Shown: in pieces, positions 1 to 64,000 of the stretch
How positions within the stretch are numbered: position 1 is the first letter of the stretch
How the letters are laid out: every line of letters starts with the position of its first letter
DNA from: Candidatus Cloacimonadales bacterium
GTDB taxonomy: Bacteria > Cloacimonadota > Cloacimonadia > Cloacimonadales > JAFGVF01
Assembly: GCA_963667035.1 (NCBI GenBank)
Contig: OY762964.1
Coordinates: forward strand, 2,624,001 to 2,688,000
Reading direction: 5' to 3'
DNA length: 64,000 nt
Made by a program: the position numbers and the translations under genes
The notes under the pieces: generated by a model
What the model was told of the DNA's origin: nothing
What the model saw: only the letters and a program-made list of their open reading frames with translations
Database searches by the model: none

Positions 1-182
1 AACCGATCATTCCTTAAATCAGATAAGATATATTCAATTCCCTGGGGAACTGTAGGTCTTATCTCATAGTTGAGAAGCTTAAAACCGTTATGGATTCTCT
101 TGAGGTGAACCATTTTCACACTATGGCTACCGATATCAATTCCAAGAGACTCTTTAAATTTAACGGTTTTCTTTTTTTTCAT
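1..182 (-). CDS. pilM: Type IV pilus assembly protein PilM, N-terminal part (runs off window start)
   Basis: Not in ORF track. Manual translation from ATG at 182: MKKKKTVKFKESLGIDIGSHSVKMVHLKRIHNGFKLLNYEIRP..., the actin-like GIDIGSxSVK motif of PilM; GAGG RBS upstream; directly downstream of minor pilin genes. Confidence 0.85.
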   Translation of the reverse strand, partial: MKKKKTVKFKESLGIDIGSHSVKMVHLKRIHNGFKLLNYEIRPTVPQGIEYILSDLRNDR

Positions 183-207
183 ATTGCCTCTTTAATCTTA
201 AATAATA

Positions 208-2172
208 TTAGAATGATGAAGGAGGTCTCTTGAATCTTGCCGATTCAGCGTCGAACGGACTTAAACCTCTTTCTACATGAACACTAGGATAATTAGGTGG
301 TTGATATGATTCGAATCTGGTATCGAACATATAGACTTTATCATATCCTTCACCGGAAGTTGGACAATCGCCACCGTATTGAGCTACATTGTCGATATTT
401 TGATTATCAAAACGCCAAATACCCTGCTGTCTATTTGCATTATCAAAGTTAGACCTGTGGACATAGCCGCGTCTTCTTTGAGCAACAGAACCAAATAGAT
501 ATATGGATCCTCGATCACCAGCCATTGATGTTGTAGTGGCGTTTAACTCCGGGTATAACGGATTATAGAATGGATAATCCAAATCCCCGGGCCAGGAATT
601 AGCCTCCCTTGTAGGACCATAATCAATTATATATCCATAGTCTGTAGGTTGGTAACCTAAAGCCGGGATATATGACATACCAACTAAATCCGGATATGGT
701 ATTTCCTGTTGAGTAAAAACAGTATCCATCTCTGGATCATATATAGAAAATAGATTACCATTATTATATGCATTATAAATCACATCTGGATGTGTAGAGA
801 AATGTGGGTGCATATATTCAAATGTAAACACCCCATCATAATTCGGATTACCATCACCATCTCCCAAGGCACAAAGAGCTGCATATATGTATATATCATC
901 ACTATTAGGATGACGTCTTGGATATACACCATCTACGGCACTCTCCATTAAGTCGGGCATCCCATATTTGATAACTATATTTTTCTCAGAAACGATACCG
1001 ACATAATCATTACGGTTCAATGTAAGTGGATCATCTGGTTTATCCCCAATCGCAGTTCCATCTAAAAGGATACTTCCGGCAAGGAATAAAGTATCTGAAC
1101 AAGCCCAGGTTTGGGATCCTGCAAATCTTCCTTCAAGCCATAACTGAGGTCCATCAATCATGACAGAGCTCCCTGACGGACAAGTGGGCGAAAATGATGA
1201 CCAAATCGTATCCTTTATCGTTACATGATTAACTGCCGTTCTATCTCTAACCAGCTGAAACGGCCACTCAGTACCTTCATAATCCGTCCAAGTACCTGGA
1301 TCAGGAACTAGATTAATCATAGAATCAACATAAGCAGTTATATATCCTTGGTACCCTTGTGTTGAAGCACCCTGAGAGTTAACATATAATATTTGGCAAT
1401 TCAGGTCTAGAGTGGTTCCAAATGCTCGAATTTCATCTGCTGTAGGATTGAAAACTAATTCACCAGCATTTTCTTCATATCCATCTCTGAATATCTGATC
1501 CATTGGACCTGCTGAATTCAACCATTCAATCTCACCAGAAGTCGAAACGTGACCGAAGAAACATGGCCAAGCTCCGTTATATTCGTTGTTACCACCATTT
1601 TGTATAACTATACTACTATTACTATGAATACGTCCATAGATAACGTCATTTCCCCAAAATCTCACACTAGTATCATTGGTAGACATTTCGTTATCAGTAA
1701 AGTAGTGATATCCGGCAAATGACATTTGTTCAAGATCCCATTCACCATATTTCTTTATACTAGATTCGTTTCTAGGAGTAAGGAAGCCACCTAACGCTCC
1801 CCTTTTCCCTCTAACGAGACTCTGAACTATACTACCAGATGCAACTGCGTGATCGCCTGCATTATATTCTGATTTAGGAACAAGCTTACTCTTCATGTAG
1901 TAGCTTCTTCTCATATTCTTTGAACTAATTTGAACTCTTTTTTCAGGAAAACTAAGAGTTCCTTGGTAATTAACACTTCTTTTAACATACAAGCCTCTGT
2001 CTAATTCTGATCTTAGAAGATGTAGTTCCTGTAAAGCGTCATACTGTTGAGAATAGGTAGCTGTATCCATGCTAGACATAACTGCCATTGCTATACTAGA
2101 AAGTACAGCTATTATAGCAACTACTATCGCAAGTGACAAGCTTCCATTCTGGTCAAGAATTCTTCTTTTCAT
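208..2172 (-). CDS. Large PilX/GspK-like minor pilin (654 aa) with extended C-terminal domain
   Basis: Prepilin-like N-terminus (QNG|SLSLAIVVAII, no Glu5 as in PilX/GspK class) followed by hydrophobic helix; third of three consecutive prepilin-like genes. Confidence 0.65.
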   Translation of the reverse strand: MKRRILDQNGSLSLAIVVAIIAVLSSIAMAVMSSMDTATYSQQYDALQELHLLRSELDRGLYVKRSVNYQGTLSFPEKRVQISSKNMRRSYYMKSKLVPKSEYNAGDHAVASGSIVQSLVRGKRGALGGFLTPRNESSIKKYGEWDLEQMSFAGYHYFTDNEMSTNDTSVRFWGNDVIYGRIHSNSSIVIQNGGNNEYNGAWPCFFGHVSTSGEIEWLNSAGPMDQIFRDGYEENAGELVFNPTADEIRAFGTTLDLNCQILYVNSQGASTQGYQGYITAYVDSMINLVPDPGTWTDYEGTEWPFQLVRDRTAVNHVTIKDTIWSSFSPTCPSGSSVMIDGPQLWLEGRFAGSQTWACSDTLFLAGSILLDGTAIGDKPDDPLTLNRNDYVGIVSEKNIVIKYGMPDLMESAVDGVYPRRHPNSDDIYIYAALCALGDGDGNPNYDGVFTFEYMHPHFSTHPDVIYNAYNNGNLFSIYDPEMDTVFTQQEIPYPDLVGMSYIPALGYQPTDYGYIIDYGPTREANSWPGDLDYPFYNPLYPELNATTTSMAGDRGSIYLFGSVAQRRRGYVHRSNFDNANRQQGIWRFDNQNIDNVAQYGGDCPTSGEGYDKVYMFDTRFESYQPPNYPSVHVERGLSPFDAESARFKRPPSSF

Positions 2173-2184
2173 GGTTACTTCCTT

Positions 2185-2838
2185 TTACTCATTAGCCCCA
2201 GAGTTATCACTTTCTGTGTTTTCTTGTTTGTTAATTATCGTTGTCATAGCAGTCTTATATCTTACAGGAAAGACTTTACCTTTATACCTCAACTCTGCTT
2301 CAAGAACTATTTCAATTAGCCTTGCAGGGTTTAACTGATAAATAGCTGTGTTAGCTTGATTTAGCATTGTTACACTAAAATTAGTAACAAAGATTCTATT
2401 ATCATACTTCCCCGGAAACAAAATTATCGGAGAAGGAGGCCCAACAGATTGATAAAGGTAGGTACCTTTTATCTTTCCGTCATCAAGGTAGTATTCTGAA
2501 AAATCAAAATACCCCCCCTGTTGTATTGAAGGTACTACTCTAACACCCCTACCTTCAGCACTGCTAAATCCTCTTGTTATCCTCAGCTCGTTAGCACTGG
2601 CAACTCCATAAAAATAAGTCTCAGAACCTGATCCTAGAGGTAAACCATATTTAATGGTATCAAGAGTATTAAAGGCTTCTTGATACAAATAAGTCCTTAA
2701 TCTGTATTCTTCATATTTATTGAAAAATGCGATTATGGCCCAGATGGCTCCAACGGTAACAATAACGGATATAAGCATGGAAGCAGCAAGTTCTGATATT
2801 GTGAATCCATTCTCAGATTTAAAATAATACTTTTTCAT
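2185..2838 (-). CDS. Minor pilin, PilW-like
   Basis: Class III signal ENG|FTISEL followed by hydrophobic helix; position in pil operon. Confidence 0.75.
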   Translation of the reverse strand: MKKYYFKSENGFTISELAASMLISVIVTVGAIWAIIAFFNKYEEYRLRTYLYQEAFNTLDTIKYGLPLGSGSETYFYGVASANELRITRGFSSAEGRGVRVVPSIQQGGYFDFSEYYLDDGKIKGTYLYQSVGPPSPIILFPGKYDNRIFVTNFSVTMLNQANTAIYQLNPARLIEIVLEAELRYKGKVFPVRYKTAMTTIINKQENTESDNSGANE

Positions 2839-2847
2839 CTTATCCGC

Positions 2848-3267
2848 CTATTCTCTATAAAAATCTTCTCGTAAGACAATTTCTCGTTGTTCTCCACCTG
2901 CACGTTCCGTCCACTGAACACTTATTTCTATCGCAGTATATGGGATGTTTTGAAGAACGATATCCGGCGGAACAATAGCTAATTTCTCATAATGCATTGT
3001 TCCATCAATTCTAATAGGTCCTTGATCGTCTATAAGCACCGTTTTATCCTGGAAGGGTGATAGTTGTTTTCCATAGGTATTATATGAGAATCTTTGTTTA
3101 TCAAGCTCACCCGCAGCATGCCATAAAGCAACGCGGTCATGATAGTTTCTCATTATATTCCTTTCAACATATACAATCCCAACGTATAGAGCTATAGAAG
3201 CAATCACCACTATAATTGCTGAAGCTATTACTTCTGCTAGTGTGAATCCGTTTTCGTTCTTATACAT
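2848..3267 (-). CDS. Minor pilin, PilV-like
   Basis: Class III signal ENG|FTLAEV, hydrophobic helix, C-terminal 'EISVQW' typical of PilV-type pilins. Confidence 0.75.
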   Translation of the reverse strand: MYKNENGFTLAEVIASAIIVVIASIALYVGIVYVERNIMRNYHDRVALWHAAGELDKQRFSYNTYGKQLSPFQDKTVLIDDQGPIRIDGTMHYEKLAIVPPDIVLQNIPYTAIEISVQWTERAGGEQREIVLREDFYRE

Positions 3268-3280
3268 ATCTTTTCTTTAT

Positions 3281-4336
3281 TTAGAAGCCTACGCCAGTGG
3301 CGAACATCTTCTTGTTATCAGCAATCTGCTCTGCAAGCTGGCGATCAACATAACCGTTCATAACCAAGTTATACAGAGATTGATCTTTGGTCTGCATACC
3401 TTCCTTCGTTCCGGATTGAATAACAGATGGTATCTGATATGTCTTCTCTTCACGAATAAGATTTCGTACAGCAGAGTTTGCAATCATTATCTCAAGTGCA
3501 GGGATACGAGCCTTTCCATCCTTTGTAGGGAGGAGAGTCTGAGATATAACTGCCTCAAGAGATTCAGACAACATTGATCTAACCTGTTGCTGTTGTTCTT
3601 TAGGGAACATGTCAATAATACGGTCGATTGATTTTGTTGCACTTCCTGTATGAAGAGTTGCAAACACAAGGTGACCGGTTTCAGCTGCGGTTAAAGCAAG
3701 CGAAACAGTTTCAAGATCACGCATCTCACCCACAAGTATTACATCAGGGTCTTCACGGAGAGCCGAACGCAATGCTGCGGTAAAAGACCAAGTATCATGA
3801 CCTAATTCCCTTTGGTTAATTAATGAGCCCTTACTTCTATGTACAAACTCAATTGGATCTTCGATTGTGATAATATGACAAGCTTTCTTGTCATTAATGT
3901 GGTCAATCATCGTTGCCAAAGTAGTTGACTTACCACTTCCGGTAGGTCCTGTCACCAGGATTAATCCCTTTTCTTTGTAACAAAGTTTTCTCATTGACTC
4001 CGGAATATGGAGTTCTTCGAAACCTTTAATTTCATTAGGAATTACACGGAAGGCTGCAGCCAAACCATTGATCTGATGAAACGCATTAACACGGAATCTT
4101 ACGTCGTTTGAAAGTTTACAAGAAAAGTCGAATTCCAAGTTTTTCTTGAACAAAGCTTTCTGTGCATCTGTCATTACTCCAAATATCAGATGAGCAATTT
4201 CTTCATCCGATAATTGAGGAATGTTTAGACGCTTCATGATTCCGTTTACACGAACCATCGGATGAGAACCCGCACTTATGTGAAGGTCTGAAGCCCCGGC
4301 GTCAGATGTAAACTTCAGTAATTCTTGAATCGTCAA
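3281..4336 (-). CDS. pilT: Type IV pilus retraction ATPase PilT
   Basis: ASDLHIS, Walker A GPTGSGKST, TIEDPIEF, ALREDPDVILVGEMRD, AETGHLVFATLH, AVRNLIRE (AIRNLIRE motif); TTG start with GGAGG RBS. Confidence 0.97.
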   Translation of the reverse strand: MTIQELLKFTSDAGASDLHISAGSHPMVRVNGIMKRLNIPQLSDEEIAHLIFGVMTDAQKALFKKNLEFDFSCKLSNDVRFRVNAFHQINGLAAAFRVIPNEIKGFEELHIPESMRKLCYKEKGLILVTGPTGSGKSTTLATMIDHINDKKACHIITIEDPIEFVHRSKGSLINQRELGHDTWSFTAALRSALREDPDVILVGEMRDLETVSLALTAAETGHLVFATLHTGSATKSIDRIIDMFPKEQQQQVRSMLSESLEAVISQTLLPTKDGKARIPALEIMIANSAVRNLIREEKTYQIPSVIQSGTKEGMQTKDQSLYNLVMNGYVDRQLAEQIADNKKMFATGVGF

Positions 4337-4349
4337 TTTTTCCTCCAGT

Positions 4350-4372
4350 AGACACCCTAACTACGGGTATCT
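4350..4372 (-). other. Intercistronic stem-loop between pilin and pilT
   Basis: Minus strand AGATACCC-GTAGTTA-GGGTGTCT (8-bp stem with one G-U), no U tract, immediately upstream of the pilT RBS; may stabilise pilin mRNA or attenuate downstream genes (inference). Confidence 0.5.
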
Positions 4373-4404
4373 GGTTTCAGTCAATAATCTGCTAAAATGC
4401 TAGA

Positions 4405-4836
4405 TTATTCTTGTCCGCCGGAATCGATGTCTGTCCACTCATCAATACCATAGCCATGATAAGCAGCTTCATCTTCGTCATACCATACCTGCTTGCCTTC
4501 GCCTGCAGGGAAATCAGCTGTAGAAGTAGCAAGATACTTCTTAGGTGGATTTCCAACTACTTCGAAATCCCAGTTAGTTGTTGTACCTTTACCAAGTTTA
4601 GCTTCGTCCATTGCATCTTCAATTGTGAAGTCATCTGTTGTTCCATAGTTTTGTAATCTGATGTCAAAAGCGTTTCTGATAGCTCTTAAAGCTGTCTGAG
4701 CTTCTGTTGATCTTGATTTCTCAACATAACGCATATAGCGTGGAACTGCAAACGCTGCAAGGATAGCAACGATGATAACAACAACAAGGATTTCAATAAG
4801 AGTAAATCCTTTCTGATTCTTAAGGTAACGTGACAT
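4405..4836 (-). CDS. Type IV pilin, probable major pilin
   Basis: QKG|FTLIEILVVVIIVAILAAFAVP N-methylation motif; AGGAGG RBS; first gene after sigma54 promoter. Confidence 0.9.
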   Translation of the reverse strand: MSRYLKNQKGFTLIEILVVVIIVAILAAFAVPRYMRYVEKSRSTEAQTALRAIRNAFDIRLQNYGTTDDFTIEDAMDEAKLGKGTTTNWDFEVVGNPPKKYLATSTADFPAGEGKQVWYDEDEAAYHGYGIDEWTDIDSGGQE

Positions 4837-4878
4837 GGTTTCCTCCTGTCTTTAGATTTTGATACGTATTTTATGTTT

Positions 4879-4895
4879 TGCACATTTCATGCCAA
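4879..4895 (-). promoter_or_regulatory. sigma54 (-24/-12) promoter of the pilin operon
   Basis: Minus strand TTGGCATGAAATGTGCA: GG-N10-GC spacing, matches TGGCAC-N5-TTGC consensus, ~40 bp upstream of the pilin ATG. Confidence 0.8.
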
Positions 4896-5272
4896 AAACA
4901 CACTTTTTACTCATTATTTACATTTGGATAATAAAACGATAGTGCTTTATAAAGTCAAATAAAAATTTGCTACTTTCCTCTCTTTTACTTTTTTCGCTTA
5001 TTCTGAGTCACACTATACTTATTCTTTATATACTTAAAAGTCATAACTTTAGCTAACTAACAAATCAATTTCAGCTTCTTTCAATATTGAGCTTTCTCAT
5101 TAATTATTAGTTAGTTAGCAAATAATATCTATCAATTCGCAACTACCTACGATCTTTCATTTATCAGTCTCTAGTTAAATAGTCCGGAAAATGCCGACTA
5201 TTCTCTAATTTCTTTGCTTACTAACAGATTGTTAACTTTGTTACTCACATTATAACTAAGTATGCAATCAGC

Positions 5273-5947
5273 TTATTTGACTTGTATAATGAAGGTTTTG
5301 GCTATTACACTTGTACCATTCTCATTATACGGTTCTACACTCCAGTAATATTCTACCCCGGATTTTACTTCAATCTCATACTCAGTTTCACTTATGTCAG
5401 CAATTTCTGTCATATAGTTAGAATTTACGCCAAGGTATAGTTTATATCCTGTTGCTCTATCAATATTCTCCCATTTTAACAGCACTACCCCTGCCTCTAC
5501 TTCAGTTTCAGACAATAATGAACTAATTACAGGAGCTGGAGGTGCATTTTCTGTTGAAAGAATAACCAAATCTTTATAATATATAAAGCTAGTCTCTAGT
5601 TCAGTCTCTTGAGTCACATGGGCAATAGCTCCTGTCTTTAGATTCAAAATTAGTACATGAATTGTCTCAGTTTTCCCCATAGGAATTTGGAAATCAGAAG
5701 TCTGAATCTGGATAACAGATTCATTTCTATCTTCCATAATAAAGTATTTTGAGCCATTTGACGAGTTATTAGTCAAGATATCTCCAGGTGAGCTCTCCTT
5801 CCAAGCTTCCCAATAAAGTTCATCTTCTTTAATTGGTGAAAACTCACTTGTTTGACATCTTACAAGCACTGAGAATGGTATAGAATTAGGGATACACATC
5901 ATTATATTCGAAATTCCTAAAATTAACAGTATTGTAAATAATTTCAT
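5273..5947 (-). CDS. Secreted protein: uncharacterised N-terminal domain plus FN3-like domain
   Basis: Signal peptide; C-terminal LKW...ATGYKLYLG...YYWSVEPYNENG FN3 pattern; N-domain resembles that of 6759..8375. Confidence 0.65.
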   Translation of the reverse strand: MKLFTILLILGISNIMMCIPNSIPFSVLVRCQTSEFSPIKEDELYWEAWKESSPGDILTNNSSNGSKYFIMEDRNESVIQIQTSDFQIPMGKTETIHVLILNLKTGAIAHVTQETELETSFIYYKDLVILSTENAPPAPVISSLLSETEVEAGVVLLKWENIDRATGYKLYLGVNSNYMTEIADISETEYEIEVKSGVEYYWSVEPYNENGTSVIAKTFIIQVK

Positions 5948-5948
5948 G

Positions 5949-6698
5949 TTATACCTTTTCTGCTATAATTATTAGTCTATCACTACTACCAGTGAATAGA
6001 TTCAAGTTAAAGTCACCATATATGTTTTCAATTTTAAATCCGCAAAGTTCCAACATATCTTGCATTTTGTTTACAGTTACTTCTTTCAATTTTAAAGTAT
6101 GCAAAAATAATTTTTCTTCAGTATTCTTTATAACATATCTATCATTCCATGTAGTTATTTTAGTATCGCTGTCAACAAAGTGACTTGTATACATCTCAAC
6201 TTTACATTCAAATTTAGGATGAAATTCTTCATACAGCTTTATTTCAGTCTGAATAATCGGTATGCTGCAGATATATGGATCTAAATCGAAAGCAATATGA
6301 CCACCCGATTTTATGATATTCTTCATATTATTCAGTGCTTTCATTTGCTCTTCTCTAGTCAATAAGTATTGGAACGTTGTATATGTAACAATACAGAATT
6401 CGTAGCTCCTATTATCAGTGTAGTCAAGCATATCACCGACACAAGAAGTTAATCCGTTAGTTTGTTGTACTTCCATTCTGCTAATAAATGTCTCGGATTT
6501 ATCAATTGCTTTAACAACACAACCGTTCTCTGCAAGAAATTTGGATATTCTGCCGGTTCCGGCTCCAAATTCAATAACATTTTTACCGTAACGCTTGCAA
6601 AGTGTCAACCACATTCGTTTGTCATTATCCTGCTCTTTATTTAGTAGCGATAATTCCCAATCATAGAAATCAACAAAATCATCCCAATTTGTTTCCAC
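5949..6698 (-). CDS. Class I SAM-dependent methyltransferase
   Basis: Motif I VIEFGAGTGRI, AIDKS, VGDM, and ENIYGDF C-terminal motif. Confidence 0.88.
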   Translation of the reverse strand: METNWDDFVDFYDWELSLLNKEQDNDKRMWLTLCKRYGKNVIEFGAGTGRISKFLAENGCVVKAIDKSETFISRMEVQQTNGLTSCVGDMLDYTDNRSYEFCIVTYTTFQYLLTREEQMKALNNMKNIIKSGGHIAFDLDPYICSIPIIQTEIKLYEEFHPKFECKVEMYTSHFVDSDTKITTWNDRYVIKNTEEKLFLHTLKLKEVTVNKMQDMLELCGFKIENIYGDFNLNLFTGSSDRLIIIAEKV

Positions 6699-6714
6699 TC
6701 ATTCTCCAATATGT

Positions 6715-6740
6715 AAAAAAGGGCAGGTAAACCTGCCCTT
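6715..6740 (-). terminator. Rho-independent terminator after 6759..8375
   Basis: Minus strand AAGGGCAGGT-TT-ACCTGCCC followed by TTTTTT. Confidence 0.85.
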
Positions 6741-6758
6741 AATATATTCATTTTAACC

Positions 6759-8375
6759 TTATTTTACAACAACAACTTTCTTTGTTTGTGTATTAGAAGG
6801 TGATGAGAGTCTGAAGAAATAGATACCGCTTCCACAAACTTTACCGTTATCGTTTGTACGATCCCAATTAATTCTAGTGCTTTCATGAGCTGTAAAACTT
6901 CTTACAGCCTGACCAAGAATATTGTATACGGTAACATTAGCAACTTCACCATCTTTAACGGCAAGTTCAAGATTAGTTGAATTTGTAAATGGATTAGGAT
7001 AAGCATTACCTAATATTGTGCGTACAACAGGAACAAACTCTTCTTCTTTAAGTTCAATAGAAACCGGACCATGATAGCTTATGTTTCCATCAATTGCAAC
7101 TGTCTGTAACCAATAAGTATAAACCATATTAGTATCAAGTTCTTTATTATCGTTAACTCTATAAGAATGAGGACCCATAGCGTTTTGTGAGCCTATTTTA
7201 ACAGCAGAATCGATATCTGAGTTATCTGATCTTAAAACGTTGAACAATAATACATCTGTTTCTGTTGCAGTTTCCCAAGAAATATCTACAGAACCTTTAT
7301 CCATACCAATAGCTAAGTTAAGAGGTCTAGCAAATTCTACGTTTGTATTGGGGTCATTATCTTGGTAGATAACAAACTGCTCAGTAGACCTACCGGCTGT
7401 AAATGTCCAAGTAAAAGTAACTTTACCAGCTACATAATCAAAGACTGCTCCAGGGATAATACCTGAACCGATATGAGCAACAACACCATCAGTAGGAACT
7501 GTATTATTTAAAACAATAGTCAGTTCAATAGCGGCATTGATTGTTATATTGTATTGTTCGTTAAAAACATCTTCCGGATCTAATGGATAACCTGAACCAT
7601 CACCCATGTCAACTGTAGGAGCCGGTGTTCCTTCAGGAATATCACCTTCAAAATCAACACCATCACCCGGATTATGATATGGTACAGTTGTGAAAGACCA
7701 TACAGGACATTCGACTGCATCACCTTCGCCATTGAAAGGAACAACCTGCCAGTAATATGTTTTTTCATAATCAAGGGCAGGGTTGAAAGTTGTTTCAACT
7801 TGGTTAGCAATTTCTTCAACTGGTGGATTCTCTGTTCCGAAATATACTTTGTAACCTGTAGCACCCGGTGCTACATTCCAGCTAAGTTCTACATCAATTG
7901 CTGCATCAGCAGTTGCATCAGCTGGTGCAACCAATGTTGTTGGGTCTGGAACTGGGGTTACCCCGGCAATCATTGTGATAGGATTAGGAACTCCTGTCCA
8001 ATATTGGAAACCTTCAGCAGCGCCAGTTATAGTTTCAGTGATTTCTAAGTAATCACCTGTTGAAATCTGCTCAACACGAATATCTACAACATGACCGGCA
8101 GCCCATGGAGTATCCCAACCTGCACATTGAATGTTTAATGCAGAAAAACCGTAACCGTTCAAATCTTCATTATAATTTGTTCCGCCAAGATGCTCATCAC
8201 TTAATATTTCAGTTGGGAATTCAGCGGTTCTAACTGCAGACCAAGTAATATCTGCTTGAGGAACTGTTGCTCCTTCAGAGTTTACGAATCCAACCATAAT
8301 TGTATAAGGTTGTGCGAAAACAACGCCTACAAGACCAATTAATAAAAATAATGATATAAGAATTTTTTTCATCAT
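6759..8375 (-). CDS. Secreted FN3-domain protein with FlgD-Ig/T9SS type A-like C-terminal domain
   Basis: Signal peptide; FN3 repeat (LSWNVAPGATGYKVYFGTENPP...YYWQVVPFN); SWETATETD..FNVLRS domain; C-terminal LGNAYPNPF...VYNILGQ...SGIYFFRL. Confidence 0.8.
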   Translation of the reverse strand: MMKKILISLFLLIGLVGVVFAQPYTIMVGFVNSEGATVPQADITWSAVRTAEFPTEILSDEHLGGTNYNEDLNGYGFSALNIQCAGWDTPWAAGHVVDIRVEQISTGDYLEITETITGAAEGFQYWTGVPNPITMIAGVTPVPDPTTLVAPADATADAAIDVELSWNVAPGATGYKVYFGTENPPVEEIANQVETTFNPALDYEKTYYWQVVPFNGEGDAVECPVWSFTTVPYHNPGDGVDFEGDIPEGTPAPTVDMGDGSGYPLDPEDVFNEQYNITINAAIELTIVLNNTVPTDGVVAHIGSGIIPGAVFDYVAGKVTFTWTFTAGRSTEQFVIYQDNDPNTNVEFARPLNLAIGMDKGSVDISWETATETDVLLFNVLRSDNSDIDSAVKIGSQNAMGPHSYRVNDNKELDTNMVYTYWLQTVAIDGNISYHGPVSIELKEEEFVPVVRTILGNAYPNPFTNSTNLELAVKDGEVANVTVYNILGQAVRSFTAHESTRINWDRTNDNGKVCGSGIYFFRLSSPSNTQTKKVVVVK

Positions 8376-8385
8376 TTACCTCTTT

Positions 8386-9054
8386 TTACTTTATAGTTCT
8401 TCCAAATGCTCTTCCATGTGAAGATTGGAAATTACTATTACTATTTATCATTGTCCTGACTTCAGGAGCAGGCCATGTAGAAGCAGTAGTGACATTAACC
8501 ATAAAAGGCATAGCAATATCAGTATCAAATGAACCACTCCAACCAAACATACCAGTTACATATTGATTCCAAGATTGACTTGAAGCATTCCAACTAGAAA
8601 TAGATGTTGCACCGATTTCATCACCTACAGTGCTAGAGAGTAAAAGGTCAGATCTATCTAATGGAATCATAACCAGATTTGATCCAACTTCCAAATTGTA
8701 ATTTGGTTGAGTTATCATAGAACCTGCACAATAGAAAGTACCAGCAGCAGTAACATTCAGCATTATACCCATTCCATCGGCTAATGTAAATGAACCACTC
8801 CAACCAAACATACCGGTTACATATTGATTCCAAGATTGACTTGAAGCATCCCAATTAGAAATAGATGTTGCACCAATAGCATCACCAAGATCACTACTAG
8901 TTGCATATCCAGACTGCATTGGAAGTGCAATTAAATTACTACCCGCATACAAGTCGTATTTAACATAACCGACTGTTTCGCTGGGGTCTGATTCAACAGC
9001 AATGAGAAAAGTTACAGCTAATAACAATATTAGCGGTATTATTACTTTCTTCAT
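8386..9054 (-). CDS. Secreted protein built from two ~87-aa repeats
   Basis: Signal peptide; two copies of GSNL..IP...IGATSISxWxASSQSWNQYVTGMFGWSGSF; short basic C-terminal tail. Confidence 0.7.
   Translation of the reverse strand: MKKVIIPLILLLAVTFLIAVESDPSETVGYVKYDLYAGSNLIALPMQSGYATSSDLGDAIGATSISNWDASSQSWNQYVTGMFGWSGSFTLADGMGIMLNVTAAGTFYCAGSMITQPNYNLEVGSNLVMIPLDRSDLLLSSTVGDEIGATSISSWNASSQSWNQYVTGMFGWSGSFDTDIAMPFMVNVTTASTWPAPEVRTMINSNSNFQSSHGRAFGRTIK
8527..8877. repeat. Near-identical 90-bp direct repeat pair (8527-8616 and 8788-8877) inside CDS
   Basis: Copies differ at 4 of 90 positions by manual comparison; offset 261 bp (in frame). Confidence 0.9.
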
Positions 9055-9616
9055 AATTCCTCCTAAAATTATTTAAGACCTTACCAAAAACATCCTTATT
9101 TTACACATTCCCACGTTCCCATAATGTTGAGTAATCAAATGTATGTCAAATAGTTTTTCTTTTTTCCTCTATTTAATTGATATGTTAATATTATGCGAAC
9201 TTCCTTTAACCACTAAATTTCAATCAGTTACAGCTATTCCCACATTGCTTTTGATACTAATGCCTCATTCCCTTTATCATTTTCCACCAGTATGTTACAA
9301 GATTTTTACACTTTTTTGTATTTTCTTTGTTTTTCTAATTACATATCGGTTTTAAATTAGATTCGGTTATGTCCATATATGAATTATTACTAGCAACATA
9401 TTTCTAATCATTTCTGAAGGGTCTGTTGTTCGATCTTGTAAAAGTTTCTATAAAACTCTATCCATATCGCTCTTTTTTGATTCACTATTCATGTGTTTGA
9501 ACCTCCTTTTCATTGTCTATAATGTGCTTAATCGCATTGTGAGGTTTTCACACTTTTCTTTTTACTCCCCCAATCAATAATTTCTTCTTTTTGCTTCCAT
9601 TCTGGTATACTTCCAA

Positions 9617-9728
9617 CTACCGATTTCTCGTAAGTTTTTCTCTCATTTCTCTCTCGTTTCTCTCCCGTTGCGAGCAACGGGAGACCAACGGGAGAGCAAC
9701 GGGAGACTAACCCGAGAGAAACCCCAGG
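9617..9728. repeat. 112-bp dyad array of 11-bp units (5 + 5, inverted), copy A
   Basis: ctaccgatttc tcgtaagtttt tctctcatttc tctctcgtttc tctcccgttgc | ga | gcaacgggaga ccaacgggaga gcaacgggaga ctaacccgaga gaaaccccagg; homologous inverted copy at 28215-28326. Confidence 0.85.
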
Positions 9729-9933
9729 TTGGTGGACGTGCAAAATGAGTGAATTAAGAGACAAAAATAGGAGAGAAATAGGAAGGAATAGGAAATTGAT
9801 AAAATGAATTTAGGACAGAATCCGTTGGGTGCATCCCAGTGTAACAATTCAGGTTAAAAGAAAACAGTTTCGAGATGCATCTTAACTCTTTATAGAGTGC
9901 TTGATTATGATACTTAGCTAAATAATCTAGATG

Positions 9934-10839
9934 CTAACTATTCTCATTTATCATCTTTAAGTATTGTCTACTTTCTTCAAGATGCGGATTAATCTTAATT
10001 GCTGTATTAAAGCAGCTCTCAGCTTCCCCTATTCTTCCAAGCTTAAAGAGGCATATTCCCTTTAGATTGAATGCTTTCGCCAAATCTCTGTCCCAACTGA
10101 AGCTTTGGAGCATAAATGTTTTATCATATTGCAACAAATCCTCTTCAGAAACTCCTTTATCCAATTGACTCTTAAGCACCGCCTGTGTTTCAGGCTTATC
10201 ATCTAATGTATAGTAGTCTCTTTTCAGCATACCCATATAGCGAGATACAAAATCCATTCTGTAATCAATACCTTCTGAAACAATAGTTAACGCTTTTTCA
10301 TAATTTTCGAGCTCCAAAAAGATGCTTGCAGCTCTAAAAGAAGCATAATCAGGCTCAGGGGAAACCTCTGAAGATTTAAGGTAAAATTCAGCTGTTTTCG
10401 ATTTGTCACCCATCTTTTTATATACTTCCGCTATGTTTAAATAATTCAGATGGGCTTGTTCAGGATACTTGTCAGCTAGTTTTGACAGTATATTCAAGGC
10501 TTTATTATAATGCCCAAGTTCTCTATGTGCCAAGGCAATATTGCCAATCGCATCTTTTATTTCAGGATCAATGCTTAGCACCTTGGCATAAAGATTTATA
10601 GCAGGAACAAACTTCCTATCTTTCAAGAGTAAATCAGCTTGTTCTTTTAGTGATAAAGCTTCTTCTTCCCTACCTTTAGATCCGACGTCTTTAAGCCACT
10701 GCGGTTGTAGCAAAGTAAGAATACCAAAGATTATAAGAACAACCCAAACACCAAAGATAGCCCCGGGAGTAATATAATCAAAAGCAAGCCTTTTTCTCTT
10801 ATCTCTCTTATTCGGTTGTATGGATGATAAAAAGAACAT
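9934..10839 (-). CDS. Membrane-anchored TPR protein
   Basis: One N-terminal TM segment then TPR motifs (AFNLKGICLFKLGRIGEAESCFNTAIKINP). Confidence 0.8.
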   Translation of the reverse strand: MFFLSSIQPNKRDKRKRLAFDYITPGAIFGVWVVLIIFGILTLLQPQWLKDVGSKGREEEALSLKEQADLLLKDRKFVPAINLYAKVLSIDPEIKDAIGNIALAHRELGHYNKALNILSKLADKYPEQAHLNYLNIAEVYKKMGDKSKTAEFYLKSSEVSPEPDYASFRAASIFLELENYEKALTIVSEGIDYRMDFVSRYMGMLKRDYYTLDDKPETQAVLKSQLDKGVSEEDLLQYDKTFMLQSFSWDRDLAKAFNLKGICLFKLGRIGEAESCFNTAIKINPHLEESRQYLKMINENS

Positions 10840-12037
10840 TTTTCCCCTCTTTAGTTAGTCTATTAAACAATGCCACAGCTCTATCGTTTTTCAATCTGAA
10901 TACTTGTATTCCTGTCAGTGAATGCTCATTATAGACAAAATCCCACTCTTTGAAGTTCTCAATCACACCTCGAGCACCTTTACCATTAGCTCCGGCACCG
11001 AGAATCAAGATATCAGGTTTCATCTCAAAAATAGTGTTTAAATCTCTCGCATTGAACGATGATTTCTTATCAACCGGTCTGAATGTCCCATTAGGGAATA
11101 TCATGACATCGTAAAACGGTATAACGAAGCCTTTATAGATAGTAAGACCATTGGAAATATGAGTTATACCCTTATCTTTATTAAAAAAGAAGAATACACT
11201 CTGTCCGATTATCAAGGCTATTAACAGACCCAGGAAAAGTCTTTTGAAAAACTTGATTCTACTAAAATGGAAAACTATAAAGAATAGTACAAAACCTAGG
11301 ATAGTAAGCCCTATTATCCTCATCCAGTAAATCTTATCTGTGAATAAAGAGCTATTCAGAAGTAAGAAGAATACGAATACTGCCTGTAACAAAAGCATAC
11401 TAAGCGGGGAAGAAGAATAATCTTTCAGCTTCTCCTGCCTAAACTTCCAACCATTCTTAGCTATCTCTCCATGCTCAATCATAAAGAATACAAATGTGAG
11501 TCCAATGATTGCTCCCCACCCATCTTTTCCGATGTCTGATATGTCAAATATCCTACTTGAGATAAATACTTGAGCAAATTCATCAAATATAGAAGCACAT
11601 AAAGCCATTATGAAAGTCCATTTTATCACTTGGACATCAGTTGCTCCTCTCTCTCTGAACAATCTGAAAGCAATAAAAGCAAAAATCCCATAGGCAAAAT
11701 AGTGCCAATTGAACTGTAACTCATAGAAAGCATGATTAAAATAATAGTCTGATAGCTTCTGCCCTATACCAAATAGGATTATGATAACTCCCAACACTCC
11801 CCAACGCCACAAATCCATCTTCTTTCTAACGCTTATAAGCAGTGTAAGAAGGAGTATTACAGCTATTACAAGTACATTGGGTATAAAGTACTCTCCTACA
11901 TTGAATCCTGACCTTGATAAGTCACCTATGGCTCTTTGCAGATAGTTCTGTAGCATTAAAAAAGGTGTTAATACTAACAAGGCAATGTATAGCACCATTT
12001 GCCATAACTTAGAAAAAAATAAACTCTCTTTATTCAT
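10808..12037 (-). CDS. Polytopic membrane protein with VanZ-like region and C-terminal Mth938/DUF498-like domain
   Basis: WHYFAYG and FDEFAQVFISSRIFDISDIGKD (VanZ-like); C-terminal KPDILILGAG...AVALFNRL..EGKNVLFIIHTT (Mth938-like). Confidence 0.6.
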   Translation of the reverse strand: MNKESLFFSKLWQMVLYIALLVLTPFLMLQNYLQRAIGDLSRSGFNVGEYFIPNVLVIAVILLLTLLISVRKKMDLWRWGVLGVIIILFGIGQKLSDYYFNHAFYELQFNWHYFAYGIFAFIAFRLFRERGATDVQVIKWTFIMALCASIFDEFAQVFISSRIFDISDIGKDGWGAIIGLTFVFFMIEHGEIAKNGWKFRQEKLKDYSSSPLSMLLLQAVFVFFLLLNSSLFTDKIYWMRIIGLTILGFVLFFIVFHFSRIKFFKRLFLGLLIALIIGQSVFFFFNKDKGITHISNGLTIYKGFVIPFYDVMIFPNGTFRPVDKKSSFNARDLNTIFEMKPDILILGAGANGKGARGVIENFKEWDFVYNEHSLTGIQVFRLKNDRAVALFNRLTKEGKNVLFIIHTTE

Positions 12038-12134
12038 CTGTTTCCCCTTGTGAAATAATCTGTTTAGCAGAATGTTTTAAGTCAAGAGATAAATTCGGAT
12101 ATTTATGAAGCATAAATAGTTAGTGTTTATTGCT

Positions 12135-12163
12135 AAAATGGCGACCGGTAGGTCGCCATTTTT
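12135..12163. terminator. Bidirectional intrinsic terminator downstream of 12237..16268
   Basis: AAAATGGCGACC-GGTA-GGTCGCCATTTTT perfect stem with T tracts on both strands. Confidence 0.8.
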
Positions 12164-12236
12164 GGTAGTTAGGGAGATCATTTATGAGAAAACATCTCCG
12201 GAACTGCCCCCTAACAGTAGTTCCGGATAATAATGA

Positions 12237-15200
12237 TTATTTCTTCTTATTAACTTTAAGCTCAGGTTTGTGTTCTTTATATTCTGCCCATCTTAAACTT
12301 CTCAGATTTGTTCTTTGACTTAGACTGAATACAGGAGCTGCAACACGTACAGGAGCTTCGTCAGTTGCTGTCACTTTTACGAAGTAATGATTACCGGGAA
12401 GTAAAGATGCATCCATAGTAGCTGAGTTTGTTGGCCATGAACTTAGATAAGTTAACTCATTAGCTTCAAATTCCGGTGTTTCTTCTACATATACTTTGTA
12501 AAGTGTAGCACCGGAAACAGCATCCCATGTTAGATTCATTAAACTACCGTCATATGATAATGAAATGTTTGCAGGTATATCTAGTGGTATTGGAGGTTCA
12601 ACCAAATCTTCTACTGAAGTAGCAAAAGCTATTGCCAGGTCATTTGATATAGGACCGCCTACACCGTTGTTTCTGTATTGGATACCAATTGTTCCGTCAG
12701 CATTCTCTATACCGATACAGGCATCGCCGGCAATTGATTCAACACCTGAATCACCGTTAGGATTTAAATAGTTCTGATATTGTATTTTTATCCTTCCGCT
12801 AGGATAAAGTATTACTTGAACATCAATGTATTCATTTAAATCACTGTAATCGTTGTACATCATTGCAGTATAAACAAAGTTGCCGGCTACATCATTTCCA
12901 TAGTATAGTACCGATGGTATATCTTCAGGATCTGAGTCCATGGATGCAAATGCTATTACATCATTAGGTCCGGAAGAATTAGGAATAACCAAATTCTCAT
13001 GATTTTGCCAGCCTGAGTCAACTGTGCCAAACTGAATTGTTCCGTTAGAACAGATAGACAACTCGGTATAATCATTACCAAAGTAATTGAAAGTAAATCC
13101 AATAGGAACATTCTGTGCAGAAGCATCATCTCCAAGTGAAATTACAGTACCGGTTTCACTGATATCTACCCACTCAAAGGTAGGTTGATAGCCTAAAGCA
13201 CTACCTTCATCAGTATTATTAGCAAAGTAGTAACCATCATAAAGTGTACCGTCTCCACCATAGTTAGGATTAGATAAAGTAGTGTAACTATAACTAGCTT
13301 CCGGTGCAGGGCCTTCACCATTCTGATTATAACCTGTTACATACCAGTAATATGTTGTATCATAATCAAGAGGAGATGTAAGAACCACACCTGTATAGTC
13401 GCCAACATCTGTTTGGATAAATTCTTCATTATCCAAGCTTACGTACAAGTAATAACCTGAAGCCCAACTGTCAGCATTCCACTGGAATGTAGTGTATTCA
13501 CTTATACCGGTAGCAAGATTTTCCGGTGTAGTCAAAACAATCTCTTCAGGAGTGTTTGCATAAGTAGTAAAACTCCATACAGGACATTCAGTTGCATTAC
13601 CATTTGCATTGTAAGGGATTACTTGCCAATAATGTGTAACGCCACCGGCCAAATCAGTAACATCATAGGTTAAATCTGTGCCATTATCATTCATGCTAAG
13701 AATATTTGTTGGTGGATTATCTGTACCGAAATTCAAATAGTACCCATCAGCGAAGTTAGCAGAATTCCACTCAATAGTTAATGCAAATTCTTGATCAATA
13801 GCCCCGTCAGCAGGTGATACTGCTGTTGTAGCTGCAGGAGGTGTAGCTACTGTTGTAAAGCTCCATACAGAAGCTCCACTGGCATCACCGTTAGCATTGT
13901 AAGGTACTACTTGCCAATAATATGTAACGCCACCGACTAAACCACTATAATTATAAGTAGTTGCATCATCTTGGTTAACCCCATTTAGAATATTTGTTGG
14001 TGGATTGTCTGAACCAAAATACAATTTATAGCCGTCGGCATACAAAACACTATTCCATTCAAGTGTTCCTACTGCAAGCTGATCAACAGCCTCATCGGCA
14101 GGTGATACGAGTGTAGTAACTGCTGGAGGTGTAGTGTTATCAAAAATGTAGATGTCATCTATTGCGATATCTCCAAGATAGCTGGTTGATTCCATACCTC
14201 TAAAGTCTAAAGATACGGTTTGTCCTGCATATTCCGAAAGATTCACCAAACCCATCATCCATTCAGATTGTCCTTCAGGAGATGCAATAGTTACTACGGA
14301 TTCATCAGTTGTTTCACCATTAATAACATCTATATGCAATTCAGTAGTATTAGCATTCTTTCCAATCCAATAGTAGAAAGTAAAAACCGGATTTGTCAAA
14401 CTACTCAAATTGAAAGTAGGTGTATATAGATGAGCAGGAATTACGTTAGGATCTGAATCATCAAGGAACATCATATATCCGCTATTACCTGTATGCTCAG
14501 AAGATGCTGTATAATCATAAGACGTACCTTGATAAGTTTGCCAACCATTATTGCTTGAATCAGGATTACCTACCCATTCAAGTGGAAATTCAGCAGTGTC
14601 AAAAGACTGTGTATAAGGGAAAGCTGCAATAATGGGATCAAATCCTTCACCTTGTACCGGAATATTATGAGTTTCTCTCGTAACATTGTCAACAATCACA
14701 ATATTGTCGCTGACAATTCCTTCAGAAACAGGTTGGAAAGTAACTTCAAATGAAGCAGATTGAGTCGGTGCAAGAGTTAATGGATATGAATTACTATCAT
14801 TTATCGAGAAGTAAGTTCCTGTTGCCATTGCAATCGGATTATTAATTACCAAGTCTGCTCCACCATTATTAGTAATAGTAAACATTTGAGCATCACTTTG
14901 TATATTGATGTAACTCATTCCAAAATCTTTGGATTCTGGATTTATTGAGAACTCAGGTATTTCAGGAATATCACCGAACAGTATTCTAATATTCGGAATC
15001 GAAGTTCTAAGATAGGATGCAGTCGGAGGACCTGTTGGATCTGGATTAGTTGAATCACTTCTATAAATTAGAGAACGACTTTCCTCAACTGTTGTACAGA
15101 AGAATTCATCTGAATTAGTTTCGCAATTTGTTTGATTTTCATCAATGGCAATAACTAAATTATCAGTATTATTATAATTGAAAGGCATATCCAAATTTAA

Positions 15201-16268
15201 CTCAATCCAACAATCTTCTGTTGGATAAGGGTCTAGGGTCACAGAAGCAACTTGCATCAAGTTATCGACTGAAATCCAATCAGTTGTTGAGGCAAACTCT
15301 GTTAAATTGGTATGTCCCATATAGATAACCCACTGAGTTGAATGTTCAAGATCACTATAACCATTGTAATGATACCAAATTTTCTCTATTCTTCTGCTCT
15401 CGACATTTACCTCACTTTGAAGATAGATGCTTTGAGAATATGAATAGCCATAATATGGCTCGATGGGGAGACCTTCGCCTACAACACTTCCATTACCAAT
15501 AGCAATAACATCTGGACCCAAAGGAGTAGAGAATGAATAAACAGGAGATTCAGCTTGTAGTCTTACTACAGTATTCTTTGAAATCACTTTCCAGTAATAT
15601 GTTGTTGTATAAGCTAGTCTTCCCGGAGAATAGTTACCAGCTTCTCCGGCAGTAGCATTATCTATAACCAAATTAGTTGGTGGATTATCTGTACCAAAAT
15701 ATAAGTCATAAGTCTCAGTATTAGCACCAAAAGTCCATGATATTGAAGTGTTTGTTGGCAAATCAAGAGCACCATCTGCAGGTGAAATATTTGAGATTAC
15801 TTCAGGTGTACTAGGGTCTTCGATTACAGCACTCATATCGATTTGATAAGCACCTTCAGAATCATCCCATCCTTCCACAACTATGTAATAATCAGTATTA
15901 GCATCAAGGGCTAAATCTAATAATGAAGAAGTATTATTAGGAAGACTAGAGCCATCCGGGTAATATCCATCATCATTAGACCAAAGCTGAGTAGTTTGAT
16001 CTGCAGCATAAACACGCAAGTATGTGTCAAAACTTGAATTATCAAGTAATATATCAAGATCAAGAATTGCGAATGGTGAATTAATCACATAGAATGCATC
16101 TGCACTAGCATTATCAATAGTATTTGTTAATGTAGTTGTATCCCCAGTGTCGGTATAGGGAAAGTCAGTATTTGTAATCGGGACAGCAGTAGCAAAAGTA
16201 TCTCCCCCAATAGCAAACAATCCTAAAACCAAAACAAATAACATAAGGGTCAATATACTTTTTTTCAT
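12237..16268 (-). CDS. Large secreted surface protein, paralog 1 (PPC-like N-domain, FN3 repeats, choice-of-anchor D/Ig-like, MAM-like, C-terminal FN3-like domain, basic tail)
   Basis: Signal peptide; GDTFATAVPI/FDTYLRVY N-domain; repeated 'YFGTDNPP..YYW' FN3 units; 'FTITNNGGADLVI' Ig-like; paralogous to next two genes. Confidence 0.75.
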   Translation of the reverse strand: MKKSILTLMLFVLVLGLFAIGGDTFATAVPITNTDFPYTDTGDTTTLTNTIDNASADAFYVINSPFAILDLDILLDNSSFDTYLRVYAADQTTQLWSNDDGYYPDGSSLPNNTSSLLDLALDANTDYYIVVEGWDDSEGAYQIDMSAVIEDPSTPEVISNISPADGALDLPTNTSISWTFGANTETYDLYFGTDNPPTNLVIDNATAGEAGNYSPGRLAYTTTYYWKVISKNTVVRLQAESPVYSFSTPLGPDVIAIGNGSVVGEGLPIEPYYGYSYSQSIYLQSEVNVESRRIEKIWYHYNGYSDLEHSTQWVIYMGHTNLTEFASTTDWISVDNLMQVASVTLDPYPTEDCWIELNLDMPFNYNNTDNLVIAIDENQTNCETNSDEFFCTTVEESRSLIYRSDSTNPDPTGPPTASYLRTSIPNIRILFGDIPEIPEFSINPESKDFGMSYINIQSDAQMFTITNNGGADLVINNPIAMATGTYFSINDSNSYPLTLAPTQSASFEVTFQPVSEGIVSDNIVIVDNVTRETHNIPVQGEGFDPIIAAFPYTQSFDTAEFPLEWVGNPDSSNNGWQTYQGTSYDYTASSEHTGNSGYMMFLDDSDPNVIPAHLYTPTFNLSSLTNPVFTFYYWIGKNANTTELHIDVINGETTDESVVTIASPEGQSEWMMGLVNLSEYAGQTVSLDFRGMESTSYLGDIAIDDIYIFDNTTPPAVTTLVSPADEAVDQLAVGTLEWNSVLYADGYKLYFGSDNPPTNILNGVNQDDATTYNYSGLVGGVTYYWQVVPYNANGDASGASVWSFTTVATPPAATTAVSPADGAIDQEFALTIEWNSANFADGYYLNFGTDNPPTNILSMNDNGTDLTYDVTDLAGGVTHYWQVIPYNANGNATECPVWSFTTYANTPEEIVLTTPENLATGISEYTTFQWNADSWASGYYLYVSLDNEEFIQTDVGDYTGVVLTSPLDYDTTYYWYVTGYNQNGEGPAPEASYSYTTLSNPNYGGDGTLYDGYYFANNTDEGSALGYQPTFEWVDISETGTVISLGDDASAQNVPIGFTFNYFGNDYTELSICSNGTIQFGTVDSGWQNHENLVIPNSSGPNDVIAFASMDSDPEDIPSVLYYGNDVAGNFVYTAMMYNDYSDLNEYIDVQVILYPSGRIKIQYQNYLNPNGDSGVESIAGDACIGIENADGTIGIQYRNNGVGGPISNDLAIAFATSVEDLVEPPIPLDIPANISLSYDGSLMNLTWDAVSGATLYKVYVEETPEFEANELTYLSSWPTNSATMDASLLPGNHYFVKVTATDEAPVRVAAPVFSLSQRTNLRSLRWAEYKEHKPELKVNKKK

Positions 16269-16371
16269 AATTGGATAACTCCATATATATTGTTGTTTAG
16301 TATTAATTTGTTTGAAAAGCTATTTATGAATACAAAACTCTCGTTTCGTATTCTGAATAGAATTCGAATAT

Positions 16372-16601
16372 TCTCCTTGTTGTCCTGGTGCATTTCCTTT
16401 TACACCACCCCTTTAGATAATCCTTTCATTGTTTCTTAGAGCTTTGTGGTTATGTGGATGTGTTTTGGTGTGTTCAGCTCTTCAAAACAACTATCTCAGA
16501 TCATTTTTTGTTTCCGGTATTTTATTTCTTCCGGTACGAAATTTCCTTCTTTTTACTGTACTTCAGCCACATTTGTCCTACCTCCTGTGGACCAAAATAC
16601 A
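16372..16601 (-). promoter_or_regulatory. Structured 5' leader, copy 1 (candidate cis-regulatory RNA)
   Basis: Hairpins H1 16557-16601 (loop contains GGTAGGA), H2 16415-16496 (loop CCAAAACACATCCACATAACCACAA), H3 16386-16407, then ACAAGGAGA; same order in copies 2 and 3. Confidence 0.6.
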
Positions 16602-16772
16602 TTGATACAACGCAAATTTGGTTTAATATCAATTTCCTTGTCAAGAGTTTTTTGAATTCACTAATTGCTAAAAAGATTATTTTGATTCTGTAAAATGCTT
16701 AGATTATTGAGTAGATTTAAATTATGAATTTGTTTCAATAAGTGTTTTTATTATTGTTTCTTTACCATTAAC

Positions 16773-16803
16773 AAAAAAAGACGACTCCTTACGAAGTCGT
16801 CTT
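16773..16803 (-). terminator. Intrinsic terminator after paralog 2
   Basis: Minus strand AAGACGACTTC-GTAAG-GAGTCGTCTTTTTTT. Confidence 0.85.
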
Positions 16804-16824
16804 GATTTTCTGATAGATTTATGT

Positions 16825-19800
16825 TTATTTAACTATCTTTTTACCCAATTCCGGTTTAGGCTCAATGTATTCTATCCATCTTAAGTTTCTGAGATTTACT
16901 CTTTGACTAATACTGAATACAGGAGCTGCAACACGTACAGGAGCTTCGTCAGTTGCTGTCACTTTTACGAAGTAATGATTACCGGGAAGTAAAGATGCAT
17001 CCATAGTAGCTGAGTTTGTTGGCCATGAACTTAGATAAGTTAACTCATTAGCTTCAAATTCCGGTGTTTCTTCTACATATACTTTGTAAAGTGTAGCACC
17101 GGAAACAGCATCCCATGTTAGATTCATTAAACTACCGTCATATGATAATGAAATGTTTGCAGGTATATCTAGTGGTGTTGGAGGTTCAACTAATTCTTCT
17201 ACTGAAGTAGCAAAAGCTATTGCCAAGTCATTTGATATAGGACCACCTACACCGTTGTTTCTGTATTGGATACCAATTGTTCCGTCAGCATTCTCTATAC
17301 CGATACAGGCATCGCCGGCAATTGATACAACACCTGAATCACCGTTAGGATTTAAATAGTTCTGATATTGTATTTTTATCCTTCCGCTAGGATAAAGTAT
17401 TACTTGAACATCAATGTATTCATTTAAATCACCGTAATCATTGTACATCATTGCAGTATAAACAAAGTTGCCGGCTGCATCATTTCCATAGTATAGTACC
17501 GATGGTATATCTTCAGGATTTGAGTCCATGGATGCAAATGCTATTACATCATTAGGTACGGAAGAATTAGGAATAGCTAAATTCTCATGATTTTGCCAGT
17601 TTGTGTCAACTGTACCAAACTGAATTGTTCCGTTAGAACAGATAGACAACTCGGTATAATCATTACCAAAGTAATTGAAAGTAAATCCAATAGGAACATT
17701 CTGTGCAGAAGCATCATCTCCAAGTGAAATTACAGTACCGGTTTCACTGATATCTACCCACTCAAAGGTAGGTTGATAACCTAAAGCACTACCATTAACA
17801 GTACTATTGGCAAAGTAGTAACCATCATAAAGTGTACCGTCTCCACCAAAGTTAGGATTTGCCAGAGTTGTGAAGCTATATGTTGCAACAGGTGCAGGTC
17901 CTTCACCATTACTATTATAGCCGGTTACATACCAATAATATGTTGTGTTATAATCAAGAGGTGATGTAAGAATCACACCTGTATAATTACCAACATCTGT
18001 TTGGATAAAGTCTTCATTATCCAAACTTACATACAAATAATAACCGGTAGCCCAACTGTCTGCATCCCACTGGAATGTAGTGTATTCACTTATACCTGTA
18101 GCAAGATTTTCCGGTGCAGTCATAACAATCTCTTCAGGAGTACTTCCATACGTAGTAAAACTCCATACAGGGCAATCAGTTGCATTACCGTTTACATTGT
18201 AAGGAATTACTTGCCAATAATATGTTATCCCGCCAGCTAAATCACTATAATTATAAGTAGTTGCGTCATCTTGATCAACTCCATCTAGAATATTTGTTGG
18301 AGGATTATCTGAACCAAAACTCAAATAATAACCATCAGCAAAAGGCACACTATTCCATTCAAGGGTTCCTGCTGAAAGCTGATCAACAGATTCATCGGCA
18401 GGTGATACTAGTGTAGTAACTGCTGGAGGTATAGTGTTATCAAAAATGTAGATGTCATCTATTGTGATATCTCCATAGAAACTTGTTGATTCCATAGCTC
18501 TAAAGTCTAAAGATACGGTTTGTCCCGCATATTCCGTGAGATTCACAAAACCCATCATCCATTCAGATTGTCCTTCAGGAGATGCAAAAGTTGCTACGGA
18601 TTCATCAGTTGTTTCACCATTCACAACATCTATATGCAATTCAGTAGTATTAGCATTCTTTCCAATCCAATAGTAGAAAGTAAGAACCGGATTTGTCAAA
18701 CTACTGAAATTGAAAGTAGGTGTATATAGATGAGCAGGAATTACGTTAGGATCTGAATCATCAAGGAACATCATATATCCGCTATTACCTGTATGCTCAG
18801 AAGATGCTGCATAATCATAAGACAAACCTTGATAAGTTTGCCAACCATTATTGTTTGAATCAGGATTTCCTACCCATTCAAGTGGAAACTCAGCAGTGTC
18901 AAAAGACTGTGTATAAGGAAAATCTGCAATAATGGGATCAAATCCTTCACCTTGTACCGGAATATTATGAGTTTCTCTCGTAACATTGTCAACAATCACA
19001 ATATTGTCGCTGACAATTCCTTCAGAAACAGGTTGGAAAATAACTTCAAATGAAGCAGATTGAGTCGGTGCAAGAGTTAATGGATATGAATTACTATCAT
19101 TTATCGAGAAGTAAGTTCCGGTTTCCATTGCAACCTGATTGTTAATAACCAAGTCTGCTCCACCATTATTAATAATAGTAAAAGAGTGAGCATCACTTAG
19201 ACTATTAATATAGGTCATACCGAAATCATAAGAGTCAGGATTTATTGAGAACTCAGGTAGTTCAGGAACATCACCAAACTGAATCCTAATATTTGGGATA
19301 GAAGTTCTCAGATAAGATGCAGTCGGAGGTTCTGTTGGATCAGGATTGTTTGAATCACTTCTATACATAATTGAACGACTTTCCTCAACTGTTGTGCAGA
19401 AGAATTCATCTGTACTTGACTCACAACCTGTTTGATTCTCTTCAACAGCAATAACTAAGTTATCAGTATTGTTATAACTGAAAGGTGAATCCAAGTTAAA
19501 CTCAATCCAACCATCATCTGTTGGATAAGGATCTAGTGCCACTGAAGCGACTTGCGTCAAGTTATCGATTGGAATCCAGTCTGATGTAGAGGCAAACTCT
19601 GTTAAATTGGTATGACCCATATAGATAACCCACTGAGTTGAATGTTCAAGATCAGTAGAGCCATTGTAGTGATACCAAATTTTCTCTATTCTTCTGCTCT
19701 CGACATTTACCTCACTTTGAAGATAGATACTCTGAGAATATGAATAGTAATAAAATGGTTCGATGGGGAGACCTTGGTCTACAACACTACCATTACCAAT

Positions 19801-20916
19801 AGCAATAACATCGCTACCAAGATTTGTAGTAAAATTGAATAAACTCTCTGTTCCAATAGAGCTAATCTCATTTTTAGCAACTACTTTCCAATAATATGTT
19901 GTAGCATTAGAAAGTCTACCCGGTATATAAGTTCCACTTGCACCGGCTATTCCATCAGTTATAACTTGAGCAACTGGAGGATTAACTGTATCAAAATATA
20001 AATCATATGTTTCAGTATTTACACCAAAATCCCAAGTTAAAGTTGTTCCAATACTTACATTCATTGCATTATCATCAGGGCTTGGTGATGTTGCTAATCC
20101 GGGTGTTAAATCAATAGTTGTGAAACTATAAACCTGGTTGTTTGTATCTTCACTAACTGAATTCTTAGAAACAACCTTCCAATAATAGGTAGTATTATCT
20201 AACAAATTACTACTAGGTGTATAAGAACCAACTGAAGCTGTACCATCAGTCACAACCTGAACAACAGGTGGATTAACTGTATCAAAATATAAATCATATG
20301 TTTCAGTATTTGCCCCAAAATCCCAAGTTATACTTGTTGTAATTGGTTGATTTATTGAGTCATCTAACGGACTTACATTTGATATTAATTGAGGAGATAA
20401 TGCGTCTATATATATCTCCGGTCCTACGATTTCATCAAGAAGTGTTGGATAACCATAATCATCGATTGCTCTAAATCGAATGTATGCATTGTTTGTTTGT
20501 GCATAGGTTTCAAGATTGTAAGTATGCGACTCATATTCTTCTGCATTTAGTAAGTGATCAATTTCTATCCAAGTCTCTGTACCATCAGTAGAAATCTCAA
20601 TGTATAATTCATTCTGATCTTCAGACCAATCAGCTGCTTTATACCAGAAACTCAATTCATCTGTTTCACTAGCTGTTAAGTCTAATCTAGGGGTTATCAA
20701 AACACCTTCTGAGCCACGATTAGATGTGCCATTGAATCCAGCAGCATGATAACCGGTATAAAAATTAGTGCTTTGTACCCAAGCATGACCTGAAATTATT
20801 GTATTTTCCCAATCTTGTGGAGGGAATCCGTTTTCAAACCCTTCGTTTAATTGCACAGCAAAGATTGAAGTTGCAATCAGAAAAAGAATGGAAACAATTA
20901 ATGTTAATCTTTTCAT
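16825..20916 (-). CDS. Large secreted surface protein, paralog 2 (mosaic of paralog 3-like N-terminus and paralog 1-like body)
   Basis: N-terminal 'LNEGFENGFPPQDW...LITPRLDL..ELSFWYK' (cleaved-adhesin/choice-of-anchor J-like) shared with paralog 3; from 'DVIAIGNGSVV' onward near-identical to paralog 1. Confidence 0.75.
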   Translation of the reverse strand: MKRLTLIVSILFLIATSIFAVQLNEGFENGFPPQDWENTIISGHAWVQSTNFYTGYHAAGFNGTSNRGSEGVLITPRLDLTASETDELSFWYKAADWSEDQNELYIEISTDGTETWIEIDHLLNAEEYESHTYNLETYAQTNNAYIRFRAIDDYGYPTLLDEIVGPEIYIDALSPQLISNVSPLDDSINQPITTSITWDFGANTETYDLYFDTVNPPVVQVVTDGTASVGSYTPSSNLLDNTTYYWKVVSKNSVSEDTNNQVYSFTTIDLTPGLATSPSPDDNAMNVSIGTTLTWDFGVNTETYDLYFDTVNPPVAQVITDGIAGASGTYIPGRLSNATTYYWKVVAKNEISSIGTESLFNFTTNLGSDVIAIGNGSVVDQGLPIEPFYYYSYSQSIYLQSEVNVESRRIEKIWYHYNGSTDLEHSTQWVIYMGHTNLTEFASTSDWIPIDNLTQVASVALDPYPTDDGWIEFNLDSPFSYNNTDNLVIAVEENQTGCESSTDEFFCTTVEESRSIMYRSDSNNPDPTEPPTASYLRTSIPNIRIQFGDVPELPEFSINPDSYDFGMTYINSLSDAHSFTIINNGGADLVINNQVAMETGTYFSINDSNSYPLTLAPTQSASFEVIFQPVSEGIVSDNIVIVDNVTRETHNIPVQGEGFDPIIADFPYTQSFDTAEFPLEWVGNPDSNNNGWQTYQGLSYDYAASSEHTGNSGYMMFLDDSDPNVIPAHLYTPTFNFSSLTNPVLTFYYWIGKNANTTELHIDVVNGETTDESVATFASPEGQSEWMMGFVNLTEYAGQTVSLDFRAMESTSFYGDITIDDIYIFDNTIPPAVTTLVSPADESVDQLSAGTLEWNSVPFADGYYLSFGSDNPPTNILDGVDQDDATTYNYSDLAGGITYYWQVIPYNVNGNATDCPVWSFTTYGSTPEEIVMTAPENLATGISEYTTFQWDADSWATGYYLYVSLDNEDFIQTDVGNYTGVILTSPLDYNTTYYWYVTGYNSNGEGPAPVATYSFTTLANPNFGGDGTLYDGYYFANSTVNGSALGYQPTFEWVDISETGTVISLGDDASAQNVPIGFTFNYFGNDYTELSICSNGTIQFGTVDTNWQNHENLAIPNSSVPNDVIAFASMDSNPEDIPSVLYYGNDAAGNFVYTAMMYNDYGDLNEYIDVQVILYPSGRIKIQYQNYLNPNGDSGVVSIAGDACIGIENADGTIGIQYRNNGVGGPISNDLAIAFATSVEELVEPPTPLDIPANISLSYDGSLMNLTWDAVSGATLYKVYVEETPEFEANELTYLSSWPTNSATMDASLLPGNHYFVKVTATDEAPVRVAAPVFSISQRVNLRNLRWIEYIEPKPELGKKIVK

Positions 20917-21001
20917 TTGTGAATAACTCCATAATTAATAATAATTAAAGAAGTTGAAATAAATAGTTGAACGCTTCTCCGTACTACACCTTTATCTCAT
21001 A

Positions 21002-21201
21002 TCTCCTTGTAACTGCGGTACATCAATAAAGATATACCAATCTTGCAATTTATCTGAAGGTGTCGGTGAATCTTGTGGGTTGTGGATGTGTTTGGATTAT
21101 TTTTCCCCCTGACAACCTAAACAGATCTTATTCAATGGGAAACATAATTTTATAAATTTGTGCATCTCCTACCATGTTAATACACAAAATATATCTCCCA
21201 T
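21002..21201 (-). promoter_or_regulatory. Structured 5' leader, copy 2
   Basis: H1 21135-21201 (loop TAACATGGTAGGAG), H2 21052-21126 (loop CCAAACACATCCACAACCCACAA), H3 21016-21039, then ACAAGGAGA. Confidence 0.6.
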
Positions 21202-21310
21202 ACTAAATAGAGTTTTGATTATCCTATAAAATAATGTCAAGACATTTTTTTCTTTATCTATTATTAAAGCAATATGAATGTGTAATATACTCTTGCAAAT
21301 GAGTATGCAC

Positions 21311-21342
21311 AAAAAAAAGACGACCCCTTGCGAAGCCGTCTT
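21311..21342 (-). terminator. Intrinsic terminator after paralog 3
   Basis: Minus strand AAGACGGCTTC-GCAAG-GGGTCGTCTTTTTTTT; homologous to the terminator at 16773-16803. Confidence 0.85.
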
Positions 21343-21365
21343 AGTTGTAGGTTTATCTTTTTTTC

Positions 21366-24300
21366 TTATTTTTCTTTTTTCAGATTCTCTTCAAGCTTTG
21401 GTTCTTTATATTCCATCCAGCTTAGATTTCTGAGATTTGTTTTTTGACTTAATCTAGAAGAAGGTGCTCCTATGGGAGCAGGAACTTCTTCATCTGTTGC
21501 GGTAACTTTTACGAAATAGTGACTACCAGTAAATAAAGATACATCCATAGATGCAGAATTTGTAGACCATGAACTTAAATAAGTTAACTCATTAGCCTCA
21601 AATTCAGGTGTTTCTTCTGCATACACTTTGTAAAGAGTAGCACCTGATACTGCATCCCATGTTAGGTTCATAACACTACCGTCATAAGAAATAGAAACAT
21701 TTTCCGGAGTTGTTATAAGTCCGGCAGGTTCTGCAAGTCCTTCGAGACTACTAGAATAGGCAATTGCCATATTCTCTAACATCGGTCCACCTTCGCCATT
21801 GTTTCTATATTGTATACCAACTGTTCCATCTGCATTCTCGATACCTATACATGCATCTCCTGGTATTGAAAGACTTCCGGTATCATCGTAAAGATTCACA
21901 TAGTTCCTATATTGAACCTTGATTCTACCGTTAGGGTAAAGAATAACCTGCATATCCATGTATTCATCATAATCATCGTAATCATTCCACATTTCTACAG
22001 TGTAAACAAAATTGCCATTGGCGTCATTCCCATAATAGCAATTTGATGGAATATCAGTTGTATGCATATCCATTGCAGAAATCGCAATTACATCATTTGG
22101 AGTAGATGCATTAGGAATTGTCATATTAGATCCTGTCGAGGTAGCAGGATTAGAGAACATTACATATCCATTTGTTCCAAGGTAAATCTGAGTATAGTCA
22201 TTACCAAAGTAATTGAACGTAAATCCTATATCAACTGTAGCATAACCATCATCAGCACTTGTATATGATGGAGAAGTACCTGTTTCACTTATATCAACCC
22301 AACCAAAAGAAGGTTGATATCCTAATCCATTTCCACCGGCAGTACTATTAGCGAAATAGTAACCACCATACAATACTCCATCACCACCGTAATTTGGATC
22401 TGATTGAGTTGTGAAACTAAATGTGTTAGTCGGAGCAGGGCTTTCACCATTAGGATTATAACCTGTTACATACCAGTAGTAAGTTGTTTCATAATCTAAA
22501 GGAGAAGTCAACGTAACACCGGTAATATCACCAACATCAGTCTGGGTAAAATTCTCGTTATCCAAACTTACATACAGATAATAGCCATCAGCCCAGCTAT
22601 CACTGTTCCACCTAAATGTTGTATATCCATCTACATTGGTTGCTGCATCAGTAGGTGTAGTCATTGTGATTTCTTCCGGAGCATTGCCATAAGTTGTGAA
22701 ACTCCATACCGGGCATTCATTAGTATTACCATTTGCATTATAAGGAACTACTTGCCAATAATATGTAGTACCACCATTTAAGTTAGTAGCATTATAGGTT
22801 AAGTTAATACCATTATCTTGCATATTAAGAATATTAGTAGGTGGATTATCAGTACCTAAATTCAAATAGTAACCGTCTGCAAATGCAACTGTATCCCATT
22901 CAAGTGTTATTTCAAACGGTTGTTCAATAGCTGCATCAGAAGGAGAAACCAGTGTTGATGTTGCTGGAGGATTGGTATTATCAAATACGTGAACATCATC
23001 CAAACAAATATCACTATTGTAATCGGATCCGGTTATTGCTCTAAAACGTACTCTAACCTCATCTCCATAACCGCTTAACAAGAAACTATGCAAGAACCAT
23101 CCTGTGCCTTGATTACCAGAAATAGCAGGAGCTACATCTTCATTCCAAGCAGTTCCATCCCATATATCAAAATGTAACTCACCCATTGTACTACCATACA
23201 TGTTATAATAGAATGAGAATGTAGGATTAGTTAATGATTCAATATTGAAAACAGGTGTAAGTAAATCAAATCTCTCATTTGGATGACTTGTAGCTTCTGT
23301 AAAGATAAACAAGCCATCTCCGGAAGTATGGTCACCAGATGTCGGGCCTGTCGATGAAGAAGGTGTTGAATCACTGATAGTCCAGTCACTATCATCTTCT
23401 GTACCTTGTTCCCATGGAACTGTAAGTTCTCCGCCATTTTCAAAATCTTCGTCATAAGGATATGAAGAAATTACCGGATCAAAACCTTCTCCTTGAACAG
23501 GAATACTGTGCGTTAATCTAGTGATATTATCAACAATCACAATATTATCATTGAAAACTCCTACAGAACTAGGACTAAATGTCACTTCAAATGTTACATT
23601 ATCAGTAGGAGCTATTGTGATAGGGTAACTATTATTATCGGTAACATTGAAGTTTGCTCCGTTTTCCATAGCTATCGGATCATTAATAATTAAATCCGCT
23701 CCACCATTATTAGAAATTGTAAATGTTGGTGCATCGCTAGAAGTGTTAATGTAAGTAATTCCAAAATCATAAGAATCCGGATTTATGAAGAACTCAGGTT
23801 GCTCCGGAAGTTCTCCGAATTTCATTCTAATGTTTGGAATATAATTATATATCCCGGCAGCTACCGGAGGAGCTACAGGATCAGGATTTGTGTTATCATT
23901 CCTATACATTATTGAGCGACTTCCTGTAACTGAAGAACAATAAAACTCATCACTACTTGTTTCATAACCGGATTGATTATCTTCAACTGCAATAACTAAG
24001 TTATCAACATTGTTATAAACAAACGGTGTATCTAATGCAAACTCAATCCAGCCCTCTTCAGTAGGATACGGATCTAAAGTTACAGAAGCAACTTGCAATA
24101 AGTTATCAATTGATATCCAATCAGTATTAGTAGCAAACTCAGTCAAGCTTGTGTGACCCATATAGATTACCCACTCACTGGTGTTGTCAAGATCACTAGA
24201 GCCATTATAATAGTACCAAATCTTTTCTATTCTCTGGTTTGCAAAATCAATTTCACTTTGCAGATAGATACTTTGTGAGTATGAATATCCAAAGAATGGA

Positions 24301-25457
24301 TCAACAGGGAGACCTTTATCAGTGATAGTACCAGTTCCAATGCCAACCATATCAGGACTCAATGCTGTTGTAAAGCTGAATGAATTCTCAGTTGTTCTAA
24401 CAGTATTTGAATTCTTGGAAACAACTTTCCAGTAATATGTAGTATCATAAGCGAGTCTACCCGGATTATAGTTTCCAGTGCCACTACAGATTCCATCTGT
24501 AACAACTTGATTAACCGGAGGATAAACTGTATCATAATATAGATCATATGATTCCGCATTTTCTCCGAAACTCCATGAAATTGAGGTGCCTATGCTTTCA
24601 CTAAGTGCACCATCTTCAGGACTAAGTCCGAATATATCTGCAGGTAACCAATCTTTTGTTGTAAAACTATATACTGGATTAATAGTATCATCTCTAACAG
24701 AATTCTTACAAACAACCTTCCAGTAGTATGTCGTGTCGTCATTTATAATACCACTTGGAGTGTAAGCTCCAATAGAAGCAACACCATCTGTTACAACTTG
24801 AATCAATGGAGGATTCACCGTATCTAAATACAAATCATAAGTTTCTGTGTTTACTCCAAAGTCCCAAGTTATTGTCGGTGTAACGGATTGATTAGCTGAT
24901 TCGTTTTCCGGACTTATGTTTTCAATGTATCCTGGAGCTAATGGATCGATATAGATTTCAGAAGCTACAACATCATCAAGAAGTGTTGGATAACCATAAT
25001 CATCAATTGCTCTAAATCTAATATATGTGGTGTTTGTTTGTGTATAAGTTTCTAGATTGTAAGTGTGTGATTCGAAATCTTCTGCATTTAATAAATGGGC
25101 GATTTCTATCCAATTCTCTGCACCATCAGTGGAAATCTCTACATAAAGTTCATTCTGATCACTGGACCATATTGGCGCTTTATACCAGAAACTCAGTTCA
25201 TCTGCTTCACTTACAGTTAAATCTAATCTCGGTGTTAAAAGGACGCCTTCAGAGCCACGATTAATTGTACCCATGAATTGGGCTGAATAGGAACCGGTAT
25301 TAGCACTAGTTCCTTGAATCCATGCATGACCCGTGACTATATTGTTCTCCCAATCCCGAGGAGGGAAATCGTTTTCGAATCCTTCTGTTAACTGCAAAGC
25401 AAAGATTGAAGTTGCAATAAGAAAAAGAATGAAAACAGTTAATGTTAATCTTTTCAT
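21366..25457 (-). CDS. Large secreted surface protein, paralog 3 (with clear MAM-like domain)
   Basis: Signal peptide, same architecture; WEQGTEDDSDW...TPSSSTGPTSGDHT...FYYNMYGSTMGEL is MAM-like. Confidence 0.75.
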   Translation of the reverse strand: MKRLTLTVFILFLIATSIFALQLTEGFENDFPPRDWENNIVTGHAWIQGTSANTGSYSAQFMGTINRGSEGVLLTPRLDLTVSEADELSFWYKAPIWSSDQNELYVEISTDGAENWIEIAHLLNAEDFESHTYNLETYTQTNTTYIRFRAIDDYGYPTLLDDVVASEIYIDPLAPGYIENISPENESANQSVTPTITWDFGVNTETYDLYLDTVNPPLIQVVTDGVASIGAYTPSGIINDDTTYYWKVVCKNSVRDDTINPVYSFTTKDWLPADIFGLSPEDGALSESIGTSISWSFGENAESYDLYYDTVYPPVNQVVTDGICSGTGNYNPGRLAYDTTYYWKVVSKNSNTVRTTENSFSFTTALSPDMVGIGTGTITDKGLPVDPFFGYSYSQSIYLQSEIDFANQRIEKIWYYYNGSSDLDNTSEWVIYMGHTSLTEFATNTDWISIDNLLQVASVTLDPYPTEEGWIEFALDTPFVYNNVDNLVIAVEDNQSGYETSSDEFYCSSVTGSRSIMYRNDNTNPDPVAPPVAAGIYNYIPNIRMKFGELPEQPEFFINPDSYDFGITYINTSSDAPTFTISNNGGADLIINDPIAMENGANFNVTDNNSYPITIAPTDNVTFEVTFSPSSVGVFNDNIVIVDNITRLTHSIPVQGEGFDPVISSYPYDEDFENGGELTVPWEQGTEDDSDWTISDSTPSSSTGPTSGDHTSGDGLFIFTEATSHPNERFDLLTPVFNIESLTNPTFSFYYNMYGSTMGELHFDIWDGTAWNEDVAPAISGNQGTGWFLHSFLLSGYGDEVRVRFRAITGSDYNSDICLDDVHVFDNTNPPATSTLVSPSDAAIEQPFEITLEWDTVAFADGYYLNLGTDNPPTNILNMQDNGINLTYNATNLNGGTTYYWQVVPYNANGNTNECPVWSFTTYGNAPEEITMTTPTDAATNVDGYTTFRWNSDSWADGYYLYVSLDNENFTQTDVGDITGVTLTSPLDYETTYYWYVTGYNPNGESPAPTNTFSFTTQSDPNYGGDGVLYGGYYFANSTAGGNGLGYQPSFGWVDISETGTSPSYTSADDGYATVDIGFTFNYFGNDYTQIYLGTNGYVMFSNPATSTGSNMTIPNASTPNDVIAISAMDMHTTDIPSNCYYGNDANGNFVYTVEMWNDYDDYDEYMDMQVILYPNGRIKVQYRNYVNLYDDTGSLSIPGDACIGIENADGTVGIQYRNNGEGGPMLENMAIAYSSSLEGLAEPAGLITTPENVSISYDGSVMNLTWDAVSGATLYKVYAEETPEFEANELTYLSSWSTNSASMDVSLFTGSHYFVKVTATDEEVPAPIGAPSSRLSQKTNLRNLSWMEYKEPKLEENLKKEK

Positions 25458-25543
25458 TTGTGAAAAACTCCCTAATAATTAATAATTAAAGAAGTTGAAA
25501 TAAATTGTTGAATAATCTCCGCAACTACACTTTTTATCTCAAA

Positions 25544-25745
25544 TCTCCTCGTAACTACAGCATATCTATTTAGATATACCAATCCTGTACTTTATCTGAA
25601 TGTGTCGGCGAATCTTGTGGGTTGTGGATGTGTTTGGAATTACATTCTCCCGACTACCAAAACAGATCAATATTAATGGGAAAGATTAAATCTAAAATGC
25701 ATTAGCGTATTCCTACCAAGTAAATACACAGAAAACATCTCCCAT
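25544..25745 (-). promoter_or_regulatory. Structured 5' leader, copy 3
   Basis: H1 25676-25745 (loop TACTTGGTAGG), H2 25594-25667 (loop CCAAACACATCCACAACCCACAA), H3 25558-25581, then ACGAGGAGA. Confidence 0.6.
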
Positions 25746-25859
25746 ACCAATCTAAACATTGTCAATCGAGTGTAATAGTGTCAAGGAATTTTTACTTTAT
25801 CTATCATTATAAATAATTGAATGTGTATAATTAGACTCCAAATGGGCATCTAGTTATTG

Positions 25860-25888
25860 AAAAAAGCCGGATTTAAAAGTCCGGCTTT
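25860..25888 (-). terminator. Intrinsic terminator of ECF operon
   Basis: Minus strand AAAGCCGGAC-TTTTAA-ATCCGGCTTTTTT. Confidence 0.8.
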
Positions 25889-25918
25889 GCTTTATATTCT
25901 CAATTCTAAGAGAGAGGG

Positions 25919-26473
25919 TTATTTACATCCGCCCATATTCATTTTATGCATTCTACCGTTAGGGAATGTCTTTATTGTTTCTTTAACTTCATTCTTTTGG
26001 TCGTCTGTTAGCTTATTATAGATGCTTTGAATCATCTTAATTCTGCTTTCATGCATTTTACCTTTTGCATTATTAATCTGCTCTGAAACTTTAAGAGCTT
26101 TGTTGAAGTCTGCATTCTTCATGTAGTTGTGCATATCAATTTCAAGGTTTTCAATTTCAGCTTTCTTGAGATTAGCTTCTTTTCTGTGATTTTCCTTAAT
26201 TAATGTAATGTCATCTTCCTGAGCATCTGTTAAGTCGAGTTTATAGATAGCCATCATCATTCCGTCACCATGCATTCCTTTGCCACAAGCATTGTGCTTC
26301 ATGCCTTGACCTTTCATTCCTTCGTGCCTCATTCCAAAACCTTCACCTCTCATTTCACCTTTACCCATCCTGCAATCGTCGTCTTTCATCATTCCGTTTC
26401 TGTGCAGTCCTTGAGCAAATACCGAGGCAACTAACATTGTTGCTATTGCTAATACTAATACTATCTTTTTCAT
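25919..26473 (-). CDS. Spy/CpxP-family periplasmic protein
   Basis: Signal peptide, Met/Gly/His-rich N-region, two LTxxQ motifs (LDLTDAQ, KLTDDQK). Confidence 0.85.
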   Translation of the reverse strand: MKKIVLVLAIATMLVASVFAQGLHRNGMMKDDDCRMGKGEMRGEGFGMRHEGMKGQGMKHNACGKGMHGDGMMMAIYKLDLTDAQEDDITLIKENHRKEANLKKAEIENLEIDMHNYMKNADFNKALKVSEQINNAKGKMHESRIKMIQSIYNKLTDDQKNEVKETIKTFPNGRMHKMNMGGCK

Positions 26474-26958
26474 TTTTCACTCCTTTCTTTTGGTCTCCTA
26501 TGCGGATACCTTTTATCAATGTGCCCATCAAAGGCATCTCTGTATTTTTTTGTTTCCTCAATTGAGGATGATTTTCTTATTTCTATAAGTTTACTTGAAA
26601 AGCTTTCACTTAAGACCTGTGATCTATCTGACATCATAGTTTTAAGAGAATCCAGTTTTGTATAGGATGGATTATCTTTCATTAACTCTTGAAAGAACTG
26701 TTTCTTCAAACCCTCAATCGTGCAGATATTATCTTTAATCTCTGTACTCATGAGCTTCTTCTTCATTTCATGAGGCAATCTATGTTCCGGTCCTCGAGGT
26801 CCTTTGAAATTTCTTACAGGAGGTCTTTCAAAAGGACGAGGAAAAGGACGTCCATCATACTTGGCAATCTGAATACCTCTAAAGATAAATGATGATATAA
26901 ACGCCAGATTAAATACTAATGATATAATCAAGAGGATATGATACTTTTTACTTATCAT
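26470..26958 (-). CDS. Membrane-anchored periplasmic heavy-metal-sensor/Spy-like protein
   Basis: Start re-assigned to MISKK at 26958 (the longer ORF overlaps the anti-sigma gene); 'LLIISLVFNLAF' anchor typical of this family, then helical region. Confidence 0.6.
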   Translation of the reverse strand: MISKKYHILLIISLVFNLAFISSFIFRGIQIAKYDGRPFPRPFERPPVRNFKGPRGPEHRLPHEMKKKLMSTEIKDNICTIEGLKKQFFQELMKDNPSYTKLDSLKTMMSDRSQVLSESFSSKLIEIRKSSSIEETKKYRDAFDGHIDKRYPHRRPKERSEK

Positions 26959-26959
26959 T

Positions 26960-27361
26960 TTAATCTCCCAGCATTGAACTATACAAGAAAGTATTTTCAA
27001 CCGTATCGAGTGCAGACACATCGGTTGCACCAATTGACGCTGTTGACCAAAAAGCCGTGAAAATACCAAGGTAGAGGGATAGTGCTACTGCAGCTCCATA
27101 AGTTATAAACTTAAGATTAAATCCACGTCTTGTTTTTTCATCCATAGCTCGGGCTTCTGCCATAATCCTGACTGACAAATAATCAGGAGCTTCTACATCC
27201 GGAGTTGATTGCATGATTGAATCCAGTAATTCAGCTTTCTTGACTTCCGCTCGACACAGAGGGCATGCCTGAAGGTGAGTTTCATAACTCAATCTTTCTT
27301 CTCTGTCCATCTCGTTAGCAAGATATCTGTTTACTTTCTTATAGTTGTTTTTGCAATTCAT
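26960..27361 (-). CDS. Zinc-finger (zf-HC2/ZAS) anti-sigma factor
   Basis: MNC...YL.NEM....HLQACPLC (HxxxCxxC) and one TM helix; overlaps ECF sigma stop. Confidence 0.9.
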   Translation of the reverse strand: MNCKNNYKKVNRYLANEMDREERLSYETHLQACPLCRAEVKKAELLDSIMQSTPDVEAPDYLSVRIMAEARAMDEKTRRGFNLKFITYGAAVALSLYLGIFTAFWSTASIGATDVSALDTVENTFLYSSMLGD

Positions 27362-27876
27362 TTTAAAACTCCTTCAATCATATTGACATTGGAAACTTCA
27401 ATTTCCTTCTCAATAATTTTTCTTAACCTCTTTTTTGCTCTTACAAGCTTGGATTCCAAGGCTTTAACAGAGCATCCAAGAGTATCCGCCATCTCTTTAT
27501 AACTGAGCTTTTGGTAATATTGTAATTCAATCAACATTGCCACTTTGGGCGGTAACTTTACTATAGCTTTTTTCACAACATCCATATAGATGTATTCTTC
27601 TTCCGATGGAGCATATATATTATCAATGACAAAATCCGGTGCAGACGTAATTTTCTTCTTTTTGTTCAAATAATTAATCGCTTGATTTCTAGCGGCTCTG
27701 TATAGATATGCAAGTTCTTTCCCATCTTCCACATCATCCATCTTCGCATAGAATTTCAAGAATACACTTTGAGTCAAATCCTCTGCATCTTCTTTTTGTC
27801 TTACAAACTTCAGAAGATAATTAAACAATCTCGTCTGATTATCTCTCACTACTTTTTCGAATAACTCTTTTTTCAT
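27358..27876 (-). CDS. ECF RNA polymerase sigma factor
   Basis: Region 2 DAEDLTQSVF...YLYRAARN; region 4 LSYKEMADTLGCSVKALESKLVRAKKRL. Confidence 0.93.
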   Translation of the reverse strand: MKKELFEKVVRDNQTRLFNYLLKFVRQKEDAEDLTQSVFLKFYAKMDDVEDGKELAYLYRAARNQAINYLNKKKKITSAPDFVIDNIYAPSEEEYIYMDVVKKAIVKLPPKVAMLIELQYYQKLSYKEMADTLGCSVKALESKLVRAKKRLRKIIEKEIEVSNVNMIEGVLK

Positions 27877-27890
27877 ATACGCTCCGTCTA

Positions 27891-27919
27891 TATTGACAGC
27901 TAAAATTAAATTCCCTTCA
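27891..27919 (-). promoter_or_regulatory. Candidate ECF autoregulatory promoter
   Basis: Minus strand TGAAGGG-N15-GTCAATA just upstream of the ECF gene RBS; ECF-like -35/-10 bipartite layout (inference). Confidence 0.35.
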
Positions 27920-27945
27920 TTTTTTATATATTATTCCTCATATTA

Positions 27946-28189
27946 CTATTTACAAAGTAATTGTACCGTCCTTATCATGCAATCCTTTAATCCGGCATCG
28001 AAGAGTAGAGAGCCTTCTTTGTTGTAAATAGTTCTTGCTCGGGAGATAGTTAGGACTCCATCCTCGATCTCTTTAACTACTTTGCGTTTAAATACTTCAC
28101 TATAACATAATGCTGTTTTCTGTTTCATTTTCTATAAACCTTTACTCTCTCTCATTTCTTAATGTGTCTACTTTATTTAGGACGATATA
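27946..28189 (-). pseudogene. IS3-family remnant: left end and truncated OrfA
   Basis: YSEVFKRKVVKEIEDGVLTISRAR resembles IS3 OrfA helix-turn-helix; degenerate terminal sequence TATATCGTCCTAAATAAAGTAGACACA at 28163-28189; no OrfB follows. Confidence 0.65.
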
Positions 28190-28214
28190 TTGGTTCCTTT
28201 TACTCGACCTCTAA

Positions 28215-28326
28215 CCACAGGTTTATCTCGGGTTAGTCTCCCGTTGCCCTCCCGTTGGTCTCCCGTTGCTCGCAACGAGATAGAAACGGGAGAAAAATGA
28301 GACAGAAACTTGTGAAAATTCTCCGG
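28215..28326. repeat. 112-bp dyad array of 11-bp units, copy B (inverted relative to copy A)
   Basis: ccacaggttta tctcgggttag tctcccgttgc cctcccgttgg tctcccgttgc | tc | gcaacgagata gaaacgggaga aaaatgagaca gaaacttgtga aaattctccgg. Confidence 0.85.
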
Positions 28327-28699
28327 TTGGTGGACGAGTAGAAGGATGCAAAATAGATTGTGAGGAATATTCTGAAGTGAGCATTTAAGCGAAAAATAGT
28401 TAAAGAAATACTACATAGCGGATTATGAAGTTTAGTCAGTGAATAATCTTAGAAATTAAGATGGGATAAATAAAGATATGGTTAAATATTATCCGATAAG
28501 TATACAGCAATTACTTACATAATGGCATAAAAAGCAATTAAATATGCCTTTCAAGCTAGATTTCAACCCCAACAATTCTCTTGACATCAATGCTAAGCAG
28601 AAGTAATTAGAATAAACTCAGGGGTGAGTGTGATGGTATTTCTTGTGATAAGCAGAAAACAGATATCAGTCACAGCATTATATTGCATATAGGAGAAAC

Positions 28700-30148
28700 A
28701 TGAGAATAAAGATTAAAGAGGATAACGTACTGATATTCATACAGATGCTCATCATGATAGTAGCGGCTATTTTTTTCTCCTATAAAACAAGCCCAATTAT
28801 TAATAAATTCTTTTTTGCAATTTGTACAGCTCTATTTTTGTTCACTAAAAAGAATAACTATTTCTGGATATTCTTCACATTGCTGTTATTGGATCAATTC
28901 GGAGGCTTTTTCAGACAGGGTTATTATGAGTCTGATTTCGGTATACCAAGATTTAGACTGATAAGTGGATTTACTTTTGATTATTACGATATTTTTATAA
29001 TTATCTGTTTTGTAAAGGCCCAGACTTGGAGACATCTTAACATCGCTAAGTTTATCGGTTCCATAAAAGTGCTAATTTTCTATTTTATAATGCTGTATGT
29101 CCTGTCTGTCTCGATTGGAATGTCCTTAGATAAACATACAACAATGATGAGAATTATCTTCTTCTTTAGTAGTTTCTTATCATTCCAAGTGCTGATGGAT
29201 GAAAAGCAATTAGAAAAATTAGTAGCATTGGCACATAACTTTATGCCTATTGTATTGTTATTGCAGATATTTACTCTTGTGATGGGTAAATCGCCTTACA
29301 ATATGGTGATGGGTAGTGATCATGTTTTTGATTGGGATAATGCCGGTTTAGGCGGATATAGAGTTATCTATTCCGGTTTCTTAAATCTATTTAGTTATAT
29401 CACTTCGATATTTTTGTATAGATTGAAAGATAAAAACTTTAGTCAGGATAAGTTACTTTTAGTAATGTTAACTTGCTATATGTCAATACTTTTAACAGCT
29501 ACAAGAGGTTGGATTATATCCTATTCTTTCCTAATGCTCTATTTCTTCTTCTCAGAGTTGAGATTAAGATCCTCAAATAAACTTAGATATCTGCTTGTTG
29601 TTCCTATTTTCTTTATTATCTTACTGCAAATGTTCCCAATTCTTCAAACTCAGATAGAGTTGTCATTTAACAGGTTTCTCACAATTAGAGACATTGCAGG
29701 GGGTGATTTAACAGCCGGAGGAACTCTAAGTAGATTAACTGATAGAAGTGCTCCTGTTATGGATAAGTTCATGGAAAGTCCGATAATCGGATTTGGTTTC
29801 TCTAATCAGTATTTCGATAATGCTGACCAACATGTAGGGAATCAATCTCTACTTTTAAATGTGGGTGTAGTAGGATTCATCTTCTTCATAATGCTGATTT
29901 TAGAGATTTTATATATATTGAGTAAAACTCAGAGAAGATACTACTATGAACCTGATAAGAGGTCTGCCTTAAATGCCCTAAAGGTTAGTATAGTCTCTAT
30001 TTTGTTAATTCATTCAAGTTCAACTCAATTGTTGGGTTTTCATGTATTGCAGCATCAAAAGAAATTTATATTAATTACAGCAATAATAGTAGCTTTAATA
30101 CTGAAGAAATTCAGAATAAATCAAAAACAACAACAAATAAATATTTAG
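28700..30148 (+). CDS. O-antigen polymerase/ligase (Wzy/WaaL-like) membrane protein
   Basis: Many TM helices; LTATRGW, SPIIGFGF and HVG..SLLLNVGVVG motifs of O-antigen ligase-like family; first gene of polysaccharide locus. Confidence 0.8.
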   Translation: MRIKIKEDNVLIFIQMLIMIVAAIFFSYKTSPIINKFFFAICTALFLFTKKNNYFWIFFTLLLLDQFGGFFRQGYYESDFGIPRFRLISGFTFDYYDIFIIICFVKAQTWRHLNIAKFIGSIKVLIFYFIMLYVLSVSIGMSLDKHTTMMRIIFFFSSFLSFQVLMDEKQLEKLVALAHNFMPIVLLLQIFTLVMGKSPYNMVMGSDHVFDWDNAGLGGYRVIYSGFLNLFSYITSIFLYRLKDKNFSQDKLLLVMLTCYMSILLTATRGWIISYSFLMLYFFFSELRLRSSNKLRYLLVVPIFFIILLQMFPILQTQIELSFNRFLTIRDIAGGDLTAGGTLSRLTDRSAPVMDKFMESPIIGFGFSNQYFDNADQHVGNQSLLLNVGVVGFIFFIMLILEILYILSKTQRRYYYEPDKRSALNALKVSIVSILLIHSSSTQLLGFHVLQHQKKFILITAIIVALILKKFRINQKQQQINI

Positions 30149-30157
30149 GATAAGACG

Positions 30158-31306
30158 ATGAAGAAAGCAATAATTACGGGTGTTACAGGTCAAGATGGAG
30201 CGTATTTATCAGAGTTACTACTAAGCAAGGGATATATAGTCCATGGATTAAAGCGTAGAGCATCTCTGTTTAATACACAAAGAATTGATCATCTTTTCAA
30301 GGTAAATCGAGAAGAGCAGAATAAGTTTATGTATTATTATTGTGATCTTACTGACTCAACAAATCTGATACGTTTAATCCAGGAAATTCAACCTGATGAA
30401 ATATACAATCTTGCAGCTATGTCTCACGTAAAAGTGTCTTTTGATACTCCTGAATATACTGCAAATGCTGATGGAATTGGAACATTAAGAATATTGGAAG
30501 CTGTTAGAATTCTTGGTTTGGAAAACAAAACAAGAATATATCAGGCTTCGACCAGTGAGCTTTTTGGTAAAGTTCAAGAAATACCACAAAAAGAAACAAC
30601 TCCTTTCTACCCTCGTTCTCCCTACGGTTGTGCCAAGATGTATGCTTACTGGATTACCGTTAATTATAGAGAAGCTTATAATATGTATGCTTGTAATGGT
30701 ATTCTATTTAATCACGAATCACCCTTAAGAGGTGAGACCTTTGTTACCAGAAAGATAACAAGAGCCGTTGCAAATATCGCTTTGGGTATTCAACATAAAC
30801 TCTACCTAGGTAACTTAAATGCAAAACGTGATTGGGGTCATGCCAAAGACTATGTTGAAGCGATGTATTTAATGCTTCAGCAAGATACACCTGAAGATTT
30901 CGTGATTTCAACCGGGGTTACAACTCCCGTACGTGATTTTGTTAAAATGGCTTTTGCCAGAATAGGGGTAAATCTACGTTTCAAAGGCGAAGGATTGGAG
31001 GAAGTTGGTATTATTGATACGATTGATAACGATATATTCTTCTCTAAGGTTGGAATTAGCCCCGATAGTCTGTCAATCGGGCAAACAATCGTTGAAGTTG
31101 AACCATATTATTTCAGACCTACTGAAGTGGAATTGCTTATAGGAGATTCAACCAAAGCAAGAGAAAAACTCGGTTGGAAACCTAAATATGACTTGGAAAG
31201 CTTAGTAAATGAAATGGTTGATCATGATATGAGGCTGATAAAACAAGATACTTATTTGAAGAAAGGTGGATTCCACATTTCTCCTCAGATGGAGGATATT
31301 TTTTAA
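30158..31306 (+). CDS. gmd: GDP-mannose 4,6-dehydratase
   Basis: [67 protein letters not shown]. Confidence 0.97.
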
Positions 31307-31346
31307 GCAATATGTACCCATTATTGAGTTCTAAACGGAGGAAGTA

Positions 31347-31871
31347 ATGTCATTTGATGCAAAAGTCATTAATTCAAAGGTGTTTAAAGAAGTAAAAATA
31401 TTTGAGCCGTCAGTTGGAAGAGACTCAAGAGGAACTATTTTTACAACTTACGACCATAAGATATACGATAAATATATACCTGAAAACTTATCTTTTGTTC
31501 ATGATAAGTTCTCAGAATCTAAGCAGAATGTGCTTAGGGGATTACATGGAGATGCCAAATCTTGGAAACTTGTGTCATGTATTCATGGAGAAATATTTCA
31601 GGTTATAGTTGATATGCGGCCGGACTCTCCAACTTATCTGCAATGGGAGTCGTGGATAGTTAATGATGTTAATAAGCATCAAATTCTCATACCACAAGGT
31701 TTTCTGAATGGGTATTACGTCATGAGTGAGAAAGTTGTTTATCATTATAAATATGCTTATGCAGGAGAATATTTGGATGTAAAAGACCAGATGGTTGTGA
31801 AGTGGGATGACGAAAGAATAAATATAAAATGGCCTTGTCAGAACCCGATTCTGAGTGGAAGGGATAAATAG
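31347..31871 (+). CDS. RmlC-family NDP-4-keto-6-deoxysugar 3,5-epimerase
   Basis: DSRG, S..NVLRGLHG, KLVSC..GEIF..VDMRPDSPT, WDD..INIKWP..PILSGRD. Confidence 0.88.
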   Translation: MSFDAKVINSKVFKEVKIFEPSVGRDSRGTIFTTYDHKIYDKYIPENLSFVHDKFSESKQNVLRGLHGDAKSWKLVSCIHGEIFQVIVDMRPDSPTYLQWESWIVNDVNKHQILIPQGFLNGYYVMSEKVVYHYKYAYAGEYLDVKDQMVVKWDDERINIKWPCQNPILSGRDK

Positions 31872-31879
31872 GAGTTGTT

Positions 31880-33061
31880 ATGAAAAGAGACAAACAAATA
31901 GGTGTTGGTGGAATTGCCTTAGATAAAGAAGAAAAGAGATATTTGAACGAAGTAATCGAGAGCAATAGATTGTCCTATGGTCCAATGACTAAGAAGTTTG
32001 AACAAATCTTCTCAAATGAACATGATTGTAAATATGGTGTTTTTTGCAATAGCGGGACTTCAGCTCTTCATATAGCTTTAGCTGCTCTTAAAGAAAAATA
32101 CGGATGGAGTGACGGAGATGAAGTGATTGTACCGGCCACTACCTTTATAGCTACTTCAAATATAGTTATCCACAACAATATGGTACCTGTTTTTGTTGAT
32201 GTTGATAGTAGAACATATAACATAAATCCAAGCTTAATTGAAGAAAAAATTACAGATAAAACCAAAGCAATGATTCCGGTTCATCTGTTTGGTATGCCGG
32301 CAGATATGGACCCGATAATGGAAATTGCTGAAAAATACAATTTGAAAATCATTGAAGATTCATGCGAAACAATGTTTGCCAGATACAAAGGTAAAAGAGT
32401 TGGCTCGTTTGGTGAGATTGCTTGTTTCTCTACCTATATTGCTCATTTCTTAGTTACAGGCATTGGCGGTCTTTGCACAACAAATGACCCTGACGATTTC
32501 ATAATGCTGAGAAGTTTGATGAATCACGGTCGAGATTCAATCTATCTGTCCATAGATGATGACCGTAATATTACAAAAGAGAAGTTACACGAAACCATAG
32601 ATAAAAGATTTAAATTTGTACGTTTAGGACATAGCTTCAGGGCAACAGAGCTAGAAGCTGCAATCGGTTTGGGGCAATTTGAGAAACGAGAATCGATTAT
32701 TGCGAGAAGAAGAGAGATTGCGAGGAAGTTTATTCAGGGACTAAATGATTTGAGTGATTATATTCAGTTACCTTTTATACCAGAGAATGTTGAACACAAC
32801 TTCATGATGTTCCCAATTGTCGTCAGAAAGGAATCAAAAACAGAGTTAATCAGATTCTTAGAAGATAATAATATTGAAACCAGAGATATGGTACCGCTAC
32901 TTGATCAACCTGTATATGAAGAGATATTCAATATAAAAAGTAGTGATTATCCTGTTTCAGATTGGATATTGAAATCTGGTTTCTATATTGGTTCTCATCA
33001 GTTTATATCAGATGAAGAGATTGATTATGTGATAGAAAAATTCCATGAGTTTTATAATTAA
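31880..33061 (+). CDS. DegT-fold PLP/PMP enzyme with His in place of catalytic Lys (ColD/RfbH-like 3-dehydratase)
   Basis: NSGTSAL, VHLFG, IEDSCE, FSTYIAHFLVTGIGG (His at the Schiff-base Lys position); no Cys cluster after HGRD. Confidence 0.7.
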   Translation: MKRDKQIGVGGIALDKEEKRYLNEVIESNRLSYGPMTKKFEQIFSNEHDCKYGVFCNSGTSALHIALAALKEKYGWSDGDEVIVPATTFIATSNIVIHNNMVPVFVDVDSRTYNINPSLIEEKITDKTKAMIPVHLFGMPADMDPIMEIAEKYNLKIIEDSCETMFARYKGKRVGSFGEIACFSTYIAHFLVTGIGGLCTTNDPDDFIMLRSLMNHGRDSIYLSIDDDRNITKEKLHETIDKRFKFVRLGHSFRATELEAAIGLGQFEKRESIIARRREIARKFIQGLNDLSDYIQLPFIPENVEHNFMMFPIVVRKESKTELIRFLEDNNIETRDMVPLLDQPVYEEIFNIKSSDYPVSDWILKSGFYIGSHQFISDEEIDYVIEKFHEFYN

Positions 33062-33085
33062 AGAAGTGATAAATTTGGAGGAGAA

Positions 33086-34261
33086 ATGAAAGACAATAAG
33101 GATTTAGCTATTAATGGTGGCAAACCTGTATCAGAGAAATTTATTGTGATACATAAGCCATATATGATTGAAGAAGATTTTAATGCAGTTGATACCGTAA
33201 CAAGATCAACTTTCATCTCGGGTGATGGACCGGATTGCAGAAACTTTGAGAAAAAGATAGCTGAATATCTTGGAGTTAAACATGCCTTCTTCATGGTTTC
33301 TTGTACTGCAGCACTAGATTTGGCTCTTAGAGTTAAAGATTTTCCTGAAGGAAGTGAGGTAATTGTACCTAACTTTACATATACTTCTACTGCTTTAGCT
33401 CCTTTATTAAACAACTTAAAGCTTGTATTGGCTGATGTTGATCCCCAAACAGGTACAATAGATACAGATAAATTAGAATCATATATTACCGATAAAACTG
33501 TTGCTATCATGCCAGTAGATTATGCAGGTGTTCCTGCAGACTTAGATCCTGTGCTAGAGCTTGCAAAGAAATACAATTTGTTTACTGTTCATGACACTGC
33601 CCAATCCTTTGGTTCTGAATACAAAGGTGTTAAAACAGGTAATCAAGCGGATGTCTCAACATTCAGTTTCCACGCTACTAAGAATCTGGTAACCGGTGAA
33701 GGTGGAGCTTTAGTTACTAATGATGATGAAATAGCCGAGCGTATTAAACTTATGAGAGAAAAAGGAACTGATAAATATTCTTATCTTACTAACGCTACTA
33801 AGCTTGGATACTATGAATATGTTGATATTGGAAATTCATACGTAGCCTCCAATATTCTTGGAGCTCTTGGTGTTACTCAGATAAAGAAAATAGACTGGAT
33901 GAATAGTGAAAGAGATAAAATAGCTCAGTATTACATTAAAGAATTATCAGGAGTAAAAGGAATATCTATGCCGGTAATTCCTGAATATGCTAAAACAAAC
34001 TGGCACGTATTTTACATAAAACTTGAGACTTGTGATGTAAAATGGGCTATGGAAGCTTTGAAAGCAGAAGGTATTCATACAAATGTACACTTCTCCCCAT
34101 TACATCTCAACAAGTTCTATAAGAAATACGGAACTGATAAAGACTTCCCAGGGTCTGTAGACTTCTTTAAAGGATTGCTCAGACTTCCTATCTATCCTTC
34201 ATTAACAAAACAAGAGCAAGAATTAGTAGTGAAGGCAGTTAAAAAAGTTTTTGGTGCATAA
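33086..34261 (+). CDS. DegT/DnrJ NDP-4-keto-sugar aminotransferase (WecE/RffA-like)
   Basis: SCTAAL, VDYAGV, HDTAQS, FSFHATKNLVTGEGGAL, REKGT. Confidence 0.9.
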   Translation: MKDNKDLAINGGKPVSEKFIVIHKPYMIEEDFNAVDTVTRSTFISGDGPDCRNFEKKIAEYLGVKHAFFMVSCTAALDLALRVKDFPEGSEVIVPNFTYTSTALAPLLNNLKLVLADVDPQTGTIDTDKLESYITDKTVAIMPVDYAGVPADLDPVLELAKKYNLFTVHDTAQSFGSEYKGVKTGNQADVSTFSFHATKNLVTGEGGALVTNDDEIAERIKLMREKGTDKYSYLTNATKLGYYEYVDIGNSYVASNILGALGVTQIKKIDWMNSERDKIAQYYIKELSGVKGISMPVIPEYAKTNWHVFYIKLETCDVKWAMEALKAEGIHTNVHFSPLHLNKFYKKYGTDKDFPGSVDFFKGLLRLPIYPSLTKQEQELVVKAVKKVFGA

Positions 34262-35448
34262 TGAAGAAATCTGTACTCGTATTTGGAGCCGGATTAAATC
34301 AATTGCACTTGATTCAGGCTGTAAATAAATGCGGTTATAATTCAATTGCAATAGACCCGGATCCCAATGCTATAGCTAAAAATGAAGCGACAAATTTTGT
34401 TGTTGTTGCTCCTAAAGATTATGAGAAAACTAAAGAAGTAGCAGAGAAATATAATGTTGATGGTATTGTTACTGCTCAAATGGAAAATCCTCTTATCTTG
34501 ATGGCAAGGCTTGCTAAAGAGATGGGATACATTTTCCCATCACAGGAAGCAATTGAATGTTCTAGAAATAAGTTCTTAATGAAACAAAAGTTCATTGAAC
34601 ACGGTGTACCGTGTGCAAAGGGATTTATCTCGCACGATTTAGGTGAAATTGAGAAGATGGATATTACATTTCCTGCGATTTTGAAACCGGCAGATGCACA
34701 TTCAAGTAGGGGTGTTTTCAAAGTAGAAAGTAAGCAGGAACTTAGGAAATATTACAATATTACTTCAGATTGGTCATCAGATAATTCAGTTATTATTGAA
34801 GAATTTATGACAGGTCAGGAATATAGTGTTGAAGTAATTGTATATGATGAAATTGTTACAGTTGTTGCATTTACTGAGAAAACAATTACCGATTATCCAA
34901 TGGCAGTAGAATTAATGCATATTCAGCCTTCGGAGTTATCTCAAGAAGTGAAAGACAAAGCTTGCAAGATAATACAAAAAGCGATAAAAGCATTAGGTAT
35001 AGATAATTCGGGATGTCATGTAGAGATTTTTATAGATAAAGATGATATTCGAATAGTTGAAATTGGAGCCAGATTGGGAGGGGATTTTATCTCTTCATAT
35101 CTTACTCTTGATTCATGTGGTGTGGACATGGACAAAGCTATTGTTGAAGTCTGCCTTGGAATAGAACCGGATTTAGTTCCTAAGTTTGATCGCTATAGTA
35201 TTGTAAAATATATTGTTCTGCCGGAGGGAAAAGTCATTAATAAACTACCTTCAGAAGATGAGTTAAGCTTTGAGTGGCTCAGAATGGTGCACTTCTTTTC
35301 GAAAGTTGGAGATAAGGTTGGAGAGATTACTAATAGTGCTATGCGAACTGGTTTTTATATCCTTTCAGCCACAACAAAAGAAGAACTGTTAGAAAGAATT
35401 GATATTCTTGATAATCAATTAGAATCTCTTATTGAACTTGGAGAATAG
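34261..35448 (+). CDS. ATP-grasp ligase (carbamoyl-phosphate synthase large-chain-like fold)
   Basis: NKFLMK, FPAILKPADAHSSRGV, IEEFMTGQEYSVE, VEIGARLGG. Confidence 0.88.
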   Translation: MKKSVLVFGAGLNQLHLIQAVNKCGYNSIAIDPDPNAIAKNEATNFVVVAPKDYEKTKEVAEKYNVDGIVTAQMENPLILMARLAKEMGYIFPSQEAIECSRNKFLMKQKFIEHGVPCAKGFISHDLGEIEKMDITFPAILKPADAHSSRGVFKVESKQELRKYYNITSDWSSDNSVIIEEFMTGQEYSVEVIVYDEIVTVVAFTEKTITDYPMAVELMHIQPSELSQEVKDKACKIIQKAIKALGIDNSGCHVEIFIDKDDIRIVEIGARLGGDFISSYLTLDSCGVDMDKAIVEVCLGIEPDLVPKFDRYSIVKYIVLPEGKVINKLPSEDELSFEWLRMVHFFSKVGDKVGEITNSAMRTGFYILSATTKEELLERIDILDNQLESLIELGE

Positions 35449-35450
35449 AA

Positions 35451-36506
35451 ATGAGAATATTATGTGTCGATGGAGGATGGGTTGGTAATTTAATGAGTTA
35501 TCTGATGAAAGGGCTTCAAGAAAAGGGTGATACTGTTAAGATGTTCAAATACAAAGAACGAACAAGTATGCTCAAGAAACTTCATCTGAATCAGCTTACA
35601 AGAGTGAAGACTCTGATACATGAAAATTATATTAAAGTTCATAATGATGAGTTCATCAAAACAGCTTTGGAATACAAGCCAGAATTGATATTTATTTACA
35701 ATGAATCAAAAATATTACCTACTTCAATTATAAAAATAAAGCAGGAATTAGGGTGTAAGTTTGCATGTTATCTTGCAGATAATCCTTTTTCATCAGCGAG
35801 TGCAAAGAATCTTTCTTATAGCTTACCTCGCTTTGACATAATATTCTATGGAGATAGGATTTGGAAACAGAATATTCAAAATGTAGCCCCGGACTCAAAA
35901 CTTTTCTTTTCAGTAGATGGTTATGACAAAGATTTGTTTTATCCTATAGATCAATCAACAATTACAGATGAAGATATTAGAAAATACAGTTGTGATATAT
36001 CTTTTACCGGATCAGGGTATGGTGGTCGAGCAGAAGGAGCTTATAGGTCCGGGATTATCAGGCATCTCAAAGAGTATAATATAAAAATATATGGAAATGG
36101 AGGGTGGGATAAGATCGCAAGATACTTTCCGGAGATAAATGACTTCTTCAGCGGTGATCGGTTAAATTTTGAGGATTTGAAGAAGCTTTATACCCTTTCT
36201 AAAATTAATCTTAATATTCCTAATCCTCAGGTCTTCACAGCTTTCCAATCAAGGATTTTTGAATTGGCTGCTTGTAAAGCCTTTCAGATTATTGATTACA
36301 GACCTGAGTTATCAAACTATTTCTCTGATGATGAGATGGTAACTTTCAAGAATATTGATGAATTGAAAGAGAAAGTTAATCACTATCTAAGTCATGAAGA
36401 TGAAAGGAAGAAAATAGTTGAGAAACTTCATAATAAAGTTGTAGATTTATTCTCTTGGACTGATAGGGCTGAATGGATTCAGAAGGTGATTTATGAGAAT
36501 TGTTAG
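35451..36506 (+). CDS. CgeB-like glycosyltransferase
   Basis: DISFTGS..R, IYGNGGW, SKINLN, RIFELAACKAFQI, W..RA C-terminal motifs. Confidence 0.8.
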   Translation: MRILCVDGGWVGNLMSYLMKGLQEKGDTVKMFKYKERTSMLKKLHLNQLTRVKTLIHENYIKVHNDEFIKTALEYKPELIFIYNESKILPTSIIKIKQELGCKFACYLADNPFSSASAKNLSYSLPRFDIIFYGDRIWKQNIQNVAPDSKLFFSVDGYDKDLFYPIDQSTITDEDIRKYSCDISFTGSGYGGRAEGAYRSGIIRHLKEYNIKIYGNGGWDKIARYFPEINDFFSGDRLNFEDLKKLYTLSKINLNIPNPQVFTAFQSRIFELAACKAFQIIDYRPELSNYFSDDEMVTFKNIDELKEKVNHYLSHEDERKKIVEKLHNKVVDLFSWTDRAEWIQKVIYENC

Positions 36507-37152
36507 GGTGCTAAAAGAAGTCATCATTTCTCTAAGAAAACTTTATAAATTGGAAGTCATAAGAGATAATAATAAAACCTCTCGTATTGGTTCTGATTTG
36601 AGAATTCACAGTAGTGTTGTAATTGGTAAGAATTGCAAGATAGGTGATAATGTTAGACTTGGAAAGGGTGTGGTATTAAAAAATTACTCTGTTATTGGTT
36701 CAAATGTCTCTTTAGAGAACATAACTGTAGGAGAAAACTCAAGAATAGAAAGTAGAGTTGTTGCTGTCGGAAAAGGAACAGGAAGAATTACGATAGGAAC
36801 AGATTGTTATATTGGAATAGGTTGTATGCTCGATTTCAGTGACAGCATCAATATTGGAAATTTTGTGCACTTTGCCGCCTCCACAGGAGTATGGACACAT
36901 AGCTCTTATAAGATGGTACTGGCAGGACAAAGTGTTGATGAGGAAAACTCTTCATTAAGAGAAACATCTCCTGTAGAGATTGGCTCAAATGTTTATGTAG
37001 GTGCAAATTGTGTTATTTATCCGGGAGTTACCATTAAAGACTATTCAGTGATAGCACCTTGTAGTGCTGTAGCAAAAGATATTGATTCTAGAGAAATGGT
37101 AGGCGGAGTTCCGGCTAAATTCATTAAAAGGATATCAGAAATTGATCGCTAA
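36493..37152 (+). CDS. Hexapeptide-repeat (LbH) acyltransferase
   Basis: Hexapeptide repeats (IGKNCKIGDNV, IGSNVYVGANCVIYPGVTI) and GGVPAKFIK. Confidence 0.9.
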   Translation: MRIVRVLKEVIISLRKLYKLEVIRDNNKTSRIGSDLRIHSSVVIGKNCKIGDNVRLGKGVVLKNYSVIGSNVSLENITVGENSRIESRVVAVGKGTGRITIGTDCYIGIGCMLDFSDSINIGNFVHFAASTGVWTHSSYKMVLAGQSVDEENSSLRETSPVEIGSNVYVGANCVIYPGVTIKDYSVIAPCSAVAKDIDSREMVGGVPAKFIKRISEIDR

Positions 37153-38674
37153 GAAGTTAACTTTTTCAATTGTAATGAAATTCTTACAACAGGGAATAGG
37201 TTATATTTCCCTATTTTTTGTTTCTAGATTAATGGGTCCGGAAGCTCTTGGAATTGTAGCCTTTGGTCTTTCCTATGTAGCTATGTTTGGAGCTTTTGGT
37301 ATTCCCGGTATAGGGGCAGCCCATTTGAAAAGAGTTTCTGAAGGAAATGACTTTGCCACTTGCAATGGCGTATATTTTACTTTAAAGACCTTGTCTGTTA
37401 TGCTGGTTGGTTTGTTGATTATTGGTTCAATATTTTACTCGAAATATATTAAAGGTGAGGCTTTTATAAGCCCGATACATGAGAAAGTAGTATATGTTTC
37501 ACTAATAGTCTATTTAGTAGATCAATTCTCTCTTATGTTCATTAACACTTTTACGGCAAGAAAAGAAGTAGCTAAAATAGATATAGGAAGAGTTCTCGGT
37601 AAATCTATAGCTGTTATCTGGAAAGTGATTGTTGCATTTACCGGTTTAGGTATAGTTTATTTAGCTGTTGGAAATCTCTTGAACAGTATTGTTATTCTAC
37701 TATTTTGTCTATACTTCTTTAGGAATTATCCGGTTGCTAAACCAAATAAAAAACTTTTTGTAAGCTACCTAAAATTCGCATTAGCAATAATGTTTATAAG
37801 TTTTTTAGAGACTTATCTAAGAAATTTAGATAAGGTTATGATACAATTCTTTGCCAATTCTACTCATGTTGGATATTATACGGGAGCCAAAAGTATTTCT
37901 TTATTGTTGTCATCCATTACAGTTGCTACAATAGGCTTGTTGTATCCGACAATCTCGTACTATTGCTCGAAGAAGAAGTTCGAAGAAGTGAAGATATTAT
38001 CTTTGAAAGCTGAAAGATATTTAACAATGGTTGTTTTGCCTATATGTGTACTAATGAGTATTTATGCGAAGCAAATTGTTACAATTATTCTAGGAGCAAA
38101 GTTTGTAGATAATACTCCGGCAATATTGATACCACTTTCCTTTTTAGTGTATACTCAATCAACAGTGATCTCTTTTAAATACCAGATAGTGGGAGTCGAT
38201 AAAATGAGGTTAGCTTTAGTGCTATCGGGTATAATGCTAATACTTAACATTATTTTCAACGTTATCTTTATTCCTTCTGAATGGATGGGAGTTAAGTTGT
38301 TAGGTTGGGGGGCTCAGGGTGCTGCCTATGCAACTCTAATCTCATCAATCCTTGGATCATTAATGTTTAGATACTATTCGTGGAAAATCTCAGGGGTTTT
38401 TGGCAACAAAGTTGTAGTAAAGCATTTCATTGCAGCCCTTCTAATGACAGTGACTTTATTAATATTAAACAGATACATACCGGGTAAATACTTCCTTGAT
38501 ATGATTATTGGCAGTGTTATAGGAACATTGATTTATTTATCAATATTATGGGTATTCAAAGAGATAGATAAAAATGAAGTAAAGTTTTTCCTAGATTTAA
38601 TCAACCCCAAATCATTACATTCTTATGCAAAAGAAGAACTTAAAGAAGGGTACATTGAAAAGTATAAAGACTAG
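37142..38674 (+). CDS. wzx: Wzx polysaccharide flippase
   Basis: SRLMGPEALG, DKVMI...VGYY, LNIIFN..FIP...GAQGAAYATLIS; multiple TM helices. Confidence 0.88.
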   Translation: MIAKKLTFSIVMKFLQQGIGYISLFFVSRLMGPEALGIVAFGLSYVAMFGAFGIPGIGAAHLKRVSEGNDFATCNGVYFTLKTLSVMLVGLLIIGSIFYSKYIKGEAFISPIHEKVVYVSLIVYLVDQFSLMFINTFTARKEVAKIDIGRVLGKSIAVIWKVIVAFTGLGIVYLAVGNLLNSIVILLFCLYFFRNYPVAKPNKKLFVSYLKFALAIMFISFLETYLRNLDKVMIQFFANSTHVGYYTGAKSISLLLSSITVATIGLLYPTISYYCSKKKFEEVKILSLKAERYLTMVVLPICVLMSIYAKQIVTIILGAKFVDNTPAILIPLSFLVYTQSTVISFKYQIVGVDKMRLALVLSGIMLILNIIFNVIFIPSEWMGVKLLGWGAQGAAYATLISSILGSLMFRYYSWKISGVFGNKVVVKHFIAALLMTVTLLILNRYIPGKYFLDMIIGSVIGTLIYLSILWVFKEIDKNEVKFFLDLINPKSLHSYAKEELKEGYIEKYKD

Positions 38675-38691
38675 TACTGGAGCAAATCGTA

Positions 38692-39936
38692 ATGAAGCAT
38701 AGATTTATTTATATTTTACCACAGTATTGGAAAACTATTACTGAATCCCAAATTATAGGTTGGTTAGAGAAAGACTATCAAAACGGCTGTCCTTTTTCCT
38801 GCATTAGCTTAGTTAGTGATGAATCGAAACTGATAGATAAGGATAAGAAGAAGAGTATCGAAGTAAGAATCGGCGGTACCTACTCTGAATTTGTTTTCGG
38901 ATCAGGTTCTTTTATAGCTAGAGATCGAAAGATTTATGCTTATTTAAAGCAATTACTTGAAAAATCTAACAGTGATGGAGTTAATATCGTTTTCATCTCT
39001 AGAATCTCTTATGTTGGTAGTGTAATGAAAAAGCTTAAGAAGTTATTCAATTTTAAGTATATTTATGATGAAAGAGCATCATATATAATTGAATACGATT
39101 ATAATAATCATAGTCCGAAACTTAAAAAATTCCTAAAGATTAAGCTAAAAAGAATGCTTGTGAAGAAGTATGAAACAAATTGCCTAAAAGCTTCAGATTT
39201 AATATTTTCAGTGTCTACTAAATTAATTAATTACGCTGCAAGAGAATATAAAGTTGATAAAGCTAAGTTTGTACTTATGCCCGGTGCTGTAGACTCTGAG
39301 CAATTTAAGTTTAATAATGAATTAAGAAGCAAACTAAGAGCAAAATACAATATTGAAGATAAAATAGTTGTTGTTTATGCTGGGAAATTGGCAAGGCAAT
39401 GGCAAAAATCGGAGACTATGTTTCAACTCTTGAGTAATCTAATTGAGCAGGATAGTCGCTTTATGTTTTTAGTTTTAACTCCAGACTTAGATATTAGTAG
39501 TAATCTTAAAGAAAGATACGGTATCCCGGATGAAAATCTTCTAGCATTCAGTCTTGCTTATGACCAAGTTCCGTCATACTTAAGTATTGCAGATTGTGGA
39601 TTACTACTAAGAGATAATCTTCCGATTAATAATACTGCTTCACCAACTAAATACTGTGAGTATATTTGTAATGGGTTACCAGTGGTTACCTCTAAAGGTG
39701 TTGGGGATTACTCAGATTTTACAAAACTAAATGAGTTAGGATATGTCATAAGTGACTTTGAGTCAATTGAAGAAGAAACCAAGAGCATTTTACAGTATAT
39801 ATGTAAAGTTTACAATGATATGGAACAAAGAAGACGAATTGAGAATATTGGAAGAACTAATTACTCAAAAGAGATATTTATGAATAGAAGAATTGCTACT
39901 TATAAGCGACTAACTAATCAAACAGATAAGGAATGA
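38692..39936 (+). CDS. GT4-like glycosyltransferase
   Basis: VYAGKL..WQ, ADCGLLLR, SPTKYCEYICNGLPVV. Confidence 0.8.
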   Translation: MKHRFIYILPQYWKTITESQIIGWLEKDYQNGCPFSCISLVSDESKLIDKDKKKSIEVRIGGTYSEFVFGSGSFIARDRKIYAYLKQLLEKSNSDGVNIVFISRISYVGSVMKKLKKLFNFKYIYDERASYIIEYDYNNHSPKLKKFLKIKLKRMLVKKYETNCLKASDLIFSVSTKLINYAAREYKVDKAKFVLMPGAVDSEQFKFNNELRSKLRAKYNIEDKIVVVYAGKLARQWQKSETMFQLLSNLIEQDSRFMFLVLTPDLDISSNLKERYGIPDENLLAFSLAYDQVPSYLSIADCGLLLRDNLPINNTASPTKYCEYICNGLPVVTSKGVGDYSDFTKLNELGYVISDFESIEEETKSILQYICKVYNDMEQRRRIENIGRTNYSKEIFMNRRIATYKRLTNQTDKE

Positions 39937-41039
39937 ATATGAAGAAAGTGCAGTTAATTGTTGGTGCCAGACCTAATTTTATGAAGATGGCTCCCTTATA
40001 TAAAGAGCTAGAAAGGTCAGACAAATTTGAAGTGAGTCTTGTTCATACAGGACAACATTATGATGAAAGAATGAGTAAACAATTCTTTACTGAGTTATTG
40101 TTACCGGAACCTCATATTTATTTAGGAGTGGGGTCAGGAACACATGGCTATCAAACAGCAAAAATAATTGAAAAATATGAAGCTGCAATCATAAATGACA
40201 GACCTGATTTAGTTTTAGTCGCCGGAGATGTTAATAGTACTATAGCTTGTGCACTAGTGGCAAAAAAATTGAACATAATGGTTGGGCATATTGAAGCGGG
40301 ACTAAGAAGCTTTGATATGAGAATGCCGGAAGAGATAAATAGAATACTGACTGACTCAATTAGCGATTTATTGTTTACCCCATCACTTGATGGCAATGTA
40401 AACTTAGAGAAGTCCGGGGTAGATAGAAATAAAATCTTCTTTGTTGGTAATATTATGATTGATTCTTTAGTTAATTTTATGGATAAAGCCAATAATTCTT
40501 CAATATGCAAAGATCTGGGACTTAAGAAGAATCATTTCTGTTTAGTAACTCTACACAGACCTTCAAATGTAGACGATAAGCATAATTTAGAATTAATTTT
40601 AAATGCTTTAAAAACAATATCTGAGACTATTGATGTTGTTTTTCCAATGCATCCAAGAACAAAGAAGAATATTGAGAAATTAGGATTATCTGAATTGATT
40701 GAATCAATTTCTAATATGCACGTAATTCCTCCTGCTAGCTATCTTGATTTTATGAAATTGCAGATGGATGCAAAATTTATTGTAACGGATTCCGGAGGAG
40801 TACAAGAGGAATCAACATTCTTTAATATCCCATGTTTGACATTGAGAGAAAATACCGAGAGACCAATTACAATAACTGAAGGTACAAATAAATTGGTCGG
40901 ATTGGATTATGACAAAATTGTGTATGAGTTTAATCAAGTTATTAATAATGAGTCAATACAGGCAACAAAACCAAAATACTGGGATGGCAAAACTTCTGAA
41001 AGAATTGTAAAGATTCTTGAAGATTTGATGTTTGTATAG
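39933..41039 (+). CDS. wecB: UDP-N-acetylglucosamine 2-epimerase (non-hydrolysing)
   Basis: GARPNFMK, HTGQHYD, HIEAGLRSFD..MPEEINR, TLHRPSNVD, TDSGGVQEE, RENTERP. Confidence 0.95.
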   Translation: MNMKKVQLIVGARPNFMKMAPLYKELERSDKFEVSLVHTGQHYDERMSKQFFTELLLPEPHIYLGVGSGTHGYQTAKIIEKYEAAIINDRPDLVLVAGDVNSTIACALVAKKLNIMVGHIEAGLRSFDMRMPEEINRILTDSISDLLFTPSLDGNVNLEKSGVDRNKIFFVGNIMIDSLVNFMDKANNSSICKDLGLKKNHFCLVTLHRPSNVDDKHNLELILNALKTISETIDVVFPMHPRTKKNIEKLGLSELIESISNMHVIPPASYLDFMKLQMDAKFIVTDSGGVQEESTFFNIPCLTLRENTERPITITEGTNKLVGLDYDKIVYEFNQVINNESIQATKPKYWDGKTSERIVKILEDLMFV

Positions 41040-41061
41040 GATAATGTACACTGGAGATGGT

Positions 41062-42153
41062 TTGAAAGTTCTCATAATTATTAGTAGTCTGCAAGCAGGT
41101 GGAGCAGAGCGACAATGTGCGGAATTATTGAAGGAATTATCGAATGAGCCAAGCATTGAGGTAACTCTTATTCTATTCAATAATATCATTGAATATGAAG
41201 CTGTTAAATCGTTACCAATAAACATTGAAGTACTTTCTAAGCAAGATAAGAATATTGTAAAATTGCTATCAGAACTTAGACATAAGATTAATAAAATTCA
41301 TCCTGATGTAATTCATACATGGTTACCAACTGCTACATTATATACTGTAATTGCTAAAATGTTAATGAGATATAAACTTATAAATGGGATGATTAGGTAT
41401 GGTAAGCCGATTAAAAGATTCTCTAAGTTATGGACTTATGGTTTAATAACTTTTCCTTTATCATCACATGTTGTGGCTAACTCTTTTGCGGGTTTGAGAG
41501 CCCATAATTTGATAACCAACAAGAAAAATTGTGTTATATATAATGGACTTGATATGAATCGGTTCAAAATTGATAAAAATAGTTCTAGTATAAGAAAGCA
41601 ACTTAATGCAGAAAATAAGATTATTGTTGTTATGGTCGCTAATTATGGAGATACTAAAGATTATCATTTACTGGTAAAAGTAGCAGAAAAACTAGAGTCA
41701 GTTAATAACGATATTTTGATTATGTCTATCGGAGAAGGGAAGAACTATAATAGTATAAAAGATTTGATTCTGAGTAAGAAATTAAGGAATTTTGTTCAAC
41801 TTGGGCGTAGAAATGATATAGAAGAGATAGTCGCTACTTCGGATATAGGTATTCTACTAACTAATACTAATTCAGGAGCTGAAGGACTATCTAATTCGAT
41901 GCAAGAGTATATGGCTTTAGGAAAACCTGTGATAGCTACTAATTCAGGTGGCAATCCGGAGTTAATAAAGGATGGAGTAAACGGGTATTTAGTAGCACCA
42001 TTTTCAAAAGAAGAAGTTGTAGATAGAATCCGAATTTTGACTGAATCAACTGAGCTTCGCAAGAAGATGGGTGATACTTCGATTCAGATAATCCAAAAAG
42101 ATTTTAGCAGTTCATCAATGGCAAAAAGATATATAGATTTATATGGTAAATAA
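41062..42153 (+). CDS. GT4 glycosyltransferase
   Basis: Start re-assigned to TTG at 41062 after GGAG; GGAERQ, IYNG, EGLSNSMQEYMALGKPVIATNSGG. Confidence 0.88.
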   Translation: MKVLIIISSLQAGGAERQCAELLKELSNEPSIEVTLILFNNIIEYEAVKSLPINIEVLSKQDKNIVKLLSELRHKINKIHPDVIHTWLPTATLYTVIAKMLMRYKLINGMIRYGKPIKRFSKLWTYGLITFPLSSHVVANSFAGLRAHNLITNKKNCVIYNGLDMNRFKIDKNSSSIRKQLNAENKIIVVMVANYGDTKDYHLLVKVAEKLESVNNDILIMSIGEGKNYNSIKDLILSKKLRNFVQLGRRNDIEEIVATSDIGILLTNTNSGAEGLSNSMQEYMALGKPVIATNSGGNPELIKDGVNGYLVAPFSKEEVVDRIRILTESTELRKKMGDTSIQIIQKDFSSSSMAKRYIDLYGK

Positions 42154-43243
42154 TAAGAGTAATAACAGGATAAGCTTTCTGGGTGATATAAGCCTAAACG
42201 GTGAATATATAGAATTACACAAAAGGAATAACACTCCTTTTGAGGCAGTAAGGGAAATCTTGAATGAGAGCAGTCTTGTTGTAGGTAATTTAGAGTGTCT
42301 GTTAGAAAGTGAACAAGGTGAAAATGTTTTAAAAAAACCGCGATTGAAGACATCTAAATCTACTTTTAATTTTCTAAAAGATATTAACTTAGGCTTAGCA
42401 CTATTAGCACATAATCATGTTTACGATAACCTTGAAGAGGGATTACGAAATACACTCGATTTTCTTGATGAAAATAATATCCCCTACATTGGTGCAGGCT
42501 TTACTGAGGAGCAAGCTAACAAAGAGTATTCTACTATACTTAATGATCATAAGGTTTGTATACTTAATTATGTTGATAAGGATACGAATCCAAACATACC
42601 TGCGGATGCCGGAGTTTTTGTTAATATCTTCGATGAGACAAAGGTACAGCAAAGACTAAGTCAGTTAAGAGATAAATATGACATAATTGTTCTGTGTCTT
42701 CATTGGGGAGGTAGATGTGAAGGTGGTTACTATCCTGATTGGCATCAAAGAGGTTTAGCAAAGAGATTATTTGAATATGGTGCCGATTTAATAGTAGGAA
42801 GCCATTCACATACCTTACAACCTTATGAGATAATCAATGATAAATCCATATACTATAGCTTAGGAAACTTTTGTTTTGCCGATATTTCTAGTGATGGAAG
42901 ACATATAGAAATTGCAAATGGCAGGCAAACAGAGTCATGTATTGTTAGTATTGATTTGTTTGACAAAACATATAAAACAAATATTGTTCCGATAGTGAAT
43001 GATAATTTACATGTTAAAGTTGATGCAAGTGTATTAAGAAGATACAAGAAAAGAATGATTTGGTTTAAGCTAATAAACGGTAACAAAATTGCCTGGAAAT
43101 TGTACTATTTAAAGCTTAAATTTCTTAATCCTGTATTCTTCTATTTCTTTGGAAACGATAGGTCGTTTATTGAGCAATGTAAAAAAGTGGATCTAGGTAA
43201 GGCACAACGCTATATAAGGAGTGCATTATGGAAAAGAAAATAG
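42143..43243 (+). CDS. CapA/PgsA-family metallophosphoesterase-fold protein
   Basis: FLGDI, VGNLE, LAHNHVYD, LHWG, GADLIVGSHSH, YYSLGNFCF. Confidence 0.88.
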   Translation: MVNNKSNNRISFLGDISLNGEYIELHKRNNTPFEAVREILNESSLVVGNLECLLESEQGENVLKKPRLKTSKSTFNFLKDINLGLALLAHNHVYDNLEEGLRNTLDFLDENNIPYIGAGFTEEQANKEYSTILNDHKVCILNYVDKDTNPNIPADAGVFVNIFDETKVQQRLSQLRDKYDIIVLCLHWGGRCEGGYYPDWHQRGLAKRLFEYGADLIVGSHSHTLQPYEIINDKSIYYSLGNFCFADISSDGRHIEIANGRQTESCIVSIDLFDKTYKTNIVPIVNDNLHVKVDASVLRRYKKRMIWFKLINGNKIAWKLYYLKLKFLNPVFFYFFGNDRSFIEQCKKVDLGKAQRYIRSALWKRK

Positions 43244-44250
43244 TTTTGCTTGTTGATTATAAAGGACATTTTGGCTCGAAGCAAAAAGCTTCTGCTTATA
43301 GAGCCGGTATGGATAAAGATTTATTATCAAAATACTTCAAAGAGCTAGGGTATGAGACTACTTATTTACCCTTCTCAGAAGTTGATTACAGTAACAATTG
43401 GAAAGATATAATTGTGCTTTACACTTCTCAGGAGGATGTCGGATACCTATACAAAAGCTATATAGAGGATGTAGTGTATGGATTGGAATTGGCTGGAGCT
43501 ATCGTAATTCCAAGCTATAAGTTTTTAAAAGCCAATAACAACAAAGTATTTATGGAGATTTTGCGAACTCAAAATATTAAAGAGGATTATACTTCAATCA
43601 CCAGTAAGCATTTCGGAGCTTATGAGGATTACTCGAAAATAGAGATTGAAGAATATCCGGTTGTGTTAAAGAAAGCTGAAGGTGCAATGAGTTCGGGAGT
43701 TTATTTAGGTAGGAATAAAGATGACCTTGATAGATTAGTAAAAAAAGTTAGTTCTTCACAGGTAATAAAAGACCAATTAAAAGAGATAGCTAGAACTTAT
43801 AAGCATAAAGGATATAAAGTAGAATCTAAATACAGAAGAAAGTTTATAATTCAGAATCTTATACCGAATTTAAAGAAGGATTGTAAAATATTGGTCTATG
43901 GAAACAAGTACTATTTTTTATATAGGGATGTTCGAAAAAATGACTTTAGAGCAAGTGGAAGCGGAAATTTCTATTTTGACCATAATTATCAAGAAGGTAT
44001 GTTGGATTTTGCGAAAAGTATTTATGATAGGTTACAGATACCTCAATTATCAATTGATGTATGTTTTGATGGAAAGAACTTCCACCTAATAGAGTTTCAA
44101 GCAGTTTATTTCGGTACAACAACATTGGAGAAATCGGAGTTTTTCTATGAGTATAAAAATAACGTTTTCAATCTTGTTGAGGAAAAATCAATTCTAGAAA
44201 AAGTATATGCTGAATCAATTAGCAGTTATTTATCATCTTTAACCAGATAA
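43228..44250 (+). CDS. ATP-grasp ligase (RimK-like)
   Basis: NNKVFME, YPVVLKKAEGAMSSGV, IIQNLIP, DFRASGSG, SIDV, LIEFQ. Confidence 0.75.
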   Translation: MEKKIVLLVDYKGHFGSKQKASAYRAGMDKDLLSKYFKELGYETTYLPFSEVDYSNNWKDIIVLYTSQEDVGYLYKSYIEDVVYGLELAGAIVIPSYKFLKANNNKVFMEILRTQNIKEDYTSITSKHFGAYEDYSKIEIEEYPVVLKKAEGAMSSGVYLGRNKDDLDRLVKKVSSSQVIKDQLKEIARTYKHKGYKVESKYRRKFIIQNLIPNLKKDCKILVYGNKYYFLYRDVRKNDFRASGSGNFYFDHNYQEGMLDFAKSIYDRLQIPQLSIDVCFDGKNFHLIEFQAVYFGTTTLEKSEFFYEYKNNVFNLVEEKSILEKVYAESISSYLSSLTR

Positions 44251-44265
44251 CTAGTGGAGAATACT

Positions 44266-45699
44266 ATGAAAAAATATTACTGGGGTTTATTAATAATACT
44301 AGTTCTAAGTATAATTGCATGTGATAATGATGTAGTTGAAGTTACTAAGTATAATCTTTCAGGAAACATAACTTTTCAAGATGTGAATGGAGACCAGATA
44401 GATGAAAATGATCAAGTAGGAATCGTTAGATTGTTCTTAGCTAATAGCGATTCCATAGATTATAATGATTCAGAGAATGATTATGATTTTGTTGGAGTTG
44501 ATTTCTCATTAGATAATGTTTCAAGCTACCATACTAGAACTGATTGGTTAAGGGAGACTGAGGTAAGTAATTCATACAAATTTTCAGAAGTTACTCCTGA
44601 TAATTATGTCATCTATTATGAGTTCGATGATTATGGCTGGGGATATCAATTAGTAAATTTAGCTAATAATGCTACTAAAGATATTATCATAAGAAAGAGT
44701 TTTGAGTTATTCGGAGAGATTAATGAGCCTATAACTATAGGTCCTAATCAACATGTAATAATGGCAAATGATATAATAATCAATCCCGGTTCCGGTTTAA
44801 CTATATTAGAGAACTCTATTATTGAAATTCAGAACGGAAAGATTGTTAACAATGGTGAGTTAAACATTGAAGGAAGTATTGATAAACCTATTCTTATTAC
44901 TCATTCTGAGGGTGTTTATAGTTGGGAAAGAATTATTCTTGAAGCCGGTAGTAATACTAACATTCATCATGCTATTCTACTTGATTCCCAAAATGGTTTT
45001 GAAATCAAATCATCCAGCAACAGTATTAGCAATGTAGCAATAGTGAACTGTTTCGGTACAGCTGTATCTTACAAAGATTGTGATGGTAGTTTCACTAACA
45101 ATTTGATTCATAATGCAAATGATGGAATTGAGATTAATGGCTCAGATATTATTTGTGCTTCTCCGGATATAATTCGTTGTGTTATAAATGATTTAAAGAG
45201 TTCTGAAAATAGAGGTATTAGAATTTGTAACTCATCACAAGCTAATATTACTGATAATATTATTAATAATTGTTCTTATGGTATTGAGTCTGTTAGAGAA
45301 GTTCATAATGTAATAAGTACTGAGATAGCGATAAAGTACAACTTGATTACTAATTGTAGCATGTGGGGATGTAATTTTAGCAGAACAACACCGATACTTC
45401 AATATAATACAATAAGAGATTCTCGTGCAGGTGTTAGGTTTTTGAATGTAGATTTAAGTTTTGACCATAACAATTTTGAGAATTTCACATTTTGGGCTGT
45501 AGGATTGTTTTATAGAAGTGGTGGTAATACTATTAATGCAAATAGGAATTGGTGGGGAACAACAGACATTGCTGAATTAAGTCAATTGATGTTGGATGAG
45601 TCAGATGAACCACAAGGAGATCCTGTTGGTATAGTAACATACGATATTGTCTTAACCTCAGAAGTTAAAACAGCTTTTCCAAGAGTGAATAATGATTAA
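44266..45699 (+). CDS. Lipoprotein with right-handed parallel beta-helix repeats
   Basis: Start re-assigned to ATG 44266 after GGAG; lipobox IIAC; Asn/Ile-rich PbH1-like repeats; INANRNWWG motif. Confidence 0.7.
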   Translation: MKKYYWGLLIILVLSIIACDNDVVEVTKYNLSGNITFQDVNGDQIDENDQVGIVRLFLANSDSIDYNDSENDYDFVGVDFSLDNVSSYHTRTDWLRETEVSNSYKFSEVTPDNYVIYYEFDDYGWGYQLVNLANNATKDIIIRKSFELFGEINEPITIGPNQHVIMANDIIINPGSGLTILENSIIEIQNGKIVNNGELNIEGSIDKPILITHSEGVYSWERIILEAGSNTNIHHAILLDSQNGFEIKSSSNSISNVAIVNCFGTAVSYKDCDGSFTNNLIHNANDGIEINGSDIICASPDIIRCVINDLKSSENRGIRICNSSQANITDNIINNCSYGIESVREVHNVISTEIAIKYNLITNCSMWGCNFSRTTPILQYNTIRDSRAGVRFLNVDLSFDHNNFENFTFWAVGLFYRSGGNTINANRNWWGTTDIAELSQLMLDESDEPQGDPVGIVTYDIVLTSEVKTAFPRVNND

Positions 45700-46855
45700 A
45701 AGAGTTTTTATACTTGGAGATCATGTCCAAGGTCTTGGAGTTATTCGTATTTGTAAAAAACTGGGAGTTAAAACGGTTCTTTTTAACTCTGAGAGAGCAA
45801 GCATTGCCAGATTCTCAAAATATCTAGATGTCTTTATATATTATAAAGATGACAATGAGTTGCTATCACAGTTGGTAAAAAGAATGTGCTCTATCGAAAC
45901 ATTAATTATACCTACTAACGATACTTTGGTTAAACTTGTTAGTGATAACAGAGAATTACTTAAGGAATACAAGTTTAACTTACCTTCTCACAATACTACT
46001 ATGCTATGCTTTGATAAAGTATTGACATACAAAAAGGCAGAAGAACTTGGAATCCCTTTTCCAAAATCTTATTATCCTGAATCAATTGAGGATTTAGTAA
46101 AGATAATACCGGATATACGGTTTCCGGTTATTATTAAACCGGCAGTTATGACTACATTTCTGAAGTATACAGGTAAAAAGGCTCTTCTTTGTAATTCTAT
46201 TGATGAGCTAACTGAAAACTATGAGTTAAGTCTAAAAGCTGTTCCCGCTAAAGAGATAATCATACAAGAGTTCTTACCTGGTGGTCCTAAAAATCTATAT
46301 TCATACGGTTCTTTTTTTGCCGAAGGTAAATCATGGGCAAGCTTTATTGCTAATCGATGTAGGCAAAGACCTTTTACATTTGGAAGAGCAACTACATATG
46401 CTGTTTCTGTTGTAAATAAGGAAATTGATGCCTTGGCAGAAAAGCTGTTAGCGGAAATAGATTACTTTGGTGTATCGGAAACTGAGTTTATGTATGATGA
46501 GATTACAAAAGAATTTAAACTTCTAGAAATTAATCCAAGAACATGGAAATGGCATTCAATGGCTAACATTATTGGTATTAGCCCTTTAGAATCTTTAATA
46601 AAGTATCTGAATAATGATCCAAATTTAATACTTCAGAGAAATGAAAGAGAGGATTTGGCATGGATAGAAAGAATGATAGATACTTTTATTGTTCTTAAAG
46701 AGCTTAGTAAGGGAAACAAATCCAGAATAAAACTAAAAGATTACTTGATGAGTTTGAACAAAAAAAAGGAGTATGCTGTATGGAGTTGGAAGGATCCTTT
46801 ACCGGCTATAATGTATGCTTTGTTAACTCCTTATCTGAAATATAAAAGAGGTTAG
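45692..46855 (+). CDS. ATP-grasp carboxylate-amine ligase (D-aspartate ligase-like)
   Basis: LIIPTND, DK..TY, FPVIIKP, IIQEFLPG, ETEFMYD, LLEINPR, DPLP. Confidence 0.8.
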   Translation: MIKRVFILGDHVQGLGVIRICKKLGVKTVLFNSERASIARFSKYLDVFIYYKDDNELLSQLVKRMCSIETLIIPTNDTLVKLVSDNRELLKEYKFNLPSHNTTMLCFDKVLTYKKAEELGIPFPKSYYPESIEDLVKIIPDIRFPVIIKPAVMTTFLKYTGKKALLCNSIDELTENYELSLKAVPAKEIIIQEFLPGGPKNLYSYGSFFAEGKSWASFIANRCRQRPFTFGRATTYAVSVVNKEIDALAEKLLAEIDYFGVSETEFMYDEITKEFKLLEINPRTWKWHSMANIIGISPLESLIKYLNNDPNLILQRNEREDLAWIERMIDTFIVLKELSKGNKSRIKLKDYLMSLNKKKEYAVWSWKDPLPAIMYALLTPYLKYKRG

Positions 46856-46856
46856 A

Positions 46857-47654
46857 ATGATATATTACTTAATAAATGCGACTATTGCTATGGTTGTTCC
46901 TTTCTTGATTTATGCTTTTTTACATAAAAAAACCAATGTAAACTATTCACTGATAGTAAAGGATTTACTGATTGTTCAGTTTGTATCTCTTCTCTTCGGA
47001 TTCTTGTTTGTTGATAGTGTTAGTTGGCTGAGTATTGCAATCACGATTGTTTGTATCCCTATCATGGTATTTGGGGATTTAATGGTTAGGTTTTTCAGAA
47101 AACCAAAAAGAACTACTGATGCAGGTATCGATGATGTTGTTTCTGCTGCTGATGGAAATGTGATTTATGTTAAGCATATTGAAGCTAATACAACACCAAT
47201 ATCAATTAAAAAGAGCAATATCTCCAAACTATCAGAGTTAACAAAGACTGACATTTTAACTCAGCCATGTTGGTTAGTGGGTATTAACATGACCCCTTAT
47301 GATGTTCATAACAACTGTGCTCCTGTTAGCGGAGAGATAATTTTAAATAAACATTTTGATGGCAAGTACTTATCTTTGAAACTGGGAGAAGCACTGATAG
47401 AGAATGAACGAAATACTATGGTCTTTAAAAGAGATGACGGACTCATTTTTGGGATGGTACAGATTGCCTCTAAAAGAGTAAGAAGAATTGTTACGTACAA
47501 GAAAGTCGGTGATAAAGTTAAAAGAGGTGAATACGTTGGAATGATTAAATTCGGCTCTCAAGTAGATTTAATAATACCGGATAACTATGAGATAATGGTT
47601 AATCTTAAAGACCAAGTATATGCGGGTAAGACAACAGTAGCGAAAAGAAAATGA
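46857..47654 (+). CDS. psd: Phosphatidylserine decarboxylase-family proenzyme
   Basis: FFRKPKR, SAADG, DVH.N.AP..G, ENERN, QIAS..VRRI, GMIKFGSQVDL (pyruvoyl self-cleavage motif); extra N-terminal TM helices. Confidence 0.85.
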   Translation: MIYYLINATIAMVVPFLIYAFLHKKTNVNYSLIVKDLLIVQFVSLLFGFLFVDSVSWLSIAITIVCIPIMVFGDLMVRFFRKPKRTTDAGIDDVVSAADGNVIYVKHIEANTTPISIKKSNISKLSELTKTDILTQPCWLVGINMTPYDVHNNCAPVSGEIILNKHFDGKYLSLKLGEALIENERNTMVFKRDDGLIFGMVQIASKRVRRIVTYKKVGDKVKRGEYVGMIKFGSQVDLIIPDNYEIMVNLKDQVYAGKTTVAKRK

Positions 47655-48727
47655 ATATTTTAATTGATATTGGGCATCCCGGTCATGTGCATCTCTTTAG
47701 AAATTTTGCTTTGAATATGCAACAAAAAGGACATAAGATATTGTTTACGGCTAGGCAGAAAGAGTTTGAAATAGAGCTATTATCAGCTGCCGAACTAAAT
47801 TATGTGTCATTTGGAAATCATAAATCAAGCAAAGTCGATAAAATAATAGGTTTGTTTGATTTTACTTTCAAAATGTTGAAAACAGCTATAAGCTTTAAAG
47901 CAGATCTTTTAATGAGTCACGGATCTCCGTATTCTGCTTGGGTGGCAGGAATCATAAACAAACCCCATATTTCTTTCGAAGATACTGGTAACTGGGAACA
48001 GATAAAATTATACCTTCCCTTTACGAAAGCAGTACTTACTTCAGATGTATTTCCTTATAATTATCCGGGTAAGCAGATAAGATATAGGGGACATCATGAG
48101 CTGGCATATCTTAATCCAAAGTACTTTAAACCTGATGCGAGTATATACGAATTCTTAAAAATAAGTGAAGATACTAAATTTGCTATCCTAAGATTTGTTT
48201 CATGGAATGCAACTCATGATGAAGGGCAAAGTGGTATGAGTAATAAGCTCAAAAAAGAAGTGCTTAGATTGTTACTAGAAAAAGGATATAAAGTTTTTGT
48301 ATCTGGTGAAACACAGCTTCCTGAAGAGTTTGAGCCTTATAAAATAAGTATTCCTCCTCATATGATGCACGATGCGTTGTATTTTGCAGAAGTCTTCATT
48401 GGAGAGGGAGCTACAATGGCGATGGAAGCAGGTGTTCTTGGAACAGCTTCATTCTACATCAATACTTTACAAAGGTCATATTGTCTGGATTTAGAGAAAT
48501 ATAAACTTTGCTATAACTTCATTAACTCTGATGGAGTCCTGGATAAGTTGGAATTAGTCCTTGCAGAAAGTAATTATAAGAATTTATACCAAATGAGAGC
48601 TCAACAGTTTATGAAAGATAAAATTGATGTTACTGAGTTTACGGAATGGTTTGTGGAGAATTATCCCGAAAGCTTTAAAATTATGACCGTAAAACCTGAT
48701 TTTCAAGATAGATTTAATAATGAATAA
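47651..48727 (+). CDS. DUF354-family GT-B fold protein
   Basis: IDIGHPGHVHLF, Y.GHHELAYL.P..F.PD, LRFVSW.A.HD, GEGATMA.EA.VLG. Confidence 0.8.
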   Translation: MNILIDIGHPGHVHLFRNFALNMQQKGHKILFTARQKEFEIELLSAAELNYVSFGNHKSSKVDKIIGLFDFTFKMLKTAISFKADLLMSHGSPYSAWVAGIINKPHISFEDTGNWEQIKLYLPFTKAVLTSDVFPYNYPGKQIRYRGHHELAYLNPKYFKPDASIYEFLKISEDTKFAILRFVSWNATHDEGQSGMSNKLKKEVLRLLLEKGYKVFVSGETQLPEEFEPYKISIPPHMMHDALYFAEVFIGEGATMAMEAGVLGTASFYINTLQRSYCLDLEKYKLCYNFINSDGVLDKLELVLAESNYKNLYQMRAQQFMKDKIDVTEFTEWFVENYPESFKIMTVKPDFQDRFNNE

Positions 48728-49490
48728 AGACTTCTCATTTGATCAGTACGAGTTATTGCTGAAAACCGCAATAAAGCAGGGATATCATTGTATTGGAGTC
48801 TCTGAATCAATATCAGATAATCACAATAAAGTTTTAATTATTCGACATGATGTTGACAGGAAGCCGTCAAAATCGTTGAAGATGGCTAAAATTGAACAAA
48901 TACTATTTTGCAGAGCAACCTACTATTTTCGAGCAAAACCAGTAAGCTTTGATGAGGACGTTATCCATGGAATCAGTTCATTAAATCATGAAATTGGATT
49001 TCATTATGAGAATCTATGCGATACAAATGGAGATATTGTTAAGGCATTCTCAAACTTTAAAGAAAATCTCTCAAGTTTTACCAATCTGGGTTATAAAATT
49101 AACTCAATTGCAATGCATGGTAGACCTGCAAGCCCTTACGATAGTAAAGATATTTGGAAAAAGTACGATTATAAAAAATTAGGGATTTCTAATGAAACAT
49201 TCTTTGATTTTGATTATAATAAAATCCTGTATGTTACAGATGCCGGGAGAGCTTGGAGTAATGACTCGGTTAATAAAAGGGATAGGGTTGAATCAAAGCT
49301 TAATTTTAAAATTGATAGTTTAAGCATGTTTATAAAAGAGCTAAATCAAGGAAGTCTTCCTAACACGATTATGATTAATATACATCCAGAGCATTGGGCA
49401 GAAAATGTATTAGAATGGTACATTATCCATGTAAAGAGAACTCTAAGAAACATAGTAAAGAAAACATTGTTAAGGCTAAAGCTTATATGA
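48720..49490 (+). CDS. Polysaccharide deacetylase-like protein
   Basis: IRHDVD, ATYYFR, HEIGFHYE, MHG, TD.GR.W, NIHPEHW. Confidence 0.7.
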   Translation: MNKDFSFDQYELLLKTAIKQGYHCIGVSESISDNHNKVLIIRHDVDRKPSKSLKMAKIEQILFCRATYYFRAKPVSFDEDVIHGISSLNHEIGFHYENLCDTNGDIVKAFSNFKENLSSFTNLGYKINSIAMHGRPASPYDSKDIWKKYDYKKLGISNETFFDFDYNKILYVTDAGRAWSNDSVNKRDRVESKLNFKIDSLSMFIKELNQGSLPNTIMINIHPEHWAENVLEWYIIHVKRTLRNIVKKTLLRLKLI

Positions 49491-51100
49491 AAAAAAGATT
49501 CTGGTTTTTAAGTTATTTTGTCCTAGATATGCTACTTATCTTTGGCTCTTTTGCATTAGTAGCATGGTATATGAAAGGAACACGTAATATCCTAAAAGAC
49601 TATAGTAAACCATTCTTGGGCTATCTTTTTACTTGGCAACTTGCCGGATTATGGGGTGGAAAATACACTATTAGGAAAAAGAATTCAGTTCAAGATATTT
49701 GGAAATCAATCGTTGTTAATGATGTATTTGCAATAGCGGTAATAGTTTGTGCAATACTCTTCTTTAAAAGATTCACATATTCTCAGTCGTTAGTATTCGG
49801 TACAATGGTTCTATCTGTAGGATCTGAGTTAATAATTTTCACTCTACTATATTACTCTTTCAGATTCTATCTTGATAACCCGAGTTTTGCAAAAACGACC
49901 TTAGTAACCAAATCAAGAATGCTGGAAGAGATTCCTTCAGGTATTGAGAACAAGAAATACAATCCTATATCTGATCAGGATAGTCTACCTACTGACTATT
50001 GCTCAGATAATAAATATGCACCTTTTACAGATAGAGGTGATTTGAGCGTTAGGACTGATTTAAAGAGAAACTATTTATCCGGTAAAGTAAAACTGTTTAA
50101 TTTCTTGGATGAGTTTGTTGAGTTGAAAAACATAAGTAAGAATGATTCTCTAGTTATTAATAGTCAGACATTCTATAATATAGAGGTGATTGAGAAAGAT
50201 TCAAAAGAGTTGTTTGTTAATCTACATCGAATTAACGATTTTAGGCGTATAAACAAATTCTTGATTCAATTAAATGAAATTATAAAACCCGATGGTATAT
50301 TGGTTGCTAATGTTGAAACATTTCAGGAGCAAAAGCATCAGTTAATGAAGAAATATACTTCTTTTTTTGGAAGTATAATATACATGTTTGATTTCTGTTT
50401 TAGAAGAGTTTTCCCAAAAGTAATGCTACTTAAGGGTCTATACTTTGCATTAACAAAAGGGAGGAATAGGGCTTTATCCGAGACGGAAGTATTGGGTAGA
50501 TTATATTACTGTGGATTTGAGCTAATTGAAAGCAGAAAAATAGGGACAAGACTTTATCTCATCGCCAGGAAAATTCAGAATCCTAAGAATGATGATAACC
50601 CTTCCTATGGACCGTTAATCAAATTGCGTAGAAGGGGAAAGAACGGTAAGACAATATTTTTATACAAAATTAGAACAATGCACCCATATTCAGAGTATTT
50701 ACAGAATTATATCTATAAAAAATACAAATTACAGAAAGGTGGCAAGTTTGCTAATGATCCTCGTGTTACAAGTTGGGGAAAAGTTTTCAGAAAGCTTTGG
50801 ATTGATGAGTTACCTCAGTTTATAAACTTCTTCAAGGGTGAAGTTGGATTAGTTGGCGTAAGAGCCTTAAGTGAGCACTATTTTAGTTTATATCCTGAGG
50901 ATGTACAGGAACTAAGGATAAAGGTTAAACCTGGATTGCTACCCCCATTTTATGCTGATATGCCAGAGAGCTTTGAAGAGATAGTGCAATCGGAAAAACG
51001 ATATCTGCTTAAAAAGTTAAAGCACCCGATTATCACAGATTTTACATACTTCTTCAAGTGCATGTTCAACATCTTGATTAAAAAAGTGAGAAGCCACTAA
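49487..51100 (+). CDS. Priming sugar (phosphoglycosyl) transferase with inserted central domain
   Basis: Start re-assigned to ATG 49487 (ATGA overlap with previous stop); N-terminal TMs; C-terminal GKNGK...YKIRTM...DPRVT..G..FRKLWIDELPQ..N...LVGVR...KPGL. Confidence 0.85.
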   Translation: MKKRFWFLSYFVLDMLLIFGSFALVAWYMKGTRNILKDYSKPFLGYLFTWQLAGLWGGKYTIRKKNSVQDIWKSIVVNDVFAIAVIVCAILFFKRFTYSQSLVFGTMVLSVGSELIIFTLLYYSFRFYLDNPSFAKTTLVTKSRMLEEIPSGIENKKYNPISDQDSLPTDYCSDNKYAPFTDRGDLSVRTDLKRNYLSGKVKLFNFLDEFVELKNISKNDSLVINSQTFYNIEVIEKDSKELFVNLHRINDFRRINKFLIQLNEIIKPDGILVANVETFQEQKHQLMKKYTSFFGSIIYMFDFCFRRVFPKVMLLKGLYFALTKGRNRALSETEVLGRLYYCGFELIESRKIGTRLYLIARKIQNPKNDDNPSYGPLIKLRRRGKNGKTIFLYKIRTMHPYSEYLQNYIYKKYKLQKGGKFANDPRVTSWGKVFRKLWIDELPQFINFFKGEVGLVGVRALSEHYFSLYPEDVQELRIKVKPGLLPPFYADMPESFEEIVQSEKRYLLKKLKHPIITDFTYFFKCMFNILIKKVRSH

Positions 51101-52050
51101 TGAGAGTTCTTTTTGTTAGTAGTGGCTCTAGAATAGGTTTATCCCCTATCATTAAAAATCAAGGAGAATCACTTAAAAGAGAAGGAATTGATATTGAATA
51201 CTATTTGCTAAAACATAGTGGGATAGTTGGATACATCAAATCAATACCGGAGTTAAAGCAATACCTAAAGAATAATAAATTTGATATTATACATGCTCAT
51301 TATGGTTATTGCGGAATTGTGTCGCATTTTGCAAGGTCAAAGGAGAAGCTTGTTGTTTCAATGATGGGCTCAGAATTCTTATGGAGCAAAATCTCAAAAA
51401 AGAAATGTGCCGGTTTTATTCATAAGACCTTAAACAATCTTTTTTGTCGATATTATGACCATATTATTGTTAAATCAAGAGAGTTGTTTTCTTACCTTGA
51501 CAAAGAAAATGATAATTCTTCTGTCATTCCTAATGGTGTTTCTTTTGAAAGATTTAAACCGATAAATAATGAGATAGCAAGGGATTTCTTGAAATGGTCT
51601 AAAGATGAATATTATTTTGTCTTTCCCGGAAACGATGAAAGACCTGAAAAGAATTTTAAATTAGCTAAAGAAAGTGTATTGAAAACAGGTTTAGATATAA
51701 ATATCATTCCTTTTAAGAATATCCCCAATGAAGACCTTGTATATTACTATAATGCAGCAGATTTAGTATTATTTACTTCTGTTTATGAAGGATCACCGAA
51801 TGTGATAAAAGAGGCTTTGGCGTGTAATGCCAAAATAATATCCACACCATGTGGAGATGTTCCGGAGATATTATCGGGATGTACAGGTTGCAGATTAGTA
51901 GATTATGATAGCGAGTCAATAAAAAAGGCAATTGTTGAGCTTTTAAATAGTAATGAGCAATCAAACGGTAGAGAAGTCATCGTTTATCTACAAGATAATA
52001 TTATTGCTTCAAAGATAGTTAAAATTTATGAATCATTATTAATAGCGTAA
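51100..52050 (+). CDS. GT4 glycosyltransferase
   Basis: DIIHAHYG, IPNGV, RPEKNF, EGSPNVIKEALAC. Confidence 0.88.
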   Translation: MRVLFVSSGSRIGLSPIIKNQGESLKREGIDIEYYLLKHSGIVGYIKSIPELKQYLKNNKFDIIHAHYGYCGIVSHFARSKEKLVVSMMGSEFLWSKISKKKCAGFIHKTLNNLFCRYYDHIIVKSRELFSYLDKENDNSSVIPNGVSFERFKPINNEIARDFLKWSKDEYYFVFPGNDERPEKNFKLAKESVLKTGLDINIIPFKNIPNEDLVYYYNAADLVLFTSVYEGSPNVIKEALACNAKIISTPCGDVPEILSGCTGCRLVDYDSESIKKAIVELLNSNEQSNGREVIVYLQDNIIASKIVKIYESLLIA

Positions 52051-52071
52051 TCTCTTTTATAAGGAGTAGAA

Positions 52072-53124
52072 ATGAAGATATTAGTTACAGGAACAGCCGG
52101 ATTTATTGGATATCATTTAGTAAATAGACTTGTTAAGATAGATGGTATTGAAGTTGTCGGATTGGATATTATCAACGATTATTATGATTTAAGTGTCAAG
52201 TATGGTAGGTTAAATAATGCAGGTATTGAAATGGAGTTTATTAAACGAAATATACTGATTCAGAGTAATAAATATCCCAATTATAGGTTTATTAAGCTTG
52301 ATTTAATTGATCAGAAAAACCTATATAAACTATTTGCTGATGAGAAATTCGACATAGTTGTTAATCTTGCTGCTCAGGCTGGGGTTCGTTACAGTATTAC
52401 TAATCCTGATGCTTATATAGAAAGCAATATTATTGGTTTCTTCAATATTCTTGAAGCTTCAAGACATAACAAGATAAAACATCTTGTTTATGCTAGCAGT
52501 TCAAGTGTTTATGGATGGAATGAAAGTATGCCGTTCAGTACTTCTGACAATGTAGATCACCCAATAAGTCTTTATGCAGCAAGTAAAAAATCTAATGAGT
52601 TGCTAGCTCATTCTTACTCTGCACTTTACAATATCCCGACTACAGGTCTGCGATTTTTTACTGTTTACGGTCCATGGGGAAGACCTGATATGGCTTTGTT
52701 TATATTTACCGAGAACATCTTAAAGGGTGAGCCCATTAAGGTCTTTAATTATGGCAAAATGAAGCGAGATTTTACTTATATTGATGATATAGTAGAAGGA
52801 ATTAGAAGAGTAATTTTTAATCCTTCAGAACCAAACAAAGATTGGTCGGGAGTGGACCCTGATCCGGGTAGTTCAAAAGCTCCATATAAGATTTATAATA
52901 TTGGAAATAATTCACCTGTGCTACTTATGGAGTTTATAAATGCAATTGAAGAAACTCTTGGAATTGAGGCAAAAAAAGATTTATTACCTCTTCAACCTGG
53001 AGATGTCCCTGCAAGTCATGCGGATGTTACTGATTTGATTGAGAATTTAGGTTATAAGCCTGCAACCCCTATTAAAGAGGGTATTGAAAAGTTTATATCA
53101 TGGTATAAAGAATTTTATCAATAA
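52072..53124 (+). CDS. NAD-dependent epimerase, UDP-glucuronate 4-epimerase-like
   Basis: TGTAGFIG, NLAAQAGVRYS, YASSSSVYG, SLYAASKK, GLRFFTVYGPWGRPDMA, QPGDV. Confidence 0.92.
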   Translation: MKILVTGTAGFIGYHLVNRLVKIDGIEVVGLDIINDYYDLSVKYGRLNNAGIEMEFIKRNILIQSNKYPNYRFIKLDLIDQKNLYKLFADEKFDIVVNLAAQAGVRYSITNPDAYIESNIIGFFNILEASRHNKIKHLVYASSSSVYGWNESMPFSTSDNVDHPISLYAASKKSNELLAHSYSALYNIPTTGLRFFTVYGPWGRPDMALFIFTENILKGEPIKVFNYGKMKRDFTYIDDIVEGIRRVIFNPSEPNKDWSGVDPDPGSSKAPYKIYNIGNNSPVLLMEFINAIEETLGIEAKKDLLPLQPGDVPASHADVTDLIENLGYKPATPIKEGIEKFISWYKEFYQ

Positions 53125-53158
53125 TCTATAAGGGGATATTTATTATTCCCTTAGTTAT

Positions 53159-53199
53159 AAAAAAGCCATTTATCACCGGGGAGTATGGTGATAAATGGC
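53159..53199 (-). terminator. Intrinsic terminator oriented on the minus strand
   Basis: GCCATTTATCACC-ATACTCCCC-GGTGATAAATGGC-TTTTTT; the T tract exists only on the minus strand although both flanking genes are on plus. Confidence 0.85.
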
Positions 53200-53251
53200 A
53201 TGTCTATTAGTAAACCCTCTCGCCGACATTATATTACATATCTAATGTCAT
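53159..53251 (-). ncRNA. Candidate ~93-nt sigma54-dependent small RNA
   Basis: Bounded by a -24/-12 promoter (53262-53278) and a 13-bp intrinsic terminator with U tract; 5' hairpin GACAUUA/UAAUGUC; no meaningful ORF. Confidence 0.65.
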
Positions 53252-53261
53252 AATATATAAA

Positions 53262-53278
53262 TGCAGAAAGCGTTCCAA
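53262..53278 (-). promoter_or_regulatory. sigma54 (-24/-12) promoter
   Basis: Minus strand TTGGAACGCTTTCTGCA, GG-N10-GC. Confidence 0.7.
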
Positions 53279-53676
53279 TTACAAATGAAAACTTAATTTC
53301 TTTTATGTTAGGCAGTTAGCTGTTTACGTTAAATTTATTCCTTTTATTTATAATGATTTATTTTGGCATGATATCTATTTTAATGGAAAATGCTCCAATT
53401 ATTCTAAAAGGCACTATTACTCAAATATAACTATCGCTAATCAATCACTATATTTAGTTTTCATATACTAATAAAGCAATCGCTCCAAATTATGAATTTG
53501 CTCCATTTTGCCATAAATCTATAAATACTGTAATACCTACATTTTACGCATAATCAGAAAAAAGTTTATTCACAACTTCTTAACTTATTTGTTTACAATA
53601 TGAAGTTTGTTCATTTATTTTGACATACTTAGCTTGTTACAAATAAACAAGTATCATAAAATAAGGAGTTAATTCA

Positions 53677-54978
53677 ATGAAGAAAACATTATTAGTTTTA
53701 CTAACAATCACTGTATGCTTCTCCGTATTTGCTAATGGTTTTAATCTTAATACCGTTGGAGCAAGGGCTTTTGGTTTAGGTGGAGCAATGGTTGGTTTGG
53801 CTGACGATCCAACTGCATTTCATTGGAATCCTGCCGGATTAGCAACTCAGGATAGTTCTATTCAATTACTTGGTCATGACATTATACCTGCTTTAAGCTA
53901 TGAATATAGTTTGGCTGGAATTGATGCGGAATCAGAGACAAAACATTACCCACCACCAGCACTTTTCTGGAACCATAAGGTCAAACCAACAATGGCAATA
54001 GGTTTTGGTATGTGTGTTCCTTCTGCTATTGGTGCAGCATGGGACGGAAAGGATTTAATGGGGTTCAATGGCCCTGCTCATTATCCTGTGCCCGGAACCG
54101 GTATTGTTTTAGACAATATTTTGACTAGTCCTCTTGAGTGGGAAAGCCAAGTAATGGTTGCTCATTTTGGTCCTTCTATTGCATATCGAGCTTCAGAAAA
54201 ACTCTCTTTAGGTGCTACTGCGGAACTTAGTTACGGAAGCATGAAGCTTAACATGGGTGATGACCTTACGAACAACTTTGATGCTACTGATCAGACTCCT
54301 GATGGAATGATGGATACTCAGTATAATGAGGACTCATCCGGACTTGGTTTTGGTGTTAATCTTGGTTTAAAATACGAATTCAATGATGAATTCAGTATTG
54401 GTGCCGTATATCGTTCACCGGTTAGTTTTGCTTTTAAACAGGATGATGCTGAACTGGTTACTCCCAATGGTACATTGAATGCTGAAATGACACGTTATAT
54501 TACATGGCCAATGATGTTAGGATTTGGTACAGCTATTCAAGTTAAACCATATTGGACTCTTACTGCTGATGTTCAATATACTGAATGGTCAATTATGGAT
54601 GAACTAAAGACAGAGCTTGATTTTGATAACGATGCTCTGGACAGAGTTAAAGTTACTCATCTTGACTGGGTAGACGCTACTCAGTATAGAATTGGTAACG
54701 AATTCAAAGTGCATAAGATGTGGGATGTTAGATTAGGTTATTATTATGACCCTTCACCTGCACCAAATGAGACAATCAATATTCTTTTCCCTTCACATAC
54801 TTATCATGCTGTAACAACCGGTTTTGGTTATCATAATGATAAATTTGCCGCTGATTTAGGTTTTGAATATCTGATGGGAGACGAAAGAGAAGCTGTTGGT
54901 GTTTATGGAGCAGAAATGCCCGGTACATACCAGATGAATATAACTTCTCTGGCATTATCTCTTACCTATAAGTACTAA
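53677..54978 (+). CDS. OmpP1/FadL-family outer-membrane beta-barrel transporter
   Basis: NGF.LN..GARA.GLGGA..GLADDPTA..WNPAGL N-terminus, YTEWS, R.GYYYDPSP.P, C-terminal LTYKY. Confidence 0.9.
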   Translation: MKKTLLVLLTITVCFSVFANGFNLNTVGARAFGLGGAMVGLADDPTAFHWNPAGLATQDSSIQLLGHDIIPALSYEYSLAGIDAESETKHYPPPALFWNHKVKPTMAIGFGMCVPSAIGAAWDGKDLMGFNGPAHYPVPGTGIVLDNILTSPLEWESQVMVAHFGPSIAYRASEKLSLGATAELSYGSMKLNMGDDLTNNFDATDQTPDGMMDTQYNEDSSGLGFGVNLGLKYEFNDEFSIGAVYRSPVSFAFKQDDAELVTPNGTLNAEMTRYITWPMMLGFGTAIQVKPYWTLTADVQYTEWSIMDELKTELDFDNDALDRVKVTHLDWVDATQYRIGNEFKVHKMWDVRLGYYYDPSPAPNETINILFPSHTYHAVTTGFGYHNDKFAADLGFEYLMGDEREAVGVYGAEMPGTYQMNITSLALSLTYKY

Positions 54979-55016
54979 TATTACAGAATAACTATTCGCA
55001 GGATATATGAACTGCA

Positions 55017-55045
55017 AAAGGCTGATGAATCATTCATCAGCCTTT
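55017..55045 (+). terminator. Intrinsic terminator after FadL-like gene
   Basis: AAAGGCTGATGAA-TCA-TTCATCAGCCTTT. Confidence 0.8.
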
Positions 55046-55117
55046 CTATATACCCATTAATCTTATAATTGGTTTATAACTCTAAATTATATTCCAGTAT
55101 CTTTGTACTAATATAAC

Positions 55118-55192
55118 ACACGGGAATCTCTCGGGACTTTACACGAGAAATTCCCGAACAATTCCTGAGAAAGTCCTGTCTTATTCCCGAGG
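55118..55192. repeat. Degenerate 11-bp-period inverted array (third, more divergent element)
   Basis: acacgggaatc tctcgggactt | tacacgaga | aattcccgaac aattcctgaga aagtcctgtct tattcccgagg. Confidence 0.55.
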
Positions 55193-55336
55193 ATTGAATA
55201 TGGCCAGAGAAGATGCCGTGATAGTAAAGATAGGATTATTGGTGTTGTTAGGTATAGCTATTGCATACTATTCTATCAATACAGTAGGGCTAAAAAACAA
55301 TATAGGGCTTTATAATGTTATCGTTGAAGTTGATCT

Positions 55337-56488
55337 TTATTCTTTCAACGCCTCAATTTCTTGCATCATAACATCAAAGTAATTGCCAACCCATTCCGGT
55401 TTGACATCTACCTCCTTACTGCTTAAAAAACTGGCAAATGAATCTTCATGTTCCGGAGAAAATCCATGCATTCCCGGTAAAGCATTCCTTCCCATGTCAG
55501 AAGGTGCAATTTGTACACCCGGTTCCATTAATACTATATCATCTCCGTACATATTGTCCGGGAAGTTTATTCCATATTTTATCTTATCATTCTCGTTCAA
55601 TAATCTTGAATATGGAATAGTTTTTATTACATCCTTTATTGATTTTCGGGCATTGTCGTTGAAGTAATAAAAATGAATCATTGTAGAATCATAGACTGCA
55701 ATGTAATCCTTACCGAATTTAAGAGGTAGTGCTTCCACTATCTTTTTCGCATCAACAGTCTGAGTTAGTGTTGTCATACCATGGTCGGAAATAATGAAAA
55801 GATTATATTCATCATAATTCTTTTCCATTTCCTGCTTTAGTGTAAATATTTTCTCAGAATACCAATCTAACTTCTGTCTAACTTCTTTACCATCCTTGGT
55901 AACCTGATGTAACAATCCATCCATGGCAGCAGTATATAGAAAGGCAAAATCAATACTTTTATTAGAAACATCTTTAATCAGACTATTAATGTTTTCCTCT
56001 TCCGATAATCGCCAGTTAGATATATGATACTTTAATCCTGCTTCCTCAAGCTTATCTGCCAAATTTGGCACAGGAGACAAACCATTAGGAATGAACATAT
56101 CTTTCTTCTCTATGTAATCAAAATAGGGTAATCTGGCAAAAGGCATGGCGTACATCTCAAAATAGCCTGTGAAACCATAAAGTTTAGCAATAATCTTTGA
56201 GAATAGATGTCTGAATCTCCATCGATCAAAGATAACTCCGGGTAGAAACTTTAGAAGTTTAAAAAGCTTAAACGGTGATTCTTGAGGATTGTAGTAGTAA
56301 AAACTGAGATGCTTATGTACTTCCGGTTTTTGTCCTGTAAGTATGGTTGGAATTGCAGTGCAAGAGTAACCGAATTGCATCTTAACTTTGTTTCTATATG
56401 GTAGTAATTCTTCCAGAAAATGGTGCTTTTGCACGATTTCCCACCCTAAGGCATCTATAAACATAAATACAGATAGTTTTCTCATCAT
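55337..56488 (-). CDS. Alkaline phosphatase superfamily protein (nucleotide pyrophosphatase/phosphodiesterase-like), cytoplasmic
   Basis: FIDALGW, GYSCTAIPTILTG, DGLLH, IISDHGM, GMHGF; no signal peptide. Confidence 0.8.
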   Translation of the reverse strand: MMRKLSVFMFIDALGWEIVQKHHFLEELLPYRNKVKMQFGYSCTAIPTILTGQKPEVHKHLSFYYYNPQESPFKLFKLLKFLPGVIFDRWRFRHLFSKIIAKLYGFTGYFEMYAMPFARLPYFDYIEKKDMFIPNGLSPVPNLADKLEEAGLKYHISNWRLSEEENINSLIKDVSNKSIDFAFLYTAAMDGLLHQVTKDGKEVRQKLDWYSEKIFTLKQEMEKNYDEYNLFIISDHGMTTLTQTVDAKKIVEALPLKFGKDYIAVYDSTMIHFYYFNDNARKSIKDVIKTIPYSRLLNENDKIKYGINFPDNMYGDDIVLMEPGVQIAPSDMGRNALPGMHGFSPEHEDSFASFLSSKEVDVKPEWVGNYFDVMMQEIEALKE

Positions 56489-58335
56489 AAACCTTTCCTA
56501 TTTCTCTCACTAAGAAGAACTAAGTCCTTCAGTTCTTGGTTTCCACGAGCAGCTAGCCATCTCTTCTCAAAATCCTTATGATGAACCACTTGGGCAATAG
56601 ATGCTAGAGCTCTCAGATGTTGATTTCTTCTGTCAAGAGTTCCGGCGAGAACAAAGATAGCTTTAACTTCTTGGTAAAGGTCCGTATAATTAGTTCCTTT
56701 TCTCGTTCTGATTAACATGATCTGGAATCTGTCCTCTCCTTCCAGAATCAGGTGAGGCACTGCTAGGAAAGGAGTCAAAGCTGTCGAACTCTGTGCTTCT
56801 CTTTCCTTTAATGATTTTAAAACATCAGCTTCTTCCAGATTTAGATGATTACTCATCTTAATAGATATTCTATGGAATAATTCTTCTACGCCAATTTTTT
56901 CATCGATATCCAAGACAAGAGAGTTCTCAATTAAATAATCAAAACTGTCTTTATCAATCTCATCACGTTGATACAAAATCTCTTTTAATTCAGATTCAAG
57001 ATTGTAGCTAGTAAGCTTTTTATTCATCATTCTTTCAGCAAGGTGAAGAAGTGCATATTCTTGTTTTGAACGCTTTCTACCATAAGCCATATAGATGATA
57101 AATCCAATCACAATGAGACCAAGACTAATTAGAATTGCTTTTAATCCCATATCACTTATCAAAAAAATGAAAGCAATAATTCCTACAAACTGTACCCACG
57201 GATATAAGGGAGACTTGAAACTGGGTCTGTAATTCTGCATTCTGCTTTCTCTTAAAATCATAACAGATATATGTGAAAGGATGTAGTTCATAATTATTAC
57301 AGTCGAGGCAGCTTTAACAAGTATCTCTAAGTCGACCAGAAGTGCCAAAACAATAAAAGTACCGGTTAGTATGATTGAAACATACGGGGTACTTCTCTTA
57401 TCGGTTTTAGCTAAAAGAGTAGGAACCAATTCATCTCTACCTAGAGCAAGAGGATACCTTGATGCTGCCATTATTCCTGCGTTTGCAGTAGTTATAAATG
57501 CCAACATAGAAGCTACAGTAATTGCCCAATAACCGAAGTTTCCTAAAATCATTTTAGATGATTGAGCAATAGGTGTTTCTATGTTACCCGGAAGGATTAG
57601 TTTGTCTCCCATAACCCCTACTGTCACAAGTAACATAAAAGAGTATAGTATAATAGCAACAATAAGTGAGCTAATCAAAGCAAAAGGAATGTTTTTCTTA
57701 GGATCTTTGATCTCTTCACTCATACTGGCAATTTTAAGTAATCCGCCATAAGATACGAACACAAAACCGGCTGTTGTGAAAATGGTATTATAATTCTTGC
57801 CATCAGGAATAAATGGAACGAAGTTCTCTACATTAATCTTACCTAAACCTGCCAAAATATAAGTTAGCATCAGTAAAAAAAGGAATATGACAAGGATAGC
57901 TTGGAATTTACCGGCTTCTTTTACCCCCACCAGATTCAAGCCAACAAAACCAGCCGTAAACAGTATTCCAAAGAGCTGAGTATTTATTCCAGGTAACATC
58001 ATCTTTAGTACAAATACAATACCGATAATACCGAATGCACTTTTAAGGGAAAGGGCAAACCAACTTAACAATCCTGATACCGTACCAACTGATGATCCCA
58101 AACTACGAGTTATAAAAAAGTAATCTCCTCCTGCTTTTGGCATTGCTGTTGCTAATTCTGCTATGCTAAAGACACCGGTCATTGCAAGTAAACCGGCAAG
58201 AAAATAAGAGATAAAAATTGATGGCCCGGCTAGTTGATATGCGATACCGGGAAGAATGAATATTCCTGAACTAATCATTGCTCCGGAAGCAATACTAAAG
58301 ACTTCGAAGAAGCCCAATTCCTTTTTTAATTCCAT
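56485..58335 (-). CDS. APC-family amino acid permease fused to PTS EIIA(Ntr/Fru)-type domain
   Basis: GAMISSGIFILPG, ELATAMPKAGGDY, SEEIKDP.KNIP; C-terminal ERE..SSTA...AVPH with conserved His. Confidence 0.88.
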   Translation of the reverse strand: MELKKELGFFEVFSIASGAMISSGIFILPGIAYQLAGPSIFISYFLAGLLAMTGVFSIAELATAMPKAGGDYFFITRSLGSSVGTVSGLLSWFALSLKSAFGIIGIVFVLKMMLPGINTQLFGILFTAGFVGLNLVGVKEAGKFQAILVIFLFLLMLTYILAGLGKINVENFVPFIPDGKNYNTIFTTAGFVFVSYGGLLKIASMSEEIKDPKKNIPFALISSLIVAIILYSFMLLVTVGVMGDKLILPGNIETPIAQSSKMILGNFGYWAITVASMLAFITTANAGIMAASRYPLALGRDELVPTLLAKTDKRSTPYVSIILTGTFIVLALLVDLEILVKAASTVIIMNYILSHISVMILRESRMQNYRPSFKSPLYPWVQFVGIIAFIFLISDMGLKAILISLGLIVIGFIIYMAYGRKRSKQEYALLHLAERMMNKKLTSYNLESELKEILYQRDEIDKDSFDYLIENSLVLDIDEKIGVEELFHRISIKMSNHLNLEEADVLKSLKEREAQSSTALTPFLAVPHLILEGEDRFQIMLIRTRKGTNYTDLYQEVKAIFVLAGTLDRRNQHLRALASIAQVVHHKDFEKRWLAARGNQELKDLVLLSERNRKGL

Positions 58336-58778
58336 CTGCTCTCCAGTTCTGTTTTTAAATAACCTTCAATTTCAACGGTTCGCTCTTCACCATCATAACT
58401 GAATGATAGCTTTATTGCCGGTAAGGGTAATACTTCTTCTGCAAGAAGAGGCCACTCTATTACAGTAATATTACCCTCGATAAAGTCAGTAATACCCAAA
58501 GCAAATACTTCATCAATGTCACCCAACCTGTAAAAATCAAGATGGTTGACGATGAATCCTTCTCCGCTATACTGATTTAAAAGTACATAAGAAGGACTAC
58601 TAACATTTTCAGAAATACCTAAAAAACTACAAAGGTGTCTTGTATAAAATGTTTTTCCTGCTCCCAGCTCACCGTAAAGGAAAACAAGTTCTCCCTTTTT
58701 TAAAATATCTGCAGAAAGCTTTGCCAACTTAATAGTATCAGATTCAGTTTTTAACTTTAACTTCATTTTCACTCTCAT
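58326..58778 (-). CDS. tsaE: tRNA threonylcarbamoyladenosine biosynthesis ATPase TsaE
   Basis: GELGAGKT, VSSPSY.L, HLDFYRL, VIEWP. Confidence 0.95.
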   Translation of the reverse strand: MRVKMKLKLKTESDTIKLAKLSADILKKGELVFLYGELGAGKTFYTRHLCSFLGISENVSSPSYVLLNQYSGEGFIVNHLDFYRLGDIDEVFALGITDFIEGNITVIEWPLLAEEVLPLPAIKLSFSYDGEERTVEIEGYLKTELESRWN

Positions 58779-59117
58779 AAATAATTTAGTTCAAAATTCT
58801 ATCTTTGAAAATTGAAAGGCAAGATAAATGTTCTATTTAGCTATAGAAATGTTACATTGTTACTAAAACCGTGTTGTAAAAAAGATAATGTATATTAAAT
58901 AAAATGGTTACTGTAAGATATACTAAGAAATCACTTGGTTATTGTAAATTTTACATCTCTAAAACTTATGATAAGGCTTTATAAGAGTGAATAATTCAGA
59001 TGAGAACAATCATTAGGGGCATTTTTTCTTACTTGACAAACAATTGTCTCAAGGAGTTTTATAGCATATAATACCTGAATTGTAAACTAATGATTTGAAT
59101 TAAATAGAGGAGATAAT

Positions 59118-62100
59118 ATGAAAAAGATTCTTTCAATTGCCCTATTACTAGCAATTTTAGTTAGTTTAGCGGCATATGTTCCTTTTGAGAAGGGACGTTA
59201 TTATGACAACATAATCCATGCTTGCTTTAAGATGGAATCTGTAGGTAATATGGCTGGTGTTATTGAATATAACCTTTCCGGTAACAGTACGGTAGTAACT
59301 GGAATGGAAAGTTTCGATAAGATCGCAGAAACTTATAAGTTTATAGATATGAAACAGCTCTACACACCTAAAGATAAGAAATGGAATAAAGATGGTCATT
59401 ATTTACAATGCATCTATGAAATCAGAATTTCTGATAATGATTTAATCCAGGAAGCTGTAGAAGCATTAAATAAAAACGAACATATACATTATGCTCAGTA
59501 CGATGTGATTATGAGAGAACGTTATGTACCTAATGATCCGAGTTATTACCTCCAATATTATATTCCAATTACTCATACAGATGAAGCTTGGGAGTTTGGA
59601 CAGGGGTCTGAAGATATAGTAATTGGAATCTCAGATTCAGGTGTTTATTGGAATCATCCTGATTTGAGAGATAATATCTGGATTAATGAAGCTGAAATGA
59701 CTGAAAATGTTGTGATAGATTGGGATAATGGTGAGATTTATGGTGGTGACGGACTCGATAATGACCAGAATGGTAAAATTGACGATGTCATCGGTTGGAA
59801 CTTTGCAATGAATAATAACAACCCTCATCAAGACTTTCCCGGTAATGAACACGGAACACATGTTGCAGGTTGTGCCGCTGCTGTTGGTGATAATAATATC
59901 GGTGTTGCCGGTCCTGGTTTCAGAGTAAAAATTGCTTGTGCAAGTGGAAGGTCTAATATTGAAGCCAGTAACGGAGTTCTTCATGGTTATCCGATGTTGC
60001 AGTATTTTGCTGACCTTGGTTGCGATATAGGTAATGCAAGTTGGGGTGGACTGGCACCCGATTATTATTTCAATGAATATAGAGAAGTAATCCAATATTG
60101 TTCTGCACAAGGAATGCTAGTTGTTGCAGCTGCAGGTAATGATAATACTGAGCATAACGCTGATTATCAAGATGCACCAAGTGATATCCCTGAAGTACTC
60201 TGTGTTGCTGCATCAACTAACAATGATACAAAAGCCGGTTTCTCTGATTTTGGTGTACCGATTGATATTACAGCACCCGGAGCAGGTATTTATTCAACTT
60301 ATTATGGAGATGAATTATATAGTTCATTAAACGGTACATCAATGGCTTCTCCAATTGTTGCAGGTATTGCTGCTCTTGTTAAATCTGTTCATCCTAATCT
60401 TACTCCGGAACAATTAAGAGCAAGACTTGAAACTACTGCTGATGATATATACCCTATGAATGAATCTTTTGCAGATGTTGCTAGTGGAGAATTTCTTCTT
60501 GGTACAGGACGTGTAAATGCTCTTGCGGCTGCATATTATGATGTTTTACCTAATATTAATATAGAACAAGTTCAGATAGATGAAATTACGGGTGACGGTG
60601 ATGGTATACCAAATCCCGGAGAAACTATTGAAGTTACTGTTCAACTTAACAATCTTATGTATATGGGGACAATGACACCAACTTTCTATACCTGGGCAAC
60701 TGCATATAATGTGCAAGCTACATTATCAAGTCCTGTTGCAGGTGTTTCTATTTCAAATGAAACAAGTGATTACGGTATAATTTCAGGTGGTTCTTCAATC
60801 TCTAATTTTAATGACAAATATGTCGTTACTACTACTTCAGATTTAACTCCGGATAATATTCCTATGGAATTGACTATAACAGCTAATCTGGATTCAGAAT
60901 GGCCTTATACAATCACAAGAACATTTAATTTGGACCTTTCACTTCTTCATACCAACTACCCTGTAAACATAGGTGGTGGTACTGTTTCATCTCCAACAAT
61001 TCTTGATTTAAACAATGATGGAACTAATGAAGTTGTATTTACACGCCCCGATGGTTCACTTGATGCTTTGTATGCTGATGGTACACATTACATGCCCGGA
61101 ACTTTCCCACTTAGTTTAGGTGGTACAATAACCGGTTCCCCTGCTTTTGCTGACTTAGATGGCAATGAAACAATCGAAACCGTTGTTTGTATGCAAAGCG
61201 GACAAATCAGATGTATTGCTAGTGATGGTACAGATTTCTTTGCTCCTTATGATAACATAGGAGCTACTCGTTCTAATCCTATAATAGCTGATTTAGATGA
61301 TAATGGTACAAAAGAGATTATCGCAGTATCACAAGCTCGTGAATTAGTAATTCTAAATAGTGACGGAACAACCTATTCTGATACATATCCTCTTAATATC
61401 GGAGAATCAGCATTATCACCAAGTGCAATTGGCGATGTTAATAACGATGGAGTATTAGATATTGTGATAGCAACAACCTCATCTAATCTTCATGTTTATA
61501 ATCCATCAACTGGTACTGAGTTATCAGGATTCCCTGTAAACTACAACTCTTATTCATTAACAGGTCCAACACTTGCTCAGCTCGATAGTGACATGAACAT
61601 GGAAATTCTGGTTGCTTCAACAGCTACCGGTGAGTTTCATGCTTTTGATGACGATGGCTCAGTGATTTTTACAAGAACACTTGATTCACAAATAAAAACT
61701 TCACCTGTTGTAGGAAGAGTTAACGGTAATGTAGGTAATGCACAGATTGTTGTTATTACTACTAGTGGAACAGTTTATGTAATGGATGAAAATGGTAATG
61801 ATATTCCAAACTTCCCAATTTCAGTTAATGCTGAAGTTGAGTCATCTCCAATTCTTGCTGGATTGAATGAAGCCGGTGATGCAACTATTATCTTTGGAGA
61901 TAATGACGGATATATTCACGGTATTAAATGGAATGGTCAGGAAAATATAAACTTCCCAATGCATTTTGAAAGCTCAATCAAAGCAAGTCCTTCAATTGGT
62001 GATCTTGATAGTGATGGACATATGGATGTAGTATTTGGCGATCAATACTCAATTTATGACCTTGATCTTAAGTATGCTTTAGGTAATGATAATAGTGCTT

Positions 62101-62459
62101 ACTATCGTGGTGATATTGCCAGAACAGGTAGCAGAGGTTACTTAGTTGTTGATAATGATGAAGAAATTGTAAAACCTTTAGTTAATAATATTCTTCATAA
62201 CGCCTACCCTAATCCTTTTAATCCTGAAACTACACTTTCATTTGAGTTAAAAGAATCTGCTCAAGCTAAATTGGAGATTTTTAATATCAGAGGTCAAAAA
62301 ATCAACACTCTGATTAATGAAAGAATGAATAAAGGATCTCACTCTATAGTTTGGAAAGGTAATGATAGAAACGGTAACACAGTGCCTAGTGGTATTTACC
62401 TCTATAAACTTTCAGCCGGTAGTGAATCTCAAACTAAAAAAGCAGTTCTAATGAAATAA
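59118..62459 (+). CDS. Secreted S8 subtilase with FG-GAP-like repeats and FlgD-Ig/T9SS type A-like C-terminal domain
   Basis: Catalytic ISDSG, HGTHVAG, AAAGN, GTSMASP; repeated (A/G)DL(D/N).DG..E motifs; NAYPNPFNPET...FNIRGQ...SGIYLYKL...KKAVLMK. Confidence 0.93.
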   Translation: MKKILSIALLLAILVSLAAYVPFEKGRYYDNIIHACFKMESVGNMAGVIEYNLSGNSTVVTGMESFDKIAETYKFIDMKQLYTPKDKKWNKDGHYLQCIYEIRISDNDLIQEAVEALNKNEHIHYAQYDVIMRERYVPNDPSYYLQYYIPITHTDEAWEFGQGSEDIVIGISDSGVYWNHPDLRDNIWINEAEMTENVVIDWDNGEIYGGDGLDNDQNGKIDDVIGWNFAMNNNNPHQDFPGNEHGTHVAGCAAAVGDNNIGVAGPGFRVKIACASGRSNIEASNGVLHGYPMLQYFADLGCDIGNASWGGLAPDYYFNEYREVIQYCSAQGMLVVAAAGNDNTEHNADYQDAPSDIPEVLCVAASTNNDTKAGFSDFGVPIDITAPGAGIYSTYYGDELYSSLNGTSMASPIVAGIAALVKSVHPNLTPEQLRARLETTADDIYPMNESFADVASGEFLLGTGRVNALAAAYYDVLPNINIEQVQIDEITGDGDGIPNPGETIEVTVQLNNLMYMGTMTPTFYTWATAYNVQATLSSPVAGVSISNETSDYGIISGGSSISNFNDKYVVTTTSDLTPDNIPMELTITANLDSEWPYTITRTFNLDLSLLHTNYPVNIGGGTVSSPTILDLNNDGTNEVVFTRPDGSLDALYADGTHYMPGTFPLSLGGTITGSPAFADLDGNETIETVVCMQSGQIRCIASDGTDFFAPYDNIGATRSNPIIADLDDNGTKEIIAVSQARELVILNSDGTTYSDTYPLNIGESALSPSAIGDVNNDGVLDIVIATTSSNLHVYNPSTGTELSGFPVNYNSYSLTGPTLAQLDSDMNMEILVASTATGEFHAFDDDGSVIFTRTLDSQIKTSPVVGRVNGNVGNAQIVVITTSGTVYVMDENGNDIPNFPISVNAEVESSPILAGLNEAGDATIIFGDNDGYIHGIKWNGQENINFPMHFESSIKASPSIGDLDSDGHMDVVFGDQYSIYDLDLKYALGNDNSAYYRGDIARTGSRGYLVVDNDEEIVKPLVNNILHNAYPNPFNPETTLSFELKESAQAKLEIFNIRGQKINTLINERMNKGSHSIVWKGNDRNGNTVPSGIYLYKLSAGSESQTKKAVLMK

Positions 62460-62480
62460 TTAATAGTATTCTATAAAGAA

Positions 62481-62506
62481 AGGCTAAAGCTTAACTGCTT
62501 TAGCCT
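62481..62506 (+). terminator. Hairpin after S8 gene, abutting the IS left end
   Basis: AGGCTAAAGC-TTAACT-GCTTTAGCCT; the expected U tract is replaced by the IS end. Confidence 0.65.
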
Positions 62507-64000
62507 CAGACTGTTGACAAAGCTATGAGTAAGATTTCATAGCTTTGTCTTTTTTTAGCTTAAAATAAGAATATCAATCATTGACAAAAACCCCCTTAGA
62601 TTATACTTAAACCATCATAATTAGAGGTGGTTATGCTTAAAAAAGTTTCTGACACACAGTCCCAAATGGAGTTTGTAATAATAGATGATTTAGTACCGGT
62701 AGATCACATACTAAGGAAAATCGATAGCGTAATAGATTTTTCATTCATTTTAGATAGAACAGCGCATTTGTATTGTTCTACTACCGGTCGTCCTCCAATT
62801 CATCCTATTACTCTTTTCAAAATGCTTTTTATTGGCTATCTATTCGGTATTCGCTCGGAAAGACAATTGGTCAAAGAGATTGAGGTCAATGTGGCTTATC
62901 GTTGGTTCTTAGGCTTTGGACTAACTGATAAAGTACCTCATCACTCAGTCTTCAGTCAAAATCGTAGAAGGCGATTTAATGATAGCAGCGTATTCGAAGA
63001 GATTTTTATAGATATAGTGAAGTTAGGCATTAAACATGGATTAGTTGATGGGAAGATACTTTATAGCGACTCAACCCATCTAAAGGCAAATGCTAATAAA
63101 GGTAAATTCGAGGATATTGAAGTTGAGGTATCCTCCAAGAGTTACTTGGAAGATCTTAACACAAGCGTTGATGAAGATCGGAAGGCTCATGGTAAGAAAC
63201 CTTTACCTCCTAAGGATAACAATCTTAAAGGAGGAGCATCACCTAAAGTAAAAAATATCAAGTCTAGCACAACAGATCCCGATAGTGGTTTTATGACCCG
63301 TGATAGAAAGCCTCAAGGCTTCTTCTACTTAGATCATAGGACAGTCGACCATAAAACGAACTATATAACCGATGTTCACATTACTCCCGGCAATGTAAAT
63401 GATAGCACCTGCTATATTGACAGGTTACAGTTCCAACAAAAGGTTTATGGTTTTAATGTTCAGGCAGTAGGGCTTGATTCAGGATATGATACAATTAACA
63501 TTTGTAAGCAACTGGTAGATATGAATATTATGGGAGTCCTTGGCTACAAAAGACAGGGAGGTAAGAAAGGTCTATTTAAAAAGAACAAATTTACATATAA
63601 TTCCCGGAAGGATGTTTACATTTGTCCATGTAATAAAGAGTTAAATTATAGAACAACGAGCCGTGATGGCTATAAAGAATACAAGTCGAATCCTAGTGAA
63701 TGCAAGAATTGTCCAATGCTAAGTAAATGTACAGAAAGTAAGTCTTCTCAAAAAGTAATCACTCGTCATGTCTGGGAAGAGAGCAAAGAGATAATCCACA
63801 AGAATAGGTTAACATTATGTGGGAAAGAGATATACAAGAGGAGAAAAGAAACCATTGAGAGAAGCTTTGCCAATGCAAAGCAACTTCATGGCTACCGATA
63901 TGCAAAATATCGAGGAATAGAGCGAGTTCGAGAACAAGCTTATCTAACAGCTATCGTGCAAAATATCAAGAAACTCGTAAAATACCTTTTCAAAGGTAAA
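62507..64000 (+). mobile_element. IS1182-family insertion sequence (right end outside window)
   Basis: Left end CAGACTGTTGACAAA (exact boundary +/- few bp), internal terminator GACAAAGCTATGA-GTAAGATT-TCATAGCTTTGTC-TTTTTTT, followed by transposase. Confidence 0.85.
62633..64000 (+). CDS. IS1182-family transposase (partial, runs off window end)
   Basis: Not in ORF track (no stop). MLKKVSDTQSQMEFVIIDDLVPVDHILRKID..IDFSFI...GRPPIHP..LFKMLFIGYLFGIRSERQL...NVAYRWFLG...STTDPDSG...LDSGY...RKETIERSFANAK; GAGGTG RBS. Confidence 0.93.
   Translation, partial: MLKKVSDTQSQMEFVIIDDLVPVDHILRKIDSVIDFSFILDRTAHLYCSTTGRPPIHPITLFKMLFIGYLFGIRSERQLVKEIEVNVAYRWFLGFGLTDKVPHHSVFSQNRRRRFNDSSVFEEIFIDIVKLGIKHGLVDGKILYSDSTHLKANANKGKFEDIEVEVSSKSYLEDLNTSVDEDRKAHGKKPLPPKDNNLKGGASPKVKNIKSSTTDPDSGFMTRDRKPQGFFYLDHRTVDHKTNYITDVHITPGNVNDSTCYIDRLQFQQKVYGFNVQAVGLDSGYDTINICKQLVDMNIMGVLGYKRQGGKKGLFKKNKFTYNSRKDVYICPCNKELNYRTTSRDGYKEYKSNPSECKNCPMLSKCTESKSSQKVITRHVWEESKEIIHKNRLTLCGKEIYKRRKETIERSFANAKQLHGYRYAKYRGIERVREQAYLTAIVQNIKKLVKYLFKGK

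Follow-up and report, generated by a model that had tools for sequence, protein, structure and literature searches.

Three neighbouring giant surface-protein genes of a Candidatus Cloacimonadales bacterium lie on the minus strand of the 64,000-nucleotide stretch of DNA analysed here, which we call the window (GCA_963667035.1 OY762964.1:2624001-2688000). Judged from the DNA, each gene is a separate transcription unit with its own terminator and promoter. An operon with an ECF sigma factor and its anti-sigma is located upstream of the third leader. The sister species G001 has the same order of ECF sigma, anti-sigma, LTXXQ gene, terminator, leader and giant gene.

12237-16268, minus strand: giant paralog 1, 1343 aa, with a MAM domain, an Ig-like HYDIN/VesB domain and a choice-of-anchor D domain
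16778-16803, minus strand: intrinsic terminator 3' of paralog 2, upstream of the copy-1 promoter
16825-20916, minus strand: giant paralog 2, 1363 aa, with MAM and Ig-like domains
21317-21342, minus strand: intrinsic terminator 3' of paralog 3, upstream of the copy-2 promoter
21366-25457, minus strand: giant paralog 3, 1363 aa, with MAM, Ig-like and choice-of-anchor D domains
25863-25888, minus strand: hairpin and T-run 3' of the LTXXQ gene, upstream of the copy-3 promoter (listed on the plus strand by the terminator scan; the minus-strand reading with its T-run was seen in the sequence)
25919-27876, minus strand: operon upstream of the copy-3 leader, made up of the next four genes
25919-26473, minus strand: LTXXQ/Spy-like periplasmic protein
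26470-27069, minus strand: ORF between the anti-sigma and LTXXQ genes
26960-27361, minus strand: zf-HC2 anti-sigma
27358-27876, minus strand: ECF sigma factor

The stretch from TTGACA to ATG is 327-379 nt long before each of the three genes. It holds the same elements in the same 5' to 3' order: a hairpin (H1) with GUAGGA in its loop, GAUCUG, a rod of two stems (P1-P2), a hairpin (H3) and the word ACRAGGAGA. The loop of the rod is 28-32 nt long, G-free and CA-rich, with an invariant ACAUCCAC. The first-pass annotation had described such a triplicated leader, and all three copies were found at its coordinates on the minus (coding) strand, each with TTGACA, H1, GAUCUG, its H2 hairpin (P1-P2 here), H3 and ACRAGGAGA in place.

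Leader copy 1
16266-16644, minus strand: TTGACA-to-ATG leader of gene 12237-16268, c1-like subfamily
16639-16644, minus strand: -35 box TTGACA, then a 17-nt spacer and CCAAAT (16616-16621)
16557-16601, minus strand: H1, loop GGAGGUAGGACAAA, GUAGGA at 16576-16581
16514-16534, minus strand: additional hairpin H1b (CCGG/CCGG)
16497-16502, minus strand: GAUCUG
16419-16502, minus strand: P1-P2 rod with a G-free 32-nt loop (16443-16474); P1 GAUCU/GGAUU, P2a GUUGUUUU/AAGAAACAAU, P2b AGAGCU/AGCUCU
16382-16411, minus strand: H3 (UGGUGUA/UGCACCA)
16372-16380, minus strand: ACAAGGAGA, Shine-Dalgarno-like, 100 nt before the ATG and not the RBS
16279-16282, minus strand: true SD of gene 1, GGAG, 14 nt before the ATG (16266-16268)

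Leader copy 2
20914-21240, minus strand: TTGACA-to-ATG leader of gene 16825-20916, c2-like subfamily
21235-21240, minus strand: -35 box TTGACA, then a 17-nt spacer and CAAAAC (21212-21217)
21135-21201, minus strand: H1, outer stem AUGGGAGAU.../...UUUCCCAU and an inner stem, GUAGGA at 21167-21172
21122-21127, minus strand: GAUCUG
21052-21126, minus strand: P1-P2 rod with a G-free loop (21073-21104); P1 AUCUG/CAGAU, P2 GGU.GUC.G.../...C.GAC.ACC
21017-21038, minus strand: H3 (GGUAUAUC/GAUGUACC)
21002-21010, minus strand: ACAAGGAGA, with predicted pairing to the anti-SD AACUUCUUU (20947-20955)
20927-20930, minus strand: true SD of gene 2, GGAG, predicted to be sequestered by AACUUC

Leader copy 3
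25455-25784, minus strand: TTGACA-to-ATG leader of gene 21366-25457, c2-like subfamily
25779-25784, minus strand: -35 box TTGACA, then a 17-nt spacer and CAATGT (25756-25761)
25676-25745, minus strand: H1, GUAGGA at 25711-25716
25663-25668, minus strand: GAUCUG
25594-25667, minus strand: P1-P2 rod with a G-free loop (25615-25642); P1 AUCUG/CAGAU, P2 GUCGG..GAAU/AUUC..CCGAC
25559-25580, minus strand: H3 (GGUAUAUCU/AGAUAUGCU)
25544-25552, minus strand: ACGAGGAGA, with the anti-SD AACUUCUUU at 25488-25496
25468-25471, minus strand: true SD of gene 3, GGAG, predicted to be sequestered by CUUCUUUAA

We infer from these promoters that the leader is transcribed, with a start site that would place the beginning of H1 only 3-8 nt into the RNA. 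TTGACA is the general -35 box of the organism and is 4.8-fold enriched in its intergenic DNA. The terminators precede each promoter, and the terminator scan found none inside the leaders. ACRAGGAGA had been taken for the ribosome-binding site. This assignment fails because the ATG lies 76-100 nt further downstream and a separate GGAG is found 11-14 nt before each ATG. A uORF or leader peptide was also rejected: on reading the leader sequences no conserved start codon was seen after ACRAGGAGA, and coding is ruled out by 1-nt indels in the CA word.

The 12-mer AACACATCCACA occurs three times in the window, where 0.44 occurrences are expected, and none of 100 shuffles reached three. Exact matches to its 11-nt core ACACATCCACA were found in a genome scan at the three leaders only, and a genome-wide search with a 14-mer of the loop returned the leaders and a single match with one mismatch. 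In all, seven leader copies (four c1-like and three c2-like) and one degenerate variant, which retains the architecture, were identified. All are within one genus, in three of its four species genomes, and always directly 5' of paralogs from the same gene cluster. H1b is confined to the c1-like copies and its stem is different in all four of them. A CM search gave no true match in 147 other genomes of the order, and no match at 78 loci encoding protein relatives in other Cloacimonadales and other phyla. The CM matches outside the genus that were set aside as spurious were G034:C18 (32.9 bits), which sits within a 302-aa ORF and lacks a CA loop, G003:C414, which was spurious on reading the sequence, and G006 (24.5 bits), which is a terminator region. 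A match in G020, known by its score alone, is weak (23.2 bits, E 0.096). A metagenome scan for the loop word contained no homolog among the matches listed; the loci (at least 117) were all CA-repeat or chance matches on inspection of their flanks. Eleven other paralogs of the same family in this genome have no CA-rich loop motif within 480 nt upstream. In nine of these, TTGACA precedes the start by 28-191 nt; it is absent from the other two.

The leader is more alike between species than its surroundings. Between G000 and G001 orthologs, the leaders are 74% and 64% identical, the coding DNA 61%, the third positions of conserved four-fold codons 47-48%, and the untranscribed spacer upstream of the leader 44-50%. 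By this measure, the leader is under stronger constraint than the downstream genes. In a surface-protein locus that evolves fast, it is the non-coding leader that is conserved best, which marks it as the likely control point for the surface proteins. Copy 1 had been noted as strongly diverged with its loop words kept, and over the whole leader it is indeed only 49-52% identical to copies 2 and 3, with 41 of 160 columns invariant in the seven-copy alignment. About 40 loop and linker bases do not vary, in copies that are otherwise 49-57% identical.

These fixed bases bear on an alternative account, along the lines of the long 5' UTRs of S-layer mRNAs, in which the leader is only a constitutive stabiliser. 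Its hairpins would guard a very abundant mRNA against 5'-end-dependent decay and leave the RBS usable, with no switch or specific factor. H1 is close to the predicted 5' end and significantly stable in seven of seven copies, the genes encode giant secreted surface proteins, and a review describes a stable stem-loop in the slpA 5' UTR that stabilises its transcript and exposes the RBS (PMC10221546). A stabiliser, however, needs a stem and not a sequence, whereas here the stems vary freely and the loop and linker bases are invariant. The 11 family members without the loop motif also argue against it. We therefore regard a purely stabilising role as doubtful, with a minor share of the probability.

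Pairing is kept across the diverged copies, as had been claimed. In a CM-fitted alignment of the seven related sequences from three species, a fit that leans toward the structure, 88.8% of 169 cells pair, compared to 34-45% when the partners are slid; 11 of 25 pairs carry compensatory changes on both sides, compared to 1-3 when slid, and none of 500 shuffles reached the observed pairing and change values. H3 is 96.5% paired in this alignment, with five of nine pairs doubly changed. H1 and H3 fold better than shuffled sequences in all seven copies (z -1.8 to -5.2, p <= 0.043). The rod is no more stable than shuffles in the three c2-like copies (z -0.1 to -0.9). P1 is uninformative either way, since four of its five pairs are invariant; the fifth is non-standard in four of seven copies. 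When whole-leader MFE structures were transferred between copies on a plain MAFFT alignment, pair retention exceeded that of slid controls weakly or not at all: the seven comparisons retained 64%, 50%, 55%, 37%, 43%, 39% and 40% of changed pairs, the slid controls 25-59%. We therefore rely on the module-level and CM-aligned tests. The proposed switch, in which UGUUUUG at the flank of the rod pairs with CCAAACA in its loop, did not hold up. The pairing exists in the three window copies and is no stronger than with shuffled flanks (z -0.7 to +1.5 over seven copies, with 24-94% of shuffles as good).

The fold is strand-specific because of its G-U pairs: in seven of seven copies, the sense strand of the whole leader, of H1 and of H3 folds more stably than the antisense strand. 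This is difficult to reconcile with the idea that the invariant words are double-stranded DNA sites for a transcription factor, for instance one linked to the neighbouring ECF sigma, and that the hairpins are incidental. On the plus strand the CA-rich word does read as near-tandem TGTGG/TGTGGA/TGTGT repeats, and the ECF sigma/anti-sigma operon is directly upstream in two species. However, the words are 130-200 bp downstream of the promoter, the flanking stems change on both sides with their pairs kept, and the -35 box has nothing special to it. A DNA-level function appears very unlikely.

Riboswitches, c-di-GMP-I among them, are known to control adhesin genes in other organisms, and a metabolite or second-messenger riboswitch was considered, with P1-P2-H3 as the aptamer and an SD-sequestering hairpin as the expression platform. 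The conserved architecture, invariant unpaired bases and covarying stems fit this description. The SD is partly sequestered by prediction (P(unpaired) 0.20-0.61), and local folding of the last leader segment predicts a sequestering hairpin in five of seven copies. Against these, the invariant bases occupy two large apical loops instead of a junction of several helices. Folding predicts no structure within the 28-32-nt loop, for which neither inspection by eye nor a duplex search found a pseudoknot partner, and variable hairpins separate the aptamer-like part from the SD, 76-100 nt away. A search of the window with Rfam 15 (4227 models, c-di-GMP-II, ykkC and RAGATH motifs among them) gave no match at gathering thresholds, in agreement with the earlier impression that the leader is unlike c-di-GMP-I, T-box, SAM, TPP or cobalamin riboswitches. 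At E <= 10, four weak matches, far below threshold, were obtained in 16000-26200, all outside the three leaders. The apical position of the invariant bases, the lack of a terminator in the leader and the restriction to one genus argue against ligand sensing, which we consider unlikely.

The core of the loop is predicted to be unpaired (0.58-1.00) in all seven copies. This exposed, G-free and C-rich loop could in principle be a regulated rut site, as the sole unstructured C-rich patch in the long leader, with premature termination by Rho setting the level of expression. Rho is encoded in the genome, and the leader is long, untranslated and without an intrinsic terminator. The C-over-G excess around the loop is, however, unexceptional, being reached by 0.3-9% of the 60-nt windows of the genome. 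Known rut sites extend further and have degenerate sequences, and the invariant word here counts against such an attenuator. We find it an improbable explanation.

Control by CsrA/RsmA had been suggested from the GGA motifs. GGA is enriched about two-fold (7-11 per leader, compared to 3.5-6.5 expected), and ACAAGGAGA resembles the CsrA SELEX consensus. Nevertheless, a six-frame search of this one-contig, 98.2%-complete genome gave no match to PF02599, while the controls E. coli, B. subtilis and T. maritima were positive, and the suggestion is not supported. Hfq was not found in the genome either. One small RRM_1 protein is encoded. We take GGUAG of the H1 loop to resemble the ops core; no specialised NusG paralog for antitermination (RfaH/LoaP/UpxY) was found, with a single PF02357 match in the genome. 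Duplex energies of the loop with 16S rRNA were no better than those of shuffles, no conserved loop-complementary site was found inside the mRNAs, and a 9-bp match between loop and SD was seen in G001_b only. Two intergenic 9-mer loop matches, taken up as possible trans partners, were rejected as fragments reading as coding sequence.

Being structured, strand-specific, under stronger constraint than the genes and without an Rfam match, the leader is a candidate new cis-regulatory RNA. This much of the original proposal is supported; its parts concerning CsrA, the switch and the RBS are not. The explanation we favor, with a probability of roughly 50%, is a new, genus-restricted mRNA leader that is both cis-regulatory and stabilising and whose exposed loops are read by a putative factor. 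The leader would have been duplicated together with the genes, a tandem family that encodes giant surface proteins with MAM domains. For each gene, a terminator and an ordinary TTGACA promoter would be followed by about 290-345 nt of untranslated RNA. This RNA is predicted to fold into the 5'-proximal H1, H1b in one subfamily, the P1-P2 rod and H3, exposing three invariant single-stranded words, namely ACRAGGAGA, GUAGGA in the H1 loop and the CA-rich loop that contains ACAUCCAC. The long untranslated 5' end may be shielded by the hairpins, chiefly by H1. The exposed words could serve as docking sites for a trans-acting factor, for example a small RNA or the one small RRM protein of the genome, and the bound factor would set translation, mRNA survival or both. 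The leader thus probably controls the amount of the giant surface proteins that is made.

In the c2-like subfamily, ACRAGGAG and the true SD are predicted to compete for the anti-SD AACUUCUUU, so that occupancy of ACRAGGAG would close the real ribosome-binding site. Blocking ACRAGGAG in the prediction lowers SD accessibility from 0.20-0.36 to 0.04-0.12 in three of three c2-like copies. The effect is absent in all four c1-like copies and cannot explain the invariance of ACRAGGAGA.

A more specific form of the favored explanation is speculative. The 23-nt G-free CA-rich word and GUAGGA, both on hairpin tips, might form a bipartite platform for a dedicated regulator, perhaps tied to the ECF sigma/anti-sigma/Spy-like envelope-stress module, that co-ordinately switches translation or Rho-dependent read-through of the tandem adhesins. 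If true, a post-transcriptional control system would be described for the first time in Cloacimonadota, with a CsrA-like logic in the absence of CsrA.

The Cloacimonadota, syntrophs found in anaerobic digesters, are uncultured, and the giant surface proteins probably mediate cell-cell or cell-substrate contact. In the literature, as far as it was available to us, nothing was found in print on RNA-level regulation in this phylum (riboswitches, candidate structured RNAs). On sequence evidence, the leader is probably a previously uncatalogued RNA element. As the genome is without CsrA and Hfq, the leader offers a defined bait, a 140-nt core with two invariant loops, for the regulators that may replace them, which is relevant to FCB-group and related bacteria.

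The leader can be compared to four known systems. With CsrA/RsmA-controlled leaders it shares a GGA in a hairpin loop, here GUAGGA in the H1 loop of seven of seven copies. In those leaders a GGA lies over the SD, whereas here the gene-nearest GGA word is 76-100 nt from the start codon, and no CsrA gene was found in this genome. The c-di-GMP-I (GEMM-I, RF01051) and other riboswitches of adhesin genes are similar in having a conserved structured leader with possible SD sequestration; the present leader differs in matching none of the Rfam models, in showing no junction-type aptamer and in its restriction to one genus. The RbpB protein of Bacteroides, which has a single RRM, binds to single-stranded stretches of RNA, and the FopS sRNAs target outer-membrane protein mRNAs (PMC11697453). 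The likeness of the RbpB and GibS/FopS system is an FCB-group setting without Hfq and CsrA and with one small RRM protein. The targets described there are near the start codon of SusC-like mRNAs, whereas here a 300-nt leader is present, no sRNA partner was found, and the RRM protein is linked to the leader only by its presence in the genome. The 5' UTRs of S-layer genes of the Lactobacillus slpA type (PMC10221546) resemble the leader in being long and untranslated and in standing before a surface-protein gene, with a stable stem-loop that in our case is predicted to be 5'-proximal. The leader is two to three times longer, has three to five hairpins and shows no sequence relationship to them. 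A pure stabiliser of that type needs no fixed bases, whereas about 40 are held invariant here across diverged paralogs.

The leaders that precede three paralogous giant genes of this genome are real, strand-specific, strongly constrained and structured, have no Rfam match and are confined to one genus. The genome (G000) is a single 3.10-Mb contig with 35.6% G+C, in which the window is G000:C1:2624001-2688000. On the minus strand, the three genes follow one another head to tail, immediately downstream of an operon with the same orientation.

Giant genes and upstream operon (window positions)
12237-16268, minus strand: paralog 1, 1343 aa, MAM and Ig-like HYDIN/VesB domains, choice-of-anchor D (NCBIfam)
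16825-20916, minus strand: paralog 2, 1363 aa, MAM and Ig-like HYDIN/VesB domains
21366-25457, minus strand: paralog 3, 1363 aa, MAM and Ig-like HYDIN/VesB domains, choice-of-anchor D (NCBIfam)
25919-26473, minus strand: LTXXQ/Spy-like periplasmic protein
26470-27069, minus strand: 199-aa ORF without family assignment
26960-27361, minus strand: zf-HC2 anti-sigma factor
27358-27876, minus strand: ECF sigma factor

The NCBIfam scan covered paralogs 1 and 3, and choice-of-anchor D was seen in both. The 199-aa ORF has no Pfam or NCBIfam match. It shares 110 nt with the anti-sigma ORF, read in a different frame; the counterparts in G001, another species of the genus (L153 892-1425 and 1427-1894), abut without a long overlap. 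An ORF-poor gap of 0.8 kb separates the ECF sigma gene from a divergent Wzy_C-like gene (28700-30148) and carries a CAACGGGAG-like word three times in tandem (28235-28300, minus strand, ..GCAACGGGAGACCAACGGGAGGGCAACGGGAGAC..). A 60-aa ORF at 27946-28128 (minus strand, MKQKTALCYSEVFKRKVVKEIEDG...) resembles the helix-turn-helix segment at the N terminus of OrfA from IS3-type transposases, and is probably a remnant.

Each paralog has in front of it, read along the minus strand, the intrinsic terminator that closes the gene before, then an A-rich tract, TTGACA, hairpin H1, GAUCUG, the P1-P2 rod, hairpin H3 and AC(A/G)AGGAGA (ACRAGGAGA). The first-pass annotation had described the same ordered elements before three paralogs; they are seen at all three, and its coordinates span exactly ACRAGGAGA to the foot of H1. 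The distance from TTGACA to the ATG is 327-379 nt, and GAUCUG to AGGAGA makes up a core of 140 nt. The H1 loop holds GUAGGA in the leaders of all three paralogs. The rod is capped by a G-free, CA-rich loop of 28-32 nt with ACAUCCAC and CACA, and the loop core is predicted to be unpaired at 0.58-1.00. The window holds three occurrences of the 12-mer AACACATCCACA (0.44 expected; 0 of 100 shuffles reach three), and exact matches to its 11-nt core ACACATCCACA fall only at the three leaders in a scan of the G000 genome.

The leader family numbers seven copies, of which G000 has three, G001 two and the fragmented genome G003 of the same genus two. G001 keeps the order ECF sigma factor, anti-sigma factor, LTXXQ protein, terminator, leader and giant gene. 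No copy was seen in the congeneric G002 (83% complete, 450 contigs). Homologs were aligned and built into covariance models, as had been proposed, and all copies lie within the genus. A BLAST search of 40 related genomes with the leader, followed by a search with copy 1 in five of them, returned homologs in the same genus only. Model R1, built from copies 2 and 3 and a G001 homolog, recovered every known copy at full length. It gave no true match in eight genomes from two other genera of the family, and none beyond the genus among 151 sampled genomes of the order, where G020 gave a weaker match; the match beyond the genus that we inspected sits within an ORF and was rejected. Model R2, built from all seven copies, gave the same distribution. 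There was no leader match at 78 loci with protein relatives from other Cloacimonadales and other phyla, and metagenome matches to the loop word were CA-repeat noise among the matches listed.

An eighth, degenerate leader precedes another paralog in G003 (L155, G003:C249, 2813-3175). It retains an H1-like hairpin (GGAGGUAUGAAA loop), a hairpin like H1b (described below), P2a GUUGU/ACAGC, P2b CCCGG/CGGGG and a CA-rich loop (AAACACACCCACACAAACCAAAAACAUAC), and is without GAUCUG, ACAUCCAC and AGGAGA. Upstream of it lies the gene of a RarD/EamA transporter instead of the ECF operon. The MAM/Ig giant protein belongs to a large multigene family. Counting ORFs of at least 700 aa with E <= 1e-20, 14 in G000 match paralog 3, itself included (others lie at C1:2980499, 2597536 and 2814549, plus strand), and each genome of the taxonomic family has dozens of matches. 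No CA-rich loop motif was found within 480 nt upstream of 11 further G000 paralogs; the long leader is limited in this genome to the tandem cluster beside the ECF operon. Near another paralog, two copies of a conserved stretch of ~70 nt that reads as coding (G000:C1 ~88070 and ~91398, ..KKKAIKDALDAGIKVLMKAVDVV..) carry the 9-mer ACATCCACA on the opposite strand, outside the crude ORF mask.

The seven copies form two subfamilies, c1-like (copy 1, G001_a, G003_a, G003_b) and c2-like (copies 2 and 3, G001_b), with 49-57% identity between them. An additional hairpin, H1b, is present in the c1-like copies; its stem differs in all four (CCGG/CCGG, GGAGCG/CGCUCC, ACAGGC/GCCUGU, GACAGG/CCUGUC). Of 160 aligned core columns, 41 are invariant across all seven copies, including the words GAUCUG, GU.G, ACAUCCAC, CACA, GAU.A, UGG and AGGAGA. 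Between G000 and G001, leader identity is 74% for copy 1 and 64% for copy 3. The orthologous coding sequences are 61% identical as DNA (54-55% as protein). Identity is 47-48% at the third positions of four-fold codons that are conserved, and 44-50% in the untranscribed terminator-promoter spacer, so no part of the locus is under stronger constraint than the leader.

Local folds gave an identical helix order in all seven copies. In the alignment, which was fitted to the model and holds few (n=7) and related sequences, 88.8% of 169 cells are in standard pairs, compared with 34-45% after sliding the 3' partners by 1-3 columns. Changes on both sides occur in 11 of 25 pairs, versus 1-3 when slid, and none of 500 column shuffles attains any observed pairing measure. 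Among the helices, H3 gives the cleanest picture (96.5% paired, 5/9 pairs doubly changed). In P1, four of five pairs never vary and the fifth is non-standard in 4/7 copies; the rod of the c2-like copies is no more stable than shuffles (z -0.1 to -0.9). A cruder transfer test, in which the whole-leader MFE structure of one copy was scored in another using MAFFT alignments, left 37-64% of the changed pairs intact, versus 25-59% in slid controls. Both H1 and H3 exceed shuffles in stability in every copy (z -1.8 to -5.2), and the sense strand outfolds its complement in 7/7 copies, over H1, over H3 and across the full leader. This fits an RNA with G-U pairs and is not expected of a DNA site, and we regard sites acting at the DNA level as very unlikely. 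An alternative pairing proposed earlier, between the CA-rich loop and the GU-rich flank on the rod's 5' side, did not hold up: in none of the seven copies does it beat shuffled flanks (z -0.7 to +1.5), and it matches what base composition would give.

TTGACA is enriched 4.8-fold in intergenic regions of G000, whose promoters seem to depend on a strong TTGACA -35 box. It precedes nine of 11 other paralogs examined, 28-191 nt before the start, and is absent in two. The -10 element is degenerate genome-wide and almost featureless, with a weak T ~22 nt after TTGACA as its sole signal. The leaders' promoter is therefore the organism's ordinary one and not evidently of ECF type. Judged from promoter position and a 17-nt spacer, H1 would begin 3-8 nt past the predicted start. 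A purely stabilising leader of the S-layer type (compare PMC10221546) is possible but doubtful.

ACRAGGAGA had been read as the ribosome-binding site, but the reading frames start 76-100 nt downstream, and each has a separate GGAG placed 11-14 nt ahead of its ATG. In the three c2-like copies, the predicted pairing partner of this true Shine-Dalgarno sequence is AACUUCUUU or UUCCAAA, and ACRAGGAG can pair with the same anti-Shine-Dalgarno. Forcing ACRAGGAG to be unpaired lowers predicted accessibility of the Shine-Dalgarno from 0.20-0.36 to 0.04-0.12 in all three, and has no predicted effect in the four c1-like copies. This coupling can be part of the story only.

We give a probability of about 0.5 to a new leader that regulates its mRNA in cis and stabilises it, with invariant loops that would serve as docking sites for a putative factor. 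GGA is enriched about two-fold in all seven leaders, and control of the CsrA/RsmA type had been suggested; CsrA is absent from G000, with working search controls, as is Hfq. The only NusG is the housekeeping one, which removes a reading of the RfaH/LoaP/UpxY type. No RNA partner for the loop was found in 16S rRNA, the rest of the G000 genome or the mRNAs themselves. The genome encodes Rho and one small RRM protein, whose gene lies at G000:C1:872346-872552. Around the loop, the excess of C over G is not out of the ordinary, and a Rho attenuator seems improbable. We consider a riboswitch unlikely as well; no terminator-like sites were found within the leaders, and the Rfam search bore out the earlier view that they are unlike familiar riboswitches.

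The docking reading has a parallel in Bacteroides, where Hfq and CsrA are also absent. According to PMC11697453, the Bacteroides RRM protein RbpB binds single-stranded RNA and FopS sRNAs target mRNAs of outer-membrane proteins. This likeness is an analogy, not evidence. The leader is new as an RNA motif, and the kind of element is already known.

Follow-up and report, generated by a model that had tools for sequence, protein, structure and literature searches.

Does the gap between two plus-strand genes of a single-contig, 3.10-Mb genome (G000, 35.6% GC) hold a small RNA gene under sigma-54 control, and what might such an RNA regulate? The DNA analysed (the window, 64,000 nt in all) is the stretch G000:C1:2624001-2688000. 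The candidate unit sits on the minus strand between an epimerase gene, the last of a polysaccharide operon, and an OmpP1/FadL gene, and its parts and neighbours are as follows.

52072..53124, plus strand: NAD-dependent epimerase gene (PF01370), convergent neighbour given for context; it also adjoins the unit in the related genomes G001 and G003
53129..53154, plus strand: separate hairpin 3' of the epimerase stop codon, visible in the sequence; probable terminator of the polysaccharide operon
53159..53251, minus strand: predicted small RNA of 93 nt, with its start taken from promoter spacing and its end from the U tract; a covariance model finds it in 3 of 12 family genomes
53165..53199, minus strand: P3, terminator hairpin of 13 bp, followed by six U (53164-53159); 13/13 pairs kept, with 3 two-sided changes
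53178..53186, minus strand: terminator loop AUACUCCCC, predicted to seed pairing at a ribosome-binding site (RBS) rich in G; CUCCCC invariant
53202..53215, minus strand: P2, small hairpin of 5 bp, predicted in three orthologues; 5/5 pairs kept, changes one-sided only
53211..53229, minus strand: 19-nt core AUGUCGGCGAGAGGGUUUA, invariant in three genomes and made up of the P1 3' arm, an unpaired purine linker and the P2 5' arm
53225..53249, minus strand: P1, 5' stem (7 bp) closing an AU-rich loop that varies; 7/7 pairs kept in all three orthologues
53262..53278, minus strand: sigma-54 -24/-12 promoter box; TTGGAA-N7-TGCA invariant in three orthologues
53384..53397, no strand assigned: palindrome TGGA-N6-TCCA, probable enhancer (activator-binding site)
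53677..54978, plus strand: gene for an OmpP1/FadL-family outer-membrane protein (PF03349), divergent neighbour given for context

Most of the anatomy proposed in the initial annotation was borne out. The minus-strand sequence TTGGAACGCTTTCTGCA at 53278-53262 is the sigma-54 box read there, and the -24/-12 spacing rule, from which +1 is placed, puts the predicted start at 53251 as first suggested. The 7-bp 5' stem is present in the sequence, and so is the perfect 13-bp terminator, whose loop is AUACUCCCC and whose six U run to 53159. The stretch GGCGAGAGGGUUUACUAAUAGAC exists as reported but is not unpaired throughout, as a 5-bp hairpin is predicted in it in 3/3 orthologues and about nine bases are left single-stranded. 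The statement that no ORF exceeds 5 codons proved incorrect: an ATG at 53229 on the minus strand opens 18 codons (MSARGFTNRHAIYHHTPR). Folding of 53155-53260 (minus) gives -29 kcal/mol (z -3.6), a stability matched by 1 of 200 shuffles and owed mostly to the terminator. A sigma-70 scanner reports a 9-of-12 site over the sigma-54 box bases, with 5 such sites in the region and 6.1 expected by chance. The TGGAA variant of the box also occurs at other intergenic boxes in G000.

Homologues in related genomes, for which a search had been proposed at the outset, were found. A DNA search of 61 related genomes returned orthologues in G001 (E 4e-25) and G003 (E 1e-13), both of the same genus, with similarity confined to the unit, and the covariance model, run on 12 family genomes, places the RNA in 3 of 4 genus genomes versus 0 of the 8 others. 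With up to two mismatches, an 18-mer matched 10 of 232 phylum genomes (three exact, these being the genus genomes, and seven with two mismatches) versus about 19 control matches, and none of the 232 had an exact match apart from the three. The RNA's sequence had no match in the viral contigs searched; an exact 17-mer gave 26 metagenome matches, in none of which a promoter or terminator was visible on inspection of the surroundings. In Rfam the window has no match at the gathering threshold, and the region gives five weak matches at chance level. A search of G000 found no second copy. Contigs came from three runs of one study; two span the stretch with 0 differences and are possibly its source data. 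In G002, the fourth genus genome (83% complete), the epimerase gene is followed by a convergent gene within 70 nt; since this locus is assembled without the RNA, the RNA is absent from that place and no assembly gap is involved. In genus g2 genomes (L297, L298, L299) short purine-rich tandem and palindromic repeats lie 3' of the epimerase gene, at the place taken by the RNA in genus g1.

The three orthologues keep TTGGAA-N7-TGCA, the 19-nt core, the CUCCCC loop and seven invariant P3 pairs. P1 shows two one-sided changes and one two-sided change among them, with a loop of variable length. Taking 25 pairs in three sequences, 75 of 75 cells are standard pairs and four pairs change on both sides, a result that is weak alone, with 16 of 500 shuffles doing as well and the structure drawn from the same three sequences. 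The stronger argument from conservation appears to be the divergence of the neighbouring gene compared with the kept unit: the three genomes agree at 16 of 78 fourfold-degenerate epimerase sites, which is the background for the invariance of the core in a comparison of three orthologue sequences, two of them close. We concluded that the unit is very probably a real small RNA gene. It would be an uncatalogued, genus-restricted gene of the sigma-54 type, and the surprise is limited, this kind of RNA being already known and its range being one genus.

Could the transcript instead be translated into a short peptide (MSARGF...), whether as its sole role or as one of two functions? The ATG and the first six codons are identical in three genomes, as such a peptide would require, but no RBS stands ahead, the AUG lies within stem P1, and the reading frame runs to 18, 19 and 31 codons. 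The invariant part shows no synonymous change, and the later changes alter residues and keep base pairs. The opposite-strand ORF across the unit has 16 codons in G000 and 14 and 36 in the other two genomes, with its AUG inside the 13-bp stem. We regard a peptide product as very improbable, and the 18-codon ORF is probably non-coding.

The neighbourhood bears on another reading, namely that the unit is no independent regulator and serves the polysaccharide operon as terminator or antisense brake, or is a silent remnant. The epimerase gene is the 3' neighbour in three genomes, and the operon hairpin of G000 is without a U tract (the equivalent hairpins of G001 and G003 have one), so that read-through is possible. 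Against this, the operon hairpin stands between the epimerase stop codon and the RNA 3' end in 3/3 genomes and is also found in G002, where there is no RNA; furthermore, the promoter, enhancer, loop sequence and 19-nt core are conserved, which is more than a terminator calls for. These points make the brake or remnant quite improbable. With the operon ending in its own hairpin before the RNA 3' end, the predicted transcripts would not overlap, and thus we do not read the unit as antisense. The convergence on the operon 3' end described earlier is correct as an arrangement but looks positional only. On the other flank, the OmpP1/FadL gene is kept beside the RNA in G001 and a glycerate kinase gene takes its place in G003.

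The genome appears equipped for a small RNA gene of the sigma-54 type. Lack of rpoN had been named as grounds for dropping the idea; rpoN is present in G000 and passes the family cut-off, together with 11 full-size sigma-54 activators, and the box is kept in the three orthologues. A scan of G000 gives 131 sigma-54-like boxes, 21 of them intergenic and one before the pilin operon. That pilin box lies at 4879-4895 (minus) of the window, 59 nt upstream of a type IV pilin gene (PF07963) that heads a pilin/pilT operon. The co-regulation of RNA and pilin operon put forward in the initial annotation was not upheld, as no TGGA-N6-TCCA is found within 200 nt of the pilin box even with one mismatch. Five of the G000 activators have 700-780 aa (C1:2780193, 49468, 46248, 839597 and 1613344 among them); the one that was scanned has TPR repeats, and most lie beside genes for large secreted-looking proteins. 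As to RNA-binding proteins, Hfq (PF17209) and CsrA (PF02599) were not found in G000, which is 98% complete, and RapZ (PF03668) was found in 0 of 5 genomes searched.

The palindrome TGGA-N6-TCCA lies upstream of the box by 120 nt in G000, 121 nt in G001 and 102 nt in G003, and in G003, where another gene lies upstream, it still accompanies the RNA. G000 holds 44 copies, 4 of them intergenic. None of the other 20 intergenic sigma-54 boxes of G000 is preceded by the exact palindrome, and with one mismatch allowed a site turns up, at -58, for one box out of 16 others examined. Across the phylum, palindrome plus box at the RNA's spacing is found in 18 of 232 genomes, versus 2 control matches. The 19 loci comprise the present RNA (3), a small RNA of family f4 (4), what look like protein-gene promoters (4) and matches that look coding or repetitive (8). 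At L183, L184, L190 and L192, in four other genomes, palindrome and box precede a protein gene with a signal-peptide-like start, and these may be additional regulon members. A search of the genus with closer enhancer spacing gave no convincing new site. Relaxing the pattern phylum-wide brought too much noise (matches in 58 of 158 genomes, a good part of them apparently coding) to confirm the distribution. Two more GCTCCA half-sites lie upstream of the palindrome at 53478-53507 (plus) of the window; G001 and G003 are without them, and they may belong to the fadL-like promoter.

The f4 RNA is itself uncatalogued, about 120 nt long, and found at L203, L204, L218, L225 and other loci, for example G014:C1:207337-207460 (minus). 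It consists of a sigma-54 box, a tandem TGGA-N6-TC(C/A)A, two C-rich hairpins, an invariant ACCUCCUAAGUC linker and a covarying terminator. The linker motif occurs in 32 of 69 f4 genomes. With at most one mismatch, the palindrome is present at about -110 or -90 in 20 of 30 f4 RNA promoters (shuffle mean 0.48), and in 16 of 26 after removal of the four loci found by the motif itself; TCAA is a frequent right half there. The halves of the f4 motif resemble DnaA boxes. At three of the four loci whose neighbours were inspected, the f4 RNA ends convergent on the same Fe-S-type gene. Three loci tested in Rfam gave no match, and no homology to the present RNA was seen in either direction (at most 15 bits), a weak test because the f4 model had 4 base pairs. 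The two RNAs are alike in the enhancer motif near -110, the sigma-54 box, a similar size, an intrinsic terminator, C-rich loops and the same activator in the genome; the f4 RNA differs in having two C-rich hairpins, an ACCUCCU linker instead of a purine-rich one and a tandem enhancer.

Which activator would bind the palindrome? The candidate is a 468-aa NtrC-like protein (receiver-AAA-HTH) whose gene, G000:C1:795281 on the minus strand, is outside the window and unlinked to the RNA. The complete genome G014, which carries the f4 RNA, has only two sigma-54 activators, the orthologues of the 468-aa and 1433-aa proteins of G000, and four other f4 genomes share the same two. The 1433-aa protein is present in 131 of 158 genomes, including 9/9 other family-f1 genomes scored. 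The 468-aa protein is present in 4/4 g1 genomes and 66/69 f4 genomes, and this query finds it in 0 of 8 g2 and g3 genomes, which as far as searched are also without either RNA; the assignment draws on few independent lineages. The helix-turn-helix (recognition helix) differs between the g1 and f4 orthologues. No sensor kinase gene lies beside the 468-aa activator gene.

Upstream of the 468-aa gene there are two TGGA-N6-TCAA sites, at -49 and -128; sites of this kind precede only 7 of 715 starts within 100 nt. G001 and G003 retain the one at -49, which reads TGGC in G002 and overlaps an alternative inverted repeat as well as a likely -10 element of sigma-70 type. The f4 activator gene has an autoregulatory site in 0 of 28 cases at the positions checked, which stop short of the operon promoter, and apparent enhancer sites 341 nt before it were dropped as lying inside upstream coding sequence. 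The 780-aa TPR activator has one exact palindrome upstream in G000, not exact in G001 or G003.

The terminator loop had been proposed as an anti-RBS seed. This gains support for a rare G-rich site and not for the usual AGGAG: GGGGAG is found in 13 of 2380 predicted starts in G000 and AGGAG in 608, and the loop appears to fit the former. Target prediction, also suggested initially and done in G000 only, gave the activator gene as the loop's top partner but no outlier for the core. With the 9-nt loop and a window of -25..+5, the 468-aa activator gene ranks first of 2380 with a 9-of-9 match; with a 13-nt loop query and a window of -60..+30 it ranks 8th (four query definitions were tried overall, and gene starts came from a simple custom caller). 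Each genome's own loop at its own activator site has an energy of -14.7 (G000), -12.8 (G001) and -12.7 kcal/mol (G003); against the G000 background, used for the G001 and G003 ranks as well, these fall in the top 0.04%, 0.34% and 0.76%. The predicted pairing is 6-9 bp and lies in a closed loop.

At their starts the activator orthologues have GGGGAGU in G001 and GGGAGC in G003. In G003, an A-to-G change in the loop is paired with a U-to-C change in the site (-12.7 kcal/mol versus -8.9 for the G000 loop on the G003 site), and C is the rarest base at that site position (78 of 1062). In G002, which is without the RNA, the activator start has an ordinary GAGGAG and ATG. The covariation counts as one event and the G002 contrast as one event, the trees leaving the order of G002 and G003 unresolved; bases flanking GGAG are often kept regardless (20 of 24 in G001, 8 of 12 in G003). 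Among f4 and f3 activator orthologues, where the gene lies inside an operon, GGGAG occurs in 0 of 28 starts. Two further GGGGAG genes of G000, ruvB and gene 772558, taken as controls, were rejected as loop targets after the G-rich site proved lost in G003. The pattern GGGGAG...ATG has 220 matches in G001 and G003 together, of which 30 among those listed were examined, and is of little use alone.

These results can be set against the possibility that the RNA acts in trans mainly on other mRNAs, through the core or the loop, with the match to the activator RBS incidental or minor. No part of the RNA is better conserved than the core, the 13 GGGGAG starts offer other partners, and genuine small RNA seeds are often short, with poor ranks in energy scans. 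Nevertheless, the best core target (-24.0) is not clearly above shuffled queries (-22.6 to -29.6), a genome-wide seed scan of G000 with the core gives no outlier, the best linker match (-21.0, shuffles -16.9 to -19.5) is the 3' end of tRNA-Sec, and in G003, as noted, the site is gone from both further GGGGAG genes tested. We consider this reading rather unlikely. Mimicry of 5S rRNA or tRNA-Sec by the core was discarded, as the genome's own sequences are without the core. A match upstream of hprK was set aside as one arm of a local hairpin.

The core, being purine-rich, might otherwise bind a protein or a C-rich RNA and serve as a sponge in the manner of GlmY, CrcZ or CsrB. Invariance in the RNA continues into stem arms, in the core and across 7 bp of P3, as would suit a protein or tertiary contact, and a second sigma-54 small RNA with C-rich anti-SD loops is encoded in G000 (C1:2978345-2978495, plus, L196), nearly identical in 4/4 genus genomes and without the enhancer palindrome. 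Against it, Hfq, CsrA and RapZ, the three RNA-binding proteins searched for, were not found, and pairing with the second RNA gives -8.1, -8.1 and -13.6 kcal/mol in different registers, with no conserved duplex. The leader G000:2273549 was likewise rejected as a partner, its complementary bases being lost in both G001 homologues. A sponge or protein-binding RNA is thus improbable in our estimate. This leader (C1:2273350-2273565, minus, L088) is structured, carries an RBS-ATG element (ATG-TAA in G000) before a gene of about 192 aa, is kept in the homologues L091 and L092 with two copies in G001, and has no Rfam match.

The reading that we put forward is negative feedback of the small RNA on its own activator, independent of Hfq and similar to Qrr/LuxO. 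It draws on four partly independent signs on one gene, namely the top loop match, the activator class, the enhancer-like sites and the co-occurrence, and we hold it to be quite possible though short of probable. In such a circuit the phosphorylated 468-aa activator would bind TGGA-N6-TCCA about 120 nt upstream, sigma-54 polymerase would start at about 53251, and the RNA would end at the U tract of the intrinsic terminator. The terminator loop (N-N-A/G-CUCCCC) would then pair without Hfq with the G-rich RBS in the short A-rich leader of the activator mRNA, block ribosome loading and lower activator translation. The activator may in addition dampen the sigma-70 promoter of its own gene, and there is probably a second partner, served by the invariant 19-nt core. 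A more far-reaching version is doubtful: an independently evolved Hfq-free circuit of an uncultured phylum, in which one conserved activator and its enhancer drive unrelated small RNAs in two families, loop and private RBS co-evolve, and the core passes outputs to a partner. If the feedback loop is real, it would provide an activator, an enhancer, an RNA and a target site, each of them named, for reconstruction in a laboratory strain; small RNA feedback on a sigma-54 activator would then arise without Hfq, and a promoter module could persist while the RNA under it is swapped.

How does the present RNA compare with known ones? The Cuckoo and alpha-r14 RNAs have several hairpins, each with a CCUCCUCCC-type loop, unlike the single C-rich loop here, which is CUCCCC and has no Rfam match. 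CsrB and RsmZ carry repeated GGA loops; here no GGA loops appear in the predicted folds and CsrA was not found. CrcZ and CrcY act through Crc-Hfq, unlike an RNA from a genome in which no Hfq was found and that matches no Rfam family. Judging from the accessible parts of the sources, GlmY, NrsZ and CrcZ/CrcY resemble it as small RNAs tied to sigma-54 (RpoN) control, and GlmY is a decoy for RapZ, the protein found in 0 of 5 genomes here; Rfam gives no match in this case either. Our literature search, whose coverage excluded subscription journals and supplements, turned up no publication about small RNAs in the phylum or its sigma-54 control, and its one match on the phylum was an unrelated CRISPR paper. 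An RpoN-linked small RNA of Campylobacter (PMC11187230) has, in the available part of the report, no bearing on the mechanism here.

S17 of Bordetella pertussis represses a sigma-54 activator at the RBS but is Hfq-dependent, made from a sigma-A promoter and processed by RNase E, and in the portion of the report available it exerts no feedback on its own activator, unlike the proposed circuit (PMC11722255). Closer in mode of pairing are CJnc190 of Campylobacter jejuni and RepG of Helicobacter pylori, which, according to the accessible part of the source, act without Hfq by pairing a loop rich in C and U with a G-rich RBS or leader, which blocks translation; CJnc190 is processed by RNase III, has an antisense partner and targets ptmG and a chemotaxis receptor (PMC8687705). 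The present RNA likewise comes from a genome in which Hfq was not found, and its conserved loop would pair with a G-rich RBS in the manner which that source describes (6-9 bp predicted, one compensatory change); it differs in having no homology to them, no Rfam match and a range confined to one genus.

The closest parallel in circuit design is Qrr1-4/LuxO of Vibrio cholerae, in which, in the part of the report at hand, a response regulator and sigma-54 drive small RNAs, Qrr pairs over the luxO RBS and LuxO represses its own promoter (PMC2632942). Unlike Qrr, the present RNA has no sequence or structure match in Rfam, is single-copy, comes from a genome in which Hfq was not found, would use the terminator loop as seed and has an unlinked activator gene. 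Like Qrr, it has a sigma-54 promoter box (3/3 orthologues) in a genome with rpoN, a likeness that is motif evidence. Sigma-54 activation, pairing at the RBS and autorepression of the activator, shown for Qrr in the available text, are the three features predicted here.
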